Below are positions 1 to 64,000 of a stretch of DNA of 64,000 nt, one piece after another. The DNA is from an uncultured Flavobacteriaceae bacterium. GTDB lineage: Bacteria > Bacteroidota > Bacteroidia > NS11-12g > UBA955. A program made the translations under genes and the position numbers. The notes below the pieces were generated by a model. It was not told the DNA's origin and made no database searches. It saw only the letters and a list, made by a program, of their open reading frames with translations. The stretch covers positions 42-64,041 of the forward strand of contig CAZKOM010000004.1 of the NCBI GenBank assembly GCA_964554385.1, given 5' to 3'. How positions within the stretch are numbered: position 1 is the first letter of the stretch; each line of letters starts with the position of its first letter.

Positions 1-20
1 ATCCCGCGATTTATGTTTTG

Positions 21-92
21 TAGCCCGTAGGGGAATCGAACCCCTCTTTCATCCGTGAAAGGGACGTGTCCTAACCGATAGACGAACGGGCC
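21..92 (-). tRNA. tRNA-Glu, anticodon TTC
   Basis: The reverse complement folds as a 72-nt cloverleaf. Acceptor GGCCCGT/ACGGGCT, T-arm AGGGG-TTCGATT-CCCCT, anticodon stem CGTCC/GGATG with loop CTTTCAC, so anticodon UUC. No CCA is encoded. Confidence 0.85.
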
Positions 93-106
93 ATCTAATG
101 GGGCTG

Positions 107-137
107 CAAATATAGCAATTATTTCAGATTTACCAAA
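107..137 (-). promoter_or_regulatory. Bacteroidetes sigma-A promoter for tRNA-Glu: -33 TTTG, 19-nt spacer, -7 TATATTTG
   Basis: On the minus strand the sequence reads tcTTTGgtaaatctgaaataattgcTATATTTGcagcc, 14 nt upstream of the tRNA 5' end. The -7 element matches the TAnnTTTG consensus with a 19-nt spacer. Confidence 0.5.
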
Positions 138-153
138 GACTTTCAGAAAAAAA

Positions 154-561
154 TCAATTTACGTTTTCGTAACGGGTAATTCCGCCATCGCCCCACAATT
201 CTTCCAATCGGTAGAATTGACGTTTTTCTTCAGAAAATACGTGCACAACTACGTTCACGTAATCCAACAATACCCACTCCGCTTCGTCACTACCCTCGCG
301 GTGTCTGGGCTTTTCGGCCAAGGCCTTTCTTACTTCTTCTTCAACGCTATCGGCCAAGGCATCTACCTGTCTTGCAGATCCACCATGACACAACACAAAA
401 AAATCGGCCATTGCAGACCCCGTTTTACGTAAATCTAAGGAACAAATATCCAATCCTTTTTTCTCCTGCAGTCCTTTTACTATTACCGCTACCAATGCTT
501 CCACCGGTGTATCGTTGCTCTTTTTAGCCATCAATGCTGTTAATTTGCTGCAAAGTAACAA
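154..561 (-). CDS. rsfS: ribosomal silencing factor RsfS (Iojap family)
   Basis: 135-aa ORF with RsfS hallmarks: GLDICSLDLRK, FFVLCHGGSARQVDAL, LLDYVNVVVHVF and EELW. The true start may be the internal MAKK Met at 531. Confidence 0.85.
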   Translation of the reverse strand: MLLCSKLTALMAKKSNDTPVEALVAVIVKGLQEKKGLDICSLDLRKTGSAMADFFVLCHGGSARQVDALADSVEEEVRKALAEKPRHREGSDEAEWVLLDYVNVVVHVFSEEKRQFYRLEELWGDGGITRYENVN

Positions 562-1352
562 CCATTTTGGCAGAAATTAACGTTTATTCCGATTTAGGAG
601 ATGCCGTTCTCTATTGGACAGCGTCGTGCACGTCTACGCAAGATGCTATTTTGGAGTTGTTGAATGTACCTAATAGCCCTTCCGTGATCGCTCTTTTTAC
701 CGGCAATCAAACCGCGGGTAGGGGCCAACGTGGAAATATTTGGACTTCCGTTCCCAATCAATCTCTGTCTTTAACCGTCGCTGTGTTTGTTGATGAAAAC
801 TTGGAACGCGATTGGGTGTTAACCAATAAAATAATTTCGACGTGTATTTGTGAAATCATCGAAGAAAAAATAGATGCACAAGTTCAATTGAAATGGCCGA
901 ACGATGTATTTGTATCCGATAAAAAACTGGGAGGAATGTTGATGCAAATTCATCAGGACTCTTCTGGCAAGTGGTTGTTAGTAGGTATTGGTTTAAATGT
1001 GGGGTCTGTACCGGAATCGGTTAATGATGTAGCAACCTATCTGAATGCACATACAGCAGAGGAGGTGTCGGTTTCAGAAATGGCGGAATTATTGGTAGTT
1101 CGAATAAAATCCTTAGTGATAAATCGTTTTTCAGATGTGTTCTATCTGGCTGGGTACAAAGAAAAATATCGACAAAAATTGTGGTGTGTAAACAGTGAGA
1201 TTACCTTGGATTTTTATGAAAACGAAAAGGTAGTGGAATCAAGTCGAGTTACTCTTTTGGATGTGGACGATGCGGGAAGATTGGTTATTGATACAGGCGA
1301 TCAAGCAGTTAAATCTTACCATCATGGCCAAGTGAGAATTGCCACGAAATAG
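534..1352 (+). CDS. birA: biotin--[acetyl-CoA-carboxylase] ligase (BirA, ligase-only type)
   Basis: Motifs GRGQRGNIW...SLSLTV and KWPNDV...KKLGGML match the BirA catalytic core, with an N-terminal S-TST motif. The start is ambiguous: ATG at 534, or TTG at 567. Confidence 0.75.
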   Translation: MLLICCKVTTILAEINVYSDLGDAVLYWTASCTSTQDAILELLNVPNSPSVIALFTGNQTAGRGQRGNIWTSVPNQSLSLTVAVFVDENLERDWVLTNKIISTCICEIIEEKIDAQVQLKWPNDVFVSDKKLGGMLMQIHQDSSGKWLLVGIGLNVGSVPESVNDVATYLNAHTAEEVSVSEMAELLVVRIKSLVINRFSDVFYLAGYKEKYRQKLWCVNSEITLDFYENEKVVESSRVTLLDVDDAGRLVIDTGDQAVKSYHHGQVRIATK

Positions 1353-1445
1353 TAATCTTTACTTTCCGTTTAAGAAATTAACCATAGATATTAAACCATT
1401 TTAACTATTTTGCAGTCTAAGTAAACGGTAGACAACAAAATAGCT

Positions 1446-3146
1446 ATGAATAGAAAGCACTTTTTTGAGTCGTTGCTGACGGGCAATAAAATCACTTCAT
1501 CGAAATCAATGCAGGATGAAGGAGATGTTTTAACCCAAAAGACAGTAAATAGACGAACAAATACGGGGATAGCGGAGTATACAGGCATCTTTGGTGATGC
1601 GGAGTTGATGCATCTGCTTCGCAGAAGTTTGTTTGGTGTATCGATGGGTGATATAAAGAAATTTAAAGGCAAAACACTTACTCAAGTGGTTGATACCTTG
1701 CTTACACCTGCTGTAACGCAGCCCAGTCCACCGGTGAATTATTACGGAAATCAAGTGAATGACCCTAATGTACCCTACGGTTCTACTTGGGTAAATGCTC
1801 CGTTGGATCCTAACGTAGAGCCCAATCGAAAAGGTGGGGTGAAAGCTTGGTTTTGGGGGTTGGCTGCTTTTCAAAATGCTGATTTGTTGCAGAAGATGGT
1901 TATGTTTTGGCACAATCATTTTGCCATTCAGTTTTTAGAAATACCAGATTCCAGGGCTTGTTATACCTATTTAAAAACGGTTCATACCCATGCATTGGGC
2001 AATTTTAAAGATTTAACAAAGGCGATTACGATTGACCCCGCAATGTTGTTTTACCTTAACGGTAGATTGAATACAAAACGCGCTCCGGACGAGAATTATG
2101 CCCGTGAGTTGCAAGAGTTATTCACCGTAGGAAAGGGCCCCAATTCCAAATTTACTGAAGACGATGTAAAGGAAATGGCGAAAATCTTAACGGGATGGTC
2201 TATCAATCCATTAACCAATCCCTTTTCCACAGCATTTGTTGCTACCAATCACGATACTACCGATAAAAAATTGTCTTCGTTTTATGGGAATGTAACTATT
2301 AAGGGTAGAACCGGAATAACCGCAGGAGAAGATGAACTCAATGATTTGTTAACGGCCATTTTTGCGGTGGATGAAACGGCGTTGTATTTGTGCAGAAAGC
2401 TATACAAATTCTTTGTTTATTACGACATTGATGACACCGTAGAAACCAACGTTATTGTGCCCCTAGCAAAAGTCTTTAAAGATTCAGGGTACGATATTAA
2501 AACGGTTTTAAAAACACTATTAAAGAGTGAACATTTCTTTGACAATTGGAATCGCGGCTGCATAATTAAAGATCCAATTTCTCAGCAAGCCGGTTTTTGC
2601 AGACAAATGGAGGTGAAATTCCCCAATTCCACTGATTATTTCTTGTATTATCAAATGATGTACTTGGGATTAGCCTTTGGGGAGTTAACACAAATGAATT
2701 ACGGGGATCCGCCAAACGTTGCGGGTTGGCCAGCTTGGTACCAAAAGCCATTGTATCACCGATCTTGGATTAACAGCGATACACTGCCTAAACGAAATCA
2801 GTTTACCGATTATTTATTATATATCGGACATAAAGTGGGGTCGTTTACGTTAATGGCAGATCCTTGGATTGTTGTAAAACAAATGTCCAACCCCGGTGTT
2901 GCCGATGATTTGTTGTCCGAGACCATTTCCTTTTTGGTACCGGAAGATTTAACCACTACACAAAAAGCTAATTTAAAAGCAATTTTGTTACCTGGAGGAA
3001 TTCCAGATTACAACTGGGCCGATGAATATCGTGCGGCAACAACTCCATCGGACCCCAATTATAGTACCTCTTTGGTTTCTGTTACGGCGAAGCTAAAGGC
3101 GTTATTTAAAGCAATCATGAATCTTTCCGAATATCAATTGTCATAA
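1446..3146 (+). CDS. DUF1800 family protein
   Basis: 566-aa ORF with the N-terminal LMHLLRRSLFG motif typical of DUF1800. It is immediately followed by a DUF1501 gene, the canonical pairing. Confidence 0.6.
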   Translation: MNRKHFFESLLTGNKITSSKSMQDEGDVLTQKTVNRRTNTGIAEYTGIFGDAELMHLLRRSLFGVSMGDIKKFKGKTLTQVVDTLLTPAVTQPSPPVNYYGNQVNDPNVPYGSTWVNAPLDPNVEPNRKGGVKAWFWGLAAFQNADLLQKMVMFWHNHFAIQFLEIPDSRACYTYLKTVHTHALGNFKDLTKAITIDPAMLFYLNGRLNTKRAPDENYARELQELFTVGKGPNSKFTEDDVKEMAKILTGWSINPLTNPFSTAFVATNHDTTDKKLSSFYGNVTIKGRTGITAGEDELNDLLTAIFAVDETALYLCRKLYKFFVYYDIDDTVETNVIVPLAKVFKDSGYDIKTVLKTLLKSEHFFDNWNRGCIIKDPISQQAGFCRQMEVKFPNSTDYFLYYQMMYLGLAFGELTQMNYGDPPNVAGWPAWYQKPLYHRSWINSDTLPKRNQFTDYLLYIGHKVGSFTLMADPWIVVKQMSNPGVADDLLSETISFLVPEDLTTTQKANLKAILLPGGIPDYNWADEYRAATTPSDPNYSTSLVSVTAKLKALFKAIMNLSEYQLS

Positions 3147-3154
3147 ACACGGAG

Positions 3155-4747
3155 ATGAAAAGAAGAAGTTTTGTTAAAAGTGCAGCAGCGGCAGGAACGC
3201 TAATGCCATTCACACTGAGTGGAATGGGGGTGAAAACTTACGAGGACTCACCTTTGTTACAAGTTCTTGGAAGAAGGGCCGGTGCTACGGATAAAATACT
3301 GGTAATAATTCAGTTAAACGGTGGAAATGATGGTATAAATACCTTGATACCTACCGATCAGTATAGTAATTTAAGTAAGGCCAGAAGCAACGTTTTAATC
3401 CAAGAAAGTAAGGTGTTGTCGTTATCGGGTAAAACGGGGGTAGGTTTACATCCGAAGTTAACGGGGTTGCGTGATATGTACAATGCCGGTTTAGTAAGTG
3501 CGGTGCAGTGTGTAGGGTATCCTCAACCTAATTTTTCTCACTTTCGATCTACGGATATTTGGATGAGTGGATCTAATGCCGATGAGGTGTTTACCACCGG
3601 ATGGATGGGTAGATATTTAGACATGGCTTATCCCGAATTTCCGGATAAATATCCCAATGCCACTATGCCAGATCCATTGGCCATTCAAATCGGTCAGGTT
3701 GTAGGATTACAGTATATGGGTCCTACCGTTACCATGGGAATGGCAATTACCGACCCTTCTACTTTTTACGAATTGGTAGACGGGACAACCGGACAAACTC
3801 CAAGTACCCCTTATGGAGATGAATTGGCCTTTTTACGATTAGTAACGCAGCAAACAAACCAATATGCCGATGTAATTAAGGCAGCTGCTTCCAAGGGTAA
3901 GAATTTGTCTACCAAGTACACAACTCCAGGTAGAAACTCTAGCTTATCGGATCAACTAAAAATTGTTGCAAAATTAATTAACGGCGGATTGAAAACACCT
4001 GTTTATATGGTGAGTTTGGGTGGGTTTGATACGCATAGTCAACAAGTTGACACCTCCGATACCTCCAATGGTTCCCATGCAACTTTGATGCAGCAATTGG
4101 GCGATGCTATTGCCGCTTTTCAGGACGATTTAAAGCTGATGGGTATTCAAGATCGCGTTGCGGGAATGACCTTTTCCGAGTTTGGCAGAAGGGTAATGAG
4201 CAATGCAAGCGATGGTACTGATCACGGTGCCGCCGCTCCTTTGTTTGTTTTTGGTACATCGGTTCAACCGGGAATTATTGGTAGTAACCCTACTATTGCA
4301 TCGACTGTGACTGTTAACGATAATTTACCAATGCAATTTGATTTTAGACAAGTGTATGCTTCGGTGTTGCAAGATTGGTTTGGTTTAACGGATACCGAGC
4401 TGAAAGTGGCCATGGGGAATAAGGATTTTAATACGTTACCGATATTCAAAAACAACAAGGCCAAGATTGAAGATTATGTGGACTTAGTGAGTAGAATTTC
4501 GCTGAATGCAATCTATCCAAATCCACACCGTGGTAGAGTAAGTGTAGATTATTTCACGGAGTCGGGCAATTTGCAATTATGCATTTTTGATGCCCGTGGT
4601 ACTTTGATAGATACTGTAGTTTCTGGATGGCATCCCCATGGATCATACACCGTTCAAATCGATACAACTCAGTATGGTCCAGGAAATTACTTTGTGCAAT
4701 TATCACAAGGAGAAAAGCGATTTACTGAAGTTTTATTGGTTCCATAG
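3155..4747 (+). CDS. DUF1501 (sulfatase-like) protein with Tat signal and T9SS C-terminal sorting domain
   Basis: The N-terminus MKRRSFVKSAAAAGTL is a twin-arginine motif. The middle has GGFDTHSQQ and DHG metal-site-like motifs. The last ~80 aa (YPNPHRGRVSVDYF...CIFDARGTLIDTV...GSYTVQIDT...GPGNYFVQL) match the Por/T9SS secretion tail pattern. Confidence 0.65.
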   Translation: MKRRSFVKSAAAAGTLMPFTLSGMGVKTYEDSPLLQVLGRRAGATDKILVIIQLNGGNDGINTLIPTDQYSNLSKARSNVLIQESKVLSLSGKTGVGLHPKLTGLRDMYNAGLVSAVQCVGYPQPNFSHFRSTDIWMSGSNADEVFTTGWMGRYLDMAYPEFPDKYPNATMPDPLAIQIGQVVGLQYMGPTVTMGMAITDPSTFYELVDGTTGQTPSTPYGDELAFLRLVTQQTNQYADVIKAAASKGKNLSTKYTTPGRNSSLSDQLKIVAKLINGGLKTPVYMVSLGGFDTHSQQVDTSDTSNGSHATLMQQLGDAIAAFQDDLKLMGIQDRVAGMTFSEFGRRVMSNASDGTDHGAAAPLFVFGTSVQPGIIGSNPTIASTVTVNDNLPMQFDFRQVYASVLQDWFGLTDTELKVAMGNKDFNTLPIFKNNKAKIEDYVDLVSRISLNAIYPNPHRGRVSVDYFTESGNLQLCIFDARGTLIDTVVSGWHPHGSYTVQIDTTQYGPGNYFVQLSQGEKRFTEVLLVP

Positions 4748-4790
4748 ATTGTTTTTCTATCGATTAATTGAATTTTTTTAAAATAGTTGG

Positions 4791-4819
4791 GTTGAAATTG
4801 GTATAAATTGCTATATTTG
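4791..4819 (+). promoter_or_regulatory. putative sigma-A promoter for tRNA-Gln: -7 TATATTTG at 4812-4819, weak -33 GTTG
   Basis: The 14-mer ATTGCTATATTTGC upstream of the tRNA is shared with the tRNA-Glu promoter. The -7 element lies 11 nt upstream of the tRNA 5' end. Confidence 0.4.
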
Positions 4820-4830
4820 CGACCCCAAAT

Positions 4831-4902
4831 TGCCCTATCGTCTAATTGGCAGGACAGCAGATTTTGGTTCTGTACGTCTAGGTTCGAGTCCTAGTAGGGC
4901 AA
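4831..4902 (+). tRNA. tRNA-Gln, anticodon TTG
   Basis: 72-nt cloverleaf: acceptor TGCCCTA/TAGGGCA with the U1:A72 pair typical of bacterial tRNA-Gln, T-arm CTAGG-TTCGAGT-CCTAG, and anticodon loop TTTTGGT giving UUG. Confidence 0.85.
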
Positions 4903-4966
4903 CAAACAGTAGGTTTGATGATATCCTCGCCGATATTGGTGTTGAGAGACAGTAAAATCGAATTTT

Positions 4967-5944
4967 ATGACATCGTTAATACATCCCGTTAAAATTTTTT
5001 CTGGAACTGCGTCTTCCGCGTTAACCACCAGTATTTGTGAGTATTATGGATCCACTCCAGGCGATATGTCTGTAGCTCGGTTCAGTGATGGTGAATTTCA
5101 GCCAAACTTCAACGAAAGTGTACGTGGCTGTGATGTGTTCATAGTGCAAAGCACCTATCCATCATCGGATAATTTATTTGAGTTATTGATGGCCATCGAT
5201 GCGGCTAAACGTGCGAGTGCCAACTACATTACTGCAGTTATTCCCTATTATGGTTTTGCTCGTCAGGACAGAAAAGATAAACCCAGGGTTTCTATTGCTT
5301 CTAAATTGGTTGCAGATTTATTGAGCACAGCCGGGGCAAATCGGGTAATGACCATGGAATTACATGCTCCTCAGATTCAAGGTTTTTTTAATGTGCCAGT
5401 GGATCACTTGGAGGCTTCAATCATATTTGCTCCGTATATCAAGAATTTACCGCAAGATAATTTAGTATTAGCGGCTCCGGATGTAGGTTCCAGTAATCGT
5501 ATACGCGAAGTAGCGAAGATTTTGAACCTGCCGATGGTTATTTGCGATAAAGAGCGTAAGCGTGCTAATGAAATTGCGAATATGACGGTGATTGGTGATG
5601 TTGATGGTAAGGATGTTGTGTTAATTGATGATATCATTGATACGGGTGGAACCTTGTGTAAGGCTGCTTCAATGTTAACCGAAAAGGGTGCAAAGAGTGT
5701 GCGTGCTCTTTGTTGTCATCCAGTGTTGAGTGGTAAAGCGTATGAGAACATTAACAACTCAATATTAACCGAGTTGGTGGTGACCGATACCATTCCATTA
5801 AAAGGGAAATCGGATAAAATTAAAGTATTATCGGTGGCTCCATTGTTCGCAAGAGCAATTCGTAACGTGCATGAAAACGGAAGTATTAGTTCTCTTTTCA
5901 AGCAGGCCATTGCCAATCAAACCAATATTGATTTTAACAAGTAA
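4967..5944 (+). CDS. prs: ribose-phosphate pyrophosphokinase (PRPP synthetase)
   Basis: 325 aa. IKIFSGTAS...FSDGE, YGFARQDRKDKPR and VLIDDIIDTGGTL are diagnostic of Prs. Confidence 0.9.
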   Translation: MTSLIHPVKIFSGTASSALTTSICEYYGSTPGDMSVARFSDGEFQPNFNESVRGCDVFIVQSTYPSSDNLFELLMAIDAAKRASANYITAVIPYYGFARQDRKDKPRVSIASKLVADLLSTAGANRVMTMELHAPQIQGFFNVPVDHLEASIIFAPYIKNLPQDNLVLAAPDVGSSNRIREVAKILNLPMVICDKERKRANEIANMTVIGDVDGKDVVLIDDIIDTGGTLCKAASMLTEKGAKSVRALCCHPVLSGKAYENINNSILTELVVTDTIPLKGKSDKIKVLSVAPLFARAIRNVHENGSISSLFKQAIANQTNIDFNK

Positions 5945-5965
5945 AAATAATTTAGAAAGAATATT

Positions 5966-6544
5966 ATGAAAACCATTTTATTAAAAGGTGAAGTTAGAAG
6001 TGAGGTAGGAAGCCGCACGGCTAAGGTTTTGCGCAGTGAAGGTCAAGTACCTTGCGTATTGTATGGAACAGGTGGAGAAAACGTAAATTTTGCTGTTTAT
6101 CAGGCCGATTTCAAGAATTTAGTTTACACTCCAAACGTGTATAAAGTGAAGTTGGACTTAGGTTCTAACACATACGATGCAGTTTTGCAAGATATTCAGT
6201 TTCACCCAGTAAGTGATATCATTTTACATTGCGATTTCTTAGCGGTTGACGCTTCAAAGAAGGTAGTAATGGAAATTCCAGTTCGCGTTGTAGGTAACTC
6301 TCCAGGGGTTCGTGCGGGTGGTAAAATGGTGAAGAAAATCAACCGTTTACGTGTTAGAGGTTTGGTTCAAAATTTACCTGATTATATCGATGTTAGCATT
6401 GATACGTTAGAAATCGGTCAGAGTGCTAAAGTTGCCAACTTAACCGTTGAAGGATTTGAAATTTTGGATGCACCAGCTAATGCTATTGTGACCATCAAAA
6501 CTACTCGTGCACTTATGCAGGCTGCTGCGGACGCGAGAAAATAA
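5966..6544 (+). CDS. rplY: 50S ribosomal protein L25 / general stress protein Ctc
   Basis: 192 aa. The N-terminus LKGEVRSEVGSRTAKVLRSEGQVPCVLYG is the L25 signature, and the gene sits in the conserved prs-rplY order. Confidence 0.85.
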   Translation: MKTILLKGEVRSEVGSRTAKVLRSEGQVPCVLYGTGGENVNFAVYQADFKNLVYTPNVYKVKLDLGSNTYDAVLQDIQFHPVSDIILHCDFLAVDASKKVVMEIPVRVVGNSPGVRAGGKMVKKINRLRVRGLVQNLPDYIDVSIDTLEIGQSAKVANLTVEGFEILDAPANAIVTIKTTRALMQAAADARK

Positions 6545-6560
6545 TTTTAACAAATTATTT

Positions 6561-6600
6561 AGTAAAAGGGGCGGCTTCTTTCGAGGCCGCCCCTTTATAT
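6561..6600. terminator. bidirectional rho-independent terminator between rplY and the convergent sod gene
   Basis: GGGGCGGCTTC-tttc-GAGGCCGCCCC forms an 11-bp GC-rich stem with a 4-nt loop. It is followed by a T-run on the plus strand (TTTATATTTT) and preceded by an A-run (a T-run on the minus strand). Confidence 0.8.
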
Positions 6601-6659
6601 TTTATGTAAATCAACGTTAATTTTAACTTTAAGTTGATTATTGATTTCTGAAAGAAAAA

Positions 6660-7268
6660 TTATCCGTTGATCGCTTTTTGGTACAAATCGGATACAGCTG
6701 ACCAATTAACTACATTCCAAAACGCAGCAATATAATCAGGTCTGCGGTTCTGGTAGTTTAAATAGTACGCATGTTCCCAAACGTCTAAACCAAGAATTGG
6801 AGTTCCTTTAACATCGGCAATGTTCATCAATGGATTATCTTGGTTTGGGGTGCTAGTAATTACCAATTTGCCATCGTGTACAATTAACCAAGCCCAACCG
6901 GATCCAAATCGTGTGGTTCCAGCGGCGTTGAACTGTTCTTTCATGGCTGCGAATGAACCGAATTGATTATTTATAGCTGCTAATAAATCTCCTGTTGGTT
7001 CACCGCCAGCGTTTGGACCCATTATGCTCCAGAAGAACGTATGGTTCCAATGTCCACCACCATTATTTCTTACAGCCATGCTGTAATCGCTAATGTTCAA
7101 TAGAATTTCTTCCAACGTTTTGGTTTCTAACTCAGTACCTTTAATAGCGTTATTAAGGTTGTTTACATAAGCCTGATGGTGTTTTCCGTGGTGGATTTCC
7201 ATCGTTTTTGCATCAATGTGTGGTTCAAGTGCATTGTGCGAATAAGGCAAGGGAGCTAATTCAAACAT
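6660..7268 (-). CDS. Fe/Mn-family superoxide dismutase
   Basis: MFELAPLPY...[14 protein letters not shown] and DVWEHAYYL...RRPDY motifs. The start is taken at the internal MFEL Met; the ORF track extends it to 7298. Confidence 0.9.
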
Positions 7269-7381
7269 GGTTTTAGTGATTATGATTATTAAACACAAAA
7301 TTACACTAAAGGGTTTTCTTTTTATACATTAAATGCCTTTGTTTCATACTTGTTAGATTTGTAGTAAGTATTTTCTAGAAT

Positions 7382-8014
7382 TTGGACCTGTTTTTTCAAT
7401 ATATCGAAGTATTTTCTGCGGTTCTCGCCTTGCTCTGTGTTTGGTTGGCTGCCATTAATCATGTTTTTAATTGGCCAACGGCTATGCTTAGTTCTTTGGG
7501 TTATATCGTAGTATTCTATCAATCTCAACTGTATTCTGATGCTTTTTTAAATGTTGTTTTTTTAATATTTCAAACATACGGGTGGCTTACTTGGCGAAAT
7601 TCACCCCAAACCGGACCTAGTTCGATGAACGGAAAAACGGTTATTCAATTAATTTTGGTATTGGGATTAATTTATTGGCCTTGGGTTGTGTTTATTACTC
7701 AATACTTACCCCATATTCCTCAATGGCTTTTTGGCGATTCTGCGGGTATTCTTTTGCCACCAAAATACCCTTGGTTGGATGCTGCTTTAATGTTATTGAG
7801 CGTTTTAGCGCTTATTATGCAGTCTAAACGCTGGATAGAACATTGGTACCTTTGGATTTTGGTAGATTTATTTTACGTTCCCATCTATTACTTATCCGGT
7901 AATACCATTACATCCGCTTTGTACTTTTTGTATATCGGCTTAGCAATTTATGGTTACTACCAGTGGTTGCGGATTAAGAATCTGAATCATCCGGCATATA
8001 CATTAGAGAACTAA
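7382..8014 (+). CDS. pnuC: nicotinamide riboside transporter PnuC family membrane protein
   Basis: 210 aa with about 7 TM helices. The N-terminus (IEVFSAVLALLCVWLA...FNWP) and the W/Y-rich QTYGWLTW motif resemble PnuC. Confidence 0.6.
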   Translation: MDLFFQYIEVFSAVLALLCVWLAAINHVFNWPTAMLSSLGYIVVFYQSQLYSDAFLNVVFLIFQTYGWLTWRNSPQTGPSSMNGKTVIQLILVLGLIYWPWVVFITQYLPHIPQWLFGDSAGILLPPKYPWLDAALMLLSVLALIMQSKRWIEHWYLWILVDLFYVPIYYLSGNTITSALYFLYIGLAIYGYYQWLRIKNLNHPAYTLEN

Positions 8015-9242
8015 AATTTTCGGGCAATAATATTTCGTTGGCTGTTTCTAATAATTGTCCAGTAGTTACATCTCTAATAGACTGAACCGTTTCCTGAATT
8101 GGTTGTATGTAGCCTTTTTTAATCAAACTTTGTCCCATGTGGATCATCAAACCTGCTCTACTTTCGTTGGAAACAATTAGTTGTCCGATGTATTGATTTT
8201 TTGCTCTTGACAGTTGTACGGAACCTAAAGACTTCTTACGAAGCTTTTCTAATTCTTTGAAAATTAAGGAAACCGATTTGTAAATGTACTTCGGTTCGCT
8301 GCCAACAAAACAATGGAATAGACCAATCTCATCGAAAGTAGCATATCCACTTTCAACATTGTAAGTATATCCATATTTTTCTCGGATTGCCAAATTCAAC
8401 CGTGAGTTCATCGAGGGTCCACCCAATAAGTGATTGAGTAATAATAAAGACCAACGCTTTTGATTTTGTAACTCATAGGCATAGCATCCTATCATTGCAT
8501 AGGCTTGATTAAACTCGGTTTTTTTCTCTAGGGTAAATGGATCTATTTTTCGGAAAGGTTGCGATGCAATAGGTGAAGCACTTGGTAAAGGGGTTGAACT
8601 TGCAGGAAGAAATTTTTCTAAAGTACTGATAACCCGTTCTATAGAAATATTACCCACTACCGAAAATACCATATTTTGGAATTGGTAGTGCTTCTTAATG
8701 AAGTTTAACAAATCCGTTTGTTCAATTTTATTAACGCTTTCGGGTGTACCCAGAATATTATGTGCTAAGGGATGATCTCCAAATATTCGTTCTTGAAATT
8801 CGTCATAAATATTTTCTTCTGGAGTATCCAAATACATGTTTATTTCATCGATTATCACTTTCTTTTCCTTAACCAATTCTTGTGGTGGAATCGTAGATCG
8901 AAATACAACATCACACAGAATGTCGATTAATTTGCTATAATGATTGGAAGTACTGGTTCCATAAATACTGGTTAAATCTTTGGTAGTGAACGCATTAATT
9001 TCACCTCCCACACTTTCCATTCGGTTTAAAACGTGGATGGTTTTTCGTGTGGTTGTACCTTTAAAAAGCATGTGTTCAAGGCAATGAGCCAGGCCTGGTA
9101 AATGTTCGTCGTCTTTGCTGCCGGCATTGATAGTAAAACCAGCATGAAATAATTGGGTGCCTTTTACTCTTAGGTAGGCAATTCGTAAGCCGTTAGGTAA
9201 ACTTATTATCTGATAGGGGTTTCCTTTTGTGGAAGCTTGCAT
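7974..9242 (-). CDS. M16 family zinc peptidase (insulinase/pitrilysin-like)
   Basis: HxxEH zinc motif HCLEHMLFKGT near the N-terminus, LPNGLRIAY start and 422-aa size. The 3' end overlaps pnuC convergently by 41 bp. Confidence 0.8.
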   Translation of the reverse strand: MQASTKGNPYQIISLPNGLRIAYLRVKGTQLFHAGFTINAGSKDDEHLPGLAHCLEHMLFKGTTTRKTIHVLNRMESVGGEINAFTTKDLTSIYGTSTSNHYSKLIDILCDVVFRSTIPPQELVKEKKVIIDEINMYLDTPEENIYDEFQERIFGDHPLAHNILGTPESVNKIEQTDLLNFIKKHYQFQNMVFSVVGNISIERVISTLEKFLPASSTPLPSASPIASQPFRKIDPFTLEKKTEFNQAYAMIGCYAYELQNQKRWSLLLLNHLLGGPSMNSRLNLAIREKYGYTYNVESGYATFDEIGLFHCFVGSEPKYIYKSVSLIFKELEKLRKKSLGSVQLSRAKNQYIGQLIVSNESRAGLMIHMGQSLIKKGYIQPIQETVQSIRDVTTGQLLETANEILLPENFSSLMYMPDDSDS

Positions 9243-9286
9243 TTACACACAAAAATACCTTGGATATTCTGTATTTTTGTACAAAC

Positions 9287-10309
9287 ATGTTAACGGATAC
9301 TACGGCGGCCTTGGTGGCCAATATTGAGGCGGGTTTATATAAAAATGTTGTAATCACAACGCACCACAAACCGGATGGAGATGCTATGGGATCTTCGTTA
9401 GGATTGTGTGGGTTTTTGCGTACGAAAATTGATACAGTTAGCGTTGTCACACCTACCGATTACTCGGAGAATTTGTTTTGGTTACCCGGAAATGGAGAAG
9501 TTATTGAATGGGAACGGAACGAAGCTGAGGCCAAAGCCCTTGTTGAATCCGCTGATTTAATATTTTGTTTGGATTTTAATCGATTGTCTAGGATTAATCA
9601 AATGGGTGAACTAATTGCCCAATTGACCTGCGATAAAGTGATGATAGACCATCATTTAGAGCCTGAAGGATTTGAGAAATTCACTTTTTGGAATTCTCGA
9701 GCATCCTCTACTTGTGAGTTGGTGTATCGTTGGATTGAACACTATTTTGGATCGGTACATGTGGATGCAGATACAGCTACTTGTTTGTACACCGGATTAA
9801 TGACGGATACAGGTAATTTTCAGCATAACAATACCACCCCCGATACTCTAAGATTAGCTGCGGATTTAATGGAATTAGGCGCAAATCATTTGGATATTCA
9901 CGCTAGAATATATGATGTGTTTAGCGTAAGCAGAAGTAGATTGTTTGGGTACTCATTGTACAAAAAGATGGAAGTGATTCCGGATTGTAGGACAGCCTTG
10001 ATTTATCTATCGGCCGATGAATTAAAAGAATTTGATGTTAAAACCGGTGATACCGAAGGGCTAGTCAATTTTGGTTTGGGATTGAAAGATATCGTACTAA
10101 GTGTTTTGATAATTGATAGAACAGAACGAGTAAAAATGTCTTTTAGAAGCAAAGGGGATTTTGCTGTTAATGAATTTTCCGGAAAATATTTTCACGGTGG
10201 CGGACATAAAAATGCTGCAGGCGGACAAAGTGAAGATACGTTGGAGAATACGGTTGCATTATTTAAAGAGAAAATTCAATTGTATAAAAATGAATTACAA
10301 GCTATTTAA
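9287..10309 (+). CDS. nrnA: bifunctional oligoribonuclease / pAp phosphatase NrnA (DHH-DHHA1)
   Basis: The DHH motif VVITTHHKPDGDAMGSSLGL, and a C-terminal DHHA1 domain with GGGHKNAAG. The start is taken at the internal Met; the ORF track extends it to 9227. Confidence 0.75.
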   Translation: MLTDTTAALVANIEAGLYKNVVITTHHKPDGDAMGSSLGLCGFLRTKIDTVSVVTPTDYSENLFWLPGNGEVIEWERNEAEAKALVESADLIFCLDFNRLSRINQMGELIAQLTCDKVMIDHHLEPEGFEKFTFWNSRASSTCELVYRWIEHYFGSVHVDADTATCLYTGLMTDTGNFQHNNTTPDTLRLAADLMELGANHLDIHARIYDVFSVSRSRLFGYSLYKKMEVIPDCRTALIYLSADELKEFDVKTGDTEGLVNFGLGLKDIVLSVLIIDRTERVKMSFRSKGDFAVNEFSGKYFHGGGHKNAAGGQSEDTLENTVALFKEKIQLYKNELQAI

Positions 10310-11225
10310 ACCCATTCAGATTGCCAGTTTTGGAGTAATTGCTAGTGTTTTACTGTGGCAGTTATCGGCGTGCAATTCAAATAAAAAAACCTCGGGTGGA
10401 ACCGAATATAAATTCATTCAGGGCAAGGAATTAGATAGCATGTATGGTCCAAACCATATGATTTTGATGAAGCATTTGGTTTTAGGGCCAGACGGTGACA
10501 CACTTCAAAATGGTTTTGCTTCAGACTCAATGGAAGAAATTCCCTATCCTGTAGCAGCAAATTCTGATATTAAAGAAGTATTGCAAAAAATGTCGCCCGA
10601 AAGTACCGTTGAAATCTACATACCTACCGATTCATTAAAGCTAAGAATGCCAGGTAATCCTAAGATTGAAGCCTTATCTAGCGGTAAACGTGTAACTTTT
10701 TTAATAAAGGTTTTTAAAGTGCTGGATTTCGCTGAATACGACACCTATCGCAACACCAAAATGTTAACCCGAATCATGGCCGAAAATAAATTCATCGATA
10801 ATTATGCGGCTAATCACGGTGGAGGTTGGTTGTTGGACTCAAGCAGGATGATTAAATTCAGAATAAGTTCTGGTAATGAGACGGCTCAGAAACAGTCGAT
10901 TGAGTATTTGAAATCGTACAGCGACTTATTGAAAAATGCTCCGATTCACAAAGGGAATTCCATTTCTTTTGATTGTGAGGTAAGTACTTTGGATGGGATT
11001 CCAATTGTTAATTCAGTAATGGAAGGTAGAAAGTATAAGGCAATTTATGATGAGCAGTTCTTTGATATTCCTGCATTAAATACGTTGCCCTTTTATGTTC
11101 CTTCTAACTTGAAAGCTGAGTTTTTAGTTACATCAGGAGATGGTTTTGGCGCAGCGGGACGAGTGGGTATTCCATCGTATGCACCATTGCGAGTGCTGAT
11201 TTTTAATGTCGAAAAAATTAAGTAA
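10290..11225 (+). CDS. hypothetical lipoprotein
   Basis: MNYKLFKPIQIASFGVIASVLLWQLSAC is a lipoprotein signal with a lipobox Cys. No family recognised. The ORF-track extension to 10161 overlaps nrnA and is probably spurious. Confidence 0.45.
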   Translation: MNYKLFKPIQIASFGVIASVLLWQLSACNSNKKTSGGTEYKFIQGKELDSMYGPNHMILMKHLVLGPDGDTLQNGFASDSMEEIPYPVAANSDIKEVLQKMSPESTVEIYIPTDSLKLRMPGNPKIEALSSGKRVTFLIKVFKVLDFAEYDTYRNTKMLTRIMAENKFIDNYAANHGGGWLLDSSRMIKFRISSGNETAQKQSIEYLKSYSDLLKNAPIHKGNSISFDCEVSTLDGIPIVNSVMEGRKYKAIYDEQFFDIPALNTLPFYVPSNLKAEFLVTSGDGFGAAGRVGIPSYAPLRVLIFNVEKIK

Positions 11226-11232
11226 ACAGTTC

Positions 11233-12279
11233 ATGAAAAATATAGTAATCACGGGTGGTGCTGGTTTTATTGGTAGCCACGTTGTTCGAAGAATGGTAGC
11301 CAATCACCCCGATTTGCACATTATTAATGTTGATGCTCTAACCTATGCCGGGAACTTAGAGAATCTAAAAGATATAGAGGGTCAGCCCAATTACGAATTT
11401 GTTAAATTAGATATCACCGATGGTGCTGCTGTTGAAGCGTTGTTTTCTAGTAGAAAAATACATGGAGTTATACATTTGGCAGCCGAAAGTCATGTAGATC
11501 GAAGTATTACCAACCCATTGGATTTTGTAATGACAAACGTGGTTGGAACCGTGATTTTGTTGAATGCATTTAAAGCCTATGGCGATGCAGAAAACGGTAG
11601 ATTTTATCATGTTAGTACAGACGAAGTATATGGTACTCTTGGAGATGAAGGGAAGTTTACCGAAACAACCCCCTATGACCCAAACTCTCCGTACAGTGCT
11701 TCTAAAGCATCCAGCGATCACTTTGTGCGTGCTTATCACGAAACCTATAAATTACCAGTAGTTATTAGTAATTGCAGTAATAATTATGGCAGCCATCAGT
11801 TTCCTGAGAAGTTAATTCCTTTGATGATTCATAATATCACTCATAATAAACCGTTACCCGTTTATGGTAAAGGAGAGAATATTAGGGATTGGTTATGGGT
11901 AGAAGATCATGCTAGAGCTATTGAACTTATTTATTTTAATGGTGTTAATGGCGAAACCTACAATATCGGCGGGAATAACGAATGGAAAAACATTGATCTA
12001 GTTCACAAATTATGTGAAATAATGGATAGAAAGTTAGGTCGGAATTCGGGTGAATCGGCGAAATTAATAACCTATGTTACCGACAGAAAAGGTCATGATT
12101 TCCGATATGCAATTGATGCATCTAAATTAGAAAACGAACTTGGTTGGTCGCCTTCCGTTGCTTTCGATCAGGGCTTTGAGAAGACCATCGACTGGTATTT
12201 AGAAAATACGGAGTGGTTATCTCGAGTTACTAGTGGCGCCTACTCAGAATATTATTCGGCCATGTATACCAATCGATAA
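11233..12279 (+). CDS. rfbB: dTDP-glucose 4,6-dehydratase
   Basis: MKNIVITGGAGFIGSH Rossmann start, YxxxK (YSASKAS), and the length and motifs of RfbB/RmlB. Confidence 0.9.
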   Translation: MKNIVITGGAGFIGSHVVRRMVANHPDLHIINVDALTYAGNLENLKDIEGQPNYEFVKLDITDGAAVEALFSSRKIHGVIHLAAESHVDRSITNPLDFVMTNVVGTVILLNAFKAYGDAENGRFYHVSTDEVYGTLGDEGKFTETTPYDPNSPYSASKASSDHFVRAYHETYKLPVVISNCSNNYGSHQFPEKLIPLMIHNITHNKPLPVYGKGENIRDWLWVEDHARAIELIYFNGVNGETYNIGGNNEWKNIDLVHKLCEIMDRKLGRNSGESAKLITYVTDRKGHDFRYAIDASKLENELGWSPSVAFDQGFEKTIDWYLENTEWLSRVTSGAYSEYYSAMYTNR

Positions 12280-12283
12280 AATC

Positions 12284-13780
12284 ATGTCACAATTTCGAAT
12301 ATATAACACAATAACCCGCACGATAGAAGCATTTAGTAGCATTAACCCAGGACATGTTGGAATGTATGTTTGTGGACCCACTGTATATGGACCTCCGCAT
12401 TTAGGACATGTTCGGGGACCGGTTGTGTTTGATGTTACCCGCAGGTATTTGCAGCATTTAGGCTACAAGGTGAGATTTGTTCGAAACATTACAGATGTTG
12501 GACACTTAGTTGGGGATGCCGATGAGGGTGAGGATAAATTATCAAAGCAGGCAAAAGTGGAGCAGTTAGAGCCTATGGAGATAGCTCAATTGTACACCGA
12601 TGCTTACAATAAAGTGTTGGATGCAATAAATGTTTTACGTCCGAGCATAGAGCCAAGAGCTACAGGCCATATTATTGAGCAAATTGAGATGATTCAAGCC
12701 ATCATCGATAAAGGTTTGGCTTATGAAGTGAACGGGTCTGTATATTTTGATGTTGAAGCGTATAACAAAGTTAAAGTTTATGGGATCTTAAGTGGACGTG
12801 TGTTAGAGGACTTGCAGGCCGGTGCAGGAAATCAAAGCAGGCAATTAGAGGGACAGGATGAAAAAAGGCATCCGAATGACTTTGCGTTATGGAAAAAAGC
12901 CACGCCAGAACACATCATGCAATGGACAAGTCCTTGGGGTAAAGGCTTCCCTGGATGGCATATTGAATGTAGCGCAATGAGTGCAAAGTATTTGGGCGAA
13001 CAGTTTGATATTCATGGAGGTGGAATGGATTTGCTTTTCCCACATCACGAATGTGAAATTGCACAAAGTACGGCAGCACATAATCATCAGCCTGCGAGAT
13101 TTTGGATACACCATAATATGATAACCATTAATGGTCAGAAAATGGCTAAAAGTTTAAATAACGGGATTATGGTGGAGCAATTGTTTAGCGGTAATCATCC
13201 ATTGTTACAACAGGCATTTTCACCTATGACATTGCGGTTTTTTGTGTTGCAAGCACATTATAGAGGAACCTTAGATTTTAGCAATGAAGCACTGTTGGCC
13301 TCTCAAAAAGGATGGCAACGATTGCAAGCAGCGATTTCATTATTGTCGTCGCTTAGAACCACTGAGAACACTTCTAATGATACATCCGAGGATTGGTTAA
13401 TTGCTCAAGATTTAGAGGATAATATTTTTAATAGTTTAAATGACGATTTGAATACCCCTCAAGTAATCGCTCAACTGTTTGAATTATCAAGAAGAATTAA
13501 TTTGGTGAATGACGGAAAAGCGAAAATCACTGAGGCTACGAAAGTCCATTTTATTCGTTTGTGGGAAACGGTAGGATTAGGAATATTAGGATTGTTGATC
13601 GAATCTGCTGCTGGTGACGATTCTGCTTTGTCTGATGCTATGGATATATTGCTGGGATTGCGTTCTAAGGCTAAAGCGGATAAAAATTGGGCTTTAAGCG
13701 ATGAAATTCGTGATGCACTGAAAGATAAAGGTTTTGAAATAAAAGACGGTAAAGAAGGAAGTACTTGGTTTAAAAATTAA
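12284..13780 (+). CDS. cysS: cysteine--tRNA ligase
   Basis: HIGH-type motif (GPPHLGHVRG), KMSKS-type motif (KMAKSLNN) and Cys-binding WHIECS. The start is ATG 12284, 2 nt after the rfbB stop. Confidence 0.9.
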   Translation: MSQFRIYNTITRTIEAFSSINPGHVGMYVCGPTVYGPPHLGHVRGPVVFDVTRRYLQHLGYKVRFVRNITDVGHLVGDADEGEDKLSKQAKVEQLEPMEIAQLYTDAYNKVLDAINVLRPSIEPRATGHIIEQIEMIQAIIDKGLAYEVNGSVYFDVEAYNKVKVYGILSGRVLEDLQAGAGNQSRQLEGQDEKRHPNDFALWKKATPEHIMQWTSPWGKGFPGWHIECSAMSAKYLGEQFDIHGGGMDLLFPHHECEIAQSTAAHNHQPARFWIHHNMITINGQKMAKSLNNGIMVEQLFSGNHPLLQQAFSPMTLRFFVLQAHYRGTLDFSNEALLASQKGWQRLQAAISLLSSLRTTENTSNDTSEDWLIAQDLEDNIFNSLNDDLNTPQVIAQLFELSRRINLVNDGKAKITEATKVHFIRLWETVGLGILGLLIESAAGDDSALSDAMDILLGLRSKAKADKNWALSDEIRDALKDKGFEIKDGKEGSTWFKN

Positions 13781-13801
13781 TTGATTTAATAACAATTATT
13801 T

Positions 13802-14494
13802 ATGCCTGGTCACTTTACCTTTTACTCAAATACCATTAGTGGGGATGTTGCTTTGTTCGATGAAACTGAATTTAAGCACGCGATACAAGTATTGCGGTAT
13901 CAGATGGGTAGTATTATTTCCTTCACGGACGGAATGGGCGCACTGTATGAAGCAACGATAAATTCTATCGGTAAACGCGATTTTTCGGCTAAAATCGGTT
14001 CAAAGACCGTTGTAGAACCGCTTCCTTCAATAATTCTAGCAATGGGAATATTGAAATCCAGTGATAGAATGGAGTGGGCTTTGGAAAAGTGTACGGAATT
14101 AGGGGTAAGTGAATTTTGGTTTTTAAAAACAAAAAATTCAGAACGTTCTCATTTAAACTTAGATCGATTGAAAAAGGTTGCTATTTCTGCTATGAAGCAG
14201 TCGCATTCGGCCTATTTGCCCCAATTGAAATCTCTAAATTTTGAGGAAGCTGTCCAATTATCTGAGGGGATATCCAACAACAAGTACATTGCATATTGTG
14301 GCGATTTTGATAGTAAGCCCATTCGAAATTCAGAGATTCCAGCGGTGTTTTTTGTAGGACCGGAAGGTGATTTTACAGAATCAGAGTATCAGGTTGCGGT
14401 GAAAAGTGGATTTGTTGGAACAGGTTTAGGACCTTCAATTTTGAGATCAGAAACTGCATCCGTAGCGGTCTTATCCGCCTTGCGTTTGAAATAA
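13802..14494 (+). CDS. rsmE: 16S rRNA (uracil1498-N3)-methyltransferase RsmE
   Basis: 230 aa. The C-terminal VGPEGDFTESEY motif and overall size fit the RsmE SPOUT family. Confidence 0.7.
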   Translation: MPGHFTFYSNTISGDVALFDETEFKHAIQVLRYQMGSIISFTDGMGALYEATINSIGKRDFSAKIGSKTVVEPLPSIILAMGILKSSDRMEWALEKCTELGVSEFWFLKTKNSERSHLNLDRLKKVAISAMKQSHSAYLPQLKSLNFEEAVQLSEGISNNKYIAYCGDFDSKPIRNSEIPAVFFVGPEGDFTESEYQVAVKSGFVGTGLGPSILRSETASVAVLSALRLK

Positions 14495-14509
14495 ATTATC
14501 TTTGTAGCT

Positions 14510-15808
14510 GTGAATATACTTTTGTTAGGTTCTGGAGGCAGAGAACATGCCTTTGCTTATAAAATTTGTCAGTCTGAAAGTGTGTCAAAACTCTTTATTG
14601 CACCAGGCAATGCTGGAACTGCAATGTTGGGAGAAAATGTATCCTTAAATCCTACTGATTTATCTGCTGTTTATGCTTTTTGCAAGCAGGAGCATATTGA
14701 TTTACTTATCCCAGGTAATGAAGATCCTCTGGTTGCGGGTTTGGTTGATTATATTTCCGAAAAGTCAGTGGAGGATGGAATAAATATCCGTGTTGCTGGA
14801 CCCAGTAAATGGTGCGCACAATTGGAGTGATCTAAGGATTTCGCGAAAGCGTTTATGCAACGAAATGGAATACCAACAGCACGTTATGAGTCGTTTGGAG
14901 CACATAATTTATCGCAAGCATATTCGTTTTTAGAAACATTAAGTCCGCCCTATGTGCTAAAGGCCGATGGGTTGGCGGCTGGTAAAGGGGTTATTATAAC
15001 AGAATCTTTACTAGAGGCTAAAGAGGCACTTGCAGAAATGACCCAACAAGGTAAATTTGGCAAAGCCGGTGAGGTAGTGGTGATAGAAGAGTTTTTAAAG
15101 GGAATAGAGTTAAGTGTTTTTGTGGTAAGTGATGGAAATACATGGCAATTATTAGCTTCGGCTAAGGATTACAAAAGAATTGGGGATGGAGATACCGGAT
15201 TGAATACAGGCGGTATGGGGGCAATTTCTCCGGTGCCTTTTGCCGATGAGGAGTTCATGAAAAAAGTAGTGGATCGGATAGTGGAGCCAACATTTAGCGG
15301 ATTGAAGAATGAAGGTCATCCTTACAAAGGGTTTCTATTTGTAGGATTGATGAATGTAGACGGAGATCCTATGGTGATTGAATATAATGTTCGAATGGGT
15401 GATCCCGAGACAGAAGCCATTTTTCCACGATTGGACTCGTCATTATTGGACTTATTGCATTGCATTGCAACTGAAAATTTGCACAACTACAAAGTAGTAT
15501 TAAACGCTTCAACGGCAGCTACCTTGTTTTTGGTTTCTGCAGGATACCCCGGAGATATTGAAAAAGGTAAAGCAATCACATTACCGGTTGAAAAGGATGA
15601 ATTACTGCACGAACAATGGATATTTCATGCAGGAACAGCTATCAAAAATGGTGAATTAGTAACTAACGGGGGAAGAGTAATTGCGGTTACTTCGTTGGGT
15701 GACTCAATTGTATCGGCATTAGACCGATCCAATGAATTGGCTTCTAAGATTCAATTTGAAGGTAAATATCAGCGAAGTGATATAGGATTAGATTTACTTA
15801 GAAAGTAG
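14510..15808 (+). pseudogene. purD: phosphoribosylamine--glycine ligase (PurD) interrupted by an in-frame TGA at 14828-14830
   Basis: ORF 14510-14830 is the PurD N-domain (MNILLLGSGGREHAFAYKI) and ORF 14855-15808 is the ATP-grasp and C-terminal domains (LKADGLAAGKGV). Both are in the same frame. The stop replaces the Gly of the conserved AAQLEGSK motif, giving CAQLE*SK. Confidence 0.75.
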
Positions 15809-15828
15809 AAAGATTATTCAATTATAGT

Positions 15829-16443
15829 ATGTCCAATAATCAATATACCCCCTACGATTCAATTTTAAGGTCTAAAATGAAAAGTCCAATAAGGAAAGTA
15901 TTAGGCTATTTCTTACAGGGATTATTGGTGGTAATTCCCATTGGAGCAACGGTAGGTGTTTTGGTTTGGTTGTATCGAGGAATTCAATCGTGGTTGGATT
16001 TAGGTCATGTGAGCTGGGGTGCATTTGGAATATATATAGTTATTGGATTTGGGATAATTTTATTGGTTGGAGTATTTACTAAGGGGGTAATTGCTCAGCA
16101 GATTATGGAATTTTTTGAGGGAATTATTGAAAAGGCTCCAGGATTGAATTTAATTTTTGGTACCACCAAAGACTTAACCCATGCTTTTGTAGGAGAAAAG
16201 AAAAAATTTAATAAACCCGTAGTAGTAGAAATCTCTGCGGGTTTATATCGAATGGGATTCATGACCCAAACATCCTTGGATGCTATTGAGATGCCCGATT
16301 ATGTTTCAGTATACTTGCCATATAGTTATGCATTTTCGGGTGAGATGGTAATCATTCATAAGGATAAAATACGTCGATTGGATTTAGAAGGATCCGATGT
16401 GACCAAATTTGTGCTCAGTGGCGGTGCTGCAGAGTTAAAATAA
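15829..16443 (+). CDS. DUF502 family membrane protein
   Basis: 204 aa with two N-terminal TM helices (LQGLLVVIPIGATVGVLVWLY) and a central YLPYSYAFSGEM motif, consistent with DUF502. Confidence 0.5.
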   Translation: MSNNQYTPYDSILRSKMKSPIRKVLGYFLQGLLVVIPIGATVGVLVWLYRGIQSWLDLGHVSWGAFGIYIVIGFGIILLVGVFTKGVIAQQIMEFFEGIIEKAPGLNLIFGTTKDLTHAFVGEKKKFNKPVVVEISAGLYRMGFMTQTSLDAIEMPDYVSVYLPYSYAFSGEMVIIHKDKIRRLDLEGSDVTKFVLSGGAAELK

Positions 16444-16514
16444 TCCCGAGAATGGGGATAATTTTTCGGATGATTAAACGTTGATTTATCAACCACTACA
16501 TTTAATTTGAATTT

Positions 16515-17234
16515 ATGTTGCTTTCATTATTAACATTGCTACAAACCGCGGGAACCAATGTGGATCCAGCAGCGGCAGCTCAACAACAACAACAGGCTGC
16601 TAAAGTTGCCGAAGAAGGAATTCCCATGTTATCGATCATGGTTAAAGGTGGATTCGTAATGGGTTTATTGGCCGTGTGCGTATTGTTAACCATTTATTTT
16701 ATCATCGAACGATTTATTTATATCAATAATCGCTCGAAGATTGATCTTACCTTGGTTAGTGCGATCAAGGATAATTTGAAAGAAAACCGATTTGATTCTG
16801 CTTATCAGTTGTGTGCCAGAACCAATACAGCACAAGCACAAATGATGGCTACAGGATTAAATTTATTGGGTGCGAATTTGCGTGAAATAGAAAGTGCCAT
16901 GGAGACCAGAGCTAATATTGAATTGAGTGCCATGGAAGGCAACTTGTCTTATTTAAGTCTTATTGCTCGTATTGCACCGATGTTGGGATTTGTGGGAACC
17001 ATTTGGGGGGTAATTAATATTTTCTATACTGTTGCCCAGGTGGGTGGTTTAGAGATTGGTGCCATTGCCGATGGTTTGTATATTAAGTTAGTAACCAGTT
17101 TTGCGGGTTTGTTGGTGGGTATAATCTCTTTCTTTGGCTATCAATTGTTTATGCGTAAGATTGATAAGTTTGCTGAAAGATTGCAGGAGCAATCATTGCA
17201 GTTGATGGAATTACTTACTAAGTCTAACCATTAA
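16515..17234 (+). CDS. exbB: MotA/TolQ/ExbB family proton-channel protein
   Basis: 239 aa with a signal-like N-terminus, a Gln-rich linker and three TM helices in ExbB arrangement. It is followed directly by exbD. Confidence 0.75.
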   Translation: MLLSLLTLLQTAGTNVDPAAAAQQQQQAAKVAEEGIPMLSIMVKGGFVMGLLAVCVLLTIYFIIERFIYINNRSKIDLTLVSAIKDNLKENRFDSAYQLCARTNTAQAQMMATGLNLLGANLREIESAMETRANIELSAMEGNLSYLSLIARIAPMLGFVGTIWGVINIFYTVAQVGGLEIGAIADGLYIKLVTSFAGLLVGIISFFGYQLFMRKIDKFAERLQEQSLQLMELLTKSNH

Positions 17235-17244
17235 TTTTTAAACT

Positions 17245-17691
17245 ATGAAAATTGGAAGAAGAAGGCGCGAAGAAGCGGAAGTTGAATCTTCGGCGATGAA
17301 CGACATCATGTTTTTCTTGATGTTATTCTTCCTAATTGCTTCTACGTTGGCAAATCCCAATGTTATTAATATTACGCTTCCTAAAGCAAAAACCACAACA
17401 GCAGTTCATACAAAAACGTTGCCCATTACCGTGAAAGTAGCCGGTAAGGGTACTGAGAATGAACAGGTTCAAATTTATTTTGAGCAAAAAATGGTTGCAT
17501 TTGAAGATATGGAGGCTATACTTACTGAAGAACGAGATAAGTACGCCGATCCTGCAAATCCACAAAATGGATTAAACGTTGTATTGCGTTTAGAAAAAGA
17601 TTTGGAGGTTCAGGACATGGTAGACGTTATGCAAGTGGTAGCCAATTTGGGTATTAAAATGGTGCTTGCCACCGATAAATCAACTAAATAG
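17245..17691 (+). CDS. exbD: ExbD/TolR biopolymer transport protein
   Basis: 148 aa. The N-terminus MNDIMFFLMLFFLIASTL is a single TM helix, with the periplasmic domain typical of ExbD. Confidence 0.8.
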   Translation: MKIGRRRREEAEVESSAMNDIMFFLMLFFLIASTLANPNVINITLPKAKTTTAVHTKTLPITVKVAGKGTENEQVQIYFEQKMVAFEDMEAILTEERDKYADPANPQNGLNVVLRLEKDLEVQDMVDVMQVVANLGIKMVLATDKSTK

Positions 17692-17704
17692 TCTCCGATA
17701 CTCC

Positions 17705-19003
17705 GTGATTATTAGAGTATTTAATTGCGGGCTTTCAATTTTACTGGGTTTATCATCCACCTTTGTCAAGGCGGATAACTGTGTTTTGTTAAATGGAACT
17801 TCGGACACCTCCAGAGGAAAGGAGGATTTATCGGATTATTTTCAAGTAGAAGTAATGCGCGGATTTTTGGCTGCTCATACTCAAGGGATGCAGGAATTGT
17901 ATCAGCATACGTATGGGGTACAGGTTCATTTTCAGCGTTCTATGTTGCGAAATCGTTTTCATCCCAATCAGTTTAAAAAACCCCTGTATTACGGAACAAC
18001 TATAAATTATCAGAATTTAGGCAGCCCAGCTGCTGGTATTGCAGTTGGACTGGGATTTTCTTTATTTATTCCTGCGGGTGAAACGCAAAAAACGCGTTTT
18101 ACCGTTGGAATGGGTGGTGGTTATTTAAGTAAACCCTACTCCTTGGAAAATCCTAAAAATATTGCCATTGGCTCCCATATCAATGGGATGATGCGATTGG
18201 GAATTCAACGGGATATTTGGCCAACAAATGTGTCAAATAGTAGATCTACCGCCCAAATAAATATTGGAAGGACTCATTTTTCCAATGGTAATTGGCGTCA
18301 GCCTAATTTGGGGGTAAACATGCCCTATTTGTCATTATCGTATCGGTATAAATTTGAAATAAATCCTCAAGAATCGCAATCTGTGCTCGGCGATAGAAAT
18401 AGATCAACGAAACAATGGTTGAAGATCCAAGAACATTCAACCAGGATAAAGGAGTTAAATGCCAGCATTGAACAGGGATTAAAGAAAAGAATTTTAGGTA
18501 CCTTAATAACTAAAAATGGTGTTATTAATAGAACTTGGGATATAATAGGTGGATTGCGGGTTGGACGAAGGCAAATGGAGATTGATCAAGAGGCGAATTT
18601 TACGGTAGGGATAGTAGAAGTGTTGGCGGAGAGACAGTACACATTCCATGAATTAACAACCAATAAAAACTTGCGGTCCTATTCAGCGCATCCCCATGTA
18701 GGATTAACAGTATTCTTAGATAGAACCTATCAATACAATAAGCCCAATCCGTTGCCTCAGTATAACTTTGCTAAAACAACGGAATTAGCGGCAATTATTG
18801 GAAATCGATATGTTTTTGGAAGAGTGGGTGTTTTAACCGATGTTGGGTTTTACTTATACCGTCCTTCTGATTCAAAACGAAGGTATTTTCAAGCATTAGG
18901 TTTGAGTTATTTAGTTAATTCCAAGTTGATATTAACCGCAAGATTAAAGGTACACTTATCTGCAGCCGATTATATTGAATGGGGAATGGGATATCGATTT
19001 TAG
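17705..19003 (+). CDS. outer-membrane beta-barrel protein, PagL-like acyloxyacyl hydrolase (lipid A deacylase) family
   Basis: A GTG start gives the signal peptide VIIRVFNCGLSILLGLSSTFVKA. THFSNGN resembles the His-x-Ser-Asn-Gly catalytic motif of PagL-type deacylases, and the C-terminal ...GMGYRF ends in an aromatic residue as beta-barrels do. The ORF-track start at 17666 overlaps exbD. Confidence 0.4.
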   Translation: MIIRVFNCGLSILLGLSSTFVKADNCVLLNGTSDTSRGKEDLSDYFQVEVMRGFLAAHTQGMQELYQHTYGVQVHFQRSMLRNRFHPNQFKKPLYYGTTINYQNLGSPAAGIAVGLGFSLFIPAGETQKTRFTVGMGGGYLSKPYSLENPKNIAIGSHINGMMRLGIQRDIWPTNVSNSRSTAQINIGRTHFSNGNWRQPNLGVNMPYLSLSYRYKFEINPQESQSVLGDRNRSTKQWLKIQEHSTRIKELNASIEQGLKKRILGTLITKNGVINRTWDIIGGLRVGRRQMEIDQEANFTVGIVEVLAERQYTFHELTTNKNLRSYSAHPHVGLTVFLDRTYQYNKPNPLPQYNFAKTTELAAIIGNRYVFGRVGVLTDVGFYLYRPSDSKRRYFQALGLSYLVNSKLILTARLKVHLSAADYIEWGMGYRF

Positions 19004-20214
19004 GGGTTGTAACTGGACCAATCTCCAATAATAAATCGGAAATATAAACCGAAAGAGAGTAAAAAATCATTGGTTTTTAGATCTAAACCAGGCTCTAGTC
19101 GAAATTCCGAAACTGTATTATTCGTCCAACGCTTTAAGTAAGCATATCGAAGAAAAACCACTTCTTTTTGATGGATGTTTTTGTATGGATTACTCAAATT
19201 TACACAACCATAAATGGGTGCACCGAGCGCAGAGTGAAATTCATTGGCATTCCAATAGGTGCCTACTAATCGGTGGTTTTGCTGGATGAAATAAGAGATA
19301 TTCACTAAATGACCAAAACCATTTTTGTAAGGTTGTTGGGGTTGAGGGGAAAAATCCAATGATTGAATACCGTAATATTCGGCTTGTAAGGTTTTAGTTT
19401 TCAAGCGCAGACCAAGGCCAGAATTATTTTTGTTTTGAATGGGTTGGGGCTGTTTGAGGTTTTCACCACCCTGATGCTGATGAATCATGAATGCAGGAAC
19501 CTCGATAGAAAAACTTGAAATATTGCTTATTTTTGGACTTAGCAATATGAAACTGGAGGAAAAACCTCCAACAATAATTTCCTGCTGTGATGTTTCAATA
19601 ATTGCTTGTTGTCGCCAATTTAACCAAGTGTGCCAACGAAATAATTTACTATTTCGATTCCAAGCTAAACCGTATTCTATCGGTGATTTTAAAGCCCATT
19701 CATAATTAAAGACTGCTTCGGGCAAATTGTGATTTACATGTCCATCGATGTTTCCTGCGATAATCGTTGATTTTGGTGTTTGTAGCGTTAATCGAACGAT
19801 GGGTTTTAGTTGAACTTGATTCGATAGTTTTTGGTCAAAAGGAAATTGCAACATGGCTCCTAATGAATAGGTTACTTGTATATCAGTACCCGAATTCTGA
19901 TATTCAACGACACTCCATAACCGTTGTCCGATGACGGTTTCACCGGGGTTGGTAGCTTGAAAATACTCGTTGTTTTTGGTGTATTGAAGTCCCCCGATTT
20001 GCAGGTAGGGTTTGTTGTTTTTTCGTCGATTTCGATTTTTTAACGGCTCAAAATTAAATTGTTCAATACCCTGTGCATTAGAATCTATAGGTACATCGCG
20101 AGGTTGAATTTTGGGAGTTCGAAATATTTCGTTTTGCCATTGGGCCCAAAGGGGACTGTTCCCAAGTAGAAGGAAACCCATTAAAATAAATAGGGGTTTG
20201 GACATGGAAGTCAT
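19000..20214 (-). CDS. hypothetical secreted protein
   Basis: 404 aa with the signal peptide MSKPLFILMGFLLLGNSPLWAQ. No recognisable domain. Convergent with the PagL-like gene. Confidence 0.4.
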   Translation of the reverse strand: MTSMSKPLFILMGFLLLGNSPLWAQWQNEIFRTPKIQPRDVPIDSNAQGIEQFNFEPLKNRNRRKNNKPYLQIGGLQYTKNNEYFQATNPGETVIGQRLWSVVEYQNSGTDIQVTYSLGAMLQFPFDQKLSNQVQLKPIVRLTLQTPKSTIIAGNIDGHVNHNLPEAVFNYEWALKSPIEYGLAWNRNSKLFRWHTWLNWRQQAIIETSQQEIIVGGFSSSFILLSPKISNISSFSIEVPAFMIHQHQGGENLKQPQPIQNKNNSGLGLRLKTKTLQAEYYGIQSLDFSPQPQQPYKNGFGHLVNISYFIQQNHRLVGTYWNANEFHSALGAPIYGCVNLSNPYKNIHQKEVVFLRYAYLKRWTNNTVSEFRLEPGLDLKTNDFLLSFGLYFRFIIGDWSSYNP

Positions 20215-20226
20215 GGCGTGCGCAAT

Positions 20227-22098
20227 TTAGTTATTTTTATCACCCCTAAGTCTTCGAAATTCTCTTCTTGCATCTACCAGAAACACGCTACTGCTGTATT
20301 TTTCGAGTATCGTTTGGTAGCATGACATGGCTTTTTCAGGATTATTTAATCGAAACTCGTATAAATTTCCTAGTTGATACCAAGCATTATCGGCCAAAAT
20401 ATCAAAGCTATAGGCAACAGCTAGGGTTTCTAGTAAATTCACTGCTTCGAGATAATCGGTAAGAGCTATTTTAATTCTCGCTTTAACAAAGAGTATATCG
20501 TCACTTAATGAGTGGCCTGGAAAGTTGGTTGTGATACTATCCAAAAATAAATAAGCATCCTTAAAACGTAACTGTCTTTCGGCGAGCAGTGCTTGACCAA
20601 ACCAATGCAATGCAGCGAAATTGCTGTCCATACCGTAATTGTCGATAATGGTTAAAGCCAATTCCATGGCATTGTTGGAAATTAGTTGAGTTGTAGCACC
20701 TTTGAGTACATTTAATTGCATGGTGGCCCAATCGAAATCTCCGCGATAAAAACTTAACTCTGCTCGTTTAAATTTTGCTAATTGACCTGTTTCTTCTTCT
20801 TTAAAGTCTTTTTCTACTTGGGCATATAATAGTTCGGAGGTCCAAACATCGTTTTGAGCAACCAGTACATCGGCTAACTCAATTTTGATTTTTGCTAATT
20901 TTTGCTTGTTCCGTATACCCGCATTTTCTAGGTAATTTCGAAGTAAACTCTCAGCGGATTTCATTGAAATGCCGGCTGAATCATTTTGAACCAATAATCG
21001 AGAAAGGTTTATGGCATTATCTAGGGTTTCCTCGGAGGGGCCAAATTGATGTTCAATTTTTTTCAGGGTTAATATCACTGCGGCTGCCTCGGATTTTTTA
21101 CCCTGTTGTAAATATTTTAAGTAACCAATTTCACCTAATTTGATCCAGCTCTTATGCCAAAGTCGATTATCTAATTCAGAATTTTCAGAATTTTCAGCAA
21201 TACAATAATTCAAACATTGTTCAGCAACATCATATACTTTATTGGAAATACATAGATTGGCTAATTCAAACACACGTTCTCCTTTTTGTTTCAATCTACG
21301 ATCTAATGCTTTAGCGAAAACAAATGCCTTAGGCCAATTACCTTGTTTGATAAATGTGTAATTAAGGGCAATTGTTAGTTCGTTATTTTCTGGAAAAGCT
21401 TGAATTTGTTGCAATAATATACTTTGTAAAGCTGCGTAATCGGTACTATCGGCTAATTGAGTTTCCAATGCTTGTTTAATTGCGTTAAAGGGCACTCTAC
21501 CGCCACTTAGCATGTCAACATAGAGTTGGATTCCTTTAATTCTATTCCCAGAAGCCATGTGTAAGGTGGCTAATTGATTGGCGATATCCGGGTGGCTTCC
21601 TAAATTGTTTTCAGCACTTTCTAAAACTTGTATTGCTTGTTTTCGCAAATCGTATCGCTCAAATAAGTTGGCGGCATAGAGATAAGGGGAAGGATCTTGG
21701 AAATAGGATGTTGCGGCATTTTGTTTCAACTTATCCAAAATTAATTCCATGATTTTTACTTCTTTTTGAGAATCTCCAGCGCGTGCTGCAACCCAACAAT
21801 CGTCTATGATTAACGATAGTACATTGGGATCTGATTTTTTGATTTTTTTTCTTAAATATTTAGAAGCTTTTTCGAATTCACTTGTTTGAACCAGACATTG
21901 TAGATAACGATGATGAAACAGTTCGTTTTGTGGTTGTTGAATAACAAGTTCTTCGTATAAAACACTTGCTTTAGTGAAGTCTTTTTGCTGGTAGAGTGAG
22001 TTGGCTAGGTTTTCTTGAGTTTGTCCAATTAAGGCAGTACCTATGAATAAAAAACACAGGTAAACGATAATTTTCTTTTGGAAGAACATAGCAAACAT
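20227..22098 (-). CDS. tetratricopeptide-repeat protein with N-terminal signal/anchor
   Basis: 623 aa with hydrophobic N-terminus IIVYLCFLFIGTALIGQ. Recurrent 34-residue A/L/Y-rich helical repeats run throughout. Confidence 0.55.
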   Translation of the reverse strand: MFAMFFQKKIIVYLCFLFIGTALIGQTQENLANSLYQQKDFTKASVLYEELVIQQPQNELFHHRYLQCLVQTSEFEKASKYLRKKIKKSDPNVLSLIIDDCWVAARAGDSQKEVKIMELILDKLKQNAATSYFQDPSPYLYAANLFERYDLRKQAIQVLESAENNLGSHPDIANQLATLHMASGNRIKGIQLYVDMLSGGRVPFNAIKQALETQLADSTDYAALQSILLQQIQAFPENNELTIALNYTFIKQGNWPKAFVFAKALDRRLKQKGERVFELANLCISNKVYDVAEQCLNYCIAENSENSELDNRLWHKSWIKLGEIGYLKYLQQGKKSEAAAVILTLKKIEHQFGPSEETLDNAINLSRLLVQNDSAGISMKSAESLLRNYLENAGIRNKQKLAKIKIELADVLVAQNDVWTSELLYAQVEKDFKEEETGQLAKFKRAELSFYRGDFDWATMQLNVLKGATTQLISNNAMELALTIIDNYGMDSNFAALHWFGQALLAERQLRFKDAYLFLDSITTNFPGHSLSDDILFVKARIKIALTDYLEAVNLLETLAVAYSFDILADNAWYQLGNLYEFRLNNPEKAMSCYQTILEKYSSSVFLVDARREFRRLRGDKNN

Positions 22099-22110
22099 TA
22101 TAAATGAAGT

Positions 22111-23921
22111 TTACAATTTATCGAAAAAATCCTCAGGATTTAGCTGTTGTTCTACCATTTTACGATAAATGGAGTTTTCGTTTGCCATAAGTGACTCGTG
22201 GGAACCCATTTCATGAATTTTTCCTTGTTTCAGTAAAATGATGGTATTTGCGTTACGGATGGTAGATAAGCGATGGGCAATTACAAGCGAAGTTCTGTTT
22301 TGCATCAATTTGGCCAGTGCTTTTTGAACTTGTATTTCACTTTCAGAATCTAAAGCGGAAGTTGCTTCGTCTAAAATTAGAAATGCAGGATTTCTAAGTA
22401 TGGCCCTAGCTATGGCAATTCGTTGTTTCTGTCCCCCAGAAAGTAACACACCGCGATCACCAACTAATGAATCGAAGCCCTTTGGGAAGGATTCAATGAA
22501 GGTTAGCGCATTGGCGAGTTGGGCGGCCTCTTTTACTTCCTCATCGGTGGCGCTTGGATTGCCATATCGAATATTTTCAAGGATAGTACCGCCAAATAAT
22601 AAAACTTCTTGAGGAACTAATGCAAAATTGTTTCGATATTCTTGAAGGTTAAATTCACTTAAAGACTTGTTACCCAGCGTTATTTTTCCAGCAGTTGGTT
22701 GGTAAAATTGATAGACCAAATTAACAATAGTACTTTTGCCAGAGCCTGATGATCCCACAAGGGCAACCGTTTCTCCGGGATTAATGATAAACGATAAATC
22801 GCTTAAAACTTCGGGATTATTTTCTCCCGGATAGGTGAAATTTATGTTGTTAAAAGATAATGTATCTGAGAAATTTGGTTTGGGGCTGCTAGATTGATTT
22901 GAGGTAAGTTGGTCTTCTCCGGGGGTATCTATCAATTGCAATACGCGATCAATACTGCCTAAGGTTTTTTGAATTTGTACAAACTGTTCTGCCATACCTC
23001 CAATACTGCTTCCAACAAAGGCTGTAAGTATCATGAAGTTAAATAGTTCCCCTATTTTCATATCGCCCTGTTGCACCATGGATAACCCCTGGTAAATTAG
23101 CCAAACAATAACCCCGAACATACAAACTATGATGAAGGAACTAAAGGCACCTCTCCAATAACCACGAGTAATTGCATAGTTTTTCAAGGAGAATGCATTT
23201 TTTGTAAATCTTTGAATTTCAAATGATTCATTGGTGAAAGCTTTTACTGATTCGATACCGCTGAGCGTTTCTTCAACAATGATGTTATTTCCAGCGGTTA
23301 GATCTTGAACCTCGGTGGACTTTTTGCGAATAAATCGACCAAAAAATAAGGCCACAGCTATCATGGCGGGCAGGGTAGCTAACATGAGCCAAGCTAATTT
23401 GGGTGAAGTTGTAAAAAGTACTACAATTCCGCCAAGAAGAACCAATATTTGTCTGATAAACATGGCAAGATTCGTGGTAAATGCATCTTGAATTTGTGCA
23501 ATATCGGCTGAGAATCTACTCATTAAATCTCCTACTCTTGAACCGTGAAAAAATTGCATATTTTGCCTAATAATGGAGGCAAATAGGTCTTTTCTAAGTC
23601 CAAAAGTTAGGTCTTCGGTTACCCGTACATACAGTGCAATTCTACCGAAGGAGAAAACGGCTTGAATAATAAATAAATAAATAAAATAGGTGGCTATTTC
23701 TTTGATTTTAGAGGGATCTGGTTGGGTGTTGCCACTTTTAAAAACGTTGGCTGTATCCATCATCTCGCTGCAGCAGTGATGGCAAGAAAAACCGTACCCA
23801 AGGCGAAAAGCCATCGGTTGGTTTTACTCATGTATCGAAACAATTGTAGCGATTGCAATAAGGCCTGTTTAGATATTTTTGTTTTGGGGAGTTTACGATC
23901 AACGGAATGAGGTCCAGCCAT
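22111..23921 (-). pseudogene. MsbA-like ABC exporter (fused permease and ATPase) with an N-terminal frameshift
   Basis: The body (22111-23814) has a six-helix TMD plus the NBD with Walker A GSSGSGKST and signature LSGGQKQRIAIARA. The genuine-looking N-terminus MAGPHSVDRKLPKTKISKQALLQSLQLFRYMSKTNRWLFALGTVFLAITAAAR is in another frame (23921 down to 23760) and ends in TGA. The frames switch near 23760-23775. Confidence 0.65.
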
Positions 23922-23992
23922 GGATACAAAGTTCAGTGTTTTTTACTAACTGATTAGGGGTATTTAGAATAAAAAGGGTTTGTTAATCGTAA

Positions 23993-24712
23993 ATGTTTAT
24001 AAAAAAATTGGGTAAGGAAATAGGTACGGGCTTTTCGGAGTTAATGTTTCCAAATATTTGTGTTGTTTGCAATGATTTATTAATTGGAACAGAGACTGGG
24101 ATATGCAGTATTTGTTGGAATAATATGCCCTATTCGCCATGGCGTTTTAATGACCAGAACCCTATAGTTAAAGCATTATGGGGCAGAAGTTTGTTTCATG
24201 CCGGATTTCATTTGTTATCGTATCGGAAAGGATCCATAGCCTCGCGTGTTATACATTCGATAAAATACGAAAATCAACAATATTTGGCTGAGATGATGGG
24301 CAGGCAAATCGGATTGGAACTAAGAAACAATAGTTTTTTGGTTCCATTGGATGGGATTGTGGCGATACCGATGCATCCCAAAAAGCAAAAGTTTCGTGGG
24401 TATAATCAAGCGGAGTTATTAGCAAATGGTATTTCTGAAGTGATTTCAAAACCTGTAATTTCTGGATTATTAACCCAAACAAGGCAAACTCACACTCAAA
24501 CGGCAAAAGGCCGAGAGGATAGATCGATGAATACGGGCAATAAATATCTATGTAATGTAAATTTTTCATTTAATTCATTAAAGCATGTTTTATTGGTAGA
24601 TGATGTAATGACCACGGGTTCAACGCTACAAGCCGCAGAAATGGCCATTCGACAGAATTACAGCGTACAGAATCTACAGCTGAGCATCGCAACTTTGGCC
24701 TACGTATTTTGA
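23993..24712 (+). CDS. comF: ComF family protein (double zinc-ribbon plus phosphoribosyltransferase domain)
   Basis: CVVCN...CSICWNN zinc-ribbon cysteines, and the C-terminal PRTase motif VLLVDDVMTTGSTL. Confidence 0.7.
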   Translation: MFIKKLGKEIGTGFSELMFPNICVVCNDLLIGTETGICSICWNNMPYSPWRFNDQNPIVKALWGRSLFHAGFHLLSYRKGSIASRVIHSIKYENQQYLAEMMGRQIGLELRNNSFLVPLDGIVAIPMHPKKQKFRGYNQAELLANGISEVISKPVISGLLTQTRQTHTQTAKGREDRSMNTGNKYLCNVNFSFNSLKHVLLVDDVMTTGSTLQAAEMAIRQNYSVQNLQLSIATLAYVF

Positions 24713-24759
24713 TTGGGTCTAACGATTGCTTATTTTTGTGTGAAATAGTGAAATTAAAT

Positions 24760-27700
24760 ATGAAAAAAATACTACTTGGTTTAGCACTGCTTTTAGGTAT
24801 TAAAAGCGGAACAGCCCAGTTTTCCTCAATGAATGTTGCGGGGTTAATGGTGCCAAAGTACATGATGTCTGGTGATTCAACCCGACGTATGCCAACATTT
24901 ATGCGTTTGCGTATCCAAAATTTGATGCCAAATTCTGAGTATCGATACGTAATCCGAGGAATAAAATCTAGCGATTTTAATTCTAAAGCCATGGCACCTG
25001 GAGCTGGAAACCCGATGTATGTAGATACGGCTAAAGGTAATTTCAGATACTATTCAAGTACTTCGTATTGGACCGCTACAACTACAGGACCTAACGGTGA
25101 TGATACATTCAAAACCGATTTTATGGGTGTCCATGAAGGTTGGTTTGGCCTTGTTGGAACTGGTAGTACGGCCTATTGGTCACCTGGCACAAAGATTTAT
25201 TTATCAATAATTGCTGTAGGATTAACAACAAATGATACCGTTAGAATGTATTGTGAAGATTCGTTGGAAGTACTTACCGTAACTAGAAGTAGTTCTTCTA
25301 AACGTGCACAAGGTGTTTGGGGAAAGTCTAAAGCTAGCGGAAAATCATTTGTTGCATTATTTGATAATTCAACCGGTGCTGGAAGACCCGAATGTTTGGT
25401 ACCTTTAGAGGGTAATTGGTGGAGTTATACAGGTAGTAATTTATCGAATTTGGTGGGTTATCATTTTAATAATTCCTATAAAAAGGCTAACAATTGGGGT
25501 GGATTTATTCCTAATGGGTTATCTACGGGTATACAGAGAGTAGATCATTTATCTGCATCTAGTGGTATGAGCATTTATGCGAATAAGGATGCCGATGGAG
25601 TATGGGGTCCTTCAGCTAAAAATACGGTTAGTTTGACAGGTGGATATTGGAACGAGATTTTATTGGATAATGATGATGCGGCGTTGGTTCCACCATCCAT
25701 AGAATTCTGGTCACGTAGCTCAACTACCACAGAATCAGTTGGTACATATAAGATTTATGCAAAACGTATGTACGCGAATGAAGATAGTTCTTTTGCTCGT
25801 TTTTATGTTAGCGGTGGTACGGCTTTAGAAGGAGCTAGTAAGGATTTTACTGCTACAGAACGTTTAGTAAAGTTTGCAGGTTCTAAAGGTGTTCAGTACG
25901 ATACTATTTCAATCAATATTAACGACGATAATATCTCTGAAGGTCCAGAAATTATTGTTGTTGGATTAGACAAGCCAACCAATGCGGCCATTGGAGTTGA
26001 AAGAGCACATTCCATTACAGTAAATGATAATGATATTGCCAATATTTCTATTTCTACTTCGCCTATTGTAGTTAAAGAAAATGCTGGTAAAGTTGGCATA
26101 ACTTTAAAAATGGATAAAGCGGTTAACGCTTCTTCAAAATTAAAGTTAACCGTAATTAAGCAAGGTGATAGTACTTCTATCCCTTCAGAGTTTGAATTAG
26201 GTTCTACGGGTAAGGATTCTGTTGTTACATTGGGAAAATCAGGAAGTACCGATTCTATCACCATTTTTGCCAAAGTAAATGATGATTTCAAAGCGGATCC
26301 AAATGATACTGTAATTGTTCGTGTAAGACAAATCGAAGGAAATGCGTTTTTAGCAGATTCGCTTATTACCATAGTAATGACCGATAATGATGGTCCAAGT
26401 AAGGTTGCATTTGCAGGCCCACGTGCATTTACTGTAAATGAAAAAGATGGCTCATTTAATGTAAAAATTGCTGTACTAAGTAGAACTGACGCTACTGCAG
26501 ATTTCTCTTTACGTTGTTACACAGCAAGAAGCTCTGCTACAGAAGGTGTAGACTTTAAATTTAATCCTACCTCCAAAATAATTAATATTGATTCTAAAAC
26601 TCCAGATACCATAGTGGTAAACGTTCCAGTAATCAATGATGATTTACATGAATTGAATAAGACCATTTATTTTGGATTAGGTGGTTTATCAAATACCGTT
26701 GTTAATAATAAGGATACATTAATAGTTTCATTGATTAATGATGATTTGCCAATACATAAAATCAGTACCATCAATAAGCAAAACGCAACTACTGGAGTTG
26801 CTGATAGTTTAAATATTCGTTGCCGAGTTTACGGAACAGTTTATGGAGTAAATATGCGCGTTACCGGATTCAATTTTACCATTATGGATAATACCGGTGG
26901 AATAGGAGTGTATAATAGTCCAAAAGTGTTTGGATATGCCGTGAATGAGGGTGACAGTATTATGGTTCAAGGAAGAGTAGGTCAATTCCAAGGATTGGTA
27001 CAAATGGATCAGTTGGATACAGTAATTGTAATTGCAACTTCTCGTAAGCTTAAGTCACCAACAGTGGTAACGGCTTTGGGAGAATCTACGGAGAGTTCAT
27101 TAGTAACCATGCGTAGGGTAAAATTGGTAGATCCTGCTGAATGGCCATCTACTGCGTTAAATGCCAATGCATTTAAAAATGTTCGTATTGTAGGTACTAC
27201 AGGTAGAATAGACACCATGAACATCGATGCAGAGACTGATATTGATGGAAATGCTGCACCTGAAGGATATTTTGATGTTATTGGAATTGGTGGACAATTT
27301 GATAATAGTAATCCATTTACCTCTCGTTATGTATTGAGTCCTAGAAGAATTTCTGATTTCAATGCTTCACCGCTACCTGTTGTAACGTTCACAGAGACTT
27401 TGGATTCTGTATTTGAAGCGGCGGATTCATTCCGTATGGATTTCAAAATTGCACCAGCCGATGATAATTTCTCATTTGATGTTGTTGTAAAATCGGCTAC
27501 TGCTGTAAGTCCAGATGATTATGATTTTGCTACACGTAAGATTAATATTATCAAGAATACAAGTAGTGTAATGATTCGTGCCAATATATCGGATGACAAT
27601 GTTTACGATGGAGATAAGTATGTAGAGTTTGCTATTCGAAATATTCAAGGTCCTGGGAAGATTGGTGCAGATTCAGTATTAGTATTGAAAATAAAGGATA

Positions 27701-27960
27701 ATGAAGTTAATAGTGTTAAGCGATTTGCATTGGGCGGTATCAAGATGTATCCAAATCCAACAAACGGGATGTTCACAATTCAGTCAAGTACAGAAATGGC
27801 TGAAGTTAGAATAACCAATATGGTTGGAGCAGAAATCACATCCAATACCGTAAATGCGAAGCAGTTTAAATCTTCGATTTCAGGAACTGCTGGAGTTTAC
27901 ATGATTCATGTAAAATTGAAGGACGGAAGCGTGTACACGGATAGAATTCAATTGTTGTAA
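24760..27960 (+). CDS. large secreted Calx-beta-repeat protein with T9SS C-terminal sorting domain
   Basis: Signal peptide MKKILLGLALLLGIKSGTAQ. Repeated Calx-beta-like units occur, for example ISININDDNISEGPEIIVVGL and DDNVYDGDKYVEFAIRNI. The C-terminus YPNPTNGMFTIQS...GVYMIHVKLKDGSVYTDRIQLL is a Por secretion tail. Confidence 0.6.
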   Translation: MKKILLGLALLLGIKSGTAQFSSMNVAGLMVPKYMMSGDSTRRMPTFMRLRIQNLMPNSEYRYVIRGIKSSDFNSKAMAPGAGNPMYVDTAKGNFRYYSSTSYWTATTTGPNGDDTFKTDFMGVHEGWFGLVGTGSTAYWSPGTKIYLSIIAVGLTTNDTVRMYCEDSLEVLTVTRSSSSKRAQGVWGKSKASGKSFVALFDNSTGAGRPECLVPLEGNWWSYTGSNLSNLVGYHFNNSYKKANNWGGFIPNGLSTGIQRVDHLSASSGMSIYANKDADGVWGPSAKNTVSLTGGYWNEILLDNDDAALVPPSIEFWSRSSTTTESVGTYKIYAKRMYANEDSSFARFYVSGGTALEGASKDFTATERLVKFAGSKGVQYDTISININDDNISEGPEIIVVGLDKPTNAAIGVERAHSITVNDNDIANISISTSPIVVKENAGKVGITLKMDKAVNASSKLKLTVIKQGDSTSIPSEFELGSTGKDSVVTLGKSGSTDSITIFAKVNDDFKADPNDTVIVRVRQIEGNAFLADSLITIVMTDNDGPSKVAFAGPRAFTVNEKDGSFNVKIAVLSRTDATADFSLRCYTARSSATEGVDFKFNPTSKIINIDSKTPDTIVVNVPVINDDLHELNKTIYFGLGGLSNTVVNNKDTLIVSLINDDLPIHKISTINKQNATTGVADSLNIRCRVYGTVYGVNMRVTGFNFTIMDNTGGIGVYNSPKVFGYAVNEGDSIMVQGRVGQFQGLVQMDQLDTVIVIATSRKLKSPTVVTALGESTESSLVTMRRVKLVDPAEWPSTALNANAFKNVRIVGTTGRIDTMNIDAETDIDGNAAPEGYFDVIGIGGQFDNSNPFTSRYVLSPRRISDFNASPLPVVTFTETLDSVFEAADSFRMDFKIAPADDNFSFDVVVKSATAVSPDDYDFATRKINIIKNTSSVMIRANISDDNVYDGDKYVEFAIRNIQGPGKIGADSVLVLKIKDNEVNSVKRFALGGIKMYPNPTNGMFTIQSSTEMAEVRITNMVGAEITSNTVNAKQFKSSISGTAGVYMIHVKLKDGSVYTDRIQLL

Positions 27961-27984
27961 TATAAAAATCATATTAATACCATA

Positions 27985-28014
27985 GGCCACTTCGTATGAA
28001 GTGGCCTTTTTTTT
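27985..28014 (+). terminator. rho-independent terminator after the Calx-beta gene
   Basis: GGCCACTTCG-tat-GAAGTGGCC forms a perfect 10-bp stem with a 3-nt loop (tat), followed by T8. Confidence 0.8.
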
Positions 28015-28052
28015 GGATGGTGCCACAATAAATTGATTAACTTCGCCTCACC

Positions 28053-29879
28053 TTGAAAGCTGTATTACAATTTTTAAAATACGCGGCCAATCATAAAGGA
28101 TTGATTGCGGCCAATTTCGTATTTAACTTACTGTATATTCTGTTTCAGTTAACATCACTGATGATGATTATGCCCGTTTTACGATTTCTTTTTTTACGGG
28201 ATAAAACTGAACAAGCACTATCTTCTAAGAATTTTGGCGTAGGTGATTGGTTTAATTATCAATATCAGTCTTTCATTTCTTGGTTTGGAAATCTTGCCAA
28301 AGGTGAGCCATTTACTGCATTGGCTTATCTATGCATTGCTTTAGTAGTTGTTACGGTATTGAAAAATGGTTTTAGGTATTTAGCCATGAATTTTATGGTT
28401 TTAATACGGAATAGAAGTATCCAAGAAATCAGAATTGGGATTTATGAAAAGTGTTTATCATTACCGATTGCATTTTTTACCAACGAGCGTAAAGGCGATC
28501 TAATGTCTCGAATGAGTAACGACGTTAAAGAAATTGAATTTGCGCTAATGGTTTCTTTGGAGGCTTTGTATTTTCAGCCATTGAATATTCTACTTTTTTT
28601 AGTTGCGTTAGTCGTTTTATCGGCCAAATTAACCTTATATATTCTACTTTTTTTACCAATTACTGCTTTAATAATTGGTTTGATAGGTAGAAGTCTACGA
28701 AAGAAAAGTGGAAAAAACCAAGAGTTAATGGGAAAGGTAATGACTGCCTATGAGGAAACGTTGGGAGGAATTCGTATTATAAAAGCGTTCAATGCCAGTG
28801 GTTGGTTCAGTGAAAAATACAAACGGCAAGATGAAGAGTATACTAGAAATAATATTTCGGTGCAACGCCGCTACGATTTAAGCTCGCCCATGAGTGAGAC
28901 GATAGGGCTAGGTGTATCGGCTTTATTGTTATGGTTGGGCGGTGGGATGGTATTCCGGGGTGAATTAGACCCGGAGTTCTTTTTAACCTATTTTGCGATT
29001 TTTAGTCAGTTAATTCCGCCTTTTAAAGCTTTTTCCAATGCGCTATATGCTGCGCAGAAGGGTATTGCTTCTCTAGATAGAATTAAGGAATTGGTTACGG
29101 CACCAGAGACTGTACAAGACCCGGTATCTGCCAATCCGCCTGTATTTGATCATGCTATTGAATTTAAAAATGTTGGGTTTAGTTACATAGATGGAAGTGA
29201 GGTGCTGTCAGATATTTCCTTCACAATTAATAAAGGAGAAACGGTTGCATTGGTTGGGCCTTCAGGGGCAGGAAAAACTACAATTACCGATTTGTTAGCA
29301 AGGTTTTATGATGTTAGCACTGGAAGCATTGAATTGGATGGAGTGTCAATTAAAACAATGAAACAGGATGAACTGAGAAAACTAATTGGCGTTGTAAATC
29401 AAGAGAATATATTATTTAATGATTCGATTCGAAATAATATCCTGTTGGGTAAGTTGACCGCTAATTCTGGAGAAATTGAATCTGCGTTAAAAGCAGCCTA
29501 CGCATCTGATTTCGTGCAGGATATGCCTTTAGGTATGGATAGTGAGGTGGGTGAGCGTGGAGGGCGTTTGAGCGGCGGACAAAAGCAGCGATTAGCGATT
29601 GCTAGAGCTTTATTGAAGAATCCTGAAATTTTGATCTTGGACGAGGCCACTAGTGCATTGGATTCTCAAAGTGAAAAAGCTGTACAATTGGCTTTGGAGA
29701 AGTTAATGAAAAATCGAACATCCATTATTATTGCGCATCGTTTATCAACAGTAACCCATGCAGACAGAATAATAGTTTTGGATAGGGGTAAAATTGTTGA
29801 AACTGGAACTCATATTGAGTTATTAGCCAAGAACGGATTATATGCTCAATTGATAAAACTACAGGAATTAAAATCTTAA
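28053..29879 (+). CDS. MsbA-like ABC exporter (fused permease and ATPase)
   Basis: 608 aa. Apparent TTG start (no in-frame ATG upstream before the stop). TMD plus NBD with Walker A GPSGAGKTT, signature LSGGQKQRLAIARAL and Walker B ILILDEATSALD. Confidence 0.85.
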   Translation: MKAVLQFLKYAANHKGLIAANFVFNLLYILFQLTSLMMIMPVLRFLFLRDKTEQALSSKNFGVGDWFNYQYQSFISWFGNLAKGEPFTALAYLCIALVVVTVLKNGFRYLAMNFMVLIRNRSIQEIRIGIYEKCLSLPIAFFTNERKGDLMSRMSNDVKEIEFALMVSLEALYFQPLNILLFLVALVVLSAKLTLYILLFLPITALIIGLIGRSLRKKSGKNQELMGKVMTAYEETLGGIRIIKAFNASGWFSEKYKRQDEEYTRNNISVQRRYDLSSPMSETIGLGVSALLLWLGGGMVFRGELDPEFFLTYFAIFSQLIPPFKAFSNALYAAQKGIASLDRIKELVTAPETVQDPVSANPPVFDHAIEFKNVGFSYIDGSEVLSDISFTINKGETVALVGPSGAGKTTITDLLARFYDVSTGSIELDGVSIKTMKQDELRKLIGVVNQENILFNDSIRNNILLGKLTANSGEIESALKAAYASDFVQDMPLGMDSEVGERGGRLSGGQKQRLAIARALLKNPEILILDEATSALDSQSEKAVQLALEKLMKNRTSIIIAHRLSTVTHADRIIVLDRGKIVETGTHIELLAKNGLYAQLIKLQELKS

Positions 29880-29912
29880 TTAAGATATTTAATTCCTGTA
29901 ATCAATATATTT

Positions 29913-32063
29913 TTAGACTGTTGGATTCGTTGATTCAGAAGAATCAACCTCAGAATTTGAAGTGGTTTCTGAACTATCTAAGGCATCCGAATTTTGGTTA
30001 TTGGACGGCATCTCAGTATTCAGTTCTGAAGCTGCTTCTGGAACTTGAATTGAATCAGACGCAATTGTAGTATGTAAATGATTGGCTTGGTTCTCAAGTT
30101 GGCTATTTGCGACTTCTTGAACTGCATCGGATTCTTCGTAAGGCCTTTTACCTATTAATCGTTCTAAATCGGATTTAAAAATAATCTCCTTTTCTAATAA
30201 TTCTTTGGCAACCGCTTCTACTTCAGCTCGTTTTTCAGTTAAAAGCGCGATGGTTCTTCGGTAAGCATCTTCAATCATGCTTCTGGCTTCTTCATCGATA
30301 AGTTGGGCTGTTTTTTCGGAATAGGGTCTCTGATAACCGTACTCCCCTGTAGGATCGTTGAAGGAAACATTACCAATATTTGCATTCATACCATAAATGG
30401 TAATCATGCTGTAGGCGAGTTTTGTAATTCGCTCTAAATCGTTTTGTGCTCCAGTTGATACTTTTCCAAAGAATATTTGTTCTGCTGCTCTTCCACCCAG
30501 TGTCATTACCATAGAATCTAACAATTGTTCGGTTCTGTATAGGTATTGTTCTTTGGGTAGATATTGGGCATATCCCAACGCAGCTACACCTCTAGGAACT
30601 ATGGAAACCTTTAGTAAAGGATCTGCAAATTCTAAGAACCAGCCGGCAACGGCATGTCCTGCCTCATGGTAAGCAACAATTTTCTTTTCTTCTGGAGATA
30701 TTATTTTATTTTTCTTTTCCAAACCTCCAATAACACGATCAATAGCATCTTGGAAGTCTTTCATTTCTACTAATTCTTTTCCTCTTCTGGCTGCAATTAA
30801 TGCAGCTTCATTGCAAACGTTTGCAATTTCTGCTCCTGCAAAACCAGGAGTCTGAGTAGCAAGTTTATGAGCATCTACATCGGTGGCCAATTTGGTTAAT
30901 GGCTTTAAGTGCACGTTGAAGATTTGCTCTCTTCCAACAATATCGGGTCTATCAACACTTATTTGACGGTCAAATCTACCCGGTCTCATTAACGCGCTGT
31001 CTAATATATCGGCCCGGTTGGTAGCTGCTAAAATGATAACACCTGAATCGGTACCAAAACCATCCATTTCAGCCAATAATTGGTTTAGGGTATTTTCTCT
31101 TTCGTCATTAGAGCTTTGAATTAAATTTTTTCCTCTCGCTCTACCGATAGCATCAATTTCATCGATGAAAATAATAGATGGTGCTTTTTCTTTAGCTTGT
31201 TTGAAAAGATCTCTTACTCTACTTGCTCCTACTCCCACAAACATTTCTACGAAATCAGAACCAGACAAAGAGAAAAATGGAACACCTGCTTCTCCTGCTA
31301 CAGCTTTTGCCAATAACGTTTTACCTGTTCCAGGAGGGCCTACAAGCAGTACGCCTTTTGGTATTTTACCACCTAAATTTGTGTATTTTTTCGGGTTTTT
31401 TAAGAAGTCTACTACTTCCATTACTTCTTCTTTTGCTTCTTCTAACCCGGCAACATCTTTAAATGAGACATTAACTTTAGTATCTTTATCGAATATCTGT
31501 GCTCTTGCCCGTCCAATATTAAAAATGGATGCACCGCCACCGGCACCACCACCACCAGACATTCTGCGCATGATAAGATTCCAAAAAATCAAGAAAATGG
31601 CAAGCATAAATACCCAGTTGAACAGTTCTCCGAATAAATCGGAATGAGTTTCCCATTCAATTACCAATTCATCGGGGTTCAATTCTTTGGCTTGCATTGT
31701 TTTCTTTAACTCTTGAATTTCATTGTTAAAGAATCCTTTTTCAATTTCAAAACTATAATTTGGCTCTGCAGAACCCATTAAATCTTGTCTTGGCTTAGCA
31801 TTTTTATAACGCTTTTGTTGAATTGCTTCTTTGGTAAGATAAACATTTACCACGCGTTCATTTTGAATTACAAGTTTTTTAACGTCACCTTGTAAAATCA
31901 TTGCTTTAACATCTCTCCATTTTGTACTTTGCCCTGAATTTTGGGGCAAAAACAACATAGCCATTAGAATTACAAAAAGAATTCCATAAAGCCAATTAGG
32001 ATTGAATTTAAAACCGTTTGTGTTTTGTTTCTTTTTGTCTTGTTTCGGTTCGTGATTTTCCAT
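29913..32063 (-). CDS. ftsH: ATP-dependent zinc metalloprotease FtsH
   Basis: Two N-terminal TM helices, AAA+ module ([23 protein letters not shown], second region of homology) and HEAGHA zinc motif. The acidic/Ser-rich C-terminal tail is common in Bacteroidota FtsH. Confidence 0.9.
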
Positions 32064-32355
32064 CTCGCTTAAATAGTCAAAGTTTAGACCAATTGCTGGT
32101 ATTTTTCAAAACTACGAATTATTACAGGCAATCAGTCATGGATATGGACGAATCGTCATATTTTTTTGATAACCTAAGAAAATAAGTTTGGCAGATTTGA
32201 TATTATGATATTTTGGTATTTGATTTAACAAAAAGACTGTAAATAAGTTCTAGAATATTTCATGTAGACACCTAACATATACATAATGTTATATATTCTT
32301 AATTATTGATTATACAACTTTTTTTCATCTACTTTTGTAGAATAAGTTCGAAAAC

Positions 32356-34272
32356 ATGATAAATAAGTTATTGCAAAATAGGATTTTGGCAGCCAATAAA
32401 AAGTATATATTGTTAGCCATTTTTGTGATTATTGGTGTTTTTTTCTTGATTTTCTTACGAAGTGATTCTGATATTAATCCTAAGATTACTCGCTCCAATA
32501 CTGCAGATAGTTTATGGCAACAGTTGGAAAAGATCAAGGAGGGAACTTACGAGATGGTTACTTTTAGAGAATTACATAGACTATCTCAAATGCCTAATAA
32601 AAAGGAAGAACATGATAAATTGTTAGGTTATGTATTAAAGCGAGGTGAACAGGAAGGTAATCAACGTGTTCAAGTGTATTACAGCATAAATAGGTCATTT
32701 GACTTTATTTGGCATGGTAAATATGATTCAGCCTTACTGTATGGAAAGAGGGCTATGGAAATTGGTAAGGGATTTTCGGATATTTCTCCCTGTATGTATT
32801 ATTCGCCCATCTCTATAGCATATTATCAATTAGGCAATTTGAGTGAGGCAATAAATTTCATGAAAATGGGGTATGAGCATGCCAAAAAGGTGGAGGATTA
32901 TTCAAATTTGAATAATTACGCAACCAATCTAGGTACTTACTATTTTAATAATGGCATGTATGGATCTGCATCGCGTTATTTTCAAGAGGCAGTTGCAGCA
33001 GGGCAGAAGACGGGAAAGATTAGTAATGTATTAATTAATAATATTATATCGATTAAGTCTACAGAATTAGGCGTTCTAACAACCATTGAAGATTGGAAAA
33101 AATATGATTCAATTCTCAGCAGGCCAAACAATGAATTTGAGCGACAGTTAACTACATTAAATCGAGTTAATTTATTTCAAGCTCAGAAGCGTTGGGAGGA
33201 AGCATCTCGGTTATTGCAGCAAACCCCCGATAGTACATTAGACTTATATTTTATCATTAATAAAATGTCTTTGGTATTAAACGATTTGGATAGAAAACCG
33301 GATCGTTTGATGCAAATGACTGATTATATAGGTAAACATAAAAATTGGTTACGACGCAATTTTACACAAGGCTTAATGGAATTGCATACCTATTTGAATG
33401 CCGTAGTTGAATATAACCCCAATTTGCTTCCGATGGATACATTAAGACGGTGGGAGTTAGATAACGATGCTAATTTGAATCAAAATGCATTGGCTAAGAG
33501 TTTCTTAAATGAGTTATACGCGAAACTGTATATTTCTTCTGGAAATTATGCTATGGCTAATACTAAGTTAAATGCGGCCATGGTGTATACTAGGGAATAT
33601 ATGCAGACCAATGATTCATTAAAACGTGCTGATTTTATTGAGCGAATGGAAAATGCACGTATCAATGAAAAGTTGGACGATTTAACTTTAGAATTACAGC
33701 AAAAAACGCAAAGAAATCAACTGGTTACAATCGTATTAATAGCTTTATTACTCATTCTAGGATTAACTATTTTAGTATTATGGTTATTAAATCGTAAGCG
33801 TGAGAAATCTCTTGAATTAATACAGGTACAATTACATCAGCAGGAAGAAGAACAACGATTCTTGCGTAAAGAGCGCGAGTTGAACGATAGAATTGTTTCA
33901 ATTACTCATATGATGATGGAGAAAACGGGTGATTTAGTGAAGCAATTAAAAGGAATGAAATCGGCCAACAAAGACGATTTAGAAGAAATTAGACGGGCAT
34001 TGGAAGCGATGGTTCGAGTAGATACCGGGTCTAATCCCCAAATGGCCGATACATTAATGAAGGAAAATGATGTTCTTTTAAATAAATATCCAGCAATTCA
34101 AAGTTTGAATTTAACTGAAAGAAGGATATTTATACTTTCTGTAGAAGGATTTAAATCCAAAGACATTTCAAACTTGGTAGGTGTAACTCCTCAGTATATA
34201 CACAATGTTCGTTCTAAAATTCGTAAAATTTTAGGTGTTGAAAATCAGATACACTGGGAAGAATTGAAGTAA
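32356..34272 (+). CDS. membrane-anchored TPR-repeat / LuxR-family HTH transcriptional regulator
   Basis: 638 aa. N-terminal TM (ILLAIFVIIGVFFLIFL), TPR-like helical repeats, a second TM (LVTIVLIALLLILGLTILVLWLL) and a C-terminal LuxR/GerE HTH (LTERRIFILSVEGFKSKDISNLVGVTPQYIHNVRSKIRKIL). Confidence 0.6.
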   Translation: MINKLLQNRILAANKKYILLAIFVIIGVFFLIFLRSDSDINPKITRSNTADSLWQQLEKIKEGTYEMVTFRELHRLSQMPNKKEEHDKLLGYVLKRGEQEGNQRVQVYYSINRSFDFIWHGKYDSALLYGKRAMEIGKGFSDISPCMYYSPISIAYYQLGNLSEAINFMKMGYEHAKKVEDYSNLNNYATNLGTYYFNNGMYGSASRYFQEAVAAGQKTGKISNVLINNIISIKSTELGVLTTIEDWKKYDSILSRPNNEFERQLTTLNRVNLFQAQKRWEEASRLLQQTPDSTLDLYFIINKMSLVLNDLDRKPDRLMQMTDYIGKHKNWLRRNFTQGLMELHTYLNAVVEYNPNLLPMDTLRRWELDNDANLNQNALAKSFLNELYAKLYISSGNYAMANTKLNAAMVYTREYMQTNDSLKRADFIERMENARINEKLDDLTLELQQKTQRNQLVTIVLIALLLILGLTILVLWLLNRKREKSLELIQVQLHQQEEEQRFLRKERELNDRIVSITHMMMEKTGDLVKQLKGMKSANKDDLEEIRRALEAMVRVDTGSNPQMADTLMKENDVLLNKYPAIQSLNLTERRIFILSVEGFKSKDISNLVGVTPQYIHNVRSKIRKILGVENQIHWEELK

Positions 34273-34328
34273 CAGCAGAATTAAGATTTCGTACTGTAAT
34301 AGGATAGCATTTATGTAGCGATTCGCGC

Positions 34329-35636
34329 TTATTTAAATTGACTTAATACCTCAAACAGTTTATAAATTTCAGTAAATGAATTGTATAGAGGTGTTGGGGC
34401 CATTCGAATAACATTGGGCTCTCTCCAATCGGCAATAATGTCATGATTGGCAAGAAAATCGAAGATTGATTTACCGTTGCTGCCTGTTAGAATACTCAAT
34501 TGACAGCCTCTTTCATGAAAATTATGGGGTGTAATTATTTGTAGTTGAAGTGTAGGATTTAATTCGTTTGCTTCCGCGATACAATCAAATAAGAATTGAG
34601 TTAATTCTTCGCTTTTCCTTCTTAAATTTTTAACTCCGCCAGCTTGTTTGAAAATTTCCAAGCTCGCATGGTGAACAGCCATCCCGAAAACTGGAGCATT
34701 TGACATTTGCCAACCCGCGGCTCCTGGTTCTGGGATGTATCCTTTTTGCATCAAAAAACGAACATCTTCTTTATGTCCCCACCAACCTGCTAAACGCGGA
34801 GTATCTGGATTTAGTCCATGTTTTTCATGAATAAAAACGCCGCTGACATTTCCTGGCCCGGAATTTAAGTATTTATACGAACACCAAGCAGCGAAATCTA
34901 CATTCCATTGGTGTAGCTCCAATGGAATATTGCCCGCCGCATGGGCTAAATCAAATCCTGCCAATGCACCCACTTGGTGTGCTTTTTGGGTGATTTCGGG
35001 AATGTTGAAATATTGGCCTGTGTAATATTGTACTCCTGAGAAAAAACATAATGCTAATGTGTCTCCGAGTTTTTCAATTTCTGATATAATATCTTCTGTT
35101 CTTAAGGTATATTCACCAGATCTTGGACTTAGTTCAACTACAGCATCACTATAGGATAGCCCTCTACTTTCCACATGTGTTTGTACGGCATACATATCGG
35201 AAGGAAATGCACCTGCTTCCATGAGTAATTTGTAACGTTTTGGAATTAAATTACCGCTGGAATCTTTATTGAATGTTGGCCGATAAAAGCTATGTAATAG
35301 TAGATGTAGGTTAACGGTTAAATGATTCATTACCACTACTTCGTGGGGTTTGGCTCCTGCGATTTCAGCGGTTAAATCTGTTAAAAATTTATGGTAGTGA
35401 AACCAAGGTTTTTTTCCATGAAAATGACCTTCAACTCCCCATTTTGCCCAATCTTCAAGTTCTGATTGCAGTGCTTTCTGAGCTGATTTGGGCTGTAATC
35501 CTAGTGAGTTCCCGCACAAGTAGATAACATCATTTCCATGAATACTTTCAGGAAAGATAAATTCATTTTTGAAATCTTTAAATGGATCAGCATGGTCTTT
35601 AGCTGTTGCAAAATTGCGATTGATTTCAGTTCTCAT
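34329..35636 (-). CDS. kynU: kynureninase (PLP-dependent)
   Basis: VIYLCGNSLGLQP matches the kynureninase IYLDGNSLG motif. WCSYKYLNSGPG matches CTYKYLNGGPG around the PLP lysine. 435 aa. Confidence 0.8.
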   Translation of the reverse strand: MRTEINRNFATAKDHADPFKDFKNEFIFPESIHGNDVIYLCGNSLGLQPKSAQKALQSELEDWAKWGVEGHFHGKKPWFHYHKFLTDLTAEIAGAKPHEVVVMNHLTVNLHLLLHSFYRPTFNKDSSGNLIPKRYKLLMEAGAFPSDMYAVQTHVESRGLSYSDAVVELSPRSGEYTLRTEDIISEIEKLGDTLALCFFSGVQYYTGQYFNIPEITQKAHQVGALAGFDLAHAAGNIPLELHQWNVDFAAWCSYKYLNSGPGNVSGVFIHEKHGLNPDTPRLAGWWGHKEDVRFLMQKGYIPEPGAAGWQMSNAPVFGMAVHHASLEIFKQAGGVKNLRRKSEELTQFLFDCIAEANELNPTLQLQIITPHNFHERGCQLSILTGSNGKSIFDFLANHDIIADWREPNVIRMAPTPLYNSFTEIYKLFEVLSQFK

Positions 35637-35705
35637 ACGTTTGGCAAAGGTAGTATAGTCCTAAGGATTTTACCATGATACCCATCAGGGAATCAACATT
35701 GTTTT

Positions 35706-36224
35706 GTGATCCTAAAGTGTATTATTACTTTTTTATTGGATTGTTATACCTTTGTGAATCAATTTACTACGGCCTTGAAATTTGAAGAAGCAATTAAGCA
35801 AAAGAAATTTGAGTCAGACGCTCAAAAAGCATATTTAAATATTTTATATACTGCGAGTTGGCTTCAATCTGAATCGAGGGATTTGTATAAAAAACACGGT
35901 ATTACCAGTCAACAGTATAATGTTTTACGCATTTTGCGGGGTCAGTATCCAAATCATGCTAATCCCAAATACATTAAGGATGTAATGTTAGATAAAAATC
36001 CGGATTTGACGCGGTTGTGTGATCGATTATTAAAGTTGGGCCTGATAGAAAGAGCGGCTTGTCCGGAAAATAGAAGGAAGATGAATATAGGAATTACCGA
36101 TCAGGGATTGGCTTTATTGGAGACAATTGACCCAGAGGTATCTGCGTATTTTGAACAAATTGCAAATAAGAGTAAAATGGATTTTGCTTTATTGAGTGAT
36201 TTACTTGATACCATGCGTGGTTAA
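35706..36224 (+). CDS. MarR family transcriptional regulator
   Basis: Winged-helix core: QQYNVLRILRGQ...LTRLCDRLLKLGLIERAACPENRRKMNIGITDQG. Confidence 0.65.
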   Translation: MILKCIITFLLDCYTFVNQFTTALKFEEAIKQKKFESDAQKAYLNILYTASWLQSESRDLYKKHGITSQQYNVLRILRGQYPNHANPKYIKDVMLDKNPDLTRLCDRLLKLGLIERAACPENRRKMNIGITDQGLALLETIDPEVSAYFEQIANKSKMDFALLSDLLDTMRG

Positions 36225-36874
36225 CGTTTGCGCATCAACGTTAAACCATCTCGGATTGGTATTAAAATAGTTTCAAATTCCGTTAAGCTTTGAGCATACA
36301 CATTGAATTCGTGCATGTTTTTCGTGTCTTTATCCGTAATTCTATCAGATTCTATTACCACCCGATTACTCCAAAGGGTGTTGTCAAATAACAAAATTCC
36401 ATTATCACTTAGGAGTTTTTTTGTTATTTCTAGATAATTTTTGTAATTGGTTTTGTCTGCATCTACGAAAATGAAATCAAAATTTTTGGTTTCATCCCAA
36501 TCGGCAAGAATATCTAGTGCATTTCCACCGTGCCAATGTACAAGATGATCTTTTTGGTGTTGTTTCCAAAAGTTTTTTGTTTTCCATAGGGTTTCGGCAT
36601 CGGCTTCAATAGAATGTATTTCACTGCCTTGAGGTAGATTTTTTACTAAGCAGGCGGTGGCATAACCGGTAAAAGTGCCAATTTCCAATACCCGTTTTGG
36701 TTGATGGATAGCTACAAGTTGACTTAAAAGTAATCCTTGAAGGTGTTCGCTTAACATTCTTGGATTAATCATTTTTTTCCAAGTAAAATGGTGGATAGCC
36801 TGTAAAAACGGGTCTTCAGGCGTAGAATGATTCGCCGAATAATCGTGAATTGAAGTATGCCAATTGCTATGCAT
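36221..36874 (-). CDS. class I SAM-dependent O-methyltransferase (caffeoyl-CoA OMT-like, family 3)
   Basis: VLEIGTFTGYATACL (SAM motif I) and FDFIFVDADKTNYKNY (cation and catechol-OMT-type motif). The start is taken at the internal Met; the ORF track extends it to 36940. Confidence 0.75.
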   Translation of the reverse strand: MHSNWHTSIHDYSANHSTPEDPFLQAIHHFTWKKMINPRMLSEHLQGLLLSQLVAIHQPKRVLEIGTFTGYATACLVKNLPQGSEIHSIEADAETLWKTKNFWKQHQKDHLVHWHGGNALDILADWDETKNFDFIFVDADKTNYKNYLEITKKLLSDNGILLFDNTLWSNRVVIESDRITDKDTKNMHEFNVYAQSLTEFETILIPIRDGLTLMRKR

Positions 36875-36950
36875 GAAAGTAATACAAAAATGAACTTGTT
36901 TTTTTAAAGGAAAAACATATTTTCGCGTTGAATTAATCAAGAGGCAAATT

Positions 36951-37172
36951 ATGTACTGGACACTTGAATTGGTAAGTTATCTTGACGATGCTCCATGGCC
37001 TGCAACAAAGGACGAATTAATTGATTATGCAATTCGTTCTGGAGCACCTTTGGAAGTGATAGAGAACTTACAAGAACTGGAAGATGATGGTGAGCCTTAC
37101 GAGAGTATCGAGGAGATTTGGAGTGATTATCCAACGGACGATGACTATTTCTTCAACGAAGACGAGTTATAA
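36951..37172 (+). CDS. DUF2795 family small protein
   Basis: 73 aa. YLDDAPWPATKDELIDYAIRSGAPLEVIENLQEL followed by an acidic tail fits DUF2795. A minus-strand ORF at 36949-37134 largely overlaps it and was judged less likely. Confidence 0.55.
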   Translation: MYWTLELVSYLDDAPWPATKDELIDYAIRSGAPLEVIENLQELEDDGEPYESIEEIWSDYPTDDDYFFNEDEL

Positions 37173-37200
37173 CTCCTCAGACTTGTAAGATTACTACATT

Positions 37201-37229
37201 AAAGACCGTCTTAATAGGCGGTCTTTTTT
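37201..37229. terminator. bidirectional rho-independent terminator between the DUF2795 gene and hflX
   Basis: AAAGACCG-tcttaatagg-CGGTCTTTTTT: 6-bp GC-containing stem flanked by an A-run and a T-run. The hflX stop codon lies in the loop. Confidence 0.6.
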
Positions 37230-38377
37230 AATAGTAGGGATACGATAGTATCGCGTAACTTTTGAATATTCGATTGTTCGGATGCGGAAATAAATACCGC
37301 AGGGGCATTTTCTTTTGCGATCCAACTTTTTTCAAATTGATCGATGGATAATCCTGAGGATCCCACAAAAAAGTCATCGGGTTTCCCTTTGAAAGCATCC
37401 ACTTTATTAAATACAATTAATTCTTGCTTATTAGAAGCACCAATTGCATGCAGTATCTCGGTGACTGCCTGCATTTGTTTTTCAAAGTTGGGATTAGAGA
37501 TATCTACTACGTGTACTAATAAATCTGTTTCTATGGCTTCGGCCAATGTACTTTTGAAACTCTCAATCAGTAAAGTTGGCAGTTTTCTAATAAATCCTAC
37601 CGTATCGGAAAGTAGGAAAGGGATTACTTTTCCGTCCTGTTCAGGATGATGAAAAACCACTTTTCGAACGGTTGAATCTAACGTAGCAAACAATTTATTT
37701 TCTACCAAAACATCGGAACGAGAAAGCAAGTTCATGATGGTACTTTTACCAACATTGGTATATCCAACCAAGGCAACGCGGTAGGTATTTTCTCGGGATT
37801 TTCTTTGCGTAACCCCAATTTTTTCAATTTGAGCTAGTTTATCCTTCAGTAAACTAATGCGATTTCTTAGTGCTCTTCGGTCTGTTTCGATTTCAGTTTC
37901 ACCCGGACCTTTCATTCCAATACCCCCTTTTTGTTTCGAAAGGTGGGTCCACATACCGGTTAATCTTGGCAACATAAAAATGCTTTGGGCTAATTCAACT
38001 TGTGTTTTTGCCTGTGCTGTTTTTGCATTCGCCGCAAATATGTCTAGGATTAAATGAGTTCGCGTAATGACTTTAACATTGTTTAGTTCTGTTTCGATAT
38101 TTTTAATTTGAGCCGGTGATAAATCATCGTCAAAAACTGCCATATCTACATTGTTTTGCTTACAGTAATCGCTAATTTCTTGTAATTTTCCTTTGCCAAT
38201 GTAAGTTTTAGGATGGGGATGTTCTAATTTTTGGGTAAATCGTTTAATGGGGGTACCGCCACTAGTAATGATAAGTTGTTCCAATTCATCCAATGTTTCC
38301 TCCATTGGAAAATCAGATTTTTGGGTTTCAACGCCAACCGTTATGGCTTTTTCTATGCTTTTTGGAGTATCTTTCAA
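37211..38377 (-). CDS. hflX: GTPase HflX
   Basis: 388 aa. HflX N-domain, G-domain with G1 GYTNVGKST, G3 DTVGF, G4 NKVD. Confidence 0.85.
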   Translation of the reverse strand: MKDTPKSIEKAITVGVETQKSDFPMEETLDELEQLIITSGGTPIKRFTQKLEHPHPKTYIGKGKLQEISDYCKQNNVDMAVFDDDLSPAQIKNIETELNNVKVITRTHLILDIFAANAKTAQAKTQVELAQSIFMLPRLTGMWTHLSKQKGGIGMKGPGETEIETDRRALRNRISLLKDKLAQIEKIGVTQRKSRENTYRVALVGYTNVGKSTIMNLLSRSDVLVENKLFATLDSTVRKVVFHHPEQDGKVIPFLLSDTVGFIRKLPTLLIESFKSTLAEAIETDLLVHVVDISNPNFEKQMQAVTEILHAIGASNKQELIVFNKVDAFKGKPDDFFVGSSGLSIDQFEKSWIAKENAPAVFISASEQSNIQKLRDTIVSLLLKKTAY

Positions 38378-38472
38378 GGAGTAGGGAGTAAAATGTTAAA
38401 AAAGGAGTACAAAATTAAGGTTCACTTTGGGATTATCCCTCCTAGCGATGAAATTTGGAGAATATTATCTCT

Positions 38473-39975
38473 ATGAAGAAAACCACTACCCTACTTTTGG
38501 CGTTTATATTGGGTTCGTTTTCTTTAATCGGCCAGTCGATTTTCATTTCGAATAAATCTCGACTAAATAATAAACGAAATCAATTTCATCGGCCCATTGG
38601 ATTGTATCAGGATCAAATGTTTACACTGGATTTTTCTAGTTACAATTTGGAATCGGGTTTTACATTGGAGCGCTACGATGCACAGTTAGGATTTTCTAAA
38701 AGCCGAGATTTTAAAGTGGCAAGTAGAAATTGGGTTTTGAAGGTTTTTTTGTCTGATTCGATGATTTTTTGGGTAACCATTAATAGACAGAAACGAGGAC
38801 AAATAGAAGTTAATTTACACTCAATTTCTACTACATTAGATGGTGAACCTCAGCAACATTCATTAGGGGTATATGATTGGGGGGAGATTGGGTCAGGGGA
38901 TATATGGGTTGATTTTTCTCAAGATCGTAAGAAATGGGTTTTGGCAGTTTTGTACAATAGCTCAAGTAAAGGTTTTCAGCCTTCGGCTAGGGTTGGATTT
39001 CTAATTGCTGATATCCAAAGCAAGTACCGCTATTTGGATACTACCTTAGATACCAGAAATTCTGCCTATGAGTTGGAATGGAAGTCGTTAGAAATTAATA
39101 ATAACAGTGAAGTAGCTGCATGTTTTTTTGATGATGAGCGATTGGAAAAGACCTCATTATTTTCTGGTAAGCGGCAGGAAAAAAGCGAGGCATATCAATA
39201 TTTGCTGGTTAAACAGTTCATACAACAGGGTGTTTGCGAGGCTAGTGGAAATATTCGCGATGCGATGATTTATTGTCATCCAATCTCGGGCAATTTTTAT
39301 ATTGCCGGATATTTTCAAGAAACAGATTCTAAGGGATTGGATGGATGTTTTATTCGGTCTTTACAGTTGTCCAAGGATAGTTTGGTTTTATTGCATTGGT
39401 TTTCAGACAGTGAACAGCGGACGTTAATGAGCAATTTGAATTCGCGTAAAAGTGAGAAAGTACAGAATTTCGAAATACGGGACGTAATTGCTTTAGATAA
39501 TGGTGGTTGGCTGTTGATTGGGGAACAATATTATGTAACGAGGCAGATGGAGACCTATTATGTGAACGGATTGCCTCAAAATACAACGCGGCAATTCTAT
39601 CATTATGGTAATTTAGGATTAAATTTTTTAAATGTTGATTTGGAAAAGCATGGCGAACCCATTGATTCGGTTGTAGTAATTTCAAAAAATCAGGTTTCTT
39701 CCAATTCTGGGGCTCATTTACTAGGTTATGGCATGTACATATGTAAGAATACCATAAATTTCATCTATAACGATAGTGAGACGGAGGCAAATCGTATCAT
39801 GCATATTAAAATTAACAATAAATTGGATATGGAGCGTGGTTGGTTGTTTAGACAAGAGAGTATTATTGGAGAAATCATACCCGATGAAGGGAAGCAGATT
39901 GATTATTGTATGTTTGCAGTACCAGTAATTCGAAGTAAAGAATGGTACTGGATGCAGATTTTATCCGATGATTGA
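38473..39975 (+). CDS. hypothetical secreted protein
   Basis: Signal peptide MKKTTTLLLAFILGSFSLIGQ. About 500 aa with no recognisable domain. Its 3' end overlaps the next gene by 8 nt, so the two are likely co-transcribed. Confidence 0.4.
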   Translation: MKKTTTLLLAFILGSFSLIGQSIFISNKSRLNNKRNQFHRPIGLYQDQMFTLDFSSYNLESGFTLERYDAQLGFSKSRDFKVASRNWVLKVFLSDSMIFWVTINRQKRGQIEVNLHSISTTLDGEPQQHSLGVYDWGEIGSGDIWVDFSQDRKKWVLAVLYNSSSKGFQPSARVGFLIADIQSKYRYLDTTLDTRNSAYELEWKSLEINNNSEVAACFFDDERLEKTSLFSGKRQEKSEAYQYLLVKQFIQQGVCEASGNIRDAMIYCHPISGNFYIAGYFQETDSKGLDGCFIRSLQLSKDSLVLLHWFSDSEQRTLMSNLNSRKSEKVQNFEIRDVIALDNGGWLLIGEQYYVTRQMETYYVNGLPQNTTRQFYHYGNLGLNFLNVDLEKHGEPIDSVVVISKNQVSSNSGAHLLGYGMYICKNTINFIYNDSETEANRIMHIKINNKLDMERGWLFRQESIIGEIIPDEGKQIDYCMFAVPVIRSKEWYWMQILSDD

Positions 39976-40957
39976 GCAGTTTAGGCAAAATAAATTAGGC
40001 ATTGGCGTATTGCTGTTTATCGCCGCGTTGTTGGTACGCGTTTTTTTGTTATTGCTAGTAAAATCCAATCCTCTTCCAATTAATAATATTGGCGTTTTTG
40101 ATGGGGCGATACAGTGGTTAAACAGCCATTTGTATATTTCAATGGCTATTTCCTTTTTACTGTTAATATTTCAGTCTTATTTGGTTAATTCCATATGTAT
40201 CGGTTCTGGCGCGTTGCAAGGTAGTGGCATTTTAGGGACCTATTTCTTCTTATTATTGAATACATTGTTTATTGAAAATGTGTTTTTTTCAATCGGACAA
40301 ATTGGTAATTTGTTCATCCTGTTAGGTCTTAATTTCTTGTTTCGTTTAAAAGAGGGCTACGATACTCGATTATTATTCTACAGTGCATTTTTATTTGGTA
40401 TCGGTATTCTATTTATTCCAGATCATATATGGATATTAGTATTTGTCATTTTAGGTATTTTAATATTCAAAGCCATTGTATTTAAAGATGTTATCGCCGT
40501 GGTATTAGGGTTGATTATGCCTTTGTATATTACTAAATCACTGTGGTATTTATTTAACCTACAATCCGTGGAAATTGGAAATTTAGAGGTGGTTCAACTG
40601 TCACTTCAGTCTCTATTGAGTTTAGGGTTATTTCCTAATACGGACTACATTGTCATGGGAATATTTTTACTTGCTGCGTTATTGGGTTTATTCCAACAAA
40701 TAGGCACCTACTTTAATCGCAATATTGAAGCTAGACGGAGTATATCATTAAACGCTCTTTTCTTTGCTTATAGTTTATTTATGTTGCTTTTGCATTGGAG
40801 AAATCTCGCACAGTTCCACATGTTAATTTCCATTCCATCAACATTTTTACTTGTGAATTTCTTCAATGAAGATAGGATTGGTTTGTGGAAACGATTTATC
40901 AATTTATTGTTACTTGTTTTAGCAATATTCTCCTTGGTAGGTCGTTTTTTGATTTAA
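39968..40957 (+). CDS. hypothetical polytopic membrane protein
   Basis: 329 aa with about 9 predicted TM helices (for example GIGVLLFIAALLVRVFLLLL, ISMAISFLLLIFQSYL, LFGIGILFIPDHIWILVFVILGILIF). No family recognised. Confidence 0.4.
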   Translation: MIEQFRQNKLGIGVLLFIAALLVRVFLLLLVKSNPLPINNIGVFDGAIQWLNSHLYISMAISFLLLIFQSYLVNSICIGSGALQGSGILGTYFFLLLNTLFIENVFFSIGQIGNLFILLGLNFLFRLKEGYDTRLLFYSAFLFGIGILFIPDHIWILVFVILGILIFKAIVFKDVIAVVLGLIMPLYITKSLWYLFNLQSVEIGNLEVVQLSLQSLLSLGLFPNTDYIVMGIFLLAALLGLFQQIGTYFNRNIEARRSISLNALFFAYSLFMLLLHWRNLAQFHMLISIPSTFLLVNFFNEDRIGLWKRFINLLLLVLAIFSLVGRFLI

Positions 40958-41640
40958 AGATTATTTTTAAGCGAGTTCAATAAATCAATTTCCTGGCAAT
41001 TTGCGATAATGTCCTTTTCTATTTCGTTTAAGGCAGTAATAATAGGATTTGTATTATTGGGATGCCAGGGCGTTGGAATAGCTAGAGAGTGATGTATTCT
41101 ATGTATAGCGTAAGTGATTCCCGAAAATTCCCGATAATGAAATAGGTATTGGGATTCTAAGAATTTATCAAATCGTTGAAGAAATAACTCTTTATCTTTA
41201 TGATTGAGCAATGTTAGTAATGCTTTATAACATTGCCTTTGTTCTGCAAGTGTATTGTAGAATTCATAAAGGCTATTTAAGTGATTATCTATAAGTATTT
41301 TATCGATAATTAATTCTACTGAAACATGAAGGGAAAACCACCATCGCTCTAAGCCATGCGTGGCACCCAATTTACTCCAAGATTCTCGATGGTTTTGGTA
41401 AATATTTTCGAAAAATTTAGATTGATGAAACAGCTTATCTCTTTCAACATGTTGCCATCCGCCATCGCAAAAAGCCATTAGATTTGCCGAAATTATTTCT
41501 TCATTATTTTTAAGAGAAAGCCACGAGATACGGTTATTATTTGGTAAAAAATGCCTCAATAAATCTGGGGCAATCAAAGCGGCATTAAATTGTGGTTGAT
41601 TTGATTTTCTATCAACTAAAAAGTGAGCAAAAAAGTTCAT
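40954..41640 (-). CDS. acpH: acyl carrier protein phosphodiesterase (AcpH) family protein
   Basis: The N-terminus MNFFAHFLV resembles the AcpH start MNFLAHLHLA. Size is about 200 aa with scattered His/Asp residues. Moderate confidence from the N-terminal motif only. Confidence 0.5.
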   Translation of the reverse strand: MNFFAHFLVDRKSNQPQFNAALIAPDLLRHFLPNNNRISWLSLKNNEEIISANLMAFCDGGWQHVERDKLFHQSKFFENIYQNHRESWSKLGATHGLERWWFSLHVSVELIIDKILIDNHLNSLYEFYNTLAEQRQCYKALLTLLNHKDKELFLQRFDKFLESQYLFHYREFSGITYAIHRIHHSLAIPTPWHPNNTNPIITALNEIEKDIIANCQEIDLLNSLKNNL

Positions 41641-41697
41641 TTCTAAGGGGAATATAGAACGAAATCTTCATTGCGTTGTTTATCTGTTATTATAAAT

Positions 41698-42207
41698 ATG
41701 AGATTTTTAACTGTTTCCTTGATTACATTAACGTTGTTTTTTTGCGGCTGCGGTGGTCAGAAATCGAATAGTATAAACGAATCAGAAAGTAATATTATGG
41801 AAAGTAAAAACACATATGACGTTCAGAAATCCGATCAGGAGTGGTTGGAGCAATTAGGTAGCGAGGCTTTTACAGTTCTACGAAAGAAGGGTACAGAAAG
41901 ACCTTTTAGTAGTGAATTTGAAACTACATGGGATACGGGAACCTACGTTTGCAAAGGTTGCGGTCAGGAGTTATTTTACAGCGATACAAAATTTGATGCG
42001 GGTTGTGGTTGGCCAAGCTTTTACCAAGCAATAGATAAATCAAAGGTTAGAGAAATTGCCGATTATTCTCATGGTATGTCTCGAGTGGAGGTTGTGTGTT
42101 CTAAATGTGGAGGTCATTTAGGGCATGTTTTTACCGACGGATATGGACAACCTACTGGACTTCGATATTGTATTAATGGAATAAGTTTGGGATTCAAGAA
42201 GAAATAA
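41698..42207 (+). CDS. msrB: peptide-methionine (R)-S-oxide reductase MsrB, exported as a lipoprotein
   Basis: Lipoprotein-type signal MRFLTVSLITLTLFFCGC. Two CxxC pairs (CKGCG, CSKCGGHLGHVF) and the catalytic RYCINGISL. Confidence 0.85.
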   Translation: MRFLTVSLITLTLFFCGCGGQKSNSINESESNIMESKNTYDVQKSDQEWLEQLGSEAFTVLRKKGTERPFSSEFETTWDTGTYVCKGCGQELFYSDTKFDAGCGWPSFYQAIDKSKVREIADYSHGMSRVEVVCSKCGGHLGHVFTDGYGQPTGLRYCINGISLGFKKK

Positions 42208-42232
42208 TCTTGCTATGCGTTAAATTATACTT

Positions 42233-43897
42233 TTAGTCATTTTTACGAGGGTTGTTGGGTGTTTTATCCAATTGATAAACCAAGAAACTTGGTGATTTGA
42301 AAAAAATTGGCAAATTGTAATTATCACCGCCAAGCTTTTCGAGATTATTATTTACAACTAAGTAATCTGCATTGCAGTTTATTATACTGTCTAGGTGGCT
42401 TTGTGAATGTAATTGATGCGGGAAGCGAACCCAGCCTTTATGGTTTAGAAAATAAAGTTCTTGGGGATTAACACCCGCATTAGAAACAACTAACGATTTA
42501 AGAGGTATTTTTTTCCCGATTGTCTCTAATTCCATTTTGTATTTTTCTGATGGCTTAATGGATAATTCGTGCATCTGATTCAACAGTGCTTCCGAATTGG
42601 CAACAAGTAGAAGGATTGTTATCAAGGTTTTAGCGGAAGTTTTTTTGATTGTAGTTTTTTGGGTAGTTACTGACTGTACTGTTTCTACTTTCTGTTGAAT
42701 ATATTCTAAACCAAGGGCAGCGATAAATGCCATAAAAGGCATAAACGGAATGATGTAGTATGTGTGTTTTGGAAATACATCTCCTGTTTTAATAATGAAT
42801 ATTACGAATACAACTACAAATGCAAAAAACGAAAATTTTACTTTTTTAAAATTATCAATATCAATTAATTGAATATTTTTATTTAAATAATTTGTTGAAT
42901 ATTTGTTTTTGAATAAATAAGCAAGACCTAATAGAAATAATAATAGAGTAACAAATGAATAGAATGCTGTAAAATAGAATTTTTCTAATAGTAGTCGCCA
43001 ATGTGGAACAATTTCTACAAATCCTTCGTAAAGCGATTTAGGATAATAAAGTTGAAAAGATTTATTAAGCTCTGGAACCCGATAAAAATACCATATCAAG
43101 CCGGGAATAATCGAAATTAAGCACGTTGTTATAAATCGGATTTGAATTAAGTTTGGTGGAAATTGATTGGATTTTTTGTATTGTTCTACGAGTTTAGGAG
43201 TTATGAATACCAGTGTTGCTAGCCATGCAATGGCGGGTAACTTGCTTAGAACAGCCAAGGAAAAACTCAAAAATATGTATACAAGGTGATGTGGTTTAGT
43301 TGTGATTAAATACAGCTGTGCTTGTCTAATTCCTATTAATACCAATGCAATTGAAAAGGTATCGGGCATAATTTTTCTACTAAATGAGAACCATACGGAG
43401 AACAGTAAAATTGCGGAGGTATTTTGGGCGATTTGTTGAGAAAAAGCATGCAATAAGAATTGATACAAGGCCCAAACTCCCCAGGTGGAAATAAGTAAAT
43501 TTATCCATCTACCCTGCCAGTGTTGGTATCCGATGACAGAATTAAAAAAAGCGATTATGGCTTGAAAAATGGGAAATTCTGAACCAATGAAACCTTCATT
43601 ATTTCCGGAAAAATCGATTTGTGGATTGAAAAGGTTAAATCCATTGTTTTGTAAGTTTCGAGCGATCATGGCCGTAACGGTTTGTCGCCAATTATGTCCA
43701 ATTTCTAGTGGTGGATTGGTTATACCAATGCATTGAATAACTAAGAATACTACTAAAAGTATGTGTATAAATTGAATTTTATGATAAAAGGGTTTGAAAT
43801 TCACGGTAAGATTACCTTGATTTAGGTGCTTCGCAATTATACGTTTAAAATTCAAAACAATGCTGTTTCGTGGACTTGCTTTGTTGTAAATTGCCAT
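42233..43897 (-). CDS. polytopic membrane protein, GT-C-like (ArnT/PMT-type glycosyltransferase candidate)
   Basis: 554 aa. About 11 TM helices over the first ~400 aa, followed by a ~130-aa soluble C-terminal domain. This is the GT-C architecture, but no catalytic motif was confirmed. Confidence 0.3.
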   Translation of the reverse strand: MAIYNKASPRNSIVLNFKRIIAKHLNQGNLTVNFKPFYHKIQFIHILLVVFLVIQCIGITNPPLEIGHNWRQTVTAMIARNLQNNGFNLFNPQIDFSGNNEGFIGSEFPIFQAIIAFFNSVIGYQHWQGRWINLLISTWGVWALYQFLLHAFSQQIAQNTSAILLFSVWFSFSRKIMPDTFSIALVLIGIRQAQLYLITTKPHHLVYIFLSFSLAVLSKLPAIAWLATLVFITPKLVEQYKKSNQFPPNLIQIRFITTCLISIIPGLIWYFYRVPELNKSFQLYYPKSLYEGFVEIVPHWRLLLEKFYFTAFYSFVTLLLFLLGLAYLFKNKYSTNYLNKNIQLIDIDNFKKVKFSFFAFVVVFVIFIIKTGDVFPKHTYYIIPFMPFMAFIAALGLEYIQQKVETVQSVTTQKTTIKKTSAKTLITILLLVANSEALLNQMHELSIKPSEKYKMELETIGKKIPLKSLVVSNAGVNPQELYFLNHKGWVRFPHQLHSQSHLDSIINCNADYLVVNNNLEKLGGDNYNLPIFFKSPSFLVYQLDKTPNNPRKND

Positions 43898-43904
43898 TCA
43901 TTTT

Positions 43905-46772
43905 ATGAGTTCGGGTAAATTATTTTTATTGGATGGAATGGCTCTGATTTATAGAGCTTTTTTCGCTTTTAGTCAGAATCCAAGAATCACTAGCAAGGGT
44001 TTAAATGCAAGTGCGATGTTTGGGTTTACCAATACGCTATTGGATATTTTAAACAAACAAAAACCAACTCATATTGCGGTGGTATTTGATACTGCGGCTC
44101 CAACACATCGACACAAAGAATTTGAGGCGTATAAGGCGCATCGTGAAGAAATGCCTGAAGATCTTGCGAAGAGTATCCCGTATATTTTCAAAATAATTGA
44201 AGGATTTAATATCCCCGTAATTACTATGGATGGGTATGAAGCGGATGATATCATCGGTACCTTAGCATGGAAAGCAGGGGATGTTGGCTTGGATGTTTTC
44301 ATGATGACACCCGATAAGGATTTCGGCCAGTTGGTTAGGCATAATGTGAAAATATACAAACCCGGTAGAATGGGTTCGCCCGATGAAATTTTGGGTGTTG
44401 AGGAGGTTTTGAAGAAGTGGGAAATAACTGAAATTAAGCAGGTTATTGATATTTTAGGATTATGGGGCGATGCTTCGGACAATATTCCGGGAGTACCGGG
44501 AGTGGGTGAGAAGACAGCAAAGAAATTGATTGCAGAGTATGGGAGTATTGAGAATATATTAGAAAACACAGACAAGCTCAAGGGCAAAATGCAAGAAAAT
44601 ATGATTGCCTTTGCAGAGCAAGCGAAAGTGAGTAAATGGTTAGCTACTATTGATACTCAGGTACCCGTAGATTTGGATTTAGTGAGTTTGCAGTTAGATC
44701 CTGTTAATGCTGAAAAACTAACCGAGGTGTTTGAGGAGTTGGAATTCAGGACTTTGGCCAAGCGAGTTTTAGGGGCTTCTGCAACAACTGCAGCGAGTGA
44801 GGAAGACGGAGCATCTAGACCTAAATCAGTAAAAAAAGCGCTGCCATCCAATCCATTGCAGGGTTCGTTGTTTGATAGTCCTTCTTCATCAGGTTCTTCG
44901 GCTTCCGTTGGCGAAGCCAATGAAGAAATTAACATGGATGAGGAAGGTAGCATGGTGCCGAAACTGACTATTACAGATGTTCCCCATGAGTATAAAACTG
45001 CAATTACAGCTGAAGAAAGACGGTATTTAATTAGTGAGTTAGAAGCCGCAGAATATTTCTGTTTTGACACGGAGACTACCAATGTTGAATCATTGCAGGC
45101 AGAGATTGTAGGATTGTCGTTTTCTACAAAACCTCATACGGCCTGGTACGTTCCGATTCCTTCAAATACGGAAGAAGCGTCTGCAATTTTACAGGAATTT
45201 GCTGGGGTTTTATCTTCATCGAAACTAAAAATTGCTCAAAATATTAAGTACGATGTGGCGGTACTTAGGAATTACGGAATAGAGGTTGCAAATCCTTGGT
45301 TTGATACGTTGTTGGCTCATTACCTTTTAGAACCTGACAAGAGGCATAACATGCAGGTTTTAAGTGAGGACTATTTAAACTATTCACCCATTTCTATTGA
45401 AACCTTAATAGGGAAAAAAGGTAAAAATCAAGGAAATATGCGGGATGTTTCGGTTGAACTTATTGCAGAGTATGCGGCCGAAGATGCGGATATTACCTTA
45501 CAATTATATTTGATATTTAAGGATTTAATAGAGCAACAAGGGGTAAAGGAATTGTTTGAGACAGTTGAAATTCCTTTAGTTCATGTGTTGGAGGATATGG
45601 AGCGAAATGGTATTGCTTTGGACGTAGATTTCTTGAAGCAATATAGCAGCGAGTTGCTAACTCAAATGCAGTTGGTACAACAACGGATTTTTGAATCGGC
45701 GGGATTTGAATTTAATATTTCTTCACCTCAACAGGTTGGTAAGGTTTTGTTTGAACAGTTACAATTATTGGATAAACCCAAAAAGACGAAGACAGGTCAG
45801 TATCAAACAGATGAAGAAACTTTGTTGAGTTTGGTGGGAAAGCATACGATTGTACAAGATATTTTAGATTTCAGGGCCTTACAAAAGCTTAAATCTACCT
45901 ATGTAGATGCTTTGCCAGAATTGGTGGATAAGGAATCGGGGCGGGTACACACTCACTTTAACCAAGCTGTTGCAGCAACAGGAAGACTAAGTTCTCAAAA
46001 TCCCAACTTGCAAAATATACCCATAAGAACAGAGTTAGGCAGGGAGATTCGAAAAGCATTTATCGCTGGTGATCCTGGAAAGGTTCTACTGAGTGCTGAT
46101 TATTCTCAAATTGAATTAAGAATCATTGCTCATATTTCCTCAGATCCTGGAATGAAGGAGGCTTTTCAAATGGGATATGATATTCATACAGCGACGGCGG
46201 CTAAGGTTTGGGGAGTGAATATCGATGAAGTGGATAAAGAGATGCGCAGAAAAGCTAAAACGGTGAATTTTGGAATCATTTATGGGATCTCGGCGTTTGG
46301 ATTAAGTCAACGTGTGGGTATTAGCAGAGGTGAAGCCAAGGAGATTATTGATAATTATTTCCGGGAATTTGGTGGAGTTCGAGATTACATGGACGAGGCG
46401 GTACGAAAGGCGCAGGAAAACGGATATGTGGAAACCATTTTAGGTAGACGAAGGTATATTAGGGATATCCATTCTAGAAATGCAGTAATGCGTGGTTTTG
46501 CAGAAAGAAACGCCATTAATGCTCCAATTCAAGGCAGTGCTGCGGACATGATCAAGGTGGCCATGATCAAGATACATGATTGGCTAAAATCGGAAAAATT
46601 GTCTACGCGTATGTTATTGCAGGTGCATGACGAATTGGTATTTGACGTACCGAAAGAGGAGTTGACGATTGTACAATCCAACATCTGTAGCCTAATGGAA
46701 ACAGCCATGCCTTTGTCCGTGCCTGTACTGGTGGAATCAGGTATAGGTGGCAATTGGTTAGAGGCGCATTAA
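43905..46772 (+). CDS. polA: DNA polymerase I
   Basis: 955 aa. 5'-3' exonuclease domain (LLDGMALIYRAFFA), 3'-5' exonuclease domain and polymerase domain with motif A (LLSADYSQIELRI), motif B (RRKAKTVNFGIIYG) and motif C (QVHDELVF). Confidence 0.95.
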   Translation: MSSGKLFLLDGMALIYRAFFAFSQNPRITSKGLNASAMFGFTNTLLDILNKQKPTHIAVVFDTAAPTHRHKEFEAYKAHREEMPEDLAKSIPYIFKIIEGFNIPVITMDGYEADDIIGTLAWKAGDVGLDVFMMTPDKDFGQLVRHNVKIYKPGRMGSPDEILGVEEVLKKWEITEIKQVIDILGLWGDASDNIPGVPGVGEKTAKKLIAEYGSIENILENTDKLKGKMQENMIAFAEQAKVSKWLATIDTQVPVDLDLVSLQLDPVNAEKLTEVFEELEFRTLAKRVLGASATTAASEEDGASRPKSVKKALPSNPLQGSLFDSPSSSGSSASVGEANEEINMDEEGSMVPKLTITDVPHEYKTAITAEERRYLISELEAAEYFCFDTETTNVESLQAEIVGLSFSTKPHTAWYVPIPSNTEEASAILQEFAGVLSSSKLKIAQNIKYDVAVLRNYGIEVANPWFDTLLAHYLLEPDKRHNMQVLSEDYLNYSPISIETLIGKKGKNQGNMRDVSVELIAEYAAEDADITLQLYLIFKDLIEQQGVKELFETVEIPLVHVLEDMERNGIALDVDFLKQYSSELLTQMQLVQQRIFESAGFEFNISSPQQVGKVLFEQLQLLDKPKKTKTGQYQTDEETLLSLVGKHTIVQDILDFRALQKLKSTYVDALPELVDKESGRVHTHFNQAVAATGRLSSQNPNLQNIPIRTELGREIRKAFIAGDPGKVLLSADYSQIELRIIAHISSDPGMKEAFQMGYDIHTATAAKVWGVNIDEVDKEMRRKAKTVNFGIIYGISAFGLSQRVGISRGEAKEIIDNYFREFGGVRDYMDEAVRKAQENGYVETILGRRRYIRDIHSRNAVMRGFAERNAINAPIQGSAADMIKVAMIKIHDWLKSEKLSTRMLLQVHDELVFDVPKEELTIVQSNICSLMETAMPLSVPVLVESGIGGNWLEAH

Positions 46773-49096
46773 TTATAGAATTTCCACTGAACTCCTACTC
46801 GGAAACGGTAGGGCTGAATGGGATAGTAATTAACAAAATCATATCGGGGATTAAATCCTGGCATGTAGTTCAATTCATTAAAATGCTCCAATTTGAAATA
46901 GATGATAGCCGATTGAATTTGGGCTGTAAGGTAGGCATCCAGTTGGAGGTAATTTCCTGATCTGTTGCTTTGTTGCAAATTATAATAGAAACTTAAGGCA
47001 TCGGGACGATATTCCACAGGGGTAAAAGAACCAATATACCAGGCATTTAAACCAATGCGCGTTCGCATGGTTTTTTTAAACAAATAGTATTCAAGATGAA
47101 CATCAGTTAAACTTGTTAATTGAGGGATTCCAAAATTGAATAAATTGTTTATACTATCTGACTTAAATGACTGAAATGAAATTAATTGACTTATTTCAAA
47201 ATGATTTATTTTTTGATTAATGGAGAAATTAACGGCGGTAAACGGAACCTGAAACAACCATTGAGATGGTTGAGCACTGTTTAACCTCAAAATGGGATTG
47301 GTGATAGAGCCAATTTGAAATTCAATATTTGAAATTGTGTAGTTTTTGTTTTTACGTTTTTTATCCCTGGCATCGATTATTTCATTGGGATTGAAGGTGG
47401 CCTCAATAGCAACTTTTGGAATATATGTAAGACGCAGCGATACTGAGTTTTTACCAATTTGTGAAAAGTTATTGTTGTATTGGAAGTGATTGGAGTAAAA
47501 TTGTTGGTCGAATAAGTTGGCCGATTGTCTTTGAGAAAGGGCCTTAAACGTTACACTAAAGGGATAATGAAAATGGGGTATTCTCATTCCATCAATAATA
47601 TAATCGATGCTATCTACATTTGATTTAATTTTTCGGGTACTATCATTGGCGGATTGTGGGGTTTGAGGAATATTTTTACCCGTTAAAATCGATGGTGAAG
47701 ATGATTGTTGGATGGGTGCTTGTTTCAATTCCTGTTTCAATTTCCGAATAATAGGTGTTACGCTTACAAGGCCAATTTCGTAGGCACCTTGATTGTAACC
47801 GCTTACCGTGTAATTTGCATGTATGTAATTCCTTATGCCTGAAGTTGGTAAACTTATATTGGTATGAATGGCTGAGGATCTAAATTGTTTTGTCCCAGTT
47901 CCGTTGAAGTTGGGCTGTAATGATTCGGTGGTTGCCCGTTGGGTTGTCCAATTAAGTGTAACGTATCGGTTAGGATTTCTTTCACTGTTTAACTGAACAC
48001 CCATTTTATGGGTGCCGAGTCTCCAGTAAGAGGAATCGTTGATTTTTTTATCGTATTGATAATATGAGGAGCCGTAGTAATTGGTATCTCGCTTTGTATC
48101 GGCATACTGAAAACGGGTTTTCTCCCAGACGGATTCTTGGGTAATTTTAAGTGTTTTAGACAGAGCGTATTGGTTGGCAATAAGATGACTATTTAGGCCA
48201 TAAAATGATTTTGCTGGGCTGCTTAATCGGGATTCAAACGGACCAAAAGATCTAATTCCCCATGCAGTGGTATCTATTGTAGGCCAATATTGATTTACGG
48301 CGGAGGGGTTTAACCCACCGTATTCATTTCTGCGTAATCGGTTCCATGTAACGATGGTGAATTGCGAGAATTTACCGTTTTTGCTGAGGTAGTTACTTCC
48401 AATTTGCGTATTTCTTTGGGTGTTGTTTTGGCCCGCCCCGAGGATTAGATCTTCGTTTAACTGGCTTTTATAATCCAACGTTACGTTCCAAGTTGGGGAG
48501 AAATTTTGGGTATGGATGGCGTCAAAAACGAAGGTTCTACCATTGCCTTGGGTGTACTTCAATAAACTCAAAGGAGCTTTTGCCTTGTAAAATCGCATGG
48601 ACTTGGCGGTTTTTAAAGTAGTTGCAATTGGATTTAGACCCACCTCCATTTGATTGGATAGACTTACAGGAGCTAATAAAAGTCCAGGTGATCCCGGTTC
48701 CCCCAAATTAATCCAAGCCCCATTTTGTCCAGGGAATAGAGTATTACTGGATAGGGGGTTACTGGAGTAGTATATTACATTGTTATAGTTTAAGGTGTCA
48801 CCTCGATAAAAGTCATTGGGCTGAACACTTAGAATATTGTAACTGGATTCAAGTGGGTATTGCGGTAATTTTTTCTTTTTTTTCAGCTGTGCAATGGAAT
48901 CCTTTTTAGATATGGGCGCGTCTTCTTTGGCTTCCATTCCCTTGAATTTGCTTAGGTCTATTGCGGGCTGTGCAAATGCCGATCCAGTGGTTAATACGAA
49001 GCCAATTAATAAACCAAACCAGAATTTTTTGGTTATTAATTTTAAGAGTTTCGTTGCAAATGGTTTATGCTTGTGCACGGGCTTACAAATTTGCAT
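46769..49096 (-). CDS. hypothetical outer-membrane protein (large beta-barrel candidate)
   Basis: 775 aa. Signal peptide ...FWFGLLIGFVLTTGSAFAQ. Rich in Asn/Tyr/Gln with alternating hydrophobic patterns, and the C-terminus is YRFRVGVQWKFYN. No family recognised. Confidence 0.4.
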   Translation of the reverse strand: MQICKPVHKHKPFATKLLKLITKKFWFGLLIGFVLTTGSAFAQPAIDLSKFKGMEAKEDAPISKKDSIAQLKKKKKLPQYPLESSYNILSVQPNDFYRGDTLNYNNVIYYSSNPLSSNTLFPGQNGAWINLGEPGSPGLLLAPVSLSNQMEVGLNPIATTLKTAKSMRFYKAKAPLSLLKYTQGNGRTFVFDAIHTQNFSPTWNVTLDYKSQLNEDLILGAGQNNTQRNTQIGSNYLSKNGKFSQFTIVTWNRLRRNEYGGLNPSAVNQYWPTIDTTAWGIRSFGPFESRLSSPAKSFYGLNSHLIANQYALSKTLKITQESVWEKTRFQYADTKRDTNYYGSSYYQYDKKINDSSYWRLGTHKMGVQLNSERNPNRYVTLNWTTQRATTESLQPNFNGTGTKQFRSSAIHTNISLPTSGIRNYIHANYTVSGYNQGAYEIGLVSVTPIIRKLKQELKQAPIQQSSSPSILTGKNIPQTPQSANDSTRKIKSNVDSIDYIIDGMRIPHFHYPFSVTFKALSQRQSANLFDQQFYSNHFQYNNNFSQIGKNSVSLRLTYIPKVAIEATFNPNEIIDARDKKRKNKNYTISNIEFQIGSITNPILRLNSAQPSQWLFQVPFTAVNFSINQKINHFEISQLISFQSFKSDSINNLFNFGIPQLTSLTDVHLEYYLFKKTMRTRIGLNAWYIGSFTPVEYRPDALSFYYNLQQSNRSGNYLQLDAYLTAQIQSAIIYFKLEHFNELNYMPGFNPRYDFVNYYPIQPYRFRVGVQWKFYN

Positions 49097-49134
49097 GAAA
49101 TTCGGTGGTTATGTGATTTTTTTTAATTTTATCG

Positions 49135-49623
49135 ATGGAAAATGTATTTCTTTACAACATGGAATGGTCTGTGGTAGTAGGAATCGTTTTGGTTTCTACC
49201 GTTAAGTATGCAATTGGAGTAGGAATGGCCGTTTTGTCGATTTCTTCCCCGTGGCTGGGATTTTTATTTACCTCTTTAGGTGGAATTTTGGGAGTAAGCA
49301 TTTGGGTGTATTGGGGAGAAAAATTGCAATCGTTGTATTTTGATTATCGCAATCGTAGAGGTGTTATTTCAAAAAGATTTTCCAAAAAAAATAGGTGGTT
49401 GGCGCGGGTAAGATCGGAGGGGGGATTGCCAATTATCGCATTATTGGGTCCAGCAATAATTAGTTTGCCTGTTGCTTGTTTTATTGCCACGGGTATGGGT
49501 ATTAGTAGGTGGAAAGTATGGAGAGCAATCAGTATTTCGGTTTTATTGTGGGGGGTGATGTTTTTCGGATTGTTGATTTTCTTTGATATAGATTTATCCC
49601 ATTATTTCCGACATATTTTCTAG
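49135..49623 (+). CDS. hypothetical small membrane protein
   Basis: 162 aa with 4 TM helices and a basic cytoplasmic loop (YRNRRGVISKRFSKKNRWLARVR). No family recognised. Confidence 0.35.
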   Translation: MENVFLYNMEWSVVVGIVLVSTVKYAIGVGMAVLSISSPWLGFLFTSLGGILGVSIWVYWGEKLQSLYFDYRNRRGVISKRFSKKNRWLARVRSEGGLPIIALLGPAIISLPVACFIATGMGISRWKVWRAISISVLLWGVMFFGLLIFFDIDLSHYFRHIF

Positions 49624-49679
49624 TTTTTTTGACTTCTGGGATTACTCATTGTAAATTGTGCGATAATTCATTGATTAGC

Positions 49680-51728
49680 ATGAGTAAACGATTTTATGCC
49701 ATTGCATTTATTGTAGTGTTGGTAGTTTCGGCGTGTAAGCGGGAACCAATTTCTTGGGATAATCGGGTGGCGGCGCCATTGTTTTCTACGCAGTTTCGAT
49801 TGGGAGACATTAACAATGCGAATTTGCAACCCAATTTGATTGATTCCAGTTATCGATTGGTGTATGAAAATTTGGTTTACAGTTACAGGATGGAGAATGT
49901 TCGGGCATATGATACCGGATTATCTGTGTTCTTTACGTTAAATCGGTTAAAGCTGAATGATCAGAAAATTAATCGTGCTATTACCTTGGGTGAAATTAAT
50001 CCCATTTTTAAATTACTTGATGGTCAGACGGCATTAGTTCCAGCTCAAAATCAGCAGAATTTATCACCGGTGCAAATTGATGCAAGTGCTTTCTTTGAAA
50101 CGGCAACTTTGGATAGTGGTTATATGGATATTTCATTAACCAATTCTTTGCCTGTTCGGGTTAAATTATTGGTTTTTGAATTGTTGAATGCCGAAGATAA
50201 CAGCGTAGTTGCTTTGGATTCATTTCGGGATATTGACACGGGAACTACCGCTACTCGACGTATTGATTTAGCTAACAAAACGGTATCAAAAAATTTGTTA
50301 GGTAGTATTAAGTTATTGCAAACAGAAGCCAGTAATGGACCGGTATTGATTGAGGCCAATAAAGGAGTTAATGTAGAATTGGCGGTAACCCGATTGCGTC
50401 CAAGAAGAGCTATTGCGGCATTTCCTTCCCAGACGGTCATTTCTCAAGATGAGGGATTAACAGTATTTATGGGTGGAGCGGATGTGAAATATTTTAAAAC
50501 CAAGCGAGGTAGATTACGAATCAATTTGGTCAGTACAATTGAGGAGGACATGACGATGTTTTTCAAAATACCATCGGCCAGTAAAGATGGAAAAGTTTTA
50601 GAGTCTACCGTTAAGTTGCCGGGTGCTGCCAAGGGATCTGTTTCTACGCGTTTTGAGGATTTCGATTTAACGGATTATTTAATTGATTTTCGGGGAAAAA
50701 ATCCGGATGTTAAGGACACGGTAAATACGTTTCACCAGATATTATTGGTAACTCTAGATAGTTCGGGAAGAAAAGTGGAAGTGGGATTAAACGATAGTAT
50801 CCGAATTGAATATCGAATGGAGGGAATGTATCCCGATTATGCGATTGGATATTTGGGAAATTCTGTAGTTCAAACTGGGCCTCAGAAAGTGCCATTTTCA
50901 TTATTCAAAGGAGTGAACTCTGATTTGAAGTTGAAGGATTTTAAAGTGAGTTTGATTTTGAAAAACAGCATTGGGGCAGATGGCAGACTTCGATTGAATC
51001 AATTGAAGGGGGAAAATGTGTTTTCTCAGAAAGTGGAACCACTGAGAGCAGATGTATTGGGACAGGATTTATTTGTTACATCTCCACCATTTAAACGGGA
51101 TGCATATACCGTTACAGAGGTGGTATTGGATTCGAGCAATTCTAATATTCGTACGTTTATAGAAAATTTGCCTCAACTGTTACATTATGATTTGGATTTG
51201 GAAACCAGTCCAAACGGCAACGTGAATAATTGGCAGGATTTTGTTTTTGACAATAGTAAGGTAGATGTGATTTTGAAGGTGGAAGCACCGGCAGAGTTGT
51301 CTTTTTCTGAGCTTGTATTGCGGGATACCCAGTCGTTGGATTTAAGTAATTTAGGTGATTTAAGCAGGGTGAAATCAGCTTTAATGCGTGTGAAAGCGGA
51401 TAATGGTTTTCCTTATGGTGCCCAATTGCAGCTTTGGTTGTTGGATGCCAATATGGTTAAATTGGATAACTTGGATATTTCTTCAGAAACAAACCGGATA
51501 GAACCTGGAATTGTATTACCCGATGGAACACCGGTAGAATCGGTGGAAAGTCAATTGGAGCTTGCTTTACCAAGACGAAAAATTTCGGTATTACAGCAGG
51601 CGAAGTTTATTGCTATCGAGGCGAAATTGATAAGCGATGGACAGATGAAGTCGTTGAATAGTGCCTACGGTTTGCAACTTGCCACCACGTTGGACTGCGA
51701 ATACGAAGTAAGGGTTGGAGGGAAATAA
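49680..51728 (+). CDS. hypothetical lipoprotein
   Basis: Lipoprotein signal MSKRFYAIAFIVVLVVSAC. About 680 aa with no recognisable domain. The ORF-track start is 49629. Confidence 0.4.
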   Translation: MSKRFYAIAFIVVLVVSACKREPISWDNRVAAPLFSTQFRLGDINNANLQPNLIDSSYRLVYENLVYSYRMENVRAYDTGLSVFFTLNRLKLNDQKINRAITLGEINPIFKLLDGQTALVPAQNQQNLSPVQIDASAFFETATLDSGYMDISLTNSLPVRVKLLVFELLNAEDNSVVALDSFRDIDTGTTATRRIDLANKTVSKNLLGSIKLLQTEASNGPVLIEANKGVNVELAVTRLRPRRAIAAFPSQTVISQDEGLTVFMGGADVKYFKTKRGRLRINLVSTIEEDMTMFFKIPSASKDGKVLESTVKLPGAAKGSVSTRFEDFDLTDYLIDFRGKNPDVKDTVNTFHQILLVTLDSSGRKVEVGLNDSIRIEYRMEGMYPDYAIGYLGNSVVQTGPQKVPFSLFKGVNSDLKLKDFKVSLILKNSIGADGRLRLNQLKGENVFSQKVEPLRADVLGQDLFVTSPPFKRDAYTVTEVVLDSSNSNIRTFIENLPQLLHYDLDLETSPNGNVNNWQDFVFDNSKVDVILKVEAPAELSFSELVLRDTQSLDLSNLGDLSRVKSALMRVKADNGFPYGAQLQLWLLDANMVKLDNLDISSETNRIEPGIVLPDGTPVESVESQLELALPRRKISVLQQAKFIAIEAKLISDGQMKSLNSAYGLQLATTLDCEYEVRVGGK

Positions 51729-51774
51729 GTAGTTTAATAAAAATTGTATTTGAAGAATGATCAATGAAGCTAGG

Positions 51775-53463
51775 ATGAAATATCAGTTGGGTGTTCTGAT
51801 AGGAATGGTTTTAATAGGATTTTTAAATGAAATCAAGGCAGATGGAATAGTAACCAAGAAGGGTTTGGTAGAAAATAAAGGATGTAGGATAGAGTCTTTT
51901 TGGAATTATTGTTCTGATAGCACAGATAATCCACAGTCTAGTATGGACACAATGCCGGTTACAACAATTACAAAAAATGAATTTGGCTATACGAGTTGGT
52001 ATATTCCTTATTCATTGCGGTTAAGTCCTTCTGTTCAGGTATATACGGGAAGTAACGTACTGCCTCAAGCGTTGTTAAATAAAATCGTTTTTGGAGGCTA
52101 CATGGACCCTGAAATTATAGGTAAGGCGGATGGTAGATTGAAGCCAAATAATCGTTTGGGGTTTGAACAGTATAATGAATTGGGTTTCTACTATAAGGCG
52201 AATGGATCCGAATATTATGGATCGGGGTATCGTACAAACAGGGAATCGTTAGGATCATCAGAAATTGTCACCCAAGAAAATCCTAATAAAATCACGACTT
52301 GGGCGGATCGTGGTTTGCTCATTTCCGGTGATAATAAACGTGTGAAAGCGGGTACAAACGTACTAAACAACCAGTCCGATGGAAGTCAAAAGAAAAAAAT
52401 CTCGGTATGGATGGGGTTAAATTATTCGGTTTTGGCTGGTGCTCGATTTACGGATGATGCTTATCGTGCGTTGTTACGGGGTAATGGATATTATCTTGGA
52501 AAGACGTTGGATGTTGGAAATAATCGATTTAAACAGCTGGGTTATGCGGGTGCTGATTTTGTTTTTTTTAAAAACGGCGATAACGACAATTCCTTGGATC
52601 CATTGAAATCCAAGACGATTAGGATTCCAATTACTTGGATGGTTTCGGTTAGAAATTTAAGCAGTTTTCAGTTGTTGCAAACGGATGAGCTTGAGTTATT
52701 TACCTCGCCCGCTGCGGATTCATTGAGTTTGGATGGTAGATTTTATCAAGTTGGCTTGAAGGTCGGTAGTATTAATCCCGGTATAACTGTTGGTTTTAAT
52801 CAATTTTTATTAATTGGTAAGAGTGGATCTTTGCGTACATCACTGGATTTTTCCTTGGAAGATTTTGGTTTTTATTACCTACAAAACGCCAATGTACTAT
52901 CCAGAGGATATGCTTGGGATGCCAATGGTAAGGGTTTCAGCCCTAGCTCGGAATCCTCTACGCTGCCAGTGTACTTGAAACAGGCAAGCGTTACCACGGG
53001 AAACTTGCAATTGGGCAATTGGTTTACCCAACAGGTTGATACCGCAGAAGCGCGATTACGGGTTGTAGAACAAGTGCGATCGGGATGGATTATGTCGCCA
53101 TTTAAAGTTTCTATTAAGACCAATATATTCACGTTAAGTTATCGCAACCTTCCTGGAATGATGCCCTTGTTTTCGGTATATCCTGGATTACGAACAAGAC
53201 AGGTATATCGTTTTTTTGCAGAGGTATTTAATCTTAAAAAGGAATATTTGCGAAAAGAATTAGGAGCTAACAGCAAACTATTTATGGGTTTCTCCGTAGG
53301 CGGTTTTGATAAGGTTAACTGGCGATTGGGGTATGAAACCGACTACCTATGGTTGGGAAAAGCGGTACGATTCCGTGCTGATATTGTTGGGGTAGAGGCG
53401 CTTTTAGCACCCAAAACATATCATGGTTTTGGGTTTAACCTATCGGCATTGGCTTTGTTCTAA
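51775..53463 (+). CDS. hypothetical outer-membrane beta-barrel protein
   Basis: Signal peptide MKYQLGVLIGMVLIGFLNEIKA. Gly/Tyr-rich alternating strands, and the C-terminus ...GFGFNLSALALF ends with Phe, the beta-barrel signature. Confidence 0.4.
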   Translation: MKYQLGVLIGMVLIGFLNEIKADGIVTKKGLVENKGCRIESFWNYCSDSTDNPQSSMDTMPVTTITKNEFGYTSWYIPYSLRLSPSVQVYTGSNVLPQALLNKIVFGGYMDPEIIGKADGRLKPNNRLGFEQYNELGFYYKANGSEYYGSGYRTNRESLGSSEIVTQENPNKITTWADRGLLISGDNKRVKAGTNVLNNQSDGSQKKKISVWMGLNYSVLAGARFTDDAYRALLRGNGYYLGKTLDVGNNRFKQLGYAGADFVFFKNGDNDNSLDPLKSKTIRIPITWMVSVRNLSSFQLLQTDELELFTSPAADSLSLDGRFYQVGLKVGSINPGITVGFNQFLLIGKSGSLRTSLDFSLEDFGFYYLQNANVLSRGYAWDANGKGFSPSSESSTLPVYLKQASVTTGNLQLGNWFTQQVDTAEARLRVVEQVRSGWIMSPFKVSIKTNIFTLSYRNLPGMMPLFSVYPGLRTRQVYRFFAEVFNLKKEYLRKELGANSKLFMGFSVGGFDKVNWRLGYETDYLWLGKAVRFRADIVGVEALLAPKTYHGFGFNLSALALF

Positions 53464-53470
53464 TAATCTT

Positions 53471-53492
53471 GTCCGTGCAACACGGCTTTTAA
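53471..53492. terminator. weak bidirectional hairpin terminator
   Basis: CCGTG-caa-CACGG followed by CTTTT. It lies between the convergent OMP and thioredoxin genes. Confidence 0.3.
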
Positions 53493-53493
53493 C

Positions 53494-53895
53494 CTATTTC
53501 ATTTTGTTTACTAAGGCCATCAGACCGTCGAAGTCGGTATAGCCTAAGGAACGACCAATTACTTGACCTTTTTTAAAGAAAATTACGGTAGGGTAGCCTT
53601 CCAAGCGATATCGATCGGCAATATCCATTTGGGCTTCGGCATCAACTTTTAGTACCGTAACGATATCGGAATGTTTTTCTCTCACCTGTTCAATAAAGGG
53701 GGCCATTTTCTTACAAGGTCCACACCAGGTAGTGTAAAAATCAACCATTACTAGTTTATCACCGGCGATAACTTTATCGAATTCAGCGGTAGTGATAGGT
53801 TCTCCGGAGTGATTTGATTGTTGGCATTGGCTTTGAGTGGCCACGGTAAAAGCTGCGATAAGCAATACAAATCCAAGGGTTAAGAACTTTTTCAT
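53494..53895 (-). CDS. periplasmic thioredoxin-family protein
   Basis: Signal peptide MKKFLTLGFVLLIAAFTVA, then WCGPC active site (FYTTWCGPCKKMAP). Confidence 0.8.
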   Translation of the reverse strand: MKKFLTLGFVLLIAAFTVATQSQCQQSNHSGEPITTAEFDKVIAGDKLVMVDFYTTWCGPCKKMAPFIEQVREKHSDIVTVLKVDAEAQMDIADRYRLEGYPTVIFFKKGQVIGRSLGYTDFDGLMALVNKMK

Positions 53896-53948
53896 GAGGA
53901 ATTTATTTAACACAAAGGTACTACGGGAAGTTTGTATATTTTTGAAGA

Positions 53949-54914
53949 ATGCCTCAGGCTCACGAAAATACCGGAATATTGATATCTGTGGTTGTGCCCA
54001 TTTTTAACGAAGAAATGAACGTTAGAAAATTGTACAATCGGATTGATGATACTTTGATTTCAATGGGAAAGAGCTATGAAATTATCTTTGTAAATGATGG
54101 TTCTAGGGATGCTTCAATGCCCATTATTATTTCGATGGCTGAAGAAAATCCTTCGGTGAAATACATTGATTTAAGTAGAAATTTTGGACATCAAATTGCT
54201 ATAACGGCGGGTATCGAGCATGCAGTTGGTGAGTATATAGTAATCATGGACGGGGATGGACAGGATCCACCGGAGTTAATCCCTTCACTTTTTTCTAAAG
54301 CATGTGAAGGATATGAGGTGGTTTATGCGAAACGCAAAACGAGGCAGGGTGAAACGTGGATGAAGAAGATAACGGCTAAGGTGTTTTATCGGTTGTTGTC
54401 TAAAATGACGAAAGTTAATATTCCGTTAGATACCGGTGATTTCAGAATGATACACCGCAAAATACAGCGGGTATTGAAACACATGCCAGAGCAGGACAAG
54501 TATTTACGAGGTCAGATAGCATGGATAGGTTTTAATTCTACGTTTGTAGAATATGATCGTGAGGAGAGAATGGGAGGCGAAACCAAATTTAGTTATTCGA
54601 AGATGTTGAAATTTGCGATGGATGGAGTGGTTAGCTTTAGCAGTTGGCCGTTGAAATTGGCTACTATTTTTGGATTTTCTGTTTCTTTGGTAGCTTTTGG
54701 AATGATTATTTATTCCATTTATCAGAAGTTTTTTGGATACACTATTCAAGGTTGGACTTCATTGCAGATTTCCATTTTGTCTCTTGGCGGGGTGCAACTG
54801 ATTGGTATGGGCATGTTGGGGGAATACGTTAGCAGAATGAGTGAGAATGTAAAAAATAGGCCCACCTATGTTGTAAAGAATAGCAATATCGCCTCGATAG
54901 AAGATAAAGAATGA
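53949..54914 (+). CDS. GT2 polyprenyl-phosphate glycosyltransferase (GtrB/ArnC-like)
   Basis: ISVVVPIFNEE...IIFVNDGSRD...IVIMDGDGQD (DxD) catalytic domain, plus two C-terminal TM helices. This is the GtrB/DPM1-type architecture. Confidence 0.8.
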   Translation: MPQAHENTGILISVVVPIFNEEMNVRKLYNRIDDTLISMGKSYEIIFVNDGSRDASMPIIISMAEENPSVKYIDLSRNFGHQIAITAGIEHAVGEYIVIMDGDGQDPPELIPSLFSKACEGYEVVYAKRKTRQGETWMKKITAKVFYRLLSKMTKVNIPLDTGDFRMIHRKIQRVLKHMPEQDKYLRGQIAWIGFNSTFVEYDREERMGGETKFSYSKMLKFAMDGVVSFSSWPLKLATIFGFSVSLVAFGMIIYSIYQKFFGYTIQGWTSLQISILSLGGVQLIGMGMLGEYVSRMSENVKNRPTYVVKNSNIASIEDKE

Positions 54915-54915
54915 G

Positions 54916-56658
54916 TTGAGCATGCGTAAATTATTGCGATATTGGGCAGAAGACCGTTTGTTTTTTATCGGTTGGTTTTTTTTACAATGGATCTTGGGTT
55001 GGGGCGAGCGCTTAAAACTTGGCCCATTTGGTATGCATCAAGGGGCTCAAGCCGACAGGGCAGGTGTGGCTTGGAATTTTTACCACGAGACGTTGAATTT
55101 GTTTTTGCCCAGAGTGATGGAAAACCGCGCGGCAGAAGGAATTGCAGGCATGGAATTCCCCATTATTTCTTATGTGGTTGGACTTGCTTGGCGAGTTTTT
55201 GGTTTTCATGATTGGATGTACCGTTTGGTAGTTGGTTTGATTGTTACGGCTGGCTATTGGAGTATATGGCGATTGTTAAAGGAAATTGGCATTATTGGAT
55301 TGGGTAGGGTGGCGATTGTTTTACTATTATTTCTTTCACCCATTATGGTGTTTTACACTTGGAATTTTCTTCCGGATCCTGCTGCGTTGGGTTTTGTTTT
55401 TATCGGTTTGTATCATTGGCATCGTTGGCGTATAAATGCAAATGGTGAAGTGAGATCAAGTCCTTTTTGGGTTTGGTTTTTCTTCTCATTAGCTGGATTA
55501 ATCAAGGTAAGTATGCTAATTCCGTTTTTGTCTTTGATTACTTTGGAGTACATTAAATCGGATGTTCTAAGTGTTATTCGCGGATTTGGAGGTAAGCAAA
55601 AATTGAAGGTAAAAAACACGGAATTTGGTGAAACTATTGTGTTGGACGATGTCGAAAACCCAATGGGAAATGGGCAGCGATTTGGCTTTTTACCTATTTC
55701 AACTTGGCGATTAGCCATAGTTTATTTAGGAGTAATTGCAACAGTTGTTGTCTGGTATGTTTATTCTGCCTGGTTAACTAAATCTACATGGAACATCCAT
55801 TTCATTCAATCCATTAATCCGGTTGGGTCTCTGAATGAGTTAGTTGATATTTTAAACTTTGTTGAAAGTGTATGGTTGGATAGTTTATTTTTTGGTAGTG
55901 CTTTGTTTTGGTTGTTGTTTTTATGGGTATTTTCATTGTTGAAAAAGCAGGGGAATTGGGAAATTTGGGATATTCTCAGTGTGATTAATTTTTTTGGTTT
56001 CTTGTGTTTCTTTTTACTGTTTTCAAGGCAGTTTCGATTCCATGATTATTATTTGTTAACGGGTTGGCCATTTGTGTTTTTAGCATTGGTCGTGATTTTT
56101 AGAACACAATTATGGCAACGAGCGGTATTTGTTGGTTTTACTGGAATAGTTTCAATATTTTTCTTCGTTTACTATCCTATCCGAGGGATTGGCCACTCTT
56201 CTAAAATGCTGAGTTATCGCACAGAGCGCGGTAATTATTATTGTCAGAATGTGATTAAAGACGAACAGGACTTGGCGGACATTGGCTCTTGGTTGAATCA
56301 GCGAGGAGATCCAAATTATACAGCGGAGGTTTTGGTTGTTGGCGATCCATCTCCTTCAACAGCTTTGTATTATTTGCACCGCAAAGGATTAAGACTGGCA
56401 CCGGATTTCGATTCGGTTGCTTGCAGAGGCATTTGGAATAAACGGATAATGTTGGAATCAGGTATTTCTGTGGATAGTTTATGCTGGCAGTGGGAGTGGG
56501 ATTATCGATATGGTAAGCGAAGAAAATTGGATTTTTTAGTAGTTGAAAAAGGTTATATTGATACTTTAGGTATATCATCTTATATTGTTGATATAAAAAA
56601 CGATAAGAATTTGGTATATTCAAGTGGAAATTGGAACTTATACCAAATAAGTAAATAG
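54916..56658 (+). CDS. polytopic membrane protein, probable GT-C glycosyltransferase partner of the upstream GT2
   Basis: 580 aa with about 11-13 TM helices. Starts 2 nt after the GT2 stop (operonic). No catalytic motif confirmed. Confidence 0.35.
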   Translation: MSMRKLLRYWAEDRLFFIGWFFLQWILGWGERLKLGPFGMHQGAQADRAGVAWNFYHETLNLFLPRVMENRAAEGIAGMEFPIISYVVGLAWRVFGFHDWMYRLVVGLIVTAGYWSIWRLLKEIGIIGLGRVAIVLLLFLSPIMVFYTWNFLPDPAALGFVFIGLYHWHRWRINANGEVRSSPFWVWFFFSLAGLIKVSMLIPFLSLITLEYIKSDVLSVIRGFGGKQKLKVKNTEFGETIVLDDVENPMGNGQRFGFLPISTWRLAIVYLGVIATVVVWYVYSAWLTKSTWNIHFIQSINPVGSLNELVDILNFVESVWLDSLFFGSALFWLLFLWVFSLLKKQGNWEIWDILSVINFFGFLCFFLLFSRQFRFHDYYLLTGWPFVFLALVVIFRTQLWQRAVFVGFTGIVSIFFFVYYPIRGIGHSSKMLSYRTERGNYYCQNVIKDEQDLADIGSWLNQRGDPNYTAEVLVVGDPSPSTALYYLHRKGLRLAPDFDSVACRGIWNKRIMLESGISVDSLCWQWEWDYRYGKRRKLDFLVVEKGYIDTLGISSYIVDIKNDKNLVYSSGNWNLYQISK

Positions 56659-56720
56659 TGTAGACCTCTCTACGGATTAATGCCTTAAACAAAACACAAC
56701 ACGGGTTGTTGGTTTTGTAA

Positions 56721-58223
56721 ATGAAAAAGATTGTCGTTGTATTTCCTCATCAGCTATTTTATGCTTTTCGTTTTTGGGAGGCAATGGACGAGGTGGTTTT
56801 GATTGAGGAATACTTGTTTTTTAAGCAGTTTAATTTTCATAAGCAAAAGTTGATTTTTCATCGAAGCAGTATGCGTCAATTTGCTGATTTTCTTGTTTCT
56901 GAGGGTGTTAAAACTACATACATAGAATCCAATAATCCTTCTTCTGATATTCGTGTTTTTTTGCAAGGAATGAAGGGTTTGGAGCGGCAGTTGAATTTTA
57001 TCGATCCTACCGATAATTGGTTAAGACGAAGAATCGAACATAGTGCGGCGACATGTTCTTTGGAAATAACGTGGATTGAAACACCTAATTTTATCTATAC
57101 GCAGAAGGAAAATGCGGTTTATCAACTAGGACGTAAAACGTATTTTCAGACGGATTTTTATCAATACAATCGAAAGAATAGAGGATGGTTGATGACTGCT
57201 GATGGAAAACCAATTGGTGGTAAGTTTAGTTTTGATACGGAGAATCGAAAATCATTTAAAGGACAGGTTTCGGTGCCAAGTCCTACTTTTATTCCAGTAA
57301 ATACCTATTTGGAAGAGGCAAGAGATTATGTGGATAGAAATTTTGGGAACAATTTGGGTTTGTTGTATTGGGATAAACATACATTTTATCCTACAAATAG
57401 AGAGGGTGCATTGGTTTGGCTAGATGAATTTTTCAAGAAACGTTTTAGGTTGTTTGGGGATTTTGAAGATGCCATCGTTACTGAATCGGGTAAAGAGTTT
57501 ATGTTTCATTCGGTGTTATCCCCGTTAATTAATGTTGGGTTATTGAGTCCTCAGGAGGTAGTTGAAAGGGCCATTGAATATGCCACTTCTCATGAGTTGC
57601 CATTGAATTCACTAGAAGGTTTTGTTAGACAAATTACGGGTTGGCGGGAATTCATTCGTCACGTTTATGAGGATTTAGGTACCCGTCAAAGAACCAAGAA
57701 TTATTGGGGATTTACCAGATCCATACCGGTATCTTTTTACACGGGTGAAACGGGCATTGAACCAGTGGATTTTGCCATAAAGAAAGCATTGAAATACGGG
57801 TATAATCACCACATTGAGCGATTGATGATTTTAGGCAATTTTATGTTGTTGTGTGAATTTAATCCTGATGATGTCTATCAATGGTTTATGGAGATGTATG
57901 TGGATGCATACGATTGGGTGATGGTTCCTAATGTTTATGGTATGATATGTTTTGCCGATGGGGGTTTGATGACTAGTAAACCGTATATATCCGGTTCCAA
58001 TTATTTGGTGAAAATGGGAGGTTTTAAGAAAAGCACGGGAGCTGGGGGATGGCAAGCTATTTGGGATGCTTTATTTTGGCGATTTATGCATAAACAACGG
58101 GGATTCTTCTCGAGTAATCCGCGATTAGGGATGTTGTTACGCACATGGGACGGGATGTCGGAAGAGAAGCGAAATAACCATTTGCAGATTGCTGAAAACT
58201 ATTTACAATCTTTAAATCAATAA
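56721..58223 (+). CDS. cryptochrome/photolyase-family protein (COG3046 photolyase-related type)
   Basis: 500 aa. The N-terminal alpha/beta domain begins MKKIVVVFPHQLF. The C-terminal FAD-binding-like region contains HHIERLMILGNFMLL and WFMEMYVDAYDWVMVPNV. Confidence 0.55.
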   Translation: MKKIVVVFPHQLFYAFRFWEAMDEVVLIEEYLFFKQFNFHKQKLIFHRSSMRQFADFLVSEGVKTTYIESNNPSSDIRVFLQGMKGLERQLNFIDPTDNWLRRRIEHSAATCSLEITWIETPNFIYTQKENAVYQLGRKTYFQTDFYQYNRKNRGWLMTADGKPIGGKFSFDTENRKSFKGQVSVPSPTFIPVNTYLEEARDYVDRNFGNNLGLLYWDKHTFYPTNREGALVWLDEFFKKRFRLFGDFEDAIVTESGKEFMFHSVLSPLINVGLLSPQEVVERAIEYATSHELPLNSLEGFVRQITGWREFIRHVYEDLGTRQRTKNYWGFTRSIPVSFYTGETGIEPVDFAIKKALKYGYNHHIERLMILGNFMLLCEFNPDDVYQWFMEMYVDAYDWVMVPNVYGMICFADGGLMTSKPYISGSNYLVKMGGFKKSTGAGGWQAIWDALFWRFMHKQRGFFSSNPRLGMLLRTWDGMSEEKRNNHLQIAENYLQSLNQ

Positions 58224-58270
58224 CGTCCCAAGTATATTGTATAGTAAAACTATTTATAATTATTTAATTC

Positions 58271-59425
58271 ATGAAGATTCCATCTATATCTTTTCCCACC
58301 GACTTTAATTCTATTTGGCAACGAATTGAGGCTATCGATCCATATAAATATGCAAAAACGCGCAATTTCATATGGGGGGCGGTTTCGTATTTATCGCCAT
58401 ATATTTCTCGGGGGGTAATCTCCGTTGAAGATGTTAGAAAGGTGGTCTTGACTAAGGTGGATTCACCTTGGGAAATTGAGAAGTTTCTACAAGAATTAGC
58501 CTGGAGGGAATATTGGCAACGGATTTGGTTAGATAAAGGAGATGCGATTTTTTCGTCGTTGCGTAATAAGCAGGAGAGATTACGAAAAGATGTTACTGGA
58601 TCGACAATACCATCGGCTGTTAATCGCTCAGAGACGGGCATTTCGGCATTGGACATCGGAATAGAACATTTGCAAAAATCTGGATACATGCACAATCATT
58701 TGCGTATGTATTTGGCGAGTTTATGGACCAATATTGGTGGGTATGCTTGGCAAGATGGTGCAAAATGGATGCATTATCACTTATTGGACGGTGATTTGGC
58801 TAGTAATTGGTTGAGTTGGCAATGGGTATGTGGGACGAATTCAAGTAAATTGTATTACTGTAACCAAGAAAATATTAATAAGTACTGTGGAACAAAAGAT
58901 GAAGGGACGATATTGGATTTTACTTATGAGAAATTATCAATGAATCCATTCATTGTACCAGATGTAATGAACGATTGTGATCCACTGGTATTTCCTGAAT
59001 CTCCTAATTTTCGGGGTGTGGATGTGATTACAAGGAGGGAGGAGTTAACGCATGTAGGGGAAGAGAAAATATTCCTGTATCATTGGTATCATTTGGATCC
59101 CCGATGGATGGCAGATGAAGTTGGCACACGTATTTTATTGATTGAGCCGAGTTATTTTAAAAAGTTTCCAGTAAGTGATGTAGTGTGGGATTTTGTATTG
59201 GCTTTAGCTCACGAAATTCCTGCGATCAAGGTTGTTTATTGTGAGTTTCAGGAATTGAAATCGTGGTGTCCAGATTCTACTTTTATTACTCGTGAGCATC
59301 CCATTGTTAGCCATTGGAATGCACAAAAGTGTGCTAGACCGTGGATGAGTGTACATGCAACGGCCACAGGATCTTTTTTCAATTTTTGGAAAAAAGCATC
59401 GAGAGAAATTATGGAGAAAGGGTAA
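58271..59425 (+). CDS. photolyase FAD-binding-domain protein (no canonical N-terminal photolyase domain)
   Basis: 384 aa. LSPYISRGVIS, ELAWREYWQ, HNHLRMYLASLW and DGDLASNWLSWQWVCGT resemble the photolyase FAD_binding_7 domain (TSRLSPYL, WREF, W-x-G, DxDxAxNxxxWQW). Confidence 0.6.
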   Translation: MKIPSISFPTDFNSIWQRIEAIDPYKYAKTRNFIWGAVSYLSPYISRGVISVEDVRKVVLTKVDSPWEIEKFLQELAWREYWQRIWLDKGDAIFSSLRNKQERLRKDVTGSTIPSAVNRSETGISALDIGIEHLQKSGYMHNHLRMYLASLWTNIGGYAWQDGAKWMHYHLLDGDLASNWLSWQWVCGTNSSKLYYCNQENINKYCGTKDEGTILDFTYEKLSMNPFIVPDVMNDCDPLVFPESPNFRGVDVITRREELTHVGEEKIFLYHWYHLDPRWMADEVGTRILLIEPSYFKKFPVSDVVWDFVLALAHEIPAIKVVYCEFQELKSWCPDSTFITREHPIVSHWNAQKCARPWMSVHATATGSFFNFWKKASREIMEKG

Positions 59426-59493
59426 ACCAGCCGCTTCAAGTAAATGGGAAGCAGAATTTTTAATTTAGCAGTGGAAGCAAAAAGTAAATGTGT

Positions 59494-60267
59494 TTACTGT
59501 TGATTTAGGAAAAAGTGGAAGGAATCTCCACGAAGGCCATACCGTAATGTTTCTAGGGGTAACAACTCGTTAGGAGCAATATTTCCAAGGTTTACGTTAG
59601 TGCCGTACAATTGAATGAACCAAACTTGTTGTTCTTTTTTGGGTGCTTCCCAGATAACATTTTCTTGAGGGATTTTTCGGATAATTTCAGCAACCAAGCC
59701 GGATCTCACCTCGCCTGAACCTCGGAAAATACCTACGGTTCCTGATTCACGAGCTTCTGCGATTACTTTGCTAGCACCCGCGGCTAATTCGGTTTCCATT
59801 TGCTCTATCCATTCATAGGGCGGGATGATTTTTTCTGCATCCTTTGAGCCAACTTCGCTTAATACAGTAAAGTCTTTGGATAGGGTATTTATGTATTCGC
59901 ATTTTTCATCGTGATTCATGTCCAATGAACCGTCGCTTACCTCTGCATGAGTTAATTTCAATTTGTCTAATAAATTTCTATAATCATCAAATTGATTTCT
60001 TACAATATAGGCCTCAAATAAAGTACCACCCAAGTATACCGGAATATTTGCGGAATGATATAAATTGATTTTCTCTTGAAGTTTTGGTGTGAAAAAACTA
60101 GTCCCAAAACCCAATTTTACTAAATCTACATAACTAGATCCTACTTCCAGGAAGTTTTGGGCTTCTGTTAAGCTAAGTCCTTTATCCATAACCATAGTGA
60201 TACCATTGGTTCTGGGTTTCTGATTTCTATCGGGTAAGTTCTTTAAGTTGAATAAATCGCGGTTCAT
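59494..60267 (-). CDS. comA: (2R)-phospho-3-sulfolactate synthase (ComA) family protein
   Basis: Near end-to-end similarity to archaeal ComA as remembered: NGITMVMDKGL, VDLVKLGFGTS, YLGGTLFE, EVSDGS, LSEVGSK, AEARESG, and VIWEAPKKEQQVWFIQLYGTNVNLGNIAPNELLPLETLRYGLRGD. Confidence 0.8.
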   Translation of the reverse strand: MNRDLFNLKNLPDRNQKPRTNGITMVMDKGLSLTEAQNFLEVGSSYVDLVKLGFGTSFFTPKLQEKINLYHSANIPVYLGGTLFEAYIVRNQFDDYRNLLDKLKLTHAEVSDGSLDMNHDEKCEYINTLSKDFTVLSEVGSKDAEKIIPPYEWIEQMETELAAGASKVIAEARESGTVGIFRGSGEVRSGLVAEIIRKIPQENVIWEAPKKEQQVWFIQLYGTNVNLGNIAPNELLPLETLRYGLRGDSFHFFLNQQ

Positions 60268-61724
60268 AATCCTAATCGAGGTGTAGTAAATTTAGAAATA
60301 CAAGTTAAAATAGCTGTGGCTTTTTTGAGTTCGGGTGCAAAGGTAAACAATTGTACGTGATCGTTAGGGTTTAATTCTAGTGCACGCTCGAGGACAAGCA
60401 AAGCGGCATTTACTTGATTGTTGAGGTAGCATAATGCGGCAAATCGATATAATAACCCAGGATGCTGAGGATTGTTGGTTAGCGCCTGTTCGATTACTTC
60501 CAATGATTTTTCAGATTCCCCATTTTCATGTAAAGCGGTTATATAATCCAACCATAATTCTGGATTATTGGGGTGTTCTAGCGTTAATGTTTGGTAAAGG
60601 GGTTCCCATTTATCGGCTAAGTTAGCGCCAAAATATGCGGATGCGAGAACCATTCCATAATCTGGCTCAAATCGATCGATATCGTATGCTTTTTCAAGAT
60701 AAGGAATGGCTGAAGTATAATTTTCCTCGTAGTGCCAAGTTAAACCCATCGAATACCATGCTTCCGCATCGTGAGGATGCTTTTTTAATATTTCCTTGTA
60801 CAGCGTTCTACATGTTTTGTTATCACCGGTTTCGTAGTAACTCCAAGCTAATAAACCTTGAATTTCTTCTAGTGAGGACTTGTGGAATTTCTCTTCTAAG
60901 GCGGCATAGGTTTTTATTAAGTCTTCGTACTGACCTAATTCGTATTGGCATTCGAGGTAGGCGATCCAAGCATCAACGAAGTTTTCGTTAATAGTAACTG
61001 AATAATCCAATGCTTTTAGTCCTTTTTCGTGATTGTCTTGGGACATGAATGCGGTGCCAAGCACAAACCACGCTTCTGCTGAATATGGGTCTTGGTCGAT
61101 TATTTTCTCAATCATAGGGATTAACGCAGCGATTAGGCCGTTTTCTTCGGCTTTTTCGATGTATTTTTCCATGATTGAACTTACTTCCGATCCGGCATCT
61201 AGGGCTTTTTCAAGAATGGGCATTGCCAGTTCAAATTGCTCGTGATAAAGGGCAATTTCTAAAAATTCCTCCAATAAAGCCTCTTCTTCGCCTAAGTTTT
61301 CTAATATTGATTCTAAGTTCTCAAAGGCTTTAGGTTTATTACCTTGCAAACTGTAGATTAAGGATTGCATAAACCCTAAGGCAGGGTCGAAGGGATTAAA
61401 CTTAGATGCTTTATCGATATAGGATTTTGCGCGATTTAATTTTTGATCACGGATGAGCCATTCACACATGTGCAGTGTAAAAATTGGCATGTACGGGTAA
61501 TGCACAATTGCCTGATCTAAAATGCCTCTAATTTGTTGGTCTACGCGTAATTGTCCGCTTTGAGTGGGGAATTGAGAGGCATAGTGCCTAAACAATTCTA
61601 GGTATTCTCTTGCGGTAAATGTTTCGCGGGATTTAGTTTCGAAGTCGTTGACCAATGCATCCAAATCGCCTTGGAAGATATCGTCTTCTTCTTCGTCATC
61701 CCAATCGGAGGAGAAAAAACTCAT
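60264..61724 (-). CDS. TPR-repeat protein with acidic N-terminus
   Basis: 486 aa. N-terminus SDWDDEEEDDIF, then many 34-residue repeats with AW/Y-G-LG patterns (EAWYSMGLTW, DAWIAYLECQY). Confidence 0.55.
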   Translation of the reverse strand: MSFFSSDWDDEEEDDIFQGDLDALVNDFETKSRETFTAREYLELFRHYASQFPTQSGQLRVDQQIRGILDQAIVHYPYMPIFTLHMCEWLIRDQKLNRAKSYIDKASKFNPFDPALGFMQSLIYSLQGNKPKAFENLESILENLGEEEALLEEFLEIALYHEQFELAMPILEKALDAGSEVSSIMEKYIEKAEENGLIAALIPMIEKIIDQDPYSAEAWFVLGTAFMSQDNHEKGLKALDYSVTINENFVDAWIAYLECQYELGQYEDLIKTYAALEEKFHKSSLEEIQGLLAWSYYETGDNKTCRTLYKEILKKHPHDAEAWYSMGLTWHYEENYTSAIPYLEKAYDIDRFEPDYGMVLASAYFGANLADKWEPLYQTLTLEHPNNPELWLDYITALHENGESEKSLEVIEQALTNNPQHPGLLYRFAALCYLNNQVNAALLVLERALELNPNDHVQLFTFAPELKKATAILTCISKFTTPRLGL

Positions 61725-61849
61725 TGATTCAAAGTTAATTATTGAGTTGGGGCTTGTGTTAAAATTGGCTGGCGTGTCATCCCCAACTTTTTCACATACT
61801 TATAGGTATGGCGACGTAGATTGTTATAAATTGCGGAATTATTTGAAAT

Positions 61850-62470
61850 ATGTGGGCAGCTATAGGTTACGGATTTACAACAGGTTTTGTGATGAGTGTA
61901 TCGTTGGGGGTGGTATTTTTTATGTTAATTCAAGCCGGACTTATTGGAGGAATTAAGAAGGGCTTGCCTATTGCGCTGGGAGTAATTTCTGGAGATTTGA
62001 TTTTTGTAGCATTAGCAGTTAAGTTCAGTGGGTATTTGAAGGGCTTTTTAGAAACGTTTTATGATTATTGGTTTTTATTAGGTGGGGTAGTTTTTTGTGT
62101 ATTGGGACTGGGTTATTTATTAAAAAAATACAGAGAGCAGCACGATGAGAGTGAAAGTAAAATTGCGCAGATGTCTGCGTGGCAATTATGGTTACGTGCG
62201 TTTTTGATCAATATTGCAAATCCGGCCAATTTAACTTGGTGGATAGGTTTGTTTAGTTTGCCACCGGCCATTTATTTTTCCGATTCCAATCAGTGGATAT
62301 TTGGTATTTCCGCAGTTGCGTCTATTTTTTTAACGGAGGTTGCGATTTCTTGGGGGTCGGGTAAGGTGAAATCACTGTTAAACGAGCACTTTATGAAACG
62401 ATTGAATACCGGTATGGGTTTGTTGTTTATGGGAATCGGGGTGTATATGATTATTTCGGTGTTGGTTTGA
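61850..62470 (+). CDS. LysE/RhtB family amino-acid efflux protein
   Basis: 206 aa with 6 TM helices. N-terminus GFTTGFVMSVSLGVVFFMLIQAGL and a mid-protein NPANLTWWIGLF motif typical of LysE-type translocators. Confidence 0.65.
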   Translation: MWAAIGYGFTTGFVMSVSLGVVFFMLIQAGLIGGIKKGLPIALGVISGDLIFVALAVKFSGYLKGFLETFYDYWFLLGGVVFCVLGLGYLLKKYREQHDESESKIAQMSAWQLWLRAFLINIANPANLTWWIGLFSLPPAIYFSDSNQWIFGISAVASIFLTEVAISWGSGKVKSLLNEHFMKRLNTGMGLLFMGIGVYMIISVLV

Positions 62471-62489
62471 TTAGGTACTGCTATGGAAA

Positions 62490-62900
62490 TCAGCTGTGTT
62501 TTTCTTGACACAATTCCATGAGAACGGAATTCGTTGATTTGGGATGCAAGAAGGCTATGGATTTATTATCGGCTCCGTCTTTTGGTTGGCTATTGATGGG
62601 TTGAATTCCAAGATTTATTTTGTTGAATAATTCTTCTTCTATATTGTTGGTATCAAATGCAATATGATGAATTCCTTCGCCTTTTTTTTCGATAAATTTT
62701 GCTATCGGGGAATCGGAATTGGTGGCGGCTAAAAGCTCGATTTTAACATCACCAACCTTAAAGAAAGAGGTAATCACACCTTCTGATTCTACGGATTCTC
62801 GTTTGTACGAGGTTGTTCCTAGAATTTTTGCAAATAGAATTTCCGAGGCTTCAAGATCCTTTACAGCGATGCCAATGTGTTCAATTTTGTTTATAGCCAT
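62490..62900 (-). CDS. mce: methylmalonyl-CoA epimerase (VOC/glyoxalase family)
   Basis: 136 aa. IEHIGIAVKDLEAS...GEGIHHIAFDTNNIEEEL matches the MCE pattern with metal-binding His and Glu residues. Confidence 0.7.
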   Translation of the reverse strand: MAINKIEHIGIAVKDLEASEILFAKILGTTSYKRESVESEGVITSFFKVGDVKIELLAATNSDSPIAKFIEKKGEGIHHIAFDTNNIEEELFNKINLGIQPINSQPKDGADNKSIAFLHPKSTNSVLMELCQEKHS

Positions 62901-63001
62901 GCATGCAAAGCAAGTAAATTTTATGGAATTAATACAAAGTCAAACCAAATAAGCTGAATTACGTTAATTTTGTAGTTTAGAAAGACTCTAAATAGAATTT
63001 T

Positions 63002-64000
63002 ATGGTAAAACTTCCAATATACTTAGACAGCAACGCGACAACTCCGATGGATCCTCGCGTATTTGAAGCGATGAAACCTTATTTTTTGGAATGCTATGGA
63101 AATGCTGCTTCCAAGAATCATGCTTTCGGATGGCAAGCTGAGGAGGCTGTTGACTATGCTAGGGAGCAAGTAGCTAGTTTAGTGGGTGCTTCTGAGAAGG
63201 AAATTATTTTTACCAGTGGTGCAACCGAGAGTAATAATTTGGCCATTAAAGGGGTTTACGAGATGTATGCTGCCAAGGGCAATCATATTATCACCGTTTC
63301 AACAGAGCACAAAGCAGTTTTAGATACTTGCAAACACTTAGAGAAACTAGGTGCAGAGGTTACTTATTTATCGGTTGGAGAAGATGGATTGATTTCGGCA
63401 GAACAAGTGGAAGCCGCTATCAAGCCTAACACCATTTTGGTCTCCGTAATGTATGCGAATAATGAGTTAGGTGTAATTCAGCCAATTCGTGCGATTGGGG
63501 AAGTATGCAAGAAAAACGGTGTTTTATTCCATAGCGATGCTACGCAGGCGGTTGGTAAAATCCCTGTGGATGTATTAGCGGATCATTTGGATTTAATGAG
63601 CTATACAGCACATAAAATGTATGGCCCAAAAGGTGTTGGTGCACTATATGTTCGTCGCAAAAATCCTAGAGTAAAAGTAACAGCTCAGATGGATGGTGGA
63701 GGCCACGAGCGAGGTATGCGTAGTGGTACATTAAACGTTACGGGAATCGTTGGTTTTGGAAAGGCCTGTGAAATTGCAAAAGCGGAAATGGAGGCAGATG
63801 CAAAACGATTAGGAGCGATGCGCGATCGATTGGAAAACGAATTATTAACATTAGAAGAGAGTTATGTAAACGGAAATAGGGAGCATCGCCTGCCACATAC
63901 TTGCAACATTAGTTTCAAATACGTTGAAGGTGAAGGATTGATGATGGGTGTTAAAGATATTGCCGTTTCTAGTGGATCTGCCTGTACATCTGCTTCTTTA
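63002..64000 (+). CDS. iscS: cysteine desulfurase IscS/NifS family (3' partial, runs off window)
   Basis: [20 protein letters not shown]...[12 protein letters not shown]...[15 protein letters not shown], the PLP Lys region [14 protein letters not shown], and the [10 protein letters not shown] active-site loop at the window edge. Confidence 0.85.

What the first reader, a model, noticed from the sequence alone, without database searches (positions are those of the whole stretch)
1446..4747. DUF1800-DUF1501 pair in which the DUF1501 protein carries both a Tat signal and a T9SS sorting domain
DUF1800/DUF1501 is a conserved two-gene module of unknown function. DUF1501 resembles metal-dependent sulfatases and phosphatases and typically has a Tat signal. 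Here the N-terminus is a textbook twin-arginine motif (KRRSFVK), which implies export in a folded, possibly cofactor-loaded state. The last ~80 residues look like a Por/T9SS C-terminal domain, which would route the protein across the outer membrane to the surface. T9SS cargo is normally Sec-exported, so a Tat-then-T9SS route is unusual. It would place a folded metalloenzyme of unknown activity on the cell surface, with its DUF1800 partner.
Basis: partly seen in the sequence, partly recalled or inferred. Interest (0 to 1): 0.5.

Follow-up and report, generated by a model that had tools for sequence, protein, structure and literature searches.

The report
Tat-signal enzyme with T9SS sorting tail
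A two-gene operon in a freshwater Bacteroidota genome encodes a phosphatase/sulfatase-like enzyme that carries both a twin-arginine (folded-protein) export signal and a type IX secretion tail, a combination conserved in hundreds of relatives but left out of current descriptions of type IX secretion, while its partner protein has no export signal of its own.

Summary
ORF 1446-3146 is a full-length DUF1800 protein. ORF 3155-4747, 8 nt downstream, is a DUF1501 protein with the N-terminus MKRRSFVK and a C-terminal type-A T9SS sorting domain above both curated HMM cut-offs.

The two Tat-signal HMMs fall below their cut-offs. Other evidence is strongly Tat-like. RRxF[LI]K is nearly invariant in 242 of 248 full-length homologues. 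The h-region is long, uncharged and only mildly hydrophobic. Ten other T9SS cargos from the same genomes all have ordinary Sec signals.

The CTD is present in 118 of 120 close homologues and 77 of 90 divergent representatives. Four of those 77 carry the alternative type-B CTD.

DUF1501 models as an alkaline-phosphatase-superfamily fold. DUF1800 is an all-alpha fold with no solved relative. It has no signal peptide, only a conserved RR-like stub.

Best reading: Tat export, then T9SS secretion of a folded metalloenzyme, with DUF1800 probably leaving the cytoplasm as a Tat hitchhiker. The closest parallel is P. aeruginosa PlcHR2, which goes through Tat and then T2SS.

The literature I could search describes T9SS cargo as Sec-dependent, and one prediction tool excludes Tat-signal proteins. 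This is a new variant of a known kind, of moderate interest, and nothing here has been tested experimentally.

The parts
1446..3146 (+). DUF1800 gene (566 aa). All-alpha protein with no signal peptide and no CTD.
1446..1478 (+). N-terminal RR-like stub of DUF1800 (MNRKHFFESLL): a twin-arginine-like n-region motif with no hydrophobic h-region after it.
   Evidence: 108 of 113 full-length homologues start M[DN]R[RK]xF[FL]. The longest uncharged run in the first 45 residues has a median of 7 residues and mean hydropathy of about 0.05. The motif is also present in most genomic loci, except the Bacteroidales ones.
1548..1586 (+). Second conserved N-terminal motif of DUF1800 (NRRTNTGIAEYTG), after a disordered linker.
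   Evidence: R36, R37, T40, G41 and Y45 are >=90% conserved in alignment A2. Residues 14-35 have pLDDT <50.
3147..3154 (+). 8-nt intergenic spacer (acacggag) between the stop of DUF1800 and the start of DUF1501, implying co-transcription and tight coupling.
   Evidence: Read directly from the sequence. The same gene order and adjacency occur in 34 of 35 loci.
3155..4747 (+). DUF1501 gene (530 aa): Tat-type signal + alkaline-phosphatase-superfamily catalytic domain + type-A T9SS CTD.
3155..3229 (+). Twin-arginine-type signal peptide (residues 1-25). It has KRRSFVK, an 18-residue uncharged h-region (SAAAAGTLMPFTLSGMGV), a G-x-G putative signal-peptidase site, and then K27.
   Evidence: Motif statistics over 242 homologues: RR+2 = F in 239, RR+3 = L/I in 203, RR+4 = K/R in 190. 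Median uncharged run is 17 residues, and 234 of 248 have a run of >=13. Disordered in AF2, residues 1-44 below pLDDT 50. Below the Tat HMM cut-offs.
3290..4489 (+). Catalytic alpha/beta domain (residues ~46-445), alkaline-phosphatase superfamily. Candidate metal and nucleophile residues: D59 (GGNDG), S128-H129, D292-x-H294, H308, D356-H357 (GTDHG).
   Evidence: Foldseek hits to LtaS (E 8e-7), PlcN (3e-6), choline and carbohydrate sulfatases, and MCR-1. The residues are invariant in 55 sequences and invariant or nearly so in 90 divergent representatives. No C/S-x-P-x-R formylglycine motif.
4496..4744 (+). Type-A T9SS C-terminal sorting domain (residues 448-530), a seven-strand beta-sandwich with the YPNP and GxY motifs.
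   Evidence: PF18962 35.0 bits and TIGR04183 31.0 bits. Strands at 448-529 with pLDDT 84-92. The family profile hits solved CTDs 8glk_D, 8qb1_A, 8glj_D and 9whd_A.

Best explanation
The locus is a two-gene operon.

DUF1501 is a metal-dependent hydrolase of the alkaline-phosphatase superfamily. It most likely uses a Ser nucleophile and two metal sites, like a phospho(di)esterase, and it is not a formylglycine sulfatase. It is made with a twin-arginine signal peptide, so it folds (and probably takes up its metals) in the cytoplasm and crosses the inner membrane through Tat. [quoted passage not shown] DUF1800 is the obligate partner. It has no export signal of its own in this clade. It most likely binds DUF1501 in the cytoplasm and crosses the inner membrane as a Tat hitchhiker. 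Whether it also follows DUF1501 through T9SS is open.

Shown here: domain identities, fold class, the CTD, conservation of the RR motif and of the pairing, and absence of any signal on DUF1800. Inferred: actual use of Tat, actual T9SS secretion, the metal/nucleophile assignment, hitchhiking, and the substrate.
For: - Domains and CTD are above curated cut-offs. The CTD part of the family profile matches solved T9SS CTDs.
- The CTD is present in 118 of 120 close homologues. Among 90 mutually <50%-identical representatives, 73 have a type-A and 4 a type-B CTD. Swapping between two unrelated T9SS signals argues that the tail is there for secretion.
- The genome uses T9SS: a second CTD cargo lies at 24709-27960.
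- The RR peptide is the only possible export signal in the ORF, because no upstream start exists. RRxF[LI]K is conserved in 242 of 248 homologues at 38-97% identity, across at least six orders plus Ignavibacteria.
- The h-region is mild (max 12-aa hydropathy 1.34; family median 1.53). Ten other CTD cargos from the same genomes have a median of 2.62, and none has an RR motif.
- A basic residue follows the h-region in 76% of homologues.
- DUF1501 proteins elsewhere are predicted Tat substrates (PMC5122149; PMC3542564), and 7 of 8 sampled proteobacterial ones have RR signals.
- The fold is alkaline-phosphatase superfamily, with invariant D/S-H/D-x-H/D-H residues.
- DUF1800 carries its own Sec or lipoprotein signal in 5 of 8 proteobacterial pairs, so its site of action there is extracytoplasmic. 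It has no such signal in about 150 Bacteroidota homologues.
- Precedents: Tat hitchhiking (PMC10924467); PlcHR2, secreted as a folded heterodimer via Tat then T2SS (PMC3601568); the Tat/T2SS mosaic model (PMC4899797).
- Tat and T9SS machinery coexist in a flavobacterium (PMC5561996).
Against: - Both Tat-signal HMMs are below threshold, and only 3 of 90 relatives pass the Pfam model at E<=0.01.
- No dedicated Tat predictor could be run.
- The scanned ORFs of the window include no Tat or T9SS machinery genes, and the rest of the genome could not be examined.
- T9GPred based its 'Sec signal, no Tat signal' rule on the features of 102 experimentally verified T9SS cargos, so there is no experimental precedent for this route.
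- The homologues are related by descent, so their counts are not independent observations.
- Signal-peptide calls on DUF1800 and on the control proteins were made by eye and by hydropathy, not by a trained predictor.
- 3 of 8 proteobacterial DUF1800 proteins also lack a signal, so a cytoplasmic role is not excluded.
- No structure of the complex could be predicted.
Confidence: 0.6

Rival explanations
1. Sec then T9SS. The RR motif is an inherited relic of the DUF1501 family that no longer directs Tat export in this clade. The protein crosses the inner membrane unfolded through Sec, like all verified T9SS cargo, folds in the periplasm, and is then secreted by T9SS.
For: The Tat HMMs are subthreshold. 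Reviews describe T9SS cargo as Sec-exported, and T9GPred's rule built on 102 verified cargos requires a Sec signal and no Tat signal. The h-region is 18 uncharged residues, which Sec could in principle accept.
Against: A relic would drift, yet RR, F at +2, L/I at +3 and K/R at +4 are each kept in 79-99% of 242 homologues. The h-region is much less hydrophobic than in 10 Sec-type CTD cargos from the same genomes (median 1.53 vs 2.62). A basic residue right after the h-region, which disfavours Sec, is present in 76% of homologues.
Confidence: 0.2
2. Tat export to the periplasm only. The C-terminal beta-sandwich is a structural or binding Ig-like domain that merely resembles a CTD, and the enzyme works in the periplasm like DUF1501 proteins of Proteobacteria.
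For: DUF1501 proteins outside Bacteroidota, and one in the Bacteroidota member Chondrinema, lack any CTD and are presumably periplasmic. Pfam also gives a weak FlgD_ig hit on the same region.
Against: Two independent curated CTD models pass their cut-offs. The domain sits at the extreme C-terminus in every homologue. The family profile matches solved T9SS CTDs, including chains deposited as a Por secretion system C-terminal sorting domain-containing protein. Four of 90 relatives carry the unrelated type-B CTD (CHU_C) instead. Lectin-type inserts, where present, fit an extracellular substrate.
Confidence: 0.08
3. This rivals only the hitchhiker step. DUF1800 stays in the cytoplasm in Bacteroidota and acts as a dedicated maturation or proofreading factor for DUF1501, for example metal loading or signal-peptide binding. 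Its RR-like N-terminal stub is a remnant of a lost Tat signal, as in non-exported NarG (from my own knowledge).
For: There is no signal peptide or CTD on about 150 Bacteroidota DUF1800 proteins. 3 of 8 proteobacterial ones also lack a signal. The RR-like stub without an h-region looks like a degenerated signal.
Against: At 60 kDa it is far larger than known Tat chaperones (from my own knowledge). 5 of 8 proteobacterial orthologues have their own Sec or lipoprotein signal, so the protein works outside the cytoplasm there. A stub kept under selection in 108 of 113 homologues suggests a current function, not decay.
Confidence: 0.3

Closest known systems
Pseudomonas aeruginosa PlcH-PlcR2 (PlcHR2) and PlcN: Tat-exported phospholipases C secreted by the Xcp type II system
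   Same: An enzyme with an alkaline-phosphatase-superfamily fold (the Foldseek hits for DUF1501 are all of this fold class, and PlcN 9gy2 ranks second). It has an N-terminal twin-arginine signal and is co-expressed from one operon with a partner that lacks its own signal. It is exported folded through Tat and then carried across the outer membrane by a separate secretion system (PMC3601568; PMC4899797).
   Different: The outer-membrane step there is T2SS, with no linear signal. Here it would be T9SS, with a C-terminal CTD. PlcR2 is a 17-kDa chaperone unrelated to the 60-kDa DUF1800. Sequence identity to PlcN is about 9%, so this is an analogy, not family membership. The PlcHR2 route is experimentally shown, and this one is not.
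Canonical type-A CTD cargo of T9SS (e.g. gingipains, mirolase, F. johnsoniae cargo)
   Same: A C-terminal ~80-residue beta-sandwich matching TIGR04183/PF18962, homologous to solved CTDs, in a genome with other CTD cargo.
   Different: All verified cargos are described as having Sec signals. This family has a conserved twin-arginine signal and an operon partner with no signal.
DUF1800-DUF1501 modules of Proteobacteria, and DUF1501/PSCyt-PSD1 modules of Planctomycetes-Verrucomicrobia
   Same: The same two Pfam families, the same gene order and adjacency, and an RR signal on DUF1501.
   Different: Those DUF1501 proteins are about 390-460 aa without a CTD. Their DUF1800 partner often has its own Sec or lipoprotein signal (5 of 8). 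The DUF1800 partners in this clade are mostly longer and carry an N-terminal extension with an RR-like stub and an RRTNTG motif.
Tat hitchhiker pairs (E. coli hydrogenase HyaA/HyaB and HybO/HybC, DmsA/DmsB)
   Same: One subunit carries the twin-arginine signal. The adjacent-gene partner has none and would be exported only as part of the folded complex (PMC10924467).
   Different: Those are redox enzymes that stay at the inner membrane or in the periplasm. Their signal-less partners do not keep an RR-like stub. Hitchhiking is demonstrated there and only inferred here.

Membership tests
DUF1800 (PF08811) | Match to the Pfam profile above the gathering score over most of its length | tested here: met
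   286.9 bits vs cut-off 26.1; profile positions 1-418 of 419.
DUF1501 (PF07394) | Match to the Pfam profile above the gathering score | tested here: met
   77.6 bits vs cut-off 27, but only profile positions 246-382 align. Full-length homology to other DUF1501 proteins is shown by phmmer alignments covering residues 1-432.
Alkaline-phosphatase superfamily | Alpha/beta core fold shared with sulfatases, LtaS, NPP and PLC | tested here: met
   Foldseek probability 0.93-1.00 for nearly all of the top 50 hits (one outlier at 0.54), best E 8e-7 (LtaS 4uor), plus PlcN, choline sulfatase and MCR-1. TM-scores are only 0.3-0.4 and identity is about 10%.
Alkaline-phosphatase superfamily | Conserved metal-ligand Asp/His set and a nucleophile after the second core strand | tested here: inconclusive
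   D59, S128-H129, D292, H294, H308, D356 and H357 are invariant, and their pattern resembles bimetallo NPP/AP sites.
Formylglycine (S1) sulfatases | C/S-x-P-x-R motif that is converted to formylglycine | tested here: not met
   No match to [CS]x[PA]xR anywhere in the protein; the candidate nucleophile region reads NFSHFRS. An FGE-family gene next to the pair in L040 is not recurrent.
T9SS type-A CTD cargo (TIGR04183 / PF18962) | CTD profile match above the curated cut-off, located at the extreme C-terminus | tested here: met
   PF18962 35.0 bits (cut-off 27), residues 453-525; TIGR04183 31.0 bits (cut-off 23), residues 453-526 of 530.
T9SS type-A CTD cargo (TIGR04183 / PF18962) | Beta-sandwich fold homologous to solved CTDs | tested here: met
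   Seven predicted strands at 448-529, pLDDT 84-92. The profile hits 8glk_D, 8qb1_A, 8glj_D and 9whd_A.
T9SS type-A CTD cargo (TIGR04183 / PF18962) | The host encodes a T9SS | tested here: inconclusive
   No T9SS core gene among the scanned window ORFs. A second CTD cargo (24709-27960) implies the system is present. The whole genome was not available.
T9SS type-A CTD cargo (TIGR04183 / PF18962) | T9SS-dependent secretion with CTD cleavage | not testable with these tools
   Needs secretome or surface proteomics in wild type versus T9SS mutants.
Tat substrates (twin-arginine signal peptide) | S/T-R-R-x-F-L-K consensus in the n-region | tested here: met
   KRRSFVK at residues 2-8. Family-wide, F at +2 in 239/242, L/I at +3 in 203/242, K/R at +4 in 190/242.
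Tat substrates (twin-arginine signal peptide) | Curated Tat-signal HMM above its cut-off (TIGR01409, PF10518) | tested here: not met
   12.1 vs 16.7 bits and 13.5 vs 22.7 bits. Only 3 of 90 family representatives reach E<=0.01 for PF10518.
Tat substrates (twin-arginine signal peptide) | Uncharged h-region of at least ~13 residues that is less hydrophobic than Sec h-regions, with a basic residue in the c-region | tested here: met
   18 uncharged residues with mean hydropathy 1.1, followed by K27. Max 12-aa hydropathy is 1.34, against a median of 2.62 in 10 Sec-type CTD cargos. K/R follows the h-region in 183/242 homologues.
Tat substrates (twin-arginine signal peptide) | The genome encodes TatA/TatC, and export depends on them | not tested
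   No tat gene among the scanned window ORFs, and the rest of the genome was unavailable. Tat and T9SS do coexist in Tenacibaculum maritimum (PMC5561996).
Tat hitchhiker pair | The partner lacks any signal, is encoded next to a Tat-signal subunit, and acts outside the cytoplasm | tested here: inconclusive
   The first two features are met. Extracytoplasmic action is inferred only from 5 of 8 proteobacterial orthologues that carry their own signals. Complex formation was not testable.

The most novel reading that the evidence does not exclude
DUF1800 and DUF1501 assemble in the cytoplasm and cross the inner membrane together on the single Tat signal of DUF1501. The RR-like stub of DUF1800 may help dock the complex on TatC. 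The whole ~115-kDa heterodimer is then taken through the T9SS translocon on the single CTD of DUF1501. That would be the first Tat-to-T9SS route and the first case of a signal-less subunit hitchhiking through T9SS.
Probability: 0.2. Interest if true: 0.75.

Novelty: new variant of a known kind. Interest (0 to 1): 0.5.

Why it matters
Type IX secretion is described everywhere I could search as a Sec-coupled pathway. At least one cargo-prediction pipeline discards any protein with a Tat signal. This large, widespread Bacteroidota and Ignavibacteria family has both signals conserved, which would extend the 'mosaic' model known for T2SS (Sec or Tat, then one outer-membrane system) to T9SS. It would also show that current cargo catalogues are systematically missing a class.

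The family offers a natural substrate for asking whether the T9SS translocon accepts proteins that were already folded, metal-loaded and possibly oligomeric before reaching the periplasm.

It also gives a localisation clue for two of the more common uncharacterised bacterial families. DUF1501 alone has more than 11,000 representative clusters. The clue is a surface-directed alkaline-phosphatase-superfamily enzyme, sometimes fused to lectin domains, in abundant freshwater heterotrophs, which bears on organic phosphorus, sulfur or glycan turnover.

Tried and rejected
- Sequence searches of both proteins, and of the DUF1800 profile, against PDB sequences found nothing for the catalytic domain or for DUF1800.
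- The AFDB library was not installed, so a possible link between DUF1800 and the planctomycete PSD1 partner could not be tested.
- An FGE-sulfatase-family gene directly upstream of the pair in L040 suggested a formylglycine sulfatase. It does not recur in 35 loci, and the C/SxPxR motif is absent, so I rejected that idea.
- PA2699, a 'hypothetical' Tat-dependent exoprotein of P. aeruginosa, turned out to be an amidohydrolase, not a DUF1501.
- The T9GPred supplementary table of Tat predictions for verified cargo is not held as text.
- The sigma-70 promoter and terminator scan was at chance level and is not applicable to Bacteroidota promoters.
- Pfam scans of 30 further window ORFs found no tat or T9SS core genes.
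- The T6SS paper and the Verrucomicrobia paper that mention DUF1501 gave no functional information.
- Four literature searches for a Tat-dependent T9SS cargo found none. Subscription-only papers are not covered, so this is absence of evidence.


Full report
**1. What is there**

Each begins at the first start codon after an upstream in-frame stop, so neither can have a longer, missed N-terminus. They are separated by eight bases, TAA-acacggag-ATG.

Pfam assigns the first ORF to DUF1800 (286.9 bits, nearly the whole profile). It assigns the second to DUF1501 (77.6 bits) plus Por_Secre_tail (35.0 bits, cut-off 27, residues 453-525). NCBIfam independently gives TIGR04183, the type-A T9SS sorting domain, at 31.0 bits against a cut-off of 23. 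The DUF1501 protein begins MKRRSFVKSAAAAGTLMPFTLSGMGVK. The two generic Tat-signal HMMs match this N-terminus only below their cut-offs: PF10518 13.5 vs 22.7, and TIGR01409 12.1 vs 16.7.

**2. Is the C-terminal domain real and conserved?**

Of the 120 closest database clusters (52-97% identity), 118 are annotated with both PF07394 and PF18962. To avoid bias I searched 1.84 billion cluster representatives with the catalytic part only (residues 1-445). There were 11,246 hits at E<=1e-3 and 1,688 at E<=1e-30.

Of the first 90 representatives, which are mutually under 50% identical, all are DUF1501. Seventy-three have Por_Secre_tail. Four instead have CHU_C, the type-B T9SS signal. A few carry RicinB, PA14 or F5/8-type-C lectin domains. 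The rest are largely fragments or CTD-less forms.

A profile of these 90 sequences, searched against PDB sequences, hits nothing with its catalytic part. Its C-terminal part hits solved T9SS CTDs: 9whd_A (7e-6), 8glk_D (1e-4), mirolase 8qb1_A (1e-3) and 8glj_D (3e-3). The AlphaFold model shows a seven-strand beta-sandwich at 448-529 with pLDDT 84-92.

The same window encodes a second CTD cargo at 24709-27960 (Calx-beta plus Por_Secre_tail, 33.5 bits), so this organism uses T9SS. The chance-resemblance refutation is excluded.

**3. Is the N-terminus a Tat signal?**

No dedicated predictor was available, so I tested the properties that define Tat signals.

- *Motif.* Among 248 full-length homologues, 242 have R[RK]x-hydrophobic-hydrophobic within 30 residues. 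In those 242, the residue at RR+2 is F in 239, RR+3 is L or I in 203, and RR+4 is K or R in 190. That is the S/T-R-R-x-F-L-K consensus. It is kept at 38-97% identity across Flavobacteriales, Sphingobacteriia, Saprospiraceae, Chitinophagales, Bacteroidales and Ignavibacteria.
- *h-region.* The uncharged stretch is 18 residues in the window protein. The family median is 17, and 234 of 248 have at least 13.
- *c-region.* The first charged residue after the h-region is K or R in 183 of 242 homologues. That is a feature that disfavours Sec export.
- *Internal control.* Using a CTD HMM, I found ten other CTD-bearing ORFs in the window and the fetched loci. All ten have classic Bacteroidota Sec signals (MKK, a Leu/Ile/Phe-rich core, AQ-type site), and none has an RR motif. 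Their maximal 12-residue hydropathy has a median of 2.62. The DUF1501 representatives have a median of 1.53, and the window protein scores 1.34 (Mann-Whitney p = 4e-7).
- *Only candidate signal.* The RR peptide is the only candidate export signal in an ORF that ends in a secretion domain. It lies in the disordered residues 1-44 of the model.
- *Other phyla.* DUF1501 proteins of other phyla are already predicted Tat substrates (PMC5122149; PMC3542564). Seven of eight proteobacterial examples I read have RR signals.

The HMM failure looks like low sensitivity, since only 3 of 90 family members reach E<=0.01. It remains a tested feature that was not met. The homologues share ancestry, so the counts show conservation rather than independent evidence.

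**4. What the proteins are**

The DUF1501 model (pLDDT 78, pTM 0.74) matches alkaline-phosphatase-superfamily structures. These include lipoteichoic acid synthase LtaS (E 8e-7), P. aeruginosa PlcN (3e-6), choline and carbohydrate sulfatases, and MCR-1. Identity is about 10% and TM-scores are 0.3-0.4.

Invariant residues are D59 (GGNDG), S128-H129, D292-x-H294, H308 and D356-H357 (GTDHG). They form the kind of Asp/His/nucleophile set seen in bimetallo members of that superfamily. This assignment is inferred. There is no C/S-x-P-x-R formylglycine motif, so the protein is not a classical sulfatase.

Across 35 loci only the pair itself is conserved. Everything else is lineage-specific synteny. Public records name these proteins only 'DUF1501 domain-containing' or 'hypothetical'.

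**5. The partner has no export signal**

DUF1800 has no hydrophobic N-terminal segment and no CTD, in the window or in about 150 Bacteroidota homologues.

Instead, 108 of 113 full-length homologues begin with M[DN]R[RK]xF[FL] (window: MNRKHFF). That is a twin-arginine-like n-region. It is followed by a polar linker, with a longest uncharged run in the first 45 residues of median 7 and hydropathy about 0. A second conserved motif, RRTNTG..Y.G, comes next.

In eight proteobacterial pairs, five DUF1800 proteins carry their own signals. Ralstonia and Novosphingobium have Sec-type signals. Sphingomonas, Agarilytica and Vibrio THAF190c have lipoprotein-type signals. Three have none. So the protein works outside the cytoplasm at least in those five.

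The most economical reading for Bacteroidota is Tat hitchhiking on DUF1501. This is an established mechanism for signal-less subunits (PMC10924467), and it would also explain why the enzyme uses Tat. A cytoplasmic maturation role is the main alternative. The function of the conserved RR-like stub is unexplained.

**6. Comparison with what is known**

Reviews state that T9SS substrates have Sec signal peptides (PMC9251779; PMC7073777). The T9GPred pipeline derives its rules from 102 experimentally verified cargos and requires 'no Tat signal'. Four full-text searches found no report of a Tat-dependent T9SS cargo, though subscription journals are not covered.

Nothing in the mechanism forbids the route. 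T9SS takes folded proteins from the periplasm, and Tat and T9SS coexist in Tenacibaculum maritimum.

The closest precedent is in another secretion system. P. aeruginosa PlcH carries a Tat signal; its paralogue PlcN is the second-ranked structural match to DUF1501 here. PlcH is co-expressed with the signal-less PlcR2 and is secreted as a folded heterodimer via Tat and then the Xcp T2SS (PMC3601568). PlcN, PA3910 and PA4140 follow the same Tat-T2SS route (PMC4899797). The present family looks like the T9SS counterpart of that arrangement.

**7. Verdict**

A Tat-type signal and a T9SS CTD on one conserved enzyme are well supported by sequence, conservation and controls. Co-display of DUF1800 is only a hypothesis.
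- My best explanation is Tat export followed by T9SS secretion of a folded alkaline-phosphatase-superfamily enzyme, with DUF1800 as a probable Tat hitchhiker. I give it about 0.6 confidence.
- The main rival is Sec export with a relic RR motif (about 0.2).
- I rate this a new variant of a known kind, with interest 0.5. It contradicts a working assumption of the T9SS field and of its prediction tools, and it is directly testable. It is also a natural extension of the T2SS mosaic model, and it has not been tested experimentally.

Noticed in passing
window 24709-27960 (+): A second T9SS cargo: a 1083-aa protein with two Calx-beta domains and a Por_Secre_tail CTD (33.5 bits). It has an ordinary Sec-type signal (MKKILLGLALLLGIKSGT) if translation starts at an internal Met.
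   Followed up: partly
window 14510-15808 (+), stop at 14828-14830: purD (phosphoribosylamine-glycine ligase) is interrupted by a single in-frame TGA...AQLE*SKDFAKAF.... From memory of E. coli purD, other PurD proteins have Gly at this position (LEGSK). This could be a GGA-to-TGA nonsense mutation, an assembly error, or an isolated recoding event. Other genes in the window read normally in code 11.
   Followed up: partly
DUF1800 N-termini: window 1446-1478; homologues P0121-P0240; loci L001-L031: A conserved twin-arginine-like stub (M[DN]R[RK]xF[FL]) with no h-region on a protein that has no signal peptide. It is absent from the Bacteroidales orthologues (L025, L026, L028). It is also absent from the signal-less Azospirillum and Vibrio maritimus orthologues, although Pseudoroseomonas begins MDRRAY. 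Its function is unexplained.
   Followed up: partly
Representatives P0241-P0330 (alignment A4): Four of 90 divergent DUF1501 relatives carry a type-B CTD (CHU_C) instead of type A. Single members carry RicinB, PA14, F5/8-type-C, TSP3 or EF-hand domains, which hints at glycan or calcium-linked substrates.
   Followed up: no
L040 5023-6144 and 9713-15254: In a 3.79-Mb genome, an FGE-sulfatase-family gene sits directly upstream of the pair on the same strand. Downstream lie a TonB-dependent receptor, two MauG-like di-haem peroxidases, and an MbnP-family protein that itself carries a T9SS CTD. The FGE neighbour does not recur in other loci.
   Followed up: partly
L017 and L018 (Kapaibacterium / Ignavibacteria MAGs): The same DUF1800 + Tat-signal DUF1501 + CTD-like tail arrangement occurs outside Bacteroidota proper, in Ignavibacteria-group genomes.
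   Followed up: no
L035 (Chondrinema litorale plasmid) 2769-8086: A CTD-less Bacteroidota version of the pair (DUF1800 458 aa without a signal; DUF1501 394 aa with an RR signal). It sits next to a TonB-dependent receptor, an endonuclease/exonuclease/phosphatase-family gene and an MFS sugar porter, a nutrient-uptake-like context.
   Followed up: no
window 59494-60267 (-): A strong match to (2R)-phospho-3-sulfolactate synthase ComA (313 bits), next to a TPR protein. This is a sulfonate-metabolism enzyme in a Bacteroidota genome.
   Followed up: no
window 56721-59425 (+): Adjacent genes for a DPRP (photolyase-related) protein and an FAD_binding_7 photolyase/cryptochrome-domain protein.
   Followed up: no
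window 19000-20214 (-), 38455-40957 (+), 49135-53463 (+): Six sizeable ORFs (162-699 aa) with no Pfam match at E<=1e-3. Several have signal-peptide-like N-termini.
   Followed up: no
window 16515-19003 (+): An ExbB-ExbD pair followed by an ORF with a PagL-like lipid A deacylase domain.
   Followed up: no

Follow-up and report, generated by a model that had tools for sequence, protein, structure and literature searches.

The purD gene in the stretch of DNA analysed here (64,000 nucleotides, hereafter the window) is interrupted by an in-frame TGA at the codon of an invariant glycine. The stop is a single G-to-T transversion (GGA to TGA) at position 14828, it is private to the window, and the ancestral state is GGA. 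We think that it is probably a real and very recent loss-of-function allele. On this account a recent change at 14828 would have turned the GGA codon of Gly107 into a genuine UGA stop, read as such under the standard bacterial code; translation would end after Glu106 and release the isolated N domain, and a restart at Met116, if any occurred, would yield a protein that lacks the ATP-binding Lys109. The result would be a nascent knockout, and the strain or its population would need external purines unless another route exists. We infer both that the organism's DNA truly carries this T and that the product is inactive.

The interrupted gene and its active site

The features of the window on which the argument turns are the following:

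14510..15808, plus strand: purD (phosphoribosylamine--glycine ligase), 432 codons with a GTG start; full-length match to TIGR00877, with GARS_N, GARS_A and GARS_C domains
14510..14830, plus strand: N-terminal ORF of codons 1-106 plus the premature TGA, 106 aa; a complete GARS_N domain, ending in Glu106
14828..14830, plus strand: the premature TGA stop, codon 107; T at 14828 is seen in the window only, and homologs have Gly
14855..15808, plus strand: downstream ORF from Met116 (MQRNGIPTA), 317 aa; the rest of GARS_A plus GARS_C, without residues 107-115
14806..14977, plus strand: mosaic patch in purD; 13 differences in 172 bp to the sister assembly L164, and similar to the sister assembly L177

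The TGA at 14828-14830 is the sole interruption of a frame that runs from the GTG at 14510 to the TAG at 15806-15808. It lies in the codon context CAA TTG GAG TGA TCT AAG GAT, which gives the peptide CAQLE*SKDFAKAF around the EGSK motif. With Gly at codon 107, the 432-aa translation scores 464 bits against TIGR00877 (cut-off 288), with residues 1-429 aligned to profile positions 1-423 of 425, and solved PurD structures align to it over their full length (E about 1e-100). The Pfam domains of PurD are divided between the two ORFs, the downstream one entering GARS_A at profile position 10 and also holding GARS_C. The two ORFs are one purD with one internal stop, and a chance pair of ORFs is excluded. 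A reading made from the letters of this DNA without database searches (the sequence-only reading) had placed the TGA at the conserved Gly of purD, with both parts in one frame and the downstream part beginning at the internal Met at 14855; the ORFs and the TIGR00877 match bear this out. The GTG start and the 20 nt upstream of it are identical in the sister strains considered below. By sequence the gene thus belongs to the PurD family, yet its EGSK motif is not on one uninterrupted polypeptide, since the stop falls between E106 and K109.

The location of the stop can be related to the known active site by alignment to the PurD of A. aeolicus (PDB ID: 2YW2), where E106, G107, S108 and K109 of the window correspond to E100, G101, S102 and K103. 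The A. aeolicus residues E100 and K103 are ligands of Mg2+ and of ATP, respectively (PMC8880213), and the stop therefore falls between their counterparts. Six residues (E106, G107, S108, K109, K113 and F115) do not vary among 160 Bacteroidota loci more distant than the sister strains, and the position aligned to codon 107 is Gly in 160 of 160. Some distant PurDs have Ser at the Gly107 position, for instance 2qk4_A (the human GART structure) and 5vev_A.

The break lies exactly at the boundary between GARS_N and GARS_A, and an in-frame ATG follows 24 nt past the stop codon, which would suit an enzyme made as two polypeptides, an N domain (residues 1-106) and a second product reinitiated at Met116 (14855). 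We regard such a split as highly improbable. The second product would lose residues 107-115, among them five that all 160 loci share (G107, S108, K109, K113 and F115), and K109 is the ATP-binding lysine. No relative was found with such an arrangement. Met116 and the 24 nt upstream of it are the same in the intact sisters, bar one synonymous polymorphism, and therefore no start signal has evolved for a restart. The homologs have Met at this position in 136 cases and Leu in 24 of the 160, and Met116 reads as an ordinary conserved internal residue. The sequence-only reading had listed a functional two-polypeptide PurD among its explanations, and the loss of the five residues together with the unadapted restart site disfavours it.

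Sister strains, the private base and the mosaic patch

The sequence-only reading had proposed a comparison with purD in sister strains, and we made it with DNA from 13 independent sister assemblies (L161, L162, L163, L164, L167 and L170 to L177) whose nucleotide identity to the window ranges from 86.7 to 99.8%. The closest, L164, is 99.81% identical over 20.7 kb without gaps, followed for instance by L162 (98.9%) and L163 (98.4%), with L161 the most distant at 86.7%. The gene order rsmE-purD-DUF502-exbB-exbD-PagL is common to all 13, and each has an intact purD of 432 codons with Gly107. The codon is GGA in 11 and GGT in L161 and L175, and the codons that flank it are otherwise the same. With Gly in 13 of 13 sisters and 160 of 160 Bacteroidota loci, the TGA is therefore a single private transversion, and a GGA-to-TGA nonsense change, the first of the explanations offered earlier, is indeed what happened to this codon.

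Protein records give a similar picture. They include a 90% protein cluster of 37 members, the closest of which (P0131) is 98.6% identical to the window PurD, and all full-length entries listed for the 90% protein clusters have Gly at this position. Relatives that span the whole gene are single proteins of 430-447 aa, the shorter entries being fragments cut at contig ends. The TGA allele was found in no second assembly among the sisters, and neither the 106-aa nor the 317-aa ORF product is recorded in the protein records searched, so that the base is without independent confirmation.

Among GTDB species representatives, the best PurD match is only 70% identical and comes from a Sphingobacteriia MAG, and a metagenome scan with PurD gave no match above 61% identity. 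Many metagenome assemblies contain strains 96-99.8% identical to the window. The window seems to come from an uncultured Bacteroidota group, frequent in metagenomes but scarcely covered by reference genomes. One sequencing run, SRR12487035, yielded a contig (L179, window 30387-37926) that is 99.97% identical to the window, with 2 mismatches in 7.5 kb, and another (L167, window 13751-14950, covering purD) that is 98.9% identical and reads GGA; the run may hold the window's strain plus another. Further public runs with near-identical strains are SRR8369886 (L166, 99.85%) and those from which ERZ4216102 and ERZ4214608 derive.

Against six of the sisters, dN/dS lies between 0 and 0.14 upstream of the stop (codons 1-106) and between 0.07 and 0.18 downstream of it (codons 108-432), and purD has no indels relative to the sisters. 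Purifying selection thus acted as usual on the codons on either side of the stop up to practically the present day. From the low dN/dS and the lack of indels it follows that the stop is either extremely young or not real. Neither relaxed selection nor any further lesion after the stop was found, and the remaining two private bases of the gene are one synonymous and one tolerated. The earlier proposal of a nonsense change had come with the idea of a purine-auxotrophic or decaying lineage; the substitution is borne out, but no decay is seen, as dN/dS lies between 0 and 0.18 on both sides.

The region around the stop is unusual in its pattern of variation. Between the window and L164 there are 39 mismatches, 13 of which fall in the 172 bp at 14806-14977 (7.6%) compared to 26 in 20521 bp elsewhere (0.13%), an excess with a Fisher p of 4e-18. 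Outside this patch L164 is the closest sister, whereas inside it the window matches L177 at all but three bases. Either a short tract was imported by recombination from an L177-like strain, or the assembly path is strain-chimeric here. More generally, the purD alleles of the 13 assemblies form a patchwork of shared variants, which implies that short-tract recombination is frequent in the population or that strain-chimeric assemblies are.

The only private bases of purD are the stop itself (14828 G>T), 14864 C>A (H119N) and 14977 C>G (synonymous). In the 7.6 kb for which four or more close sisters are available, the window has seven private bases, and three of them within 150 bp is a tighter cluster than expected by chance (scan-corrected P about 0.02). 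They may lie so close together because an unsampled donor strain had diverged, or because the consensus is locally unreliable. Two further ideas about these bases were considered and rejected. A base-calling error linked to a methylation motif might be suspected, as a GATC lies directly beside the mutated base, but just one of the seven private bases has such a neighbour. H119N might be taken for a sign of decay, but Asn is found at position 119 in 15 of 160 homologs.

These observations bear on the possibility, which we take seriously, that the organism has GGA and an intact purD, and that the T at 14828 arose as an error of base calling or consensus, or through a strain-chimeric path across a variable stretch of purD in a mixed sample. 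Sequencing error was already among the earlier explanations, and it retains a substantial minority share of the probability. It would account for an allele that is a singleton among at least 13 assemblies with products that are unrecorded, for a gene without any decay, and for the position of the stop and the gene's two other private bases inside the 172-bp switch from L164-like to L177-like sequence. However, the differences in the patch are mostly synonymous and are shared with real alleles of other samples, which speaks for genuine variation rather than noise, and the other two private bases are harmless. The window also aligns to the sister contigs over positions 3802-64000 (about 60 kb) without indels, bar N-filled scaffold gaps in two sisters, and the comparison with sisters revealed no other disrupted gene in the 64-kb window, which argues for a very low general error rate.

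That assemblies of this lineage can contain artefact-like patterns is shown by a second case. In L164, which has 5.6x coverage, the PagL-domain gene (window 17666-19003) is split into calls of 176 and 227 aa by a private nonsense change (TCA>TAA). The nonsense codon lies within five private G:C-to-T:A changes (four C>A and one G>T) in 21 bp, at L164 14433-14453, equivalent to window 18234-18254. This lesion looks like a low-coverage assembly error, and the class of change that dominates the cluster is the same G-to-T class as that of the purD stop, a further point in favour of an artefact at 14828. Private bases of the window itself near the PagL site are at 18270 and 18296.

Returning to the real allele, which we favour, the clean alignment over about 60 kb indicates that the assembly is not generally error-prone, and private substitutions, at the frequency given above, are normal here. 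Nonsense alleles are also common in bacteria as brief polymorphisms (Belinky et al. 2021, PMC7918605). Against it, the strong constraint on purD, a core gene, makes a naturally fixed knockout less likely a priori.

Genetic code, local signals and the rest of the window

The standard code is in ordinary use throughout the window. The stops of 46 long non-overlapping ORFs are TAA in 35, TAG in 6 and TGA in 5, so that TGA demonstrably serves to terminate genes here, and the TGAT context of the premature stop recurs at the natural ends of two genes. Coding density is about 92% with the standard code (code 11), at a G+C content of about 38%, and the TGA in purD is the only in-frame one found. Given this stop usage and coding density, a global reassignment of UGA as in code 25 can be considered excluded by the coding pattern of the window, as the sequence-only reading had rightly argued, and the match with the Gly meaning of UGA in code 25 is fortuitous.

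The coincidence of the stop with a Gly codon position is what would speak for a recoding of UGA, as Gly (as in code 25) or as selenocysteine, and to this we assign next to no probability. Besides the use of TGA as a stop in 5 of the 46 ORFs and the density of standard coding sequence, strains 98-99.8% identical use GGA, no UGA-reading tRNA lies within the window (its only tRNAs are tRNA-Glu(TTC) and tRNA-Gln(TTG)), and no homolog among the 160 loci has Cys or Sec at the codon-107 position. A SECIS-like hairpin or read-through structure was sought by folding 14815-14910 (96 nt), which folds no better than its shuffles (z = +0.84). In the window, an Rfam scan gave nothing beyond the two tRNAs (no riboswitch or other RNA), no tandem repeats were detected, and a scan for promoter and terminator consensus sequences near the stop gave nothing above chance level.

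A stop can also be real but leaky, with near-cognate decoding of the UGA supplying a trickle of full-length PurD, in which case it would be a strong down-regulator instead of a knockout. UGA is generally the leakiest stop codon, which lends this some plausibility, and its near-cognate decoding is usually as Trp. The remainder of purD is intact, as a leaky stop would require. In-frame stops are, moreover, widespread in bacteria, though mostly as short-lived polymorphisms, and many of them have been proposed to act by down-regulation (PMC7918605). For the window we nevertheless find a leaky stop improbable. The stop is absent from all relatives (0 of 13 sisters), while that study considered orthologous stops in at least two genomes (PMC7918605); the same TGAT is found at natural gene ends; the fold downstream offers no stimulatory structure; and no suppressor tRNA is found within the window. 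The invariant Gly also lies beside catalytic residues, where a bulky residue in its place would be likely to damage enzyme function. Read-through, as put forward earlier, thus finds no supporting signal in the stop context, the local structure or the relatives. A related scenario, to which we give similarly little credence, is that the UGA is real and is tolerated through read-through or coupled reinitiation, as an expression-dampening purD polymorphism spread by short-patch recombination. Programmed read-through, selenocysteine insertion and a functional split enzyme are unlikely, and leaky read-through, a split enzyme and recoding remain unlikely even when taken jointly.

The genes of the window are of Bacteroidota type and include proteins with Por_Secre_tail sorting domains. 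No pur gene other than purD was found in the window, prs being the only related one. Seven ORFs of 162 to 699 aa (within 38455-41640, 49135-53463 and 54916-56658) lack any Pfam match at E <= 1e-5; most of them have similarly long counterparts among the gene calls of the sister scaffolds L178 and L181, though the L181 counterpart of 54916-56658 is cut by an N-filled scaffold gap (a 194-aa call). Such gaps are present in L178 and L181 at window 43127-43249 and 55592-55812, where the window is continuous and where Tandem Repeats Finder reported nothing. At 56721-59425 there are two adjacent photolyase-related genes, with the same lengths in L181, encoding a 500-aa protein of the DPRP family and a 384-aa protein that matches FAD_binding_7 alone and has no recognisable N-terminal photolyase domain. 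They are followed at 59494-60267, on the minus strand, by a strong homolog (313 bits) of ComA ((2R)-phospho-3-sulfolactate synthase), here in a Bacteroidota-like genome. Most genes are on the plus strand and GC skew is positive in all 2-kb bins but 30-32 kb, which holds a large ftsH-like gene on the minus strand; this fits a window that lies wholly on one replichore, with the plus strand leading.

Comparison with known systems

The finding is an ordinary one, with nothing new in kind, and fits the known class of internal-stop pseudogenes and polymorphisms. If the base is real, the strain would be a fresh purine auxotroph, at the first step of gene loss, in a population with freely recombining purD alleles, and if it is an error, purD is to be annotated as intact. 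Either way it has no bearing on variation in the genetic code or on enzyme architecture, and matters little beyond annotation.

The closest likeness is to the nascent pseudogene that pipelines such as PGAP label as having an internal stop. The window likewise has one in-frame stop in a conserved gene that is intact in close relatives, the ORF being disrupted here and whole in 13 of 13 sisters, but differs in that further decay is absent, with no frameshifts and low dN/dS. The in-frame stops studied by Belinky et al. (2021, PMC7918605) are shared by at least two genomes and accompanied by continued purifying selection, whereas the stop in the window is a singleton, for which no time has elapsed for selection to be measured. 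Code 25 of the SR1/Gracilibacteria, where UGA encodes Gly, resembles the window in that its UGA stands at a Gly position of homologs. The window, however, has a single such UGA, UGA is a working terminator there, the organism resembles Bacteroidota, and GGA is the codon of near-identical strains. As for the enzyme, the solved ATP-grasp PurDs of A. aeolicus (2YW2) and E. coli (PDB ID: 1GSO) resemble the window gene in their N, A and C domains and in the EGSK motif, at 40-50% identity between solved structures and the window PurD, and differ from it in that the polypeptide encoded in the window stops after the N domain.

Follow-up and report, generated by a model that had tools for sequence, protein, structure and literature searches.

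Four consecutive genes, A to D, encode envelope proteins within the window (the whole 64,000-nucleotide stretch of Bacteroidota DNA analyzed here). On balance, the conserved unit among them is a two-gene outer-membrane module, consisting of a lipoprotein (C) and a putative barrel partner (D), rather than a three-part trans-envelope machine. The C-D pair recurs as a unit across Bacteroidota, a phylum that matters in the gut, soil and freshwater and in which some steps of outer-membrane biogenesis are still unassigned; the pair itself has as yet no assigned function. Because C has about 4,000 related cluster representatives, is under selection similar to that on thioredoxin, and comes with a dedicated putative barrel partner, C-D is a well-defined two-gene target for knockout, localization and structure determination. 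It is not yet a surprising finding, given how many DUF-level outer-membrane pairs there are, and no specific substrate is indicated.

Locus layout and gene calls

The features of the locus, in window coordinates, are:

A, 46769-49096, minus strand: 775-aa signal-peptide outer-membrane protein, Pfam Porin_10; divergent from B
B, 49135-49623, plus strand: 162-aa membrane protein; four hydrophobic segments, basic loop
C, 49680-51728, plus strand: 682-aa lipoprotein with an ATG start; first gene of the C-D pair
C signal peptide and lipobox, 49680-49736, plus strand: Cys19 codon at 49734-49736, read directly from the sequence
D, 51757-53463, plus strand: 568-aa putative outer-membrane β-barrel; second gene of the C-D pair
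D hypervariable 5' part, 51757-52060, plus strand: signal peptide and N-terminal ~100 residues

All four open reading frames (ORFs) called by the first-pass annotation are real: homologues of each are present in 73 genome loci, and this, together with the low dN/dS of C (see below), argues against chance ORFs. B, C and D are each without a paralogue elsewhere in the 64-kb window. The mechanical ORF of C (49629-51728, plus strand) begins at a TTG and encodes 699 aa. Judged from its translation, which yields a signal peptide and lipobox, the ATG at 49680 is the biologically sensible start, and a database protein identical to the 682-aa form exists. The choice of start affects the spacing of the genes. 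The gaps of 5 nt and 28 nt first given for B-C and C-D are correct if C begins at the TTG; from ATG 49680 the B-C gap becomes 56 nt, while the C-D gap is 28 nt. A promoter/terminator scan is silent on operon structure, since its counts were the same as in shuffled sequence.

Synteny of C and D

In the window clade, which consists of freshwater Bacteroidota, the genes lie within a neighborhood of ~17 kb, MsrB-PolA-A-B-C-D-(PMT_2/GT2/Trx), all of which is syntenic. D follows C at every clade locus that extends beyond C save three (L021, L032 and L068), where the ORF downstream of C does not match D significantly by tblastn and is also without a Pfam match. The order and strand of B, C and D are also kept in essentially every clade locus reaching upstream of C, with short gaps between the three genes. 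These features, the conservation of B as a membrane protein with four hydrophobic segments and a basic loop, and the sandwich domains modeled for C, which if placed end to end could in principle span the periplasm, are what would be expected if B (at the inner membrane), C and D formed one trans-envelope machine like Lpt, Lol, or the gliding/type IX secretion system (T9SS) accessory complexes, as was originally proposed. However, the adjacency of B and C within the clade is uninformative, because the syntenic ~17 kb also includes the housekeeping genes PolA and MsrB.

The more telling comparison comes from distant C homologues. Of 12 independent distant contexts, ten (L073, L074, L075, L077, L079, L082, L083, L084, L085 and L086) have a D-like putative barrel gene directly after C, and the genes flanking the pair are unrelated among the ten. 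At nine of these junctions the two genes overlap by up to 17 nt or are separated by up to 19 nt; in the tenth, L073, D begins 182 nt past C at its ATG and overlaps C only from a TTG start. For the remaining two homologues, L081 and L087, no D lies within 5-6 kb. None of the 12 distant C loci, on the other hand, contains a B-like ORF or A (Porin_10), so that B, C and D do not co-occur across lineages. Thus synteny, proposed at the outset as a check on the block, extends to distant contexts for C-D and is confined to the clade for B and A; a B-C-D trio, or all four genes, acting as one system is not borne out, while the notion that an uncharacterized lipoprotein and a putative outer-membrane barrel belong together is upheld far beyond the window's lineage. 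Since B is missing from the distant loci, the three-tier machine is not the best reading of the locus. Neither is it favored by family searches: no HMM match to PorV/PorP-SprF, GldJ, SusD, Lpt or Lol was found for A-D in Pfam or NCBIfam (E<=1), in agreement with the first-pass annotation, or among 30 C and 34 D homologues (E<=0.1). Taken together, these results make a machine of this kind quite unlikely.

It could also be supposed that C and D are functionally unrelated and adjacent by happenstance. Two distant C homologues do lack a neighboring D, and there are proteins of DUF5723, the family to which D appears to be related (see below), that have no C-like partner, as in Brachyspira. However, the two genes are neighbors in 10 of the 12 contexts, which are otherwise unrelated, and in nine their reading frames abut or overlap; this makes such a coincidence extremely improbable.

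Proteins A and B

A matches Pfam Porin_10 (PF14121) with E 3.1e-36 and 125.7 bits against a 27-bit cutoff, with the best-scoring stretch in the C-terminal third only (residues 508-775). Within the clade it adjoins PolA and B, at 25-39% identity. The initial description of B as a small membrane protein with four transmembrane segments and a basic loop is sustained by hydropathy (four hydrophobic segments) and by loop composition (11 K/R versus 2 D/E). B scores below the gathering thresholds of both VTT_dom (E 0.0019, 19.1 bits against 33.9) and Sm_multidrug_ex (PF06695; E 0.0057, 17.7 bits against 30.7), and 6 of 21 B orthologues give weak VTT_dom matches at E<0.1; B is thus not assigned to VTT/DedA or to PF06695. 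A and B are neighbors of C-D in the window's lineage only.

Protein C

From ATG 49680 the N-terminus of C is MSKRFYAIAFIVVLVVSAC. The signal peptide ends in the lipobox VVSAC, whose Cys19 is invariant in 30 and in 69 homologues, as befits a lipoprotein; a simple lipobox pattern is present in 114 of 148 wider relatives. The lipobox Cys and the residues after it read CKREP in the window protein, and across the family the Cys is followed by the signature [KR]-[KR]-[DE]-x-[DE]; two consecutive acidic residues after the Cys occur in some family members only. Surface export of Bacteroidota lipoproteins is signaled by acidic residues that immediately follow the Cys (K-(D/E)2 or SDDDD-type). The signature of C is partly like K-(D/E)2, which tells to some extent against a periplasmic placement of C.

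A structure model of C (pLDDT 78) is all-β, and its fold matches are jelly-roll/β-sandwich and carbohydrate-binding-type domains, PNGase F, and the Bacteroides thetaiotaomicron protein SGBP-B. The jelly-roll similarity is generic. Homologue alignments identified no conserved ligand-binding or catalytic residues. C has no Pfam or NCBIfam family match and no PDB sequence relative; DUF4621 was considered and rejected, its signal in C relatives being too weak (best E 1e-3, 3 of 30 members). An exhaustive profile search with C recovered ~4,060 cluster representatives at E<=1e-3, and the best 150 of these are almost all full length, with near-constant length and architecture. Such a search was needed, since a word-indexed search undercounted badly (176 matches for C and 18 for D); a further word-indexed search with the D alignment gave no additional relatives.

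C is under very strong purifying selection. Measured against one close relative, locus L001 (dS about 0.45), dN/dS is 0.013 for C, 0.008 for thioredoxin, 0.05 for GT2 and 0.24 for D, so that D evolves ~20 times faster than C.

Protein D

D carries an N-terminal signal peptide and a C-terminal Phe (...NLSALALF), and with the lipobox of C these correspond to the lipoprotein and β-barrel targeting signals noted at the outset. The protein has no Pfam match at E<=1 and no NCBIfam match; indeed, NCBIfam returned nothing for A-D and nothing for the distant relatives of C and D, and only the L073 member among 34 aligned D-like proteins matches Pfam DUF5723 directly. However, an HMM of the window-clade D proteins matches the ORF downstream of the ten distant C homologues (E 2e-34 to 4e-6), and seven of those ten ORFs carry Pfam DUF5723 matches, one of them faint. 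Built without the L073 sequence, the D-clade HMM gives 50-84 bits for the DUF5723-positive proteins of L073, L075, L079, L083, L084 and L085, and 20 bits for the one of L082. D is, as judged by profile searches rather than by a direct Pfam match, a divergent DUF5723 relative. This assignment and a crude amphipathicity scan, which gave 27 overlapping amphipathic β-like segments, are the grounds for the predicted barrel architecture; a structure model of D from a shallow alignment has a pLDDT of 30. PDB sequence searches with C, B and D profiles gave nothing meaningful. Thus the original statement that none of the four proteins has a recognizable domain remains true of C in Pfam and NCBIfam but fails for A, a Porin_10 protein, and for D, which groups with DUF5723. 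Matches to known families had been named beforehand as evidence against an undescribed system; those found (A above the Porin_10 cutoff, D at profile level) count only formally, because both families are without assigned function.

The 5' part of D is hypervariable. DNA identity to L001 falls to 60-69% across 51661-52060, as compared with 91-96% in the five preceding 200-nt windows inside C, and the N-terminal 75 residues of D are replaced in 81%-identity alleles.

For DUF5723 relatives elsewhere, the published model of a Brachyspira protein is a barrel of 16 strands similar to the CymA channel (bioRxiv 10.1101/2025.01.03.631275), and a Porphyromonas gingivalis protein has been detected in outer-membrane vesicles (PMC12937337). 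Literature searches on DUF5723, Porin_10/PF14121, DUF4621, 4H3W/BDI_1231 and PG2173 found no functional study.

Possible roles of the C-D pair

We infer that the C and D products would be made together and would form one outer-membrane complex. D would sit in the membrane as a channel or anchor whose surface loops vary, and C would be its partner under tight constraint, most probably located on the periplasmic side. Given the likeness of the domains of C to carbohydrate-binding and PNGase F-type jelly rolls, what the complex handles is probably a glycan or glycoconjugate, and the task would belong to envelope housekeeping rather than to the use of a particular nutrient. A bolder version, in which C-D is an unrecognized core envelope machine of Bacteroidota with C as the periplasmic handling subunit and D as the conduit, is improbable; in that case the cargo could be a lipid-linked glycan, a glycolipid or surface lipoproteins, crossing or assembled at the outer membrane.

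The same carbohydrate-binding-like domains, including the likeness to PNGase F and SGBP-B, could instead point to nutrient uptake, in which C would be a surface glycan-binding lipoprotein (SGBP or SusE/F-like) and D a passive, CymA-like diffusion pore, together importing an oligosaccharide or other bulky nutrient. The CymA-like DUF5723 model and the K/R-(D/E)2 found after the lipobox Cys in some C family members, which is like a surface-export signal, are consistent with such a role. However, a dN/dS at about the level of thioredoxin is atypical for surface-exposed nutrient-binding lipoproteins, the length and architecture of C are near constant among the relatives listed, and no glycoside hydrolases, SusC/D genes or regulators adjoin C-D in any context. 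Nutrient uptake is therefore unlikely.

Genomic contexts give no consistent functional clue to C-D, although some of them raise the question of T9SS. Proteins with a T9SS C-terminal domain (Por_Secre_tail) lie within ~5 kb of C in 5 of the 12 distant contexts (L079, L081, L085, L086 and L087), a PorP_SprF gene is near C-D in L077, and the UniProt accession of the P. gingivalis DUF5723 protein adjoins that of a T9SS-cargo protein, which suggests that their genes are adjacent. Thus C-D might be a T9SS accessory, with D as an anchor or shuttle like PorP/SprF or PorV and C as an adaptor. Since these genomes carry many genes for T9SS cargo, 5 of 12 does not clearly exceed what chance would give (a rough estimate of the chance rate is ~25%). 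Moreover, no match to any Por, Gld or Spr family was found, and a T9SS C-terminal domain is missing from both C and D. A T9SS accessory role is accordingly very unlikely, and the glycan-handling outer-membrane pair remains the preferred reading.

Comparison with known systems

For the clade neighbors, the relationships are partial. A is above the curated Porin_10 (PF14121) cutoff, but its match is best over the C-terminal third, and A is unlinked to C-D outside the clade. B matches DedA/VTT and PF06695 over nearly its full length but weakly, under the gathering thresholds, and has no PDB relative.

D resembles DUF5723 (PF18990) in that its orthologue profile scores bona fide members at 50-113 bits (the L082 ORF at 20 bits) and in its N-terminal GSNxLP...FGG motif, signal peptide and C-terminal aromatic residue. 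It differs in that neither D nor its clade orthologues match Pfam directly and in that D, at 568 aa, is 100-150 residues longer than typical members of 403-448 aa. As the family is without known function, membership explains nothing mechanistically for D.

Among structures, PDB 4h3w (BDI_1231, a putative secreted protein of Parabacteroides distasonis) has ~15% identity to C, with no detectable sequence homology, covers ~300 of its 682 residues, and is itself uncharacterized. With PNGase F-type jelly rolls C shares a likeness of fold only; no PNGase catalytic residues were identified in it. The Cytophaga hutchinsonii CHU_1276-1280 cluster, which reportedly contains an SGBP-B-like cellulose-binding protein, was considered as a possible known equivalent and dropped on that description.

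C-D has no sequence or profile relationship to LptD-LptE, SusC-SusD or BcsB-BcsC, and D falls far short of LptD or SusC in size and is without a TonB plug or OstA domain (Pfam). What the pair does share with these systems is architectural: a lipoprotein, or a periplasmic jelly-roll protein, co-encoded with an outer-membrane barrel (a predicted one for D), and in the case of BcsB the resemblance extends to its jelly-roll domains, which are among the structural matches of C.

The four ORFs and their source

The window derives from an uncultured freshwater Bacteroidota lineage, and its nearest genome locus (L001, from a 'Flavobacteriales bacterium' MAG) shares ~88% DNA identity with it. The four consecutive envelope ORFs of the first-pass annotation are present exactly as described in coordinates, length, and strand:

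46769-49096, minus strand: A, 775 aa
49135-49623, plus strand: B, 162 aa
49629-51728, plus strand: C, 699 aa when read from TTG
51757-53463, plus strand: D, 568 aa, last residue Phe

A is a clear member of Pfam Porin_10 (E 3.1e-36). B is, as annotated, a small protein with four hydrophobic segments and a basic loop (11 K/R vs 2 D/E); its Pfam matches, to VTT_dom and Sm_multidrug_ex, are sub-threshold only. The start codons of the divergent genes A and B are separated by just 38 nt (49097-49134), and the second Met of B, at 49159, which is also the start in the orthologue of clade locus L002, is the likelier start. With this spacing and this start, both promoters must overlap coding sequence or each other.

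Genes that travel with C

The order A (minus), B, C, D is kept across the window clade (73 loci, 48-99% identity in C). Since MsrB, PolA, and the PMT_2/GT2/Trx block are also conserved there, clade synteny singles out no system. Decisive for which genes belong together are 12 independent, distant contexts, in which C is ~25-30% identical. A D-like gene follows C in ten of these (L073, L074, L075, L077, L079, L082, L083, L084, L085, and L086), and the flanking genes are unrelated among the ten. At nine of the ten, C and D overlap by up to 17 nt or lie at most 19 nt apart; the exception is L073, where the D ATG lies 182 nt downstream of C and the genes overlap only if a TTG start is used. The other two loci (L081:6001-8190 and L087:3274-5412) contain C alone, with D-like genes absent to a distance of 5-6 kb. 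Adjacency of C and D by chance alone is contradicted by this synteny and is disfavoured. A B-like ORF or a Porin_10, A-like ORF is present in none of the 12 distant contexts; the three-tier trans-envelope machine including B, as first proposed, is thus disfavoured too.

One distant locus (L082:6001-11554) carries tandem C paralogues of 691 and 695 aa followed by a single DUF5723 gene; therefore, the module can carry duplicated lipoprotein subunits.

A type IX secretion (T9SS) accessory role for C-D is hinted at by genes encoding Por_Secre_tail, the C-terminal domain of T9SS cargo, which lie near C or C-D in five of the 12 distant contexts; in two cases such a gene is immediately upstream and shares the strand. 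However, this frequency is not clearly above chance and may be coincidence.

Por_Secre_tail genes in distant contexts
L079:4042-6189
L086:2019-4874
L085:1-2045 and 9349-10407
L081:8856-11720
L087:8108-9991

Protein C

The sensible start of C is the ATG at 49680: read from there, the protein opens with a signal peptide and lipobox (...LVVSAC), and this 682-aa form has an identical database protein. The lipobox Cys is invariant in all alignments made. Fold matches to C include carbohydrate-binding modules, BcsB, and SGBP-B, and the protein can be read as several domains of this kind strung together behind a lipid anchor, their count being judged on the secondary-structure trace alone. Gly, Pro, Asn, Trp, and Asp make up most of the positions conserved among 69-148 relatives (~22-40% identity); the short motifs AxAxFPxQ, DS, and NSN are kept, and no obvious catalytic set is seen.

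An exhaustive profile search places 4,060 cluster representatives in the family at E<=1e-3, of which 869 reach E<=1e-30. The best 150 of the 4,060 are almost all full length (~640-730 aa), and every relative whose source name was seen is a 'hypothetical protein'. Bacteroidota lipoproteins can carry an acidic surface-export signal, which the post-Cys consensus of the family, [KR][KR][DE]x[DE], resembles only in part; the sorting signal thus reads as ambiguous. The Bacteroidota O-glycosylation sequon, D-(S/T)-(A/I/L/V/M/T), is matched twice in C: DTV at residues 346-348 (50715-50723) and DSI at 372-374 (50793-50801). The DS of the second is kept in at least 85% of ~148 relatives.

Protein D

Searches of Pfam and NCBIfam gave no match for either C or D. 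In L073 (a Chitinophagales MAG), the ORF after the 30%-identical C homologue matches Pfam DUF5723 at 2.3e-29. An HMM built from window-clade D orthologues, with the L073 sequence left out, matches this ORF at 83.6 bits and also recognises the ORF that follows C in nine more of the distant loci, most of these ORFs having DUF5723 hits on record. On these profile matches, D is classed as a divergent, unusually long DUF5723 relative. The first-pass view that none of the four proteins has a recognizable domain is thus only partly borne out, given the Porin_10 membership of A and the DUF5723 relationship of D. The structure model of D, built on a shallow alignment, has a pLDDT of 30. In the searchable literature, DUF5723 is mentioned only for a member detected in P. 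gingivalis outer-membrane vesicles (PMC12937337) and a Brachyspira member modelled as a 16-stranded, CymA-like barrel (bioRxiv 10.1101/2025.01.03.631275).

Selection and divergence

dN/dS, window compared with L001 (dS ~0.4-0.5)
C: 0.013
Thioredoxin: 0.008
GT2: 0.05
D: 0.24

Identity to L001 DNA is 91-96% in five successive 200-nt windows inside C and only 60-69% in the following 51661-52060 (L001:1800-2200), the stretch that holds roughly the first 100 codons of D. Among clade members, tblastn shows PolA (~64-72% identity) and C (~50-65%) to be better conserved than A (~25-39%) and D (~24-33%). This distribution is consistent with a barrel whose exposed loops diversify while its partner is held under tight constraint. 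Database variants of D show 97%, 88%, and ~81% protein identity to the window; together with the 5' hotspot, they suggest that a surface protein is under diversifying selection or has had its alleles replaced.

Neighbouring glycosyltransferases

Past D (53949-56658, plus strand), a GT2 glycosyltransferase gene is followed by one for a PMT_2 (GT-C) membrane glycosyltransferase; another PMT_2 gene (42233-43897, minus strand) is located upstream of PolA. GT2 has full-length similarity, with scores below curated cutoffs, to the polyprenyl-phosphate sugar transferases PgfS and ArnC. The GT2 and PMT_2 genes look like a periplasmic glycosylation module, which B, if truly DedA-like, could serve instead of C-D. 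L073 likewise has a GT2 gene close to C-D, and L084 has one ~5 kb upstream. In most clade members (L004-L072 compared), the PMT_2-GT2-Trx block (53494-56658) is oriented oppositely to its counterpart in the window, L001, and L002, indicating an inversion with a breakpoint just past D. Farther downstream, a DPRP/cryptochrome-photolyase-related gene (56721-58223), kept in L002, appears unconnected with C-D.

A proposed role for C-D

Since their adjacency is near-universal and their reading frames often overlap, C and D would be made together and act as a single outer-membrane complex. The rate at which C evolves is as low as that of a housekeeping enzyme, which makes a position on the periplasmic face the most likely. 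The strong constraint on C argues against a surface nutrient-binding protein with D as its pore, a reading further disfavoured because no polysaccharide-utilisation context occurs anywhere near the pair. The weakest step concerns the substrate: because C has a carbohydrate-binding-type fold and a DUF5723 relative was modelled as channel-like, the pair may handle a glycan or glycoconjugate. No consistent neighbour genes across the genomic contexts of C-D point to a particular substrate.

Our searches turned up neither a characterised homologue of the C-D pair nor literature on it, and Pfam has no model for C. Not a surprising finding in itself, the pair is a well-defined, widespread target that shares the familiar general architecture of a lipoprotein with a barrel.
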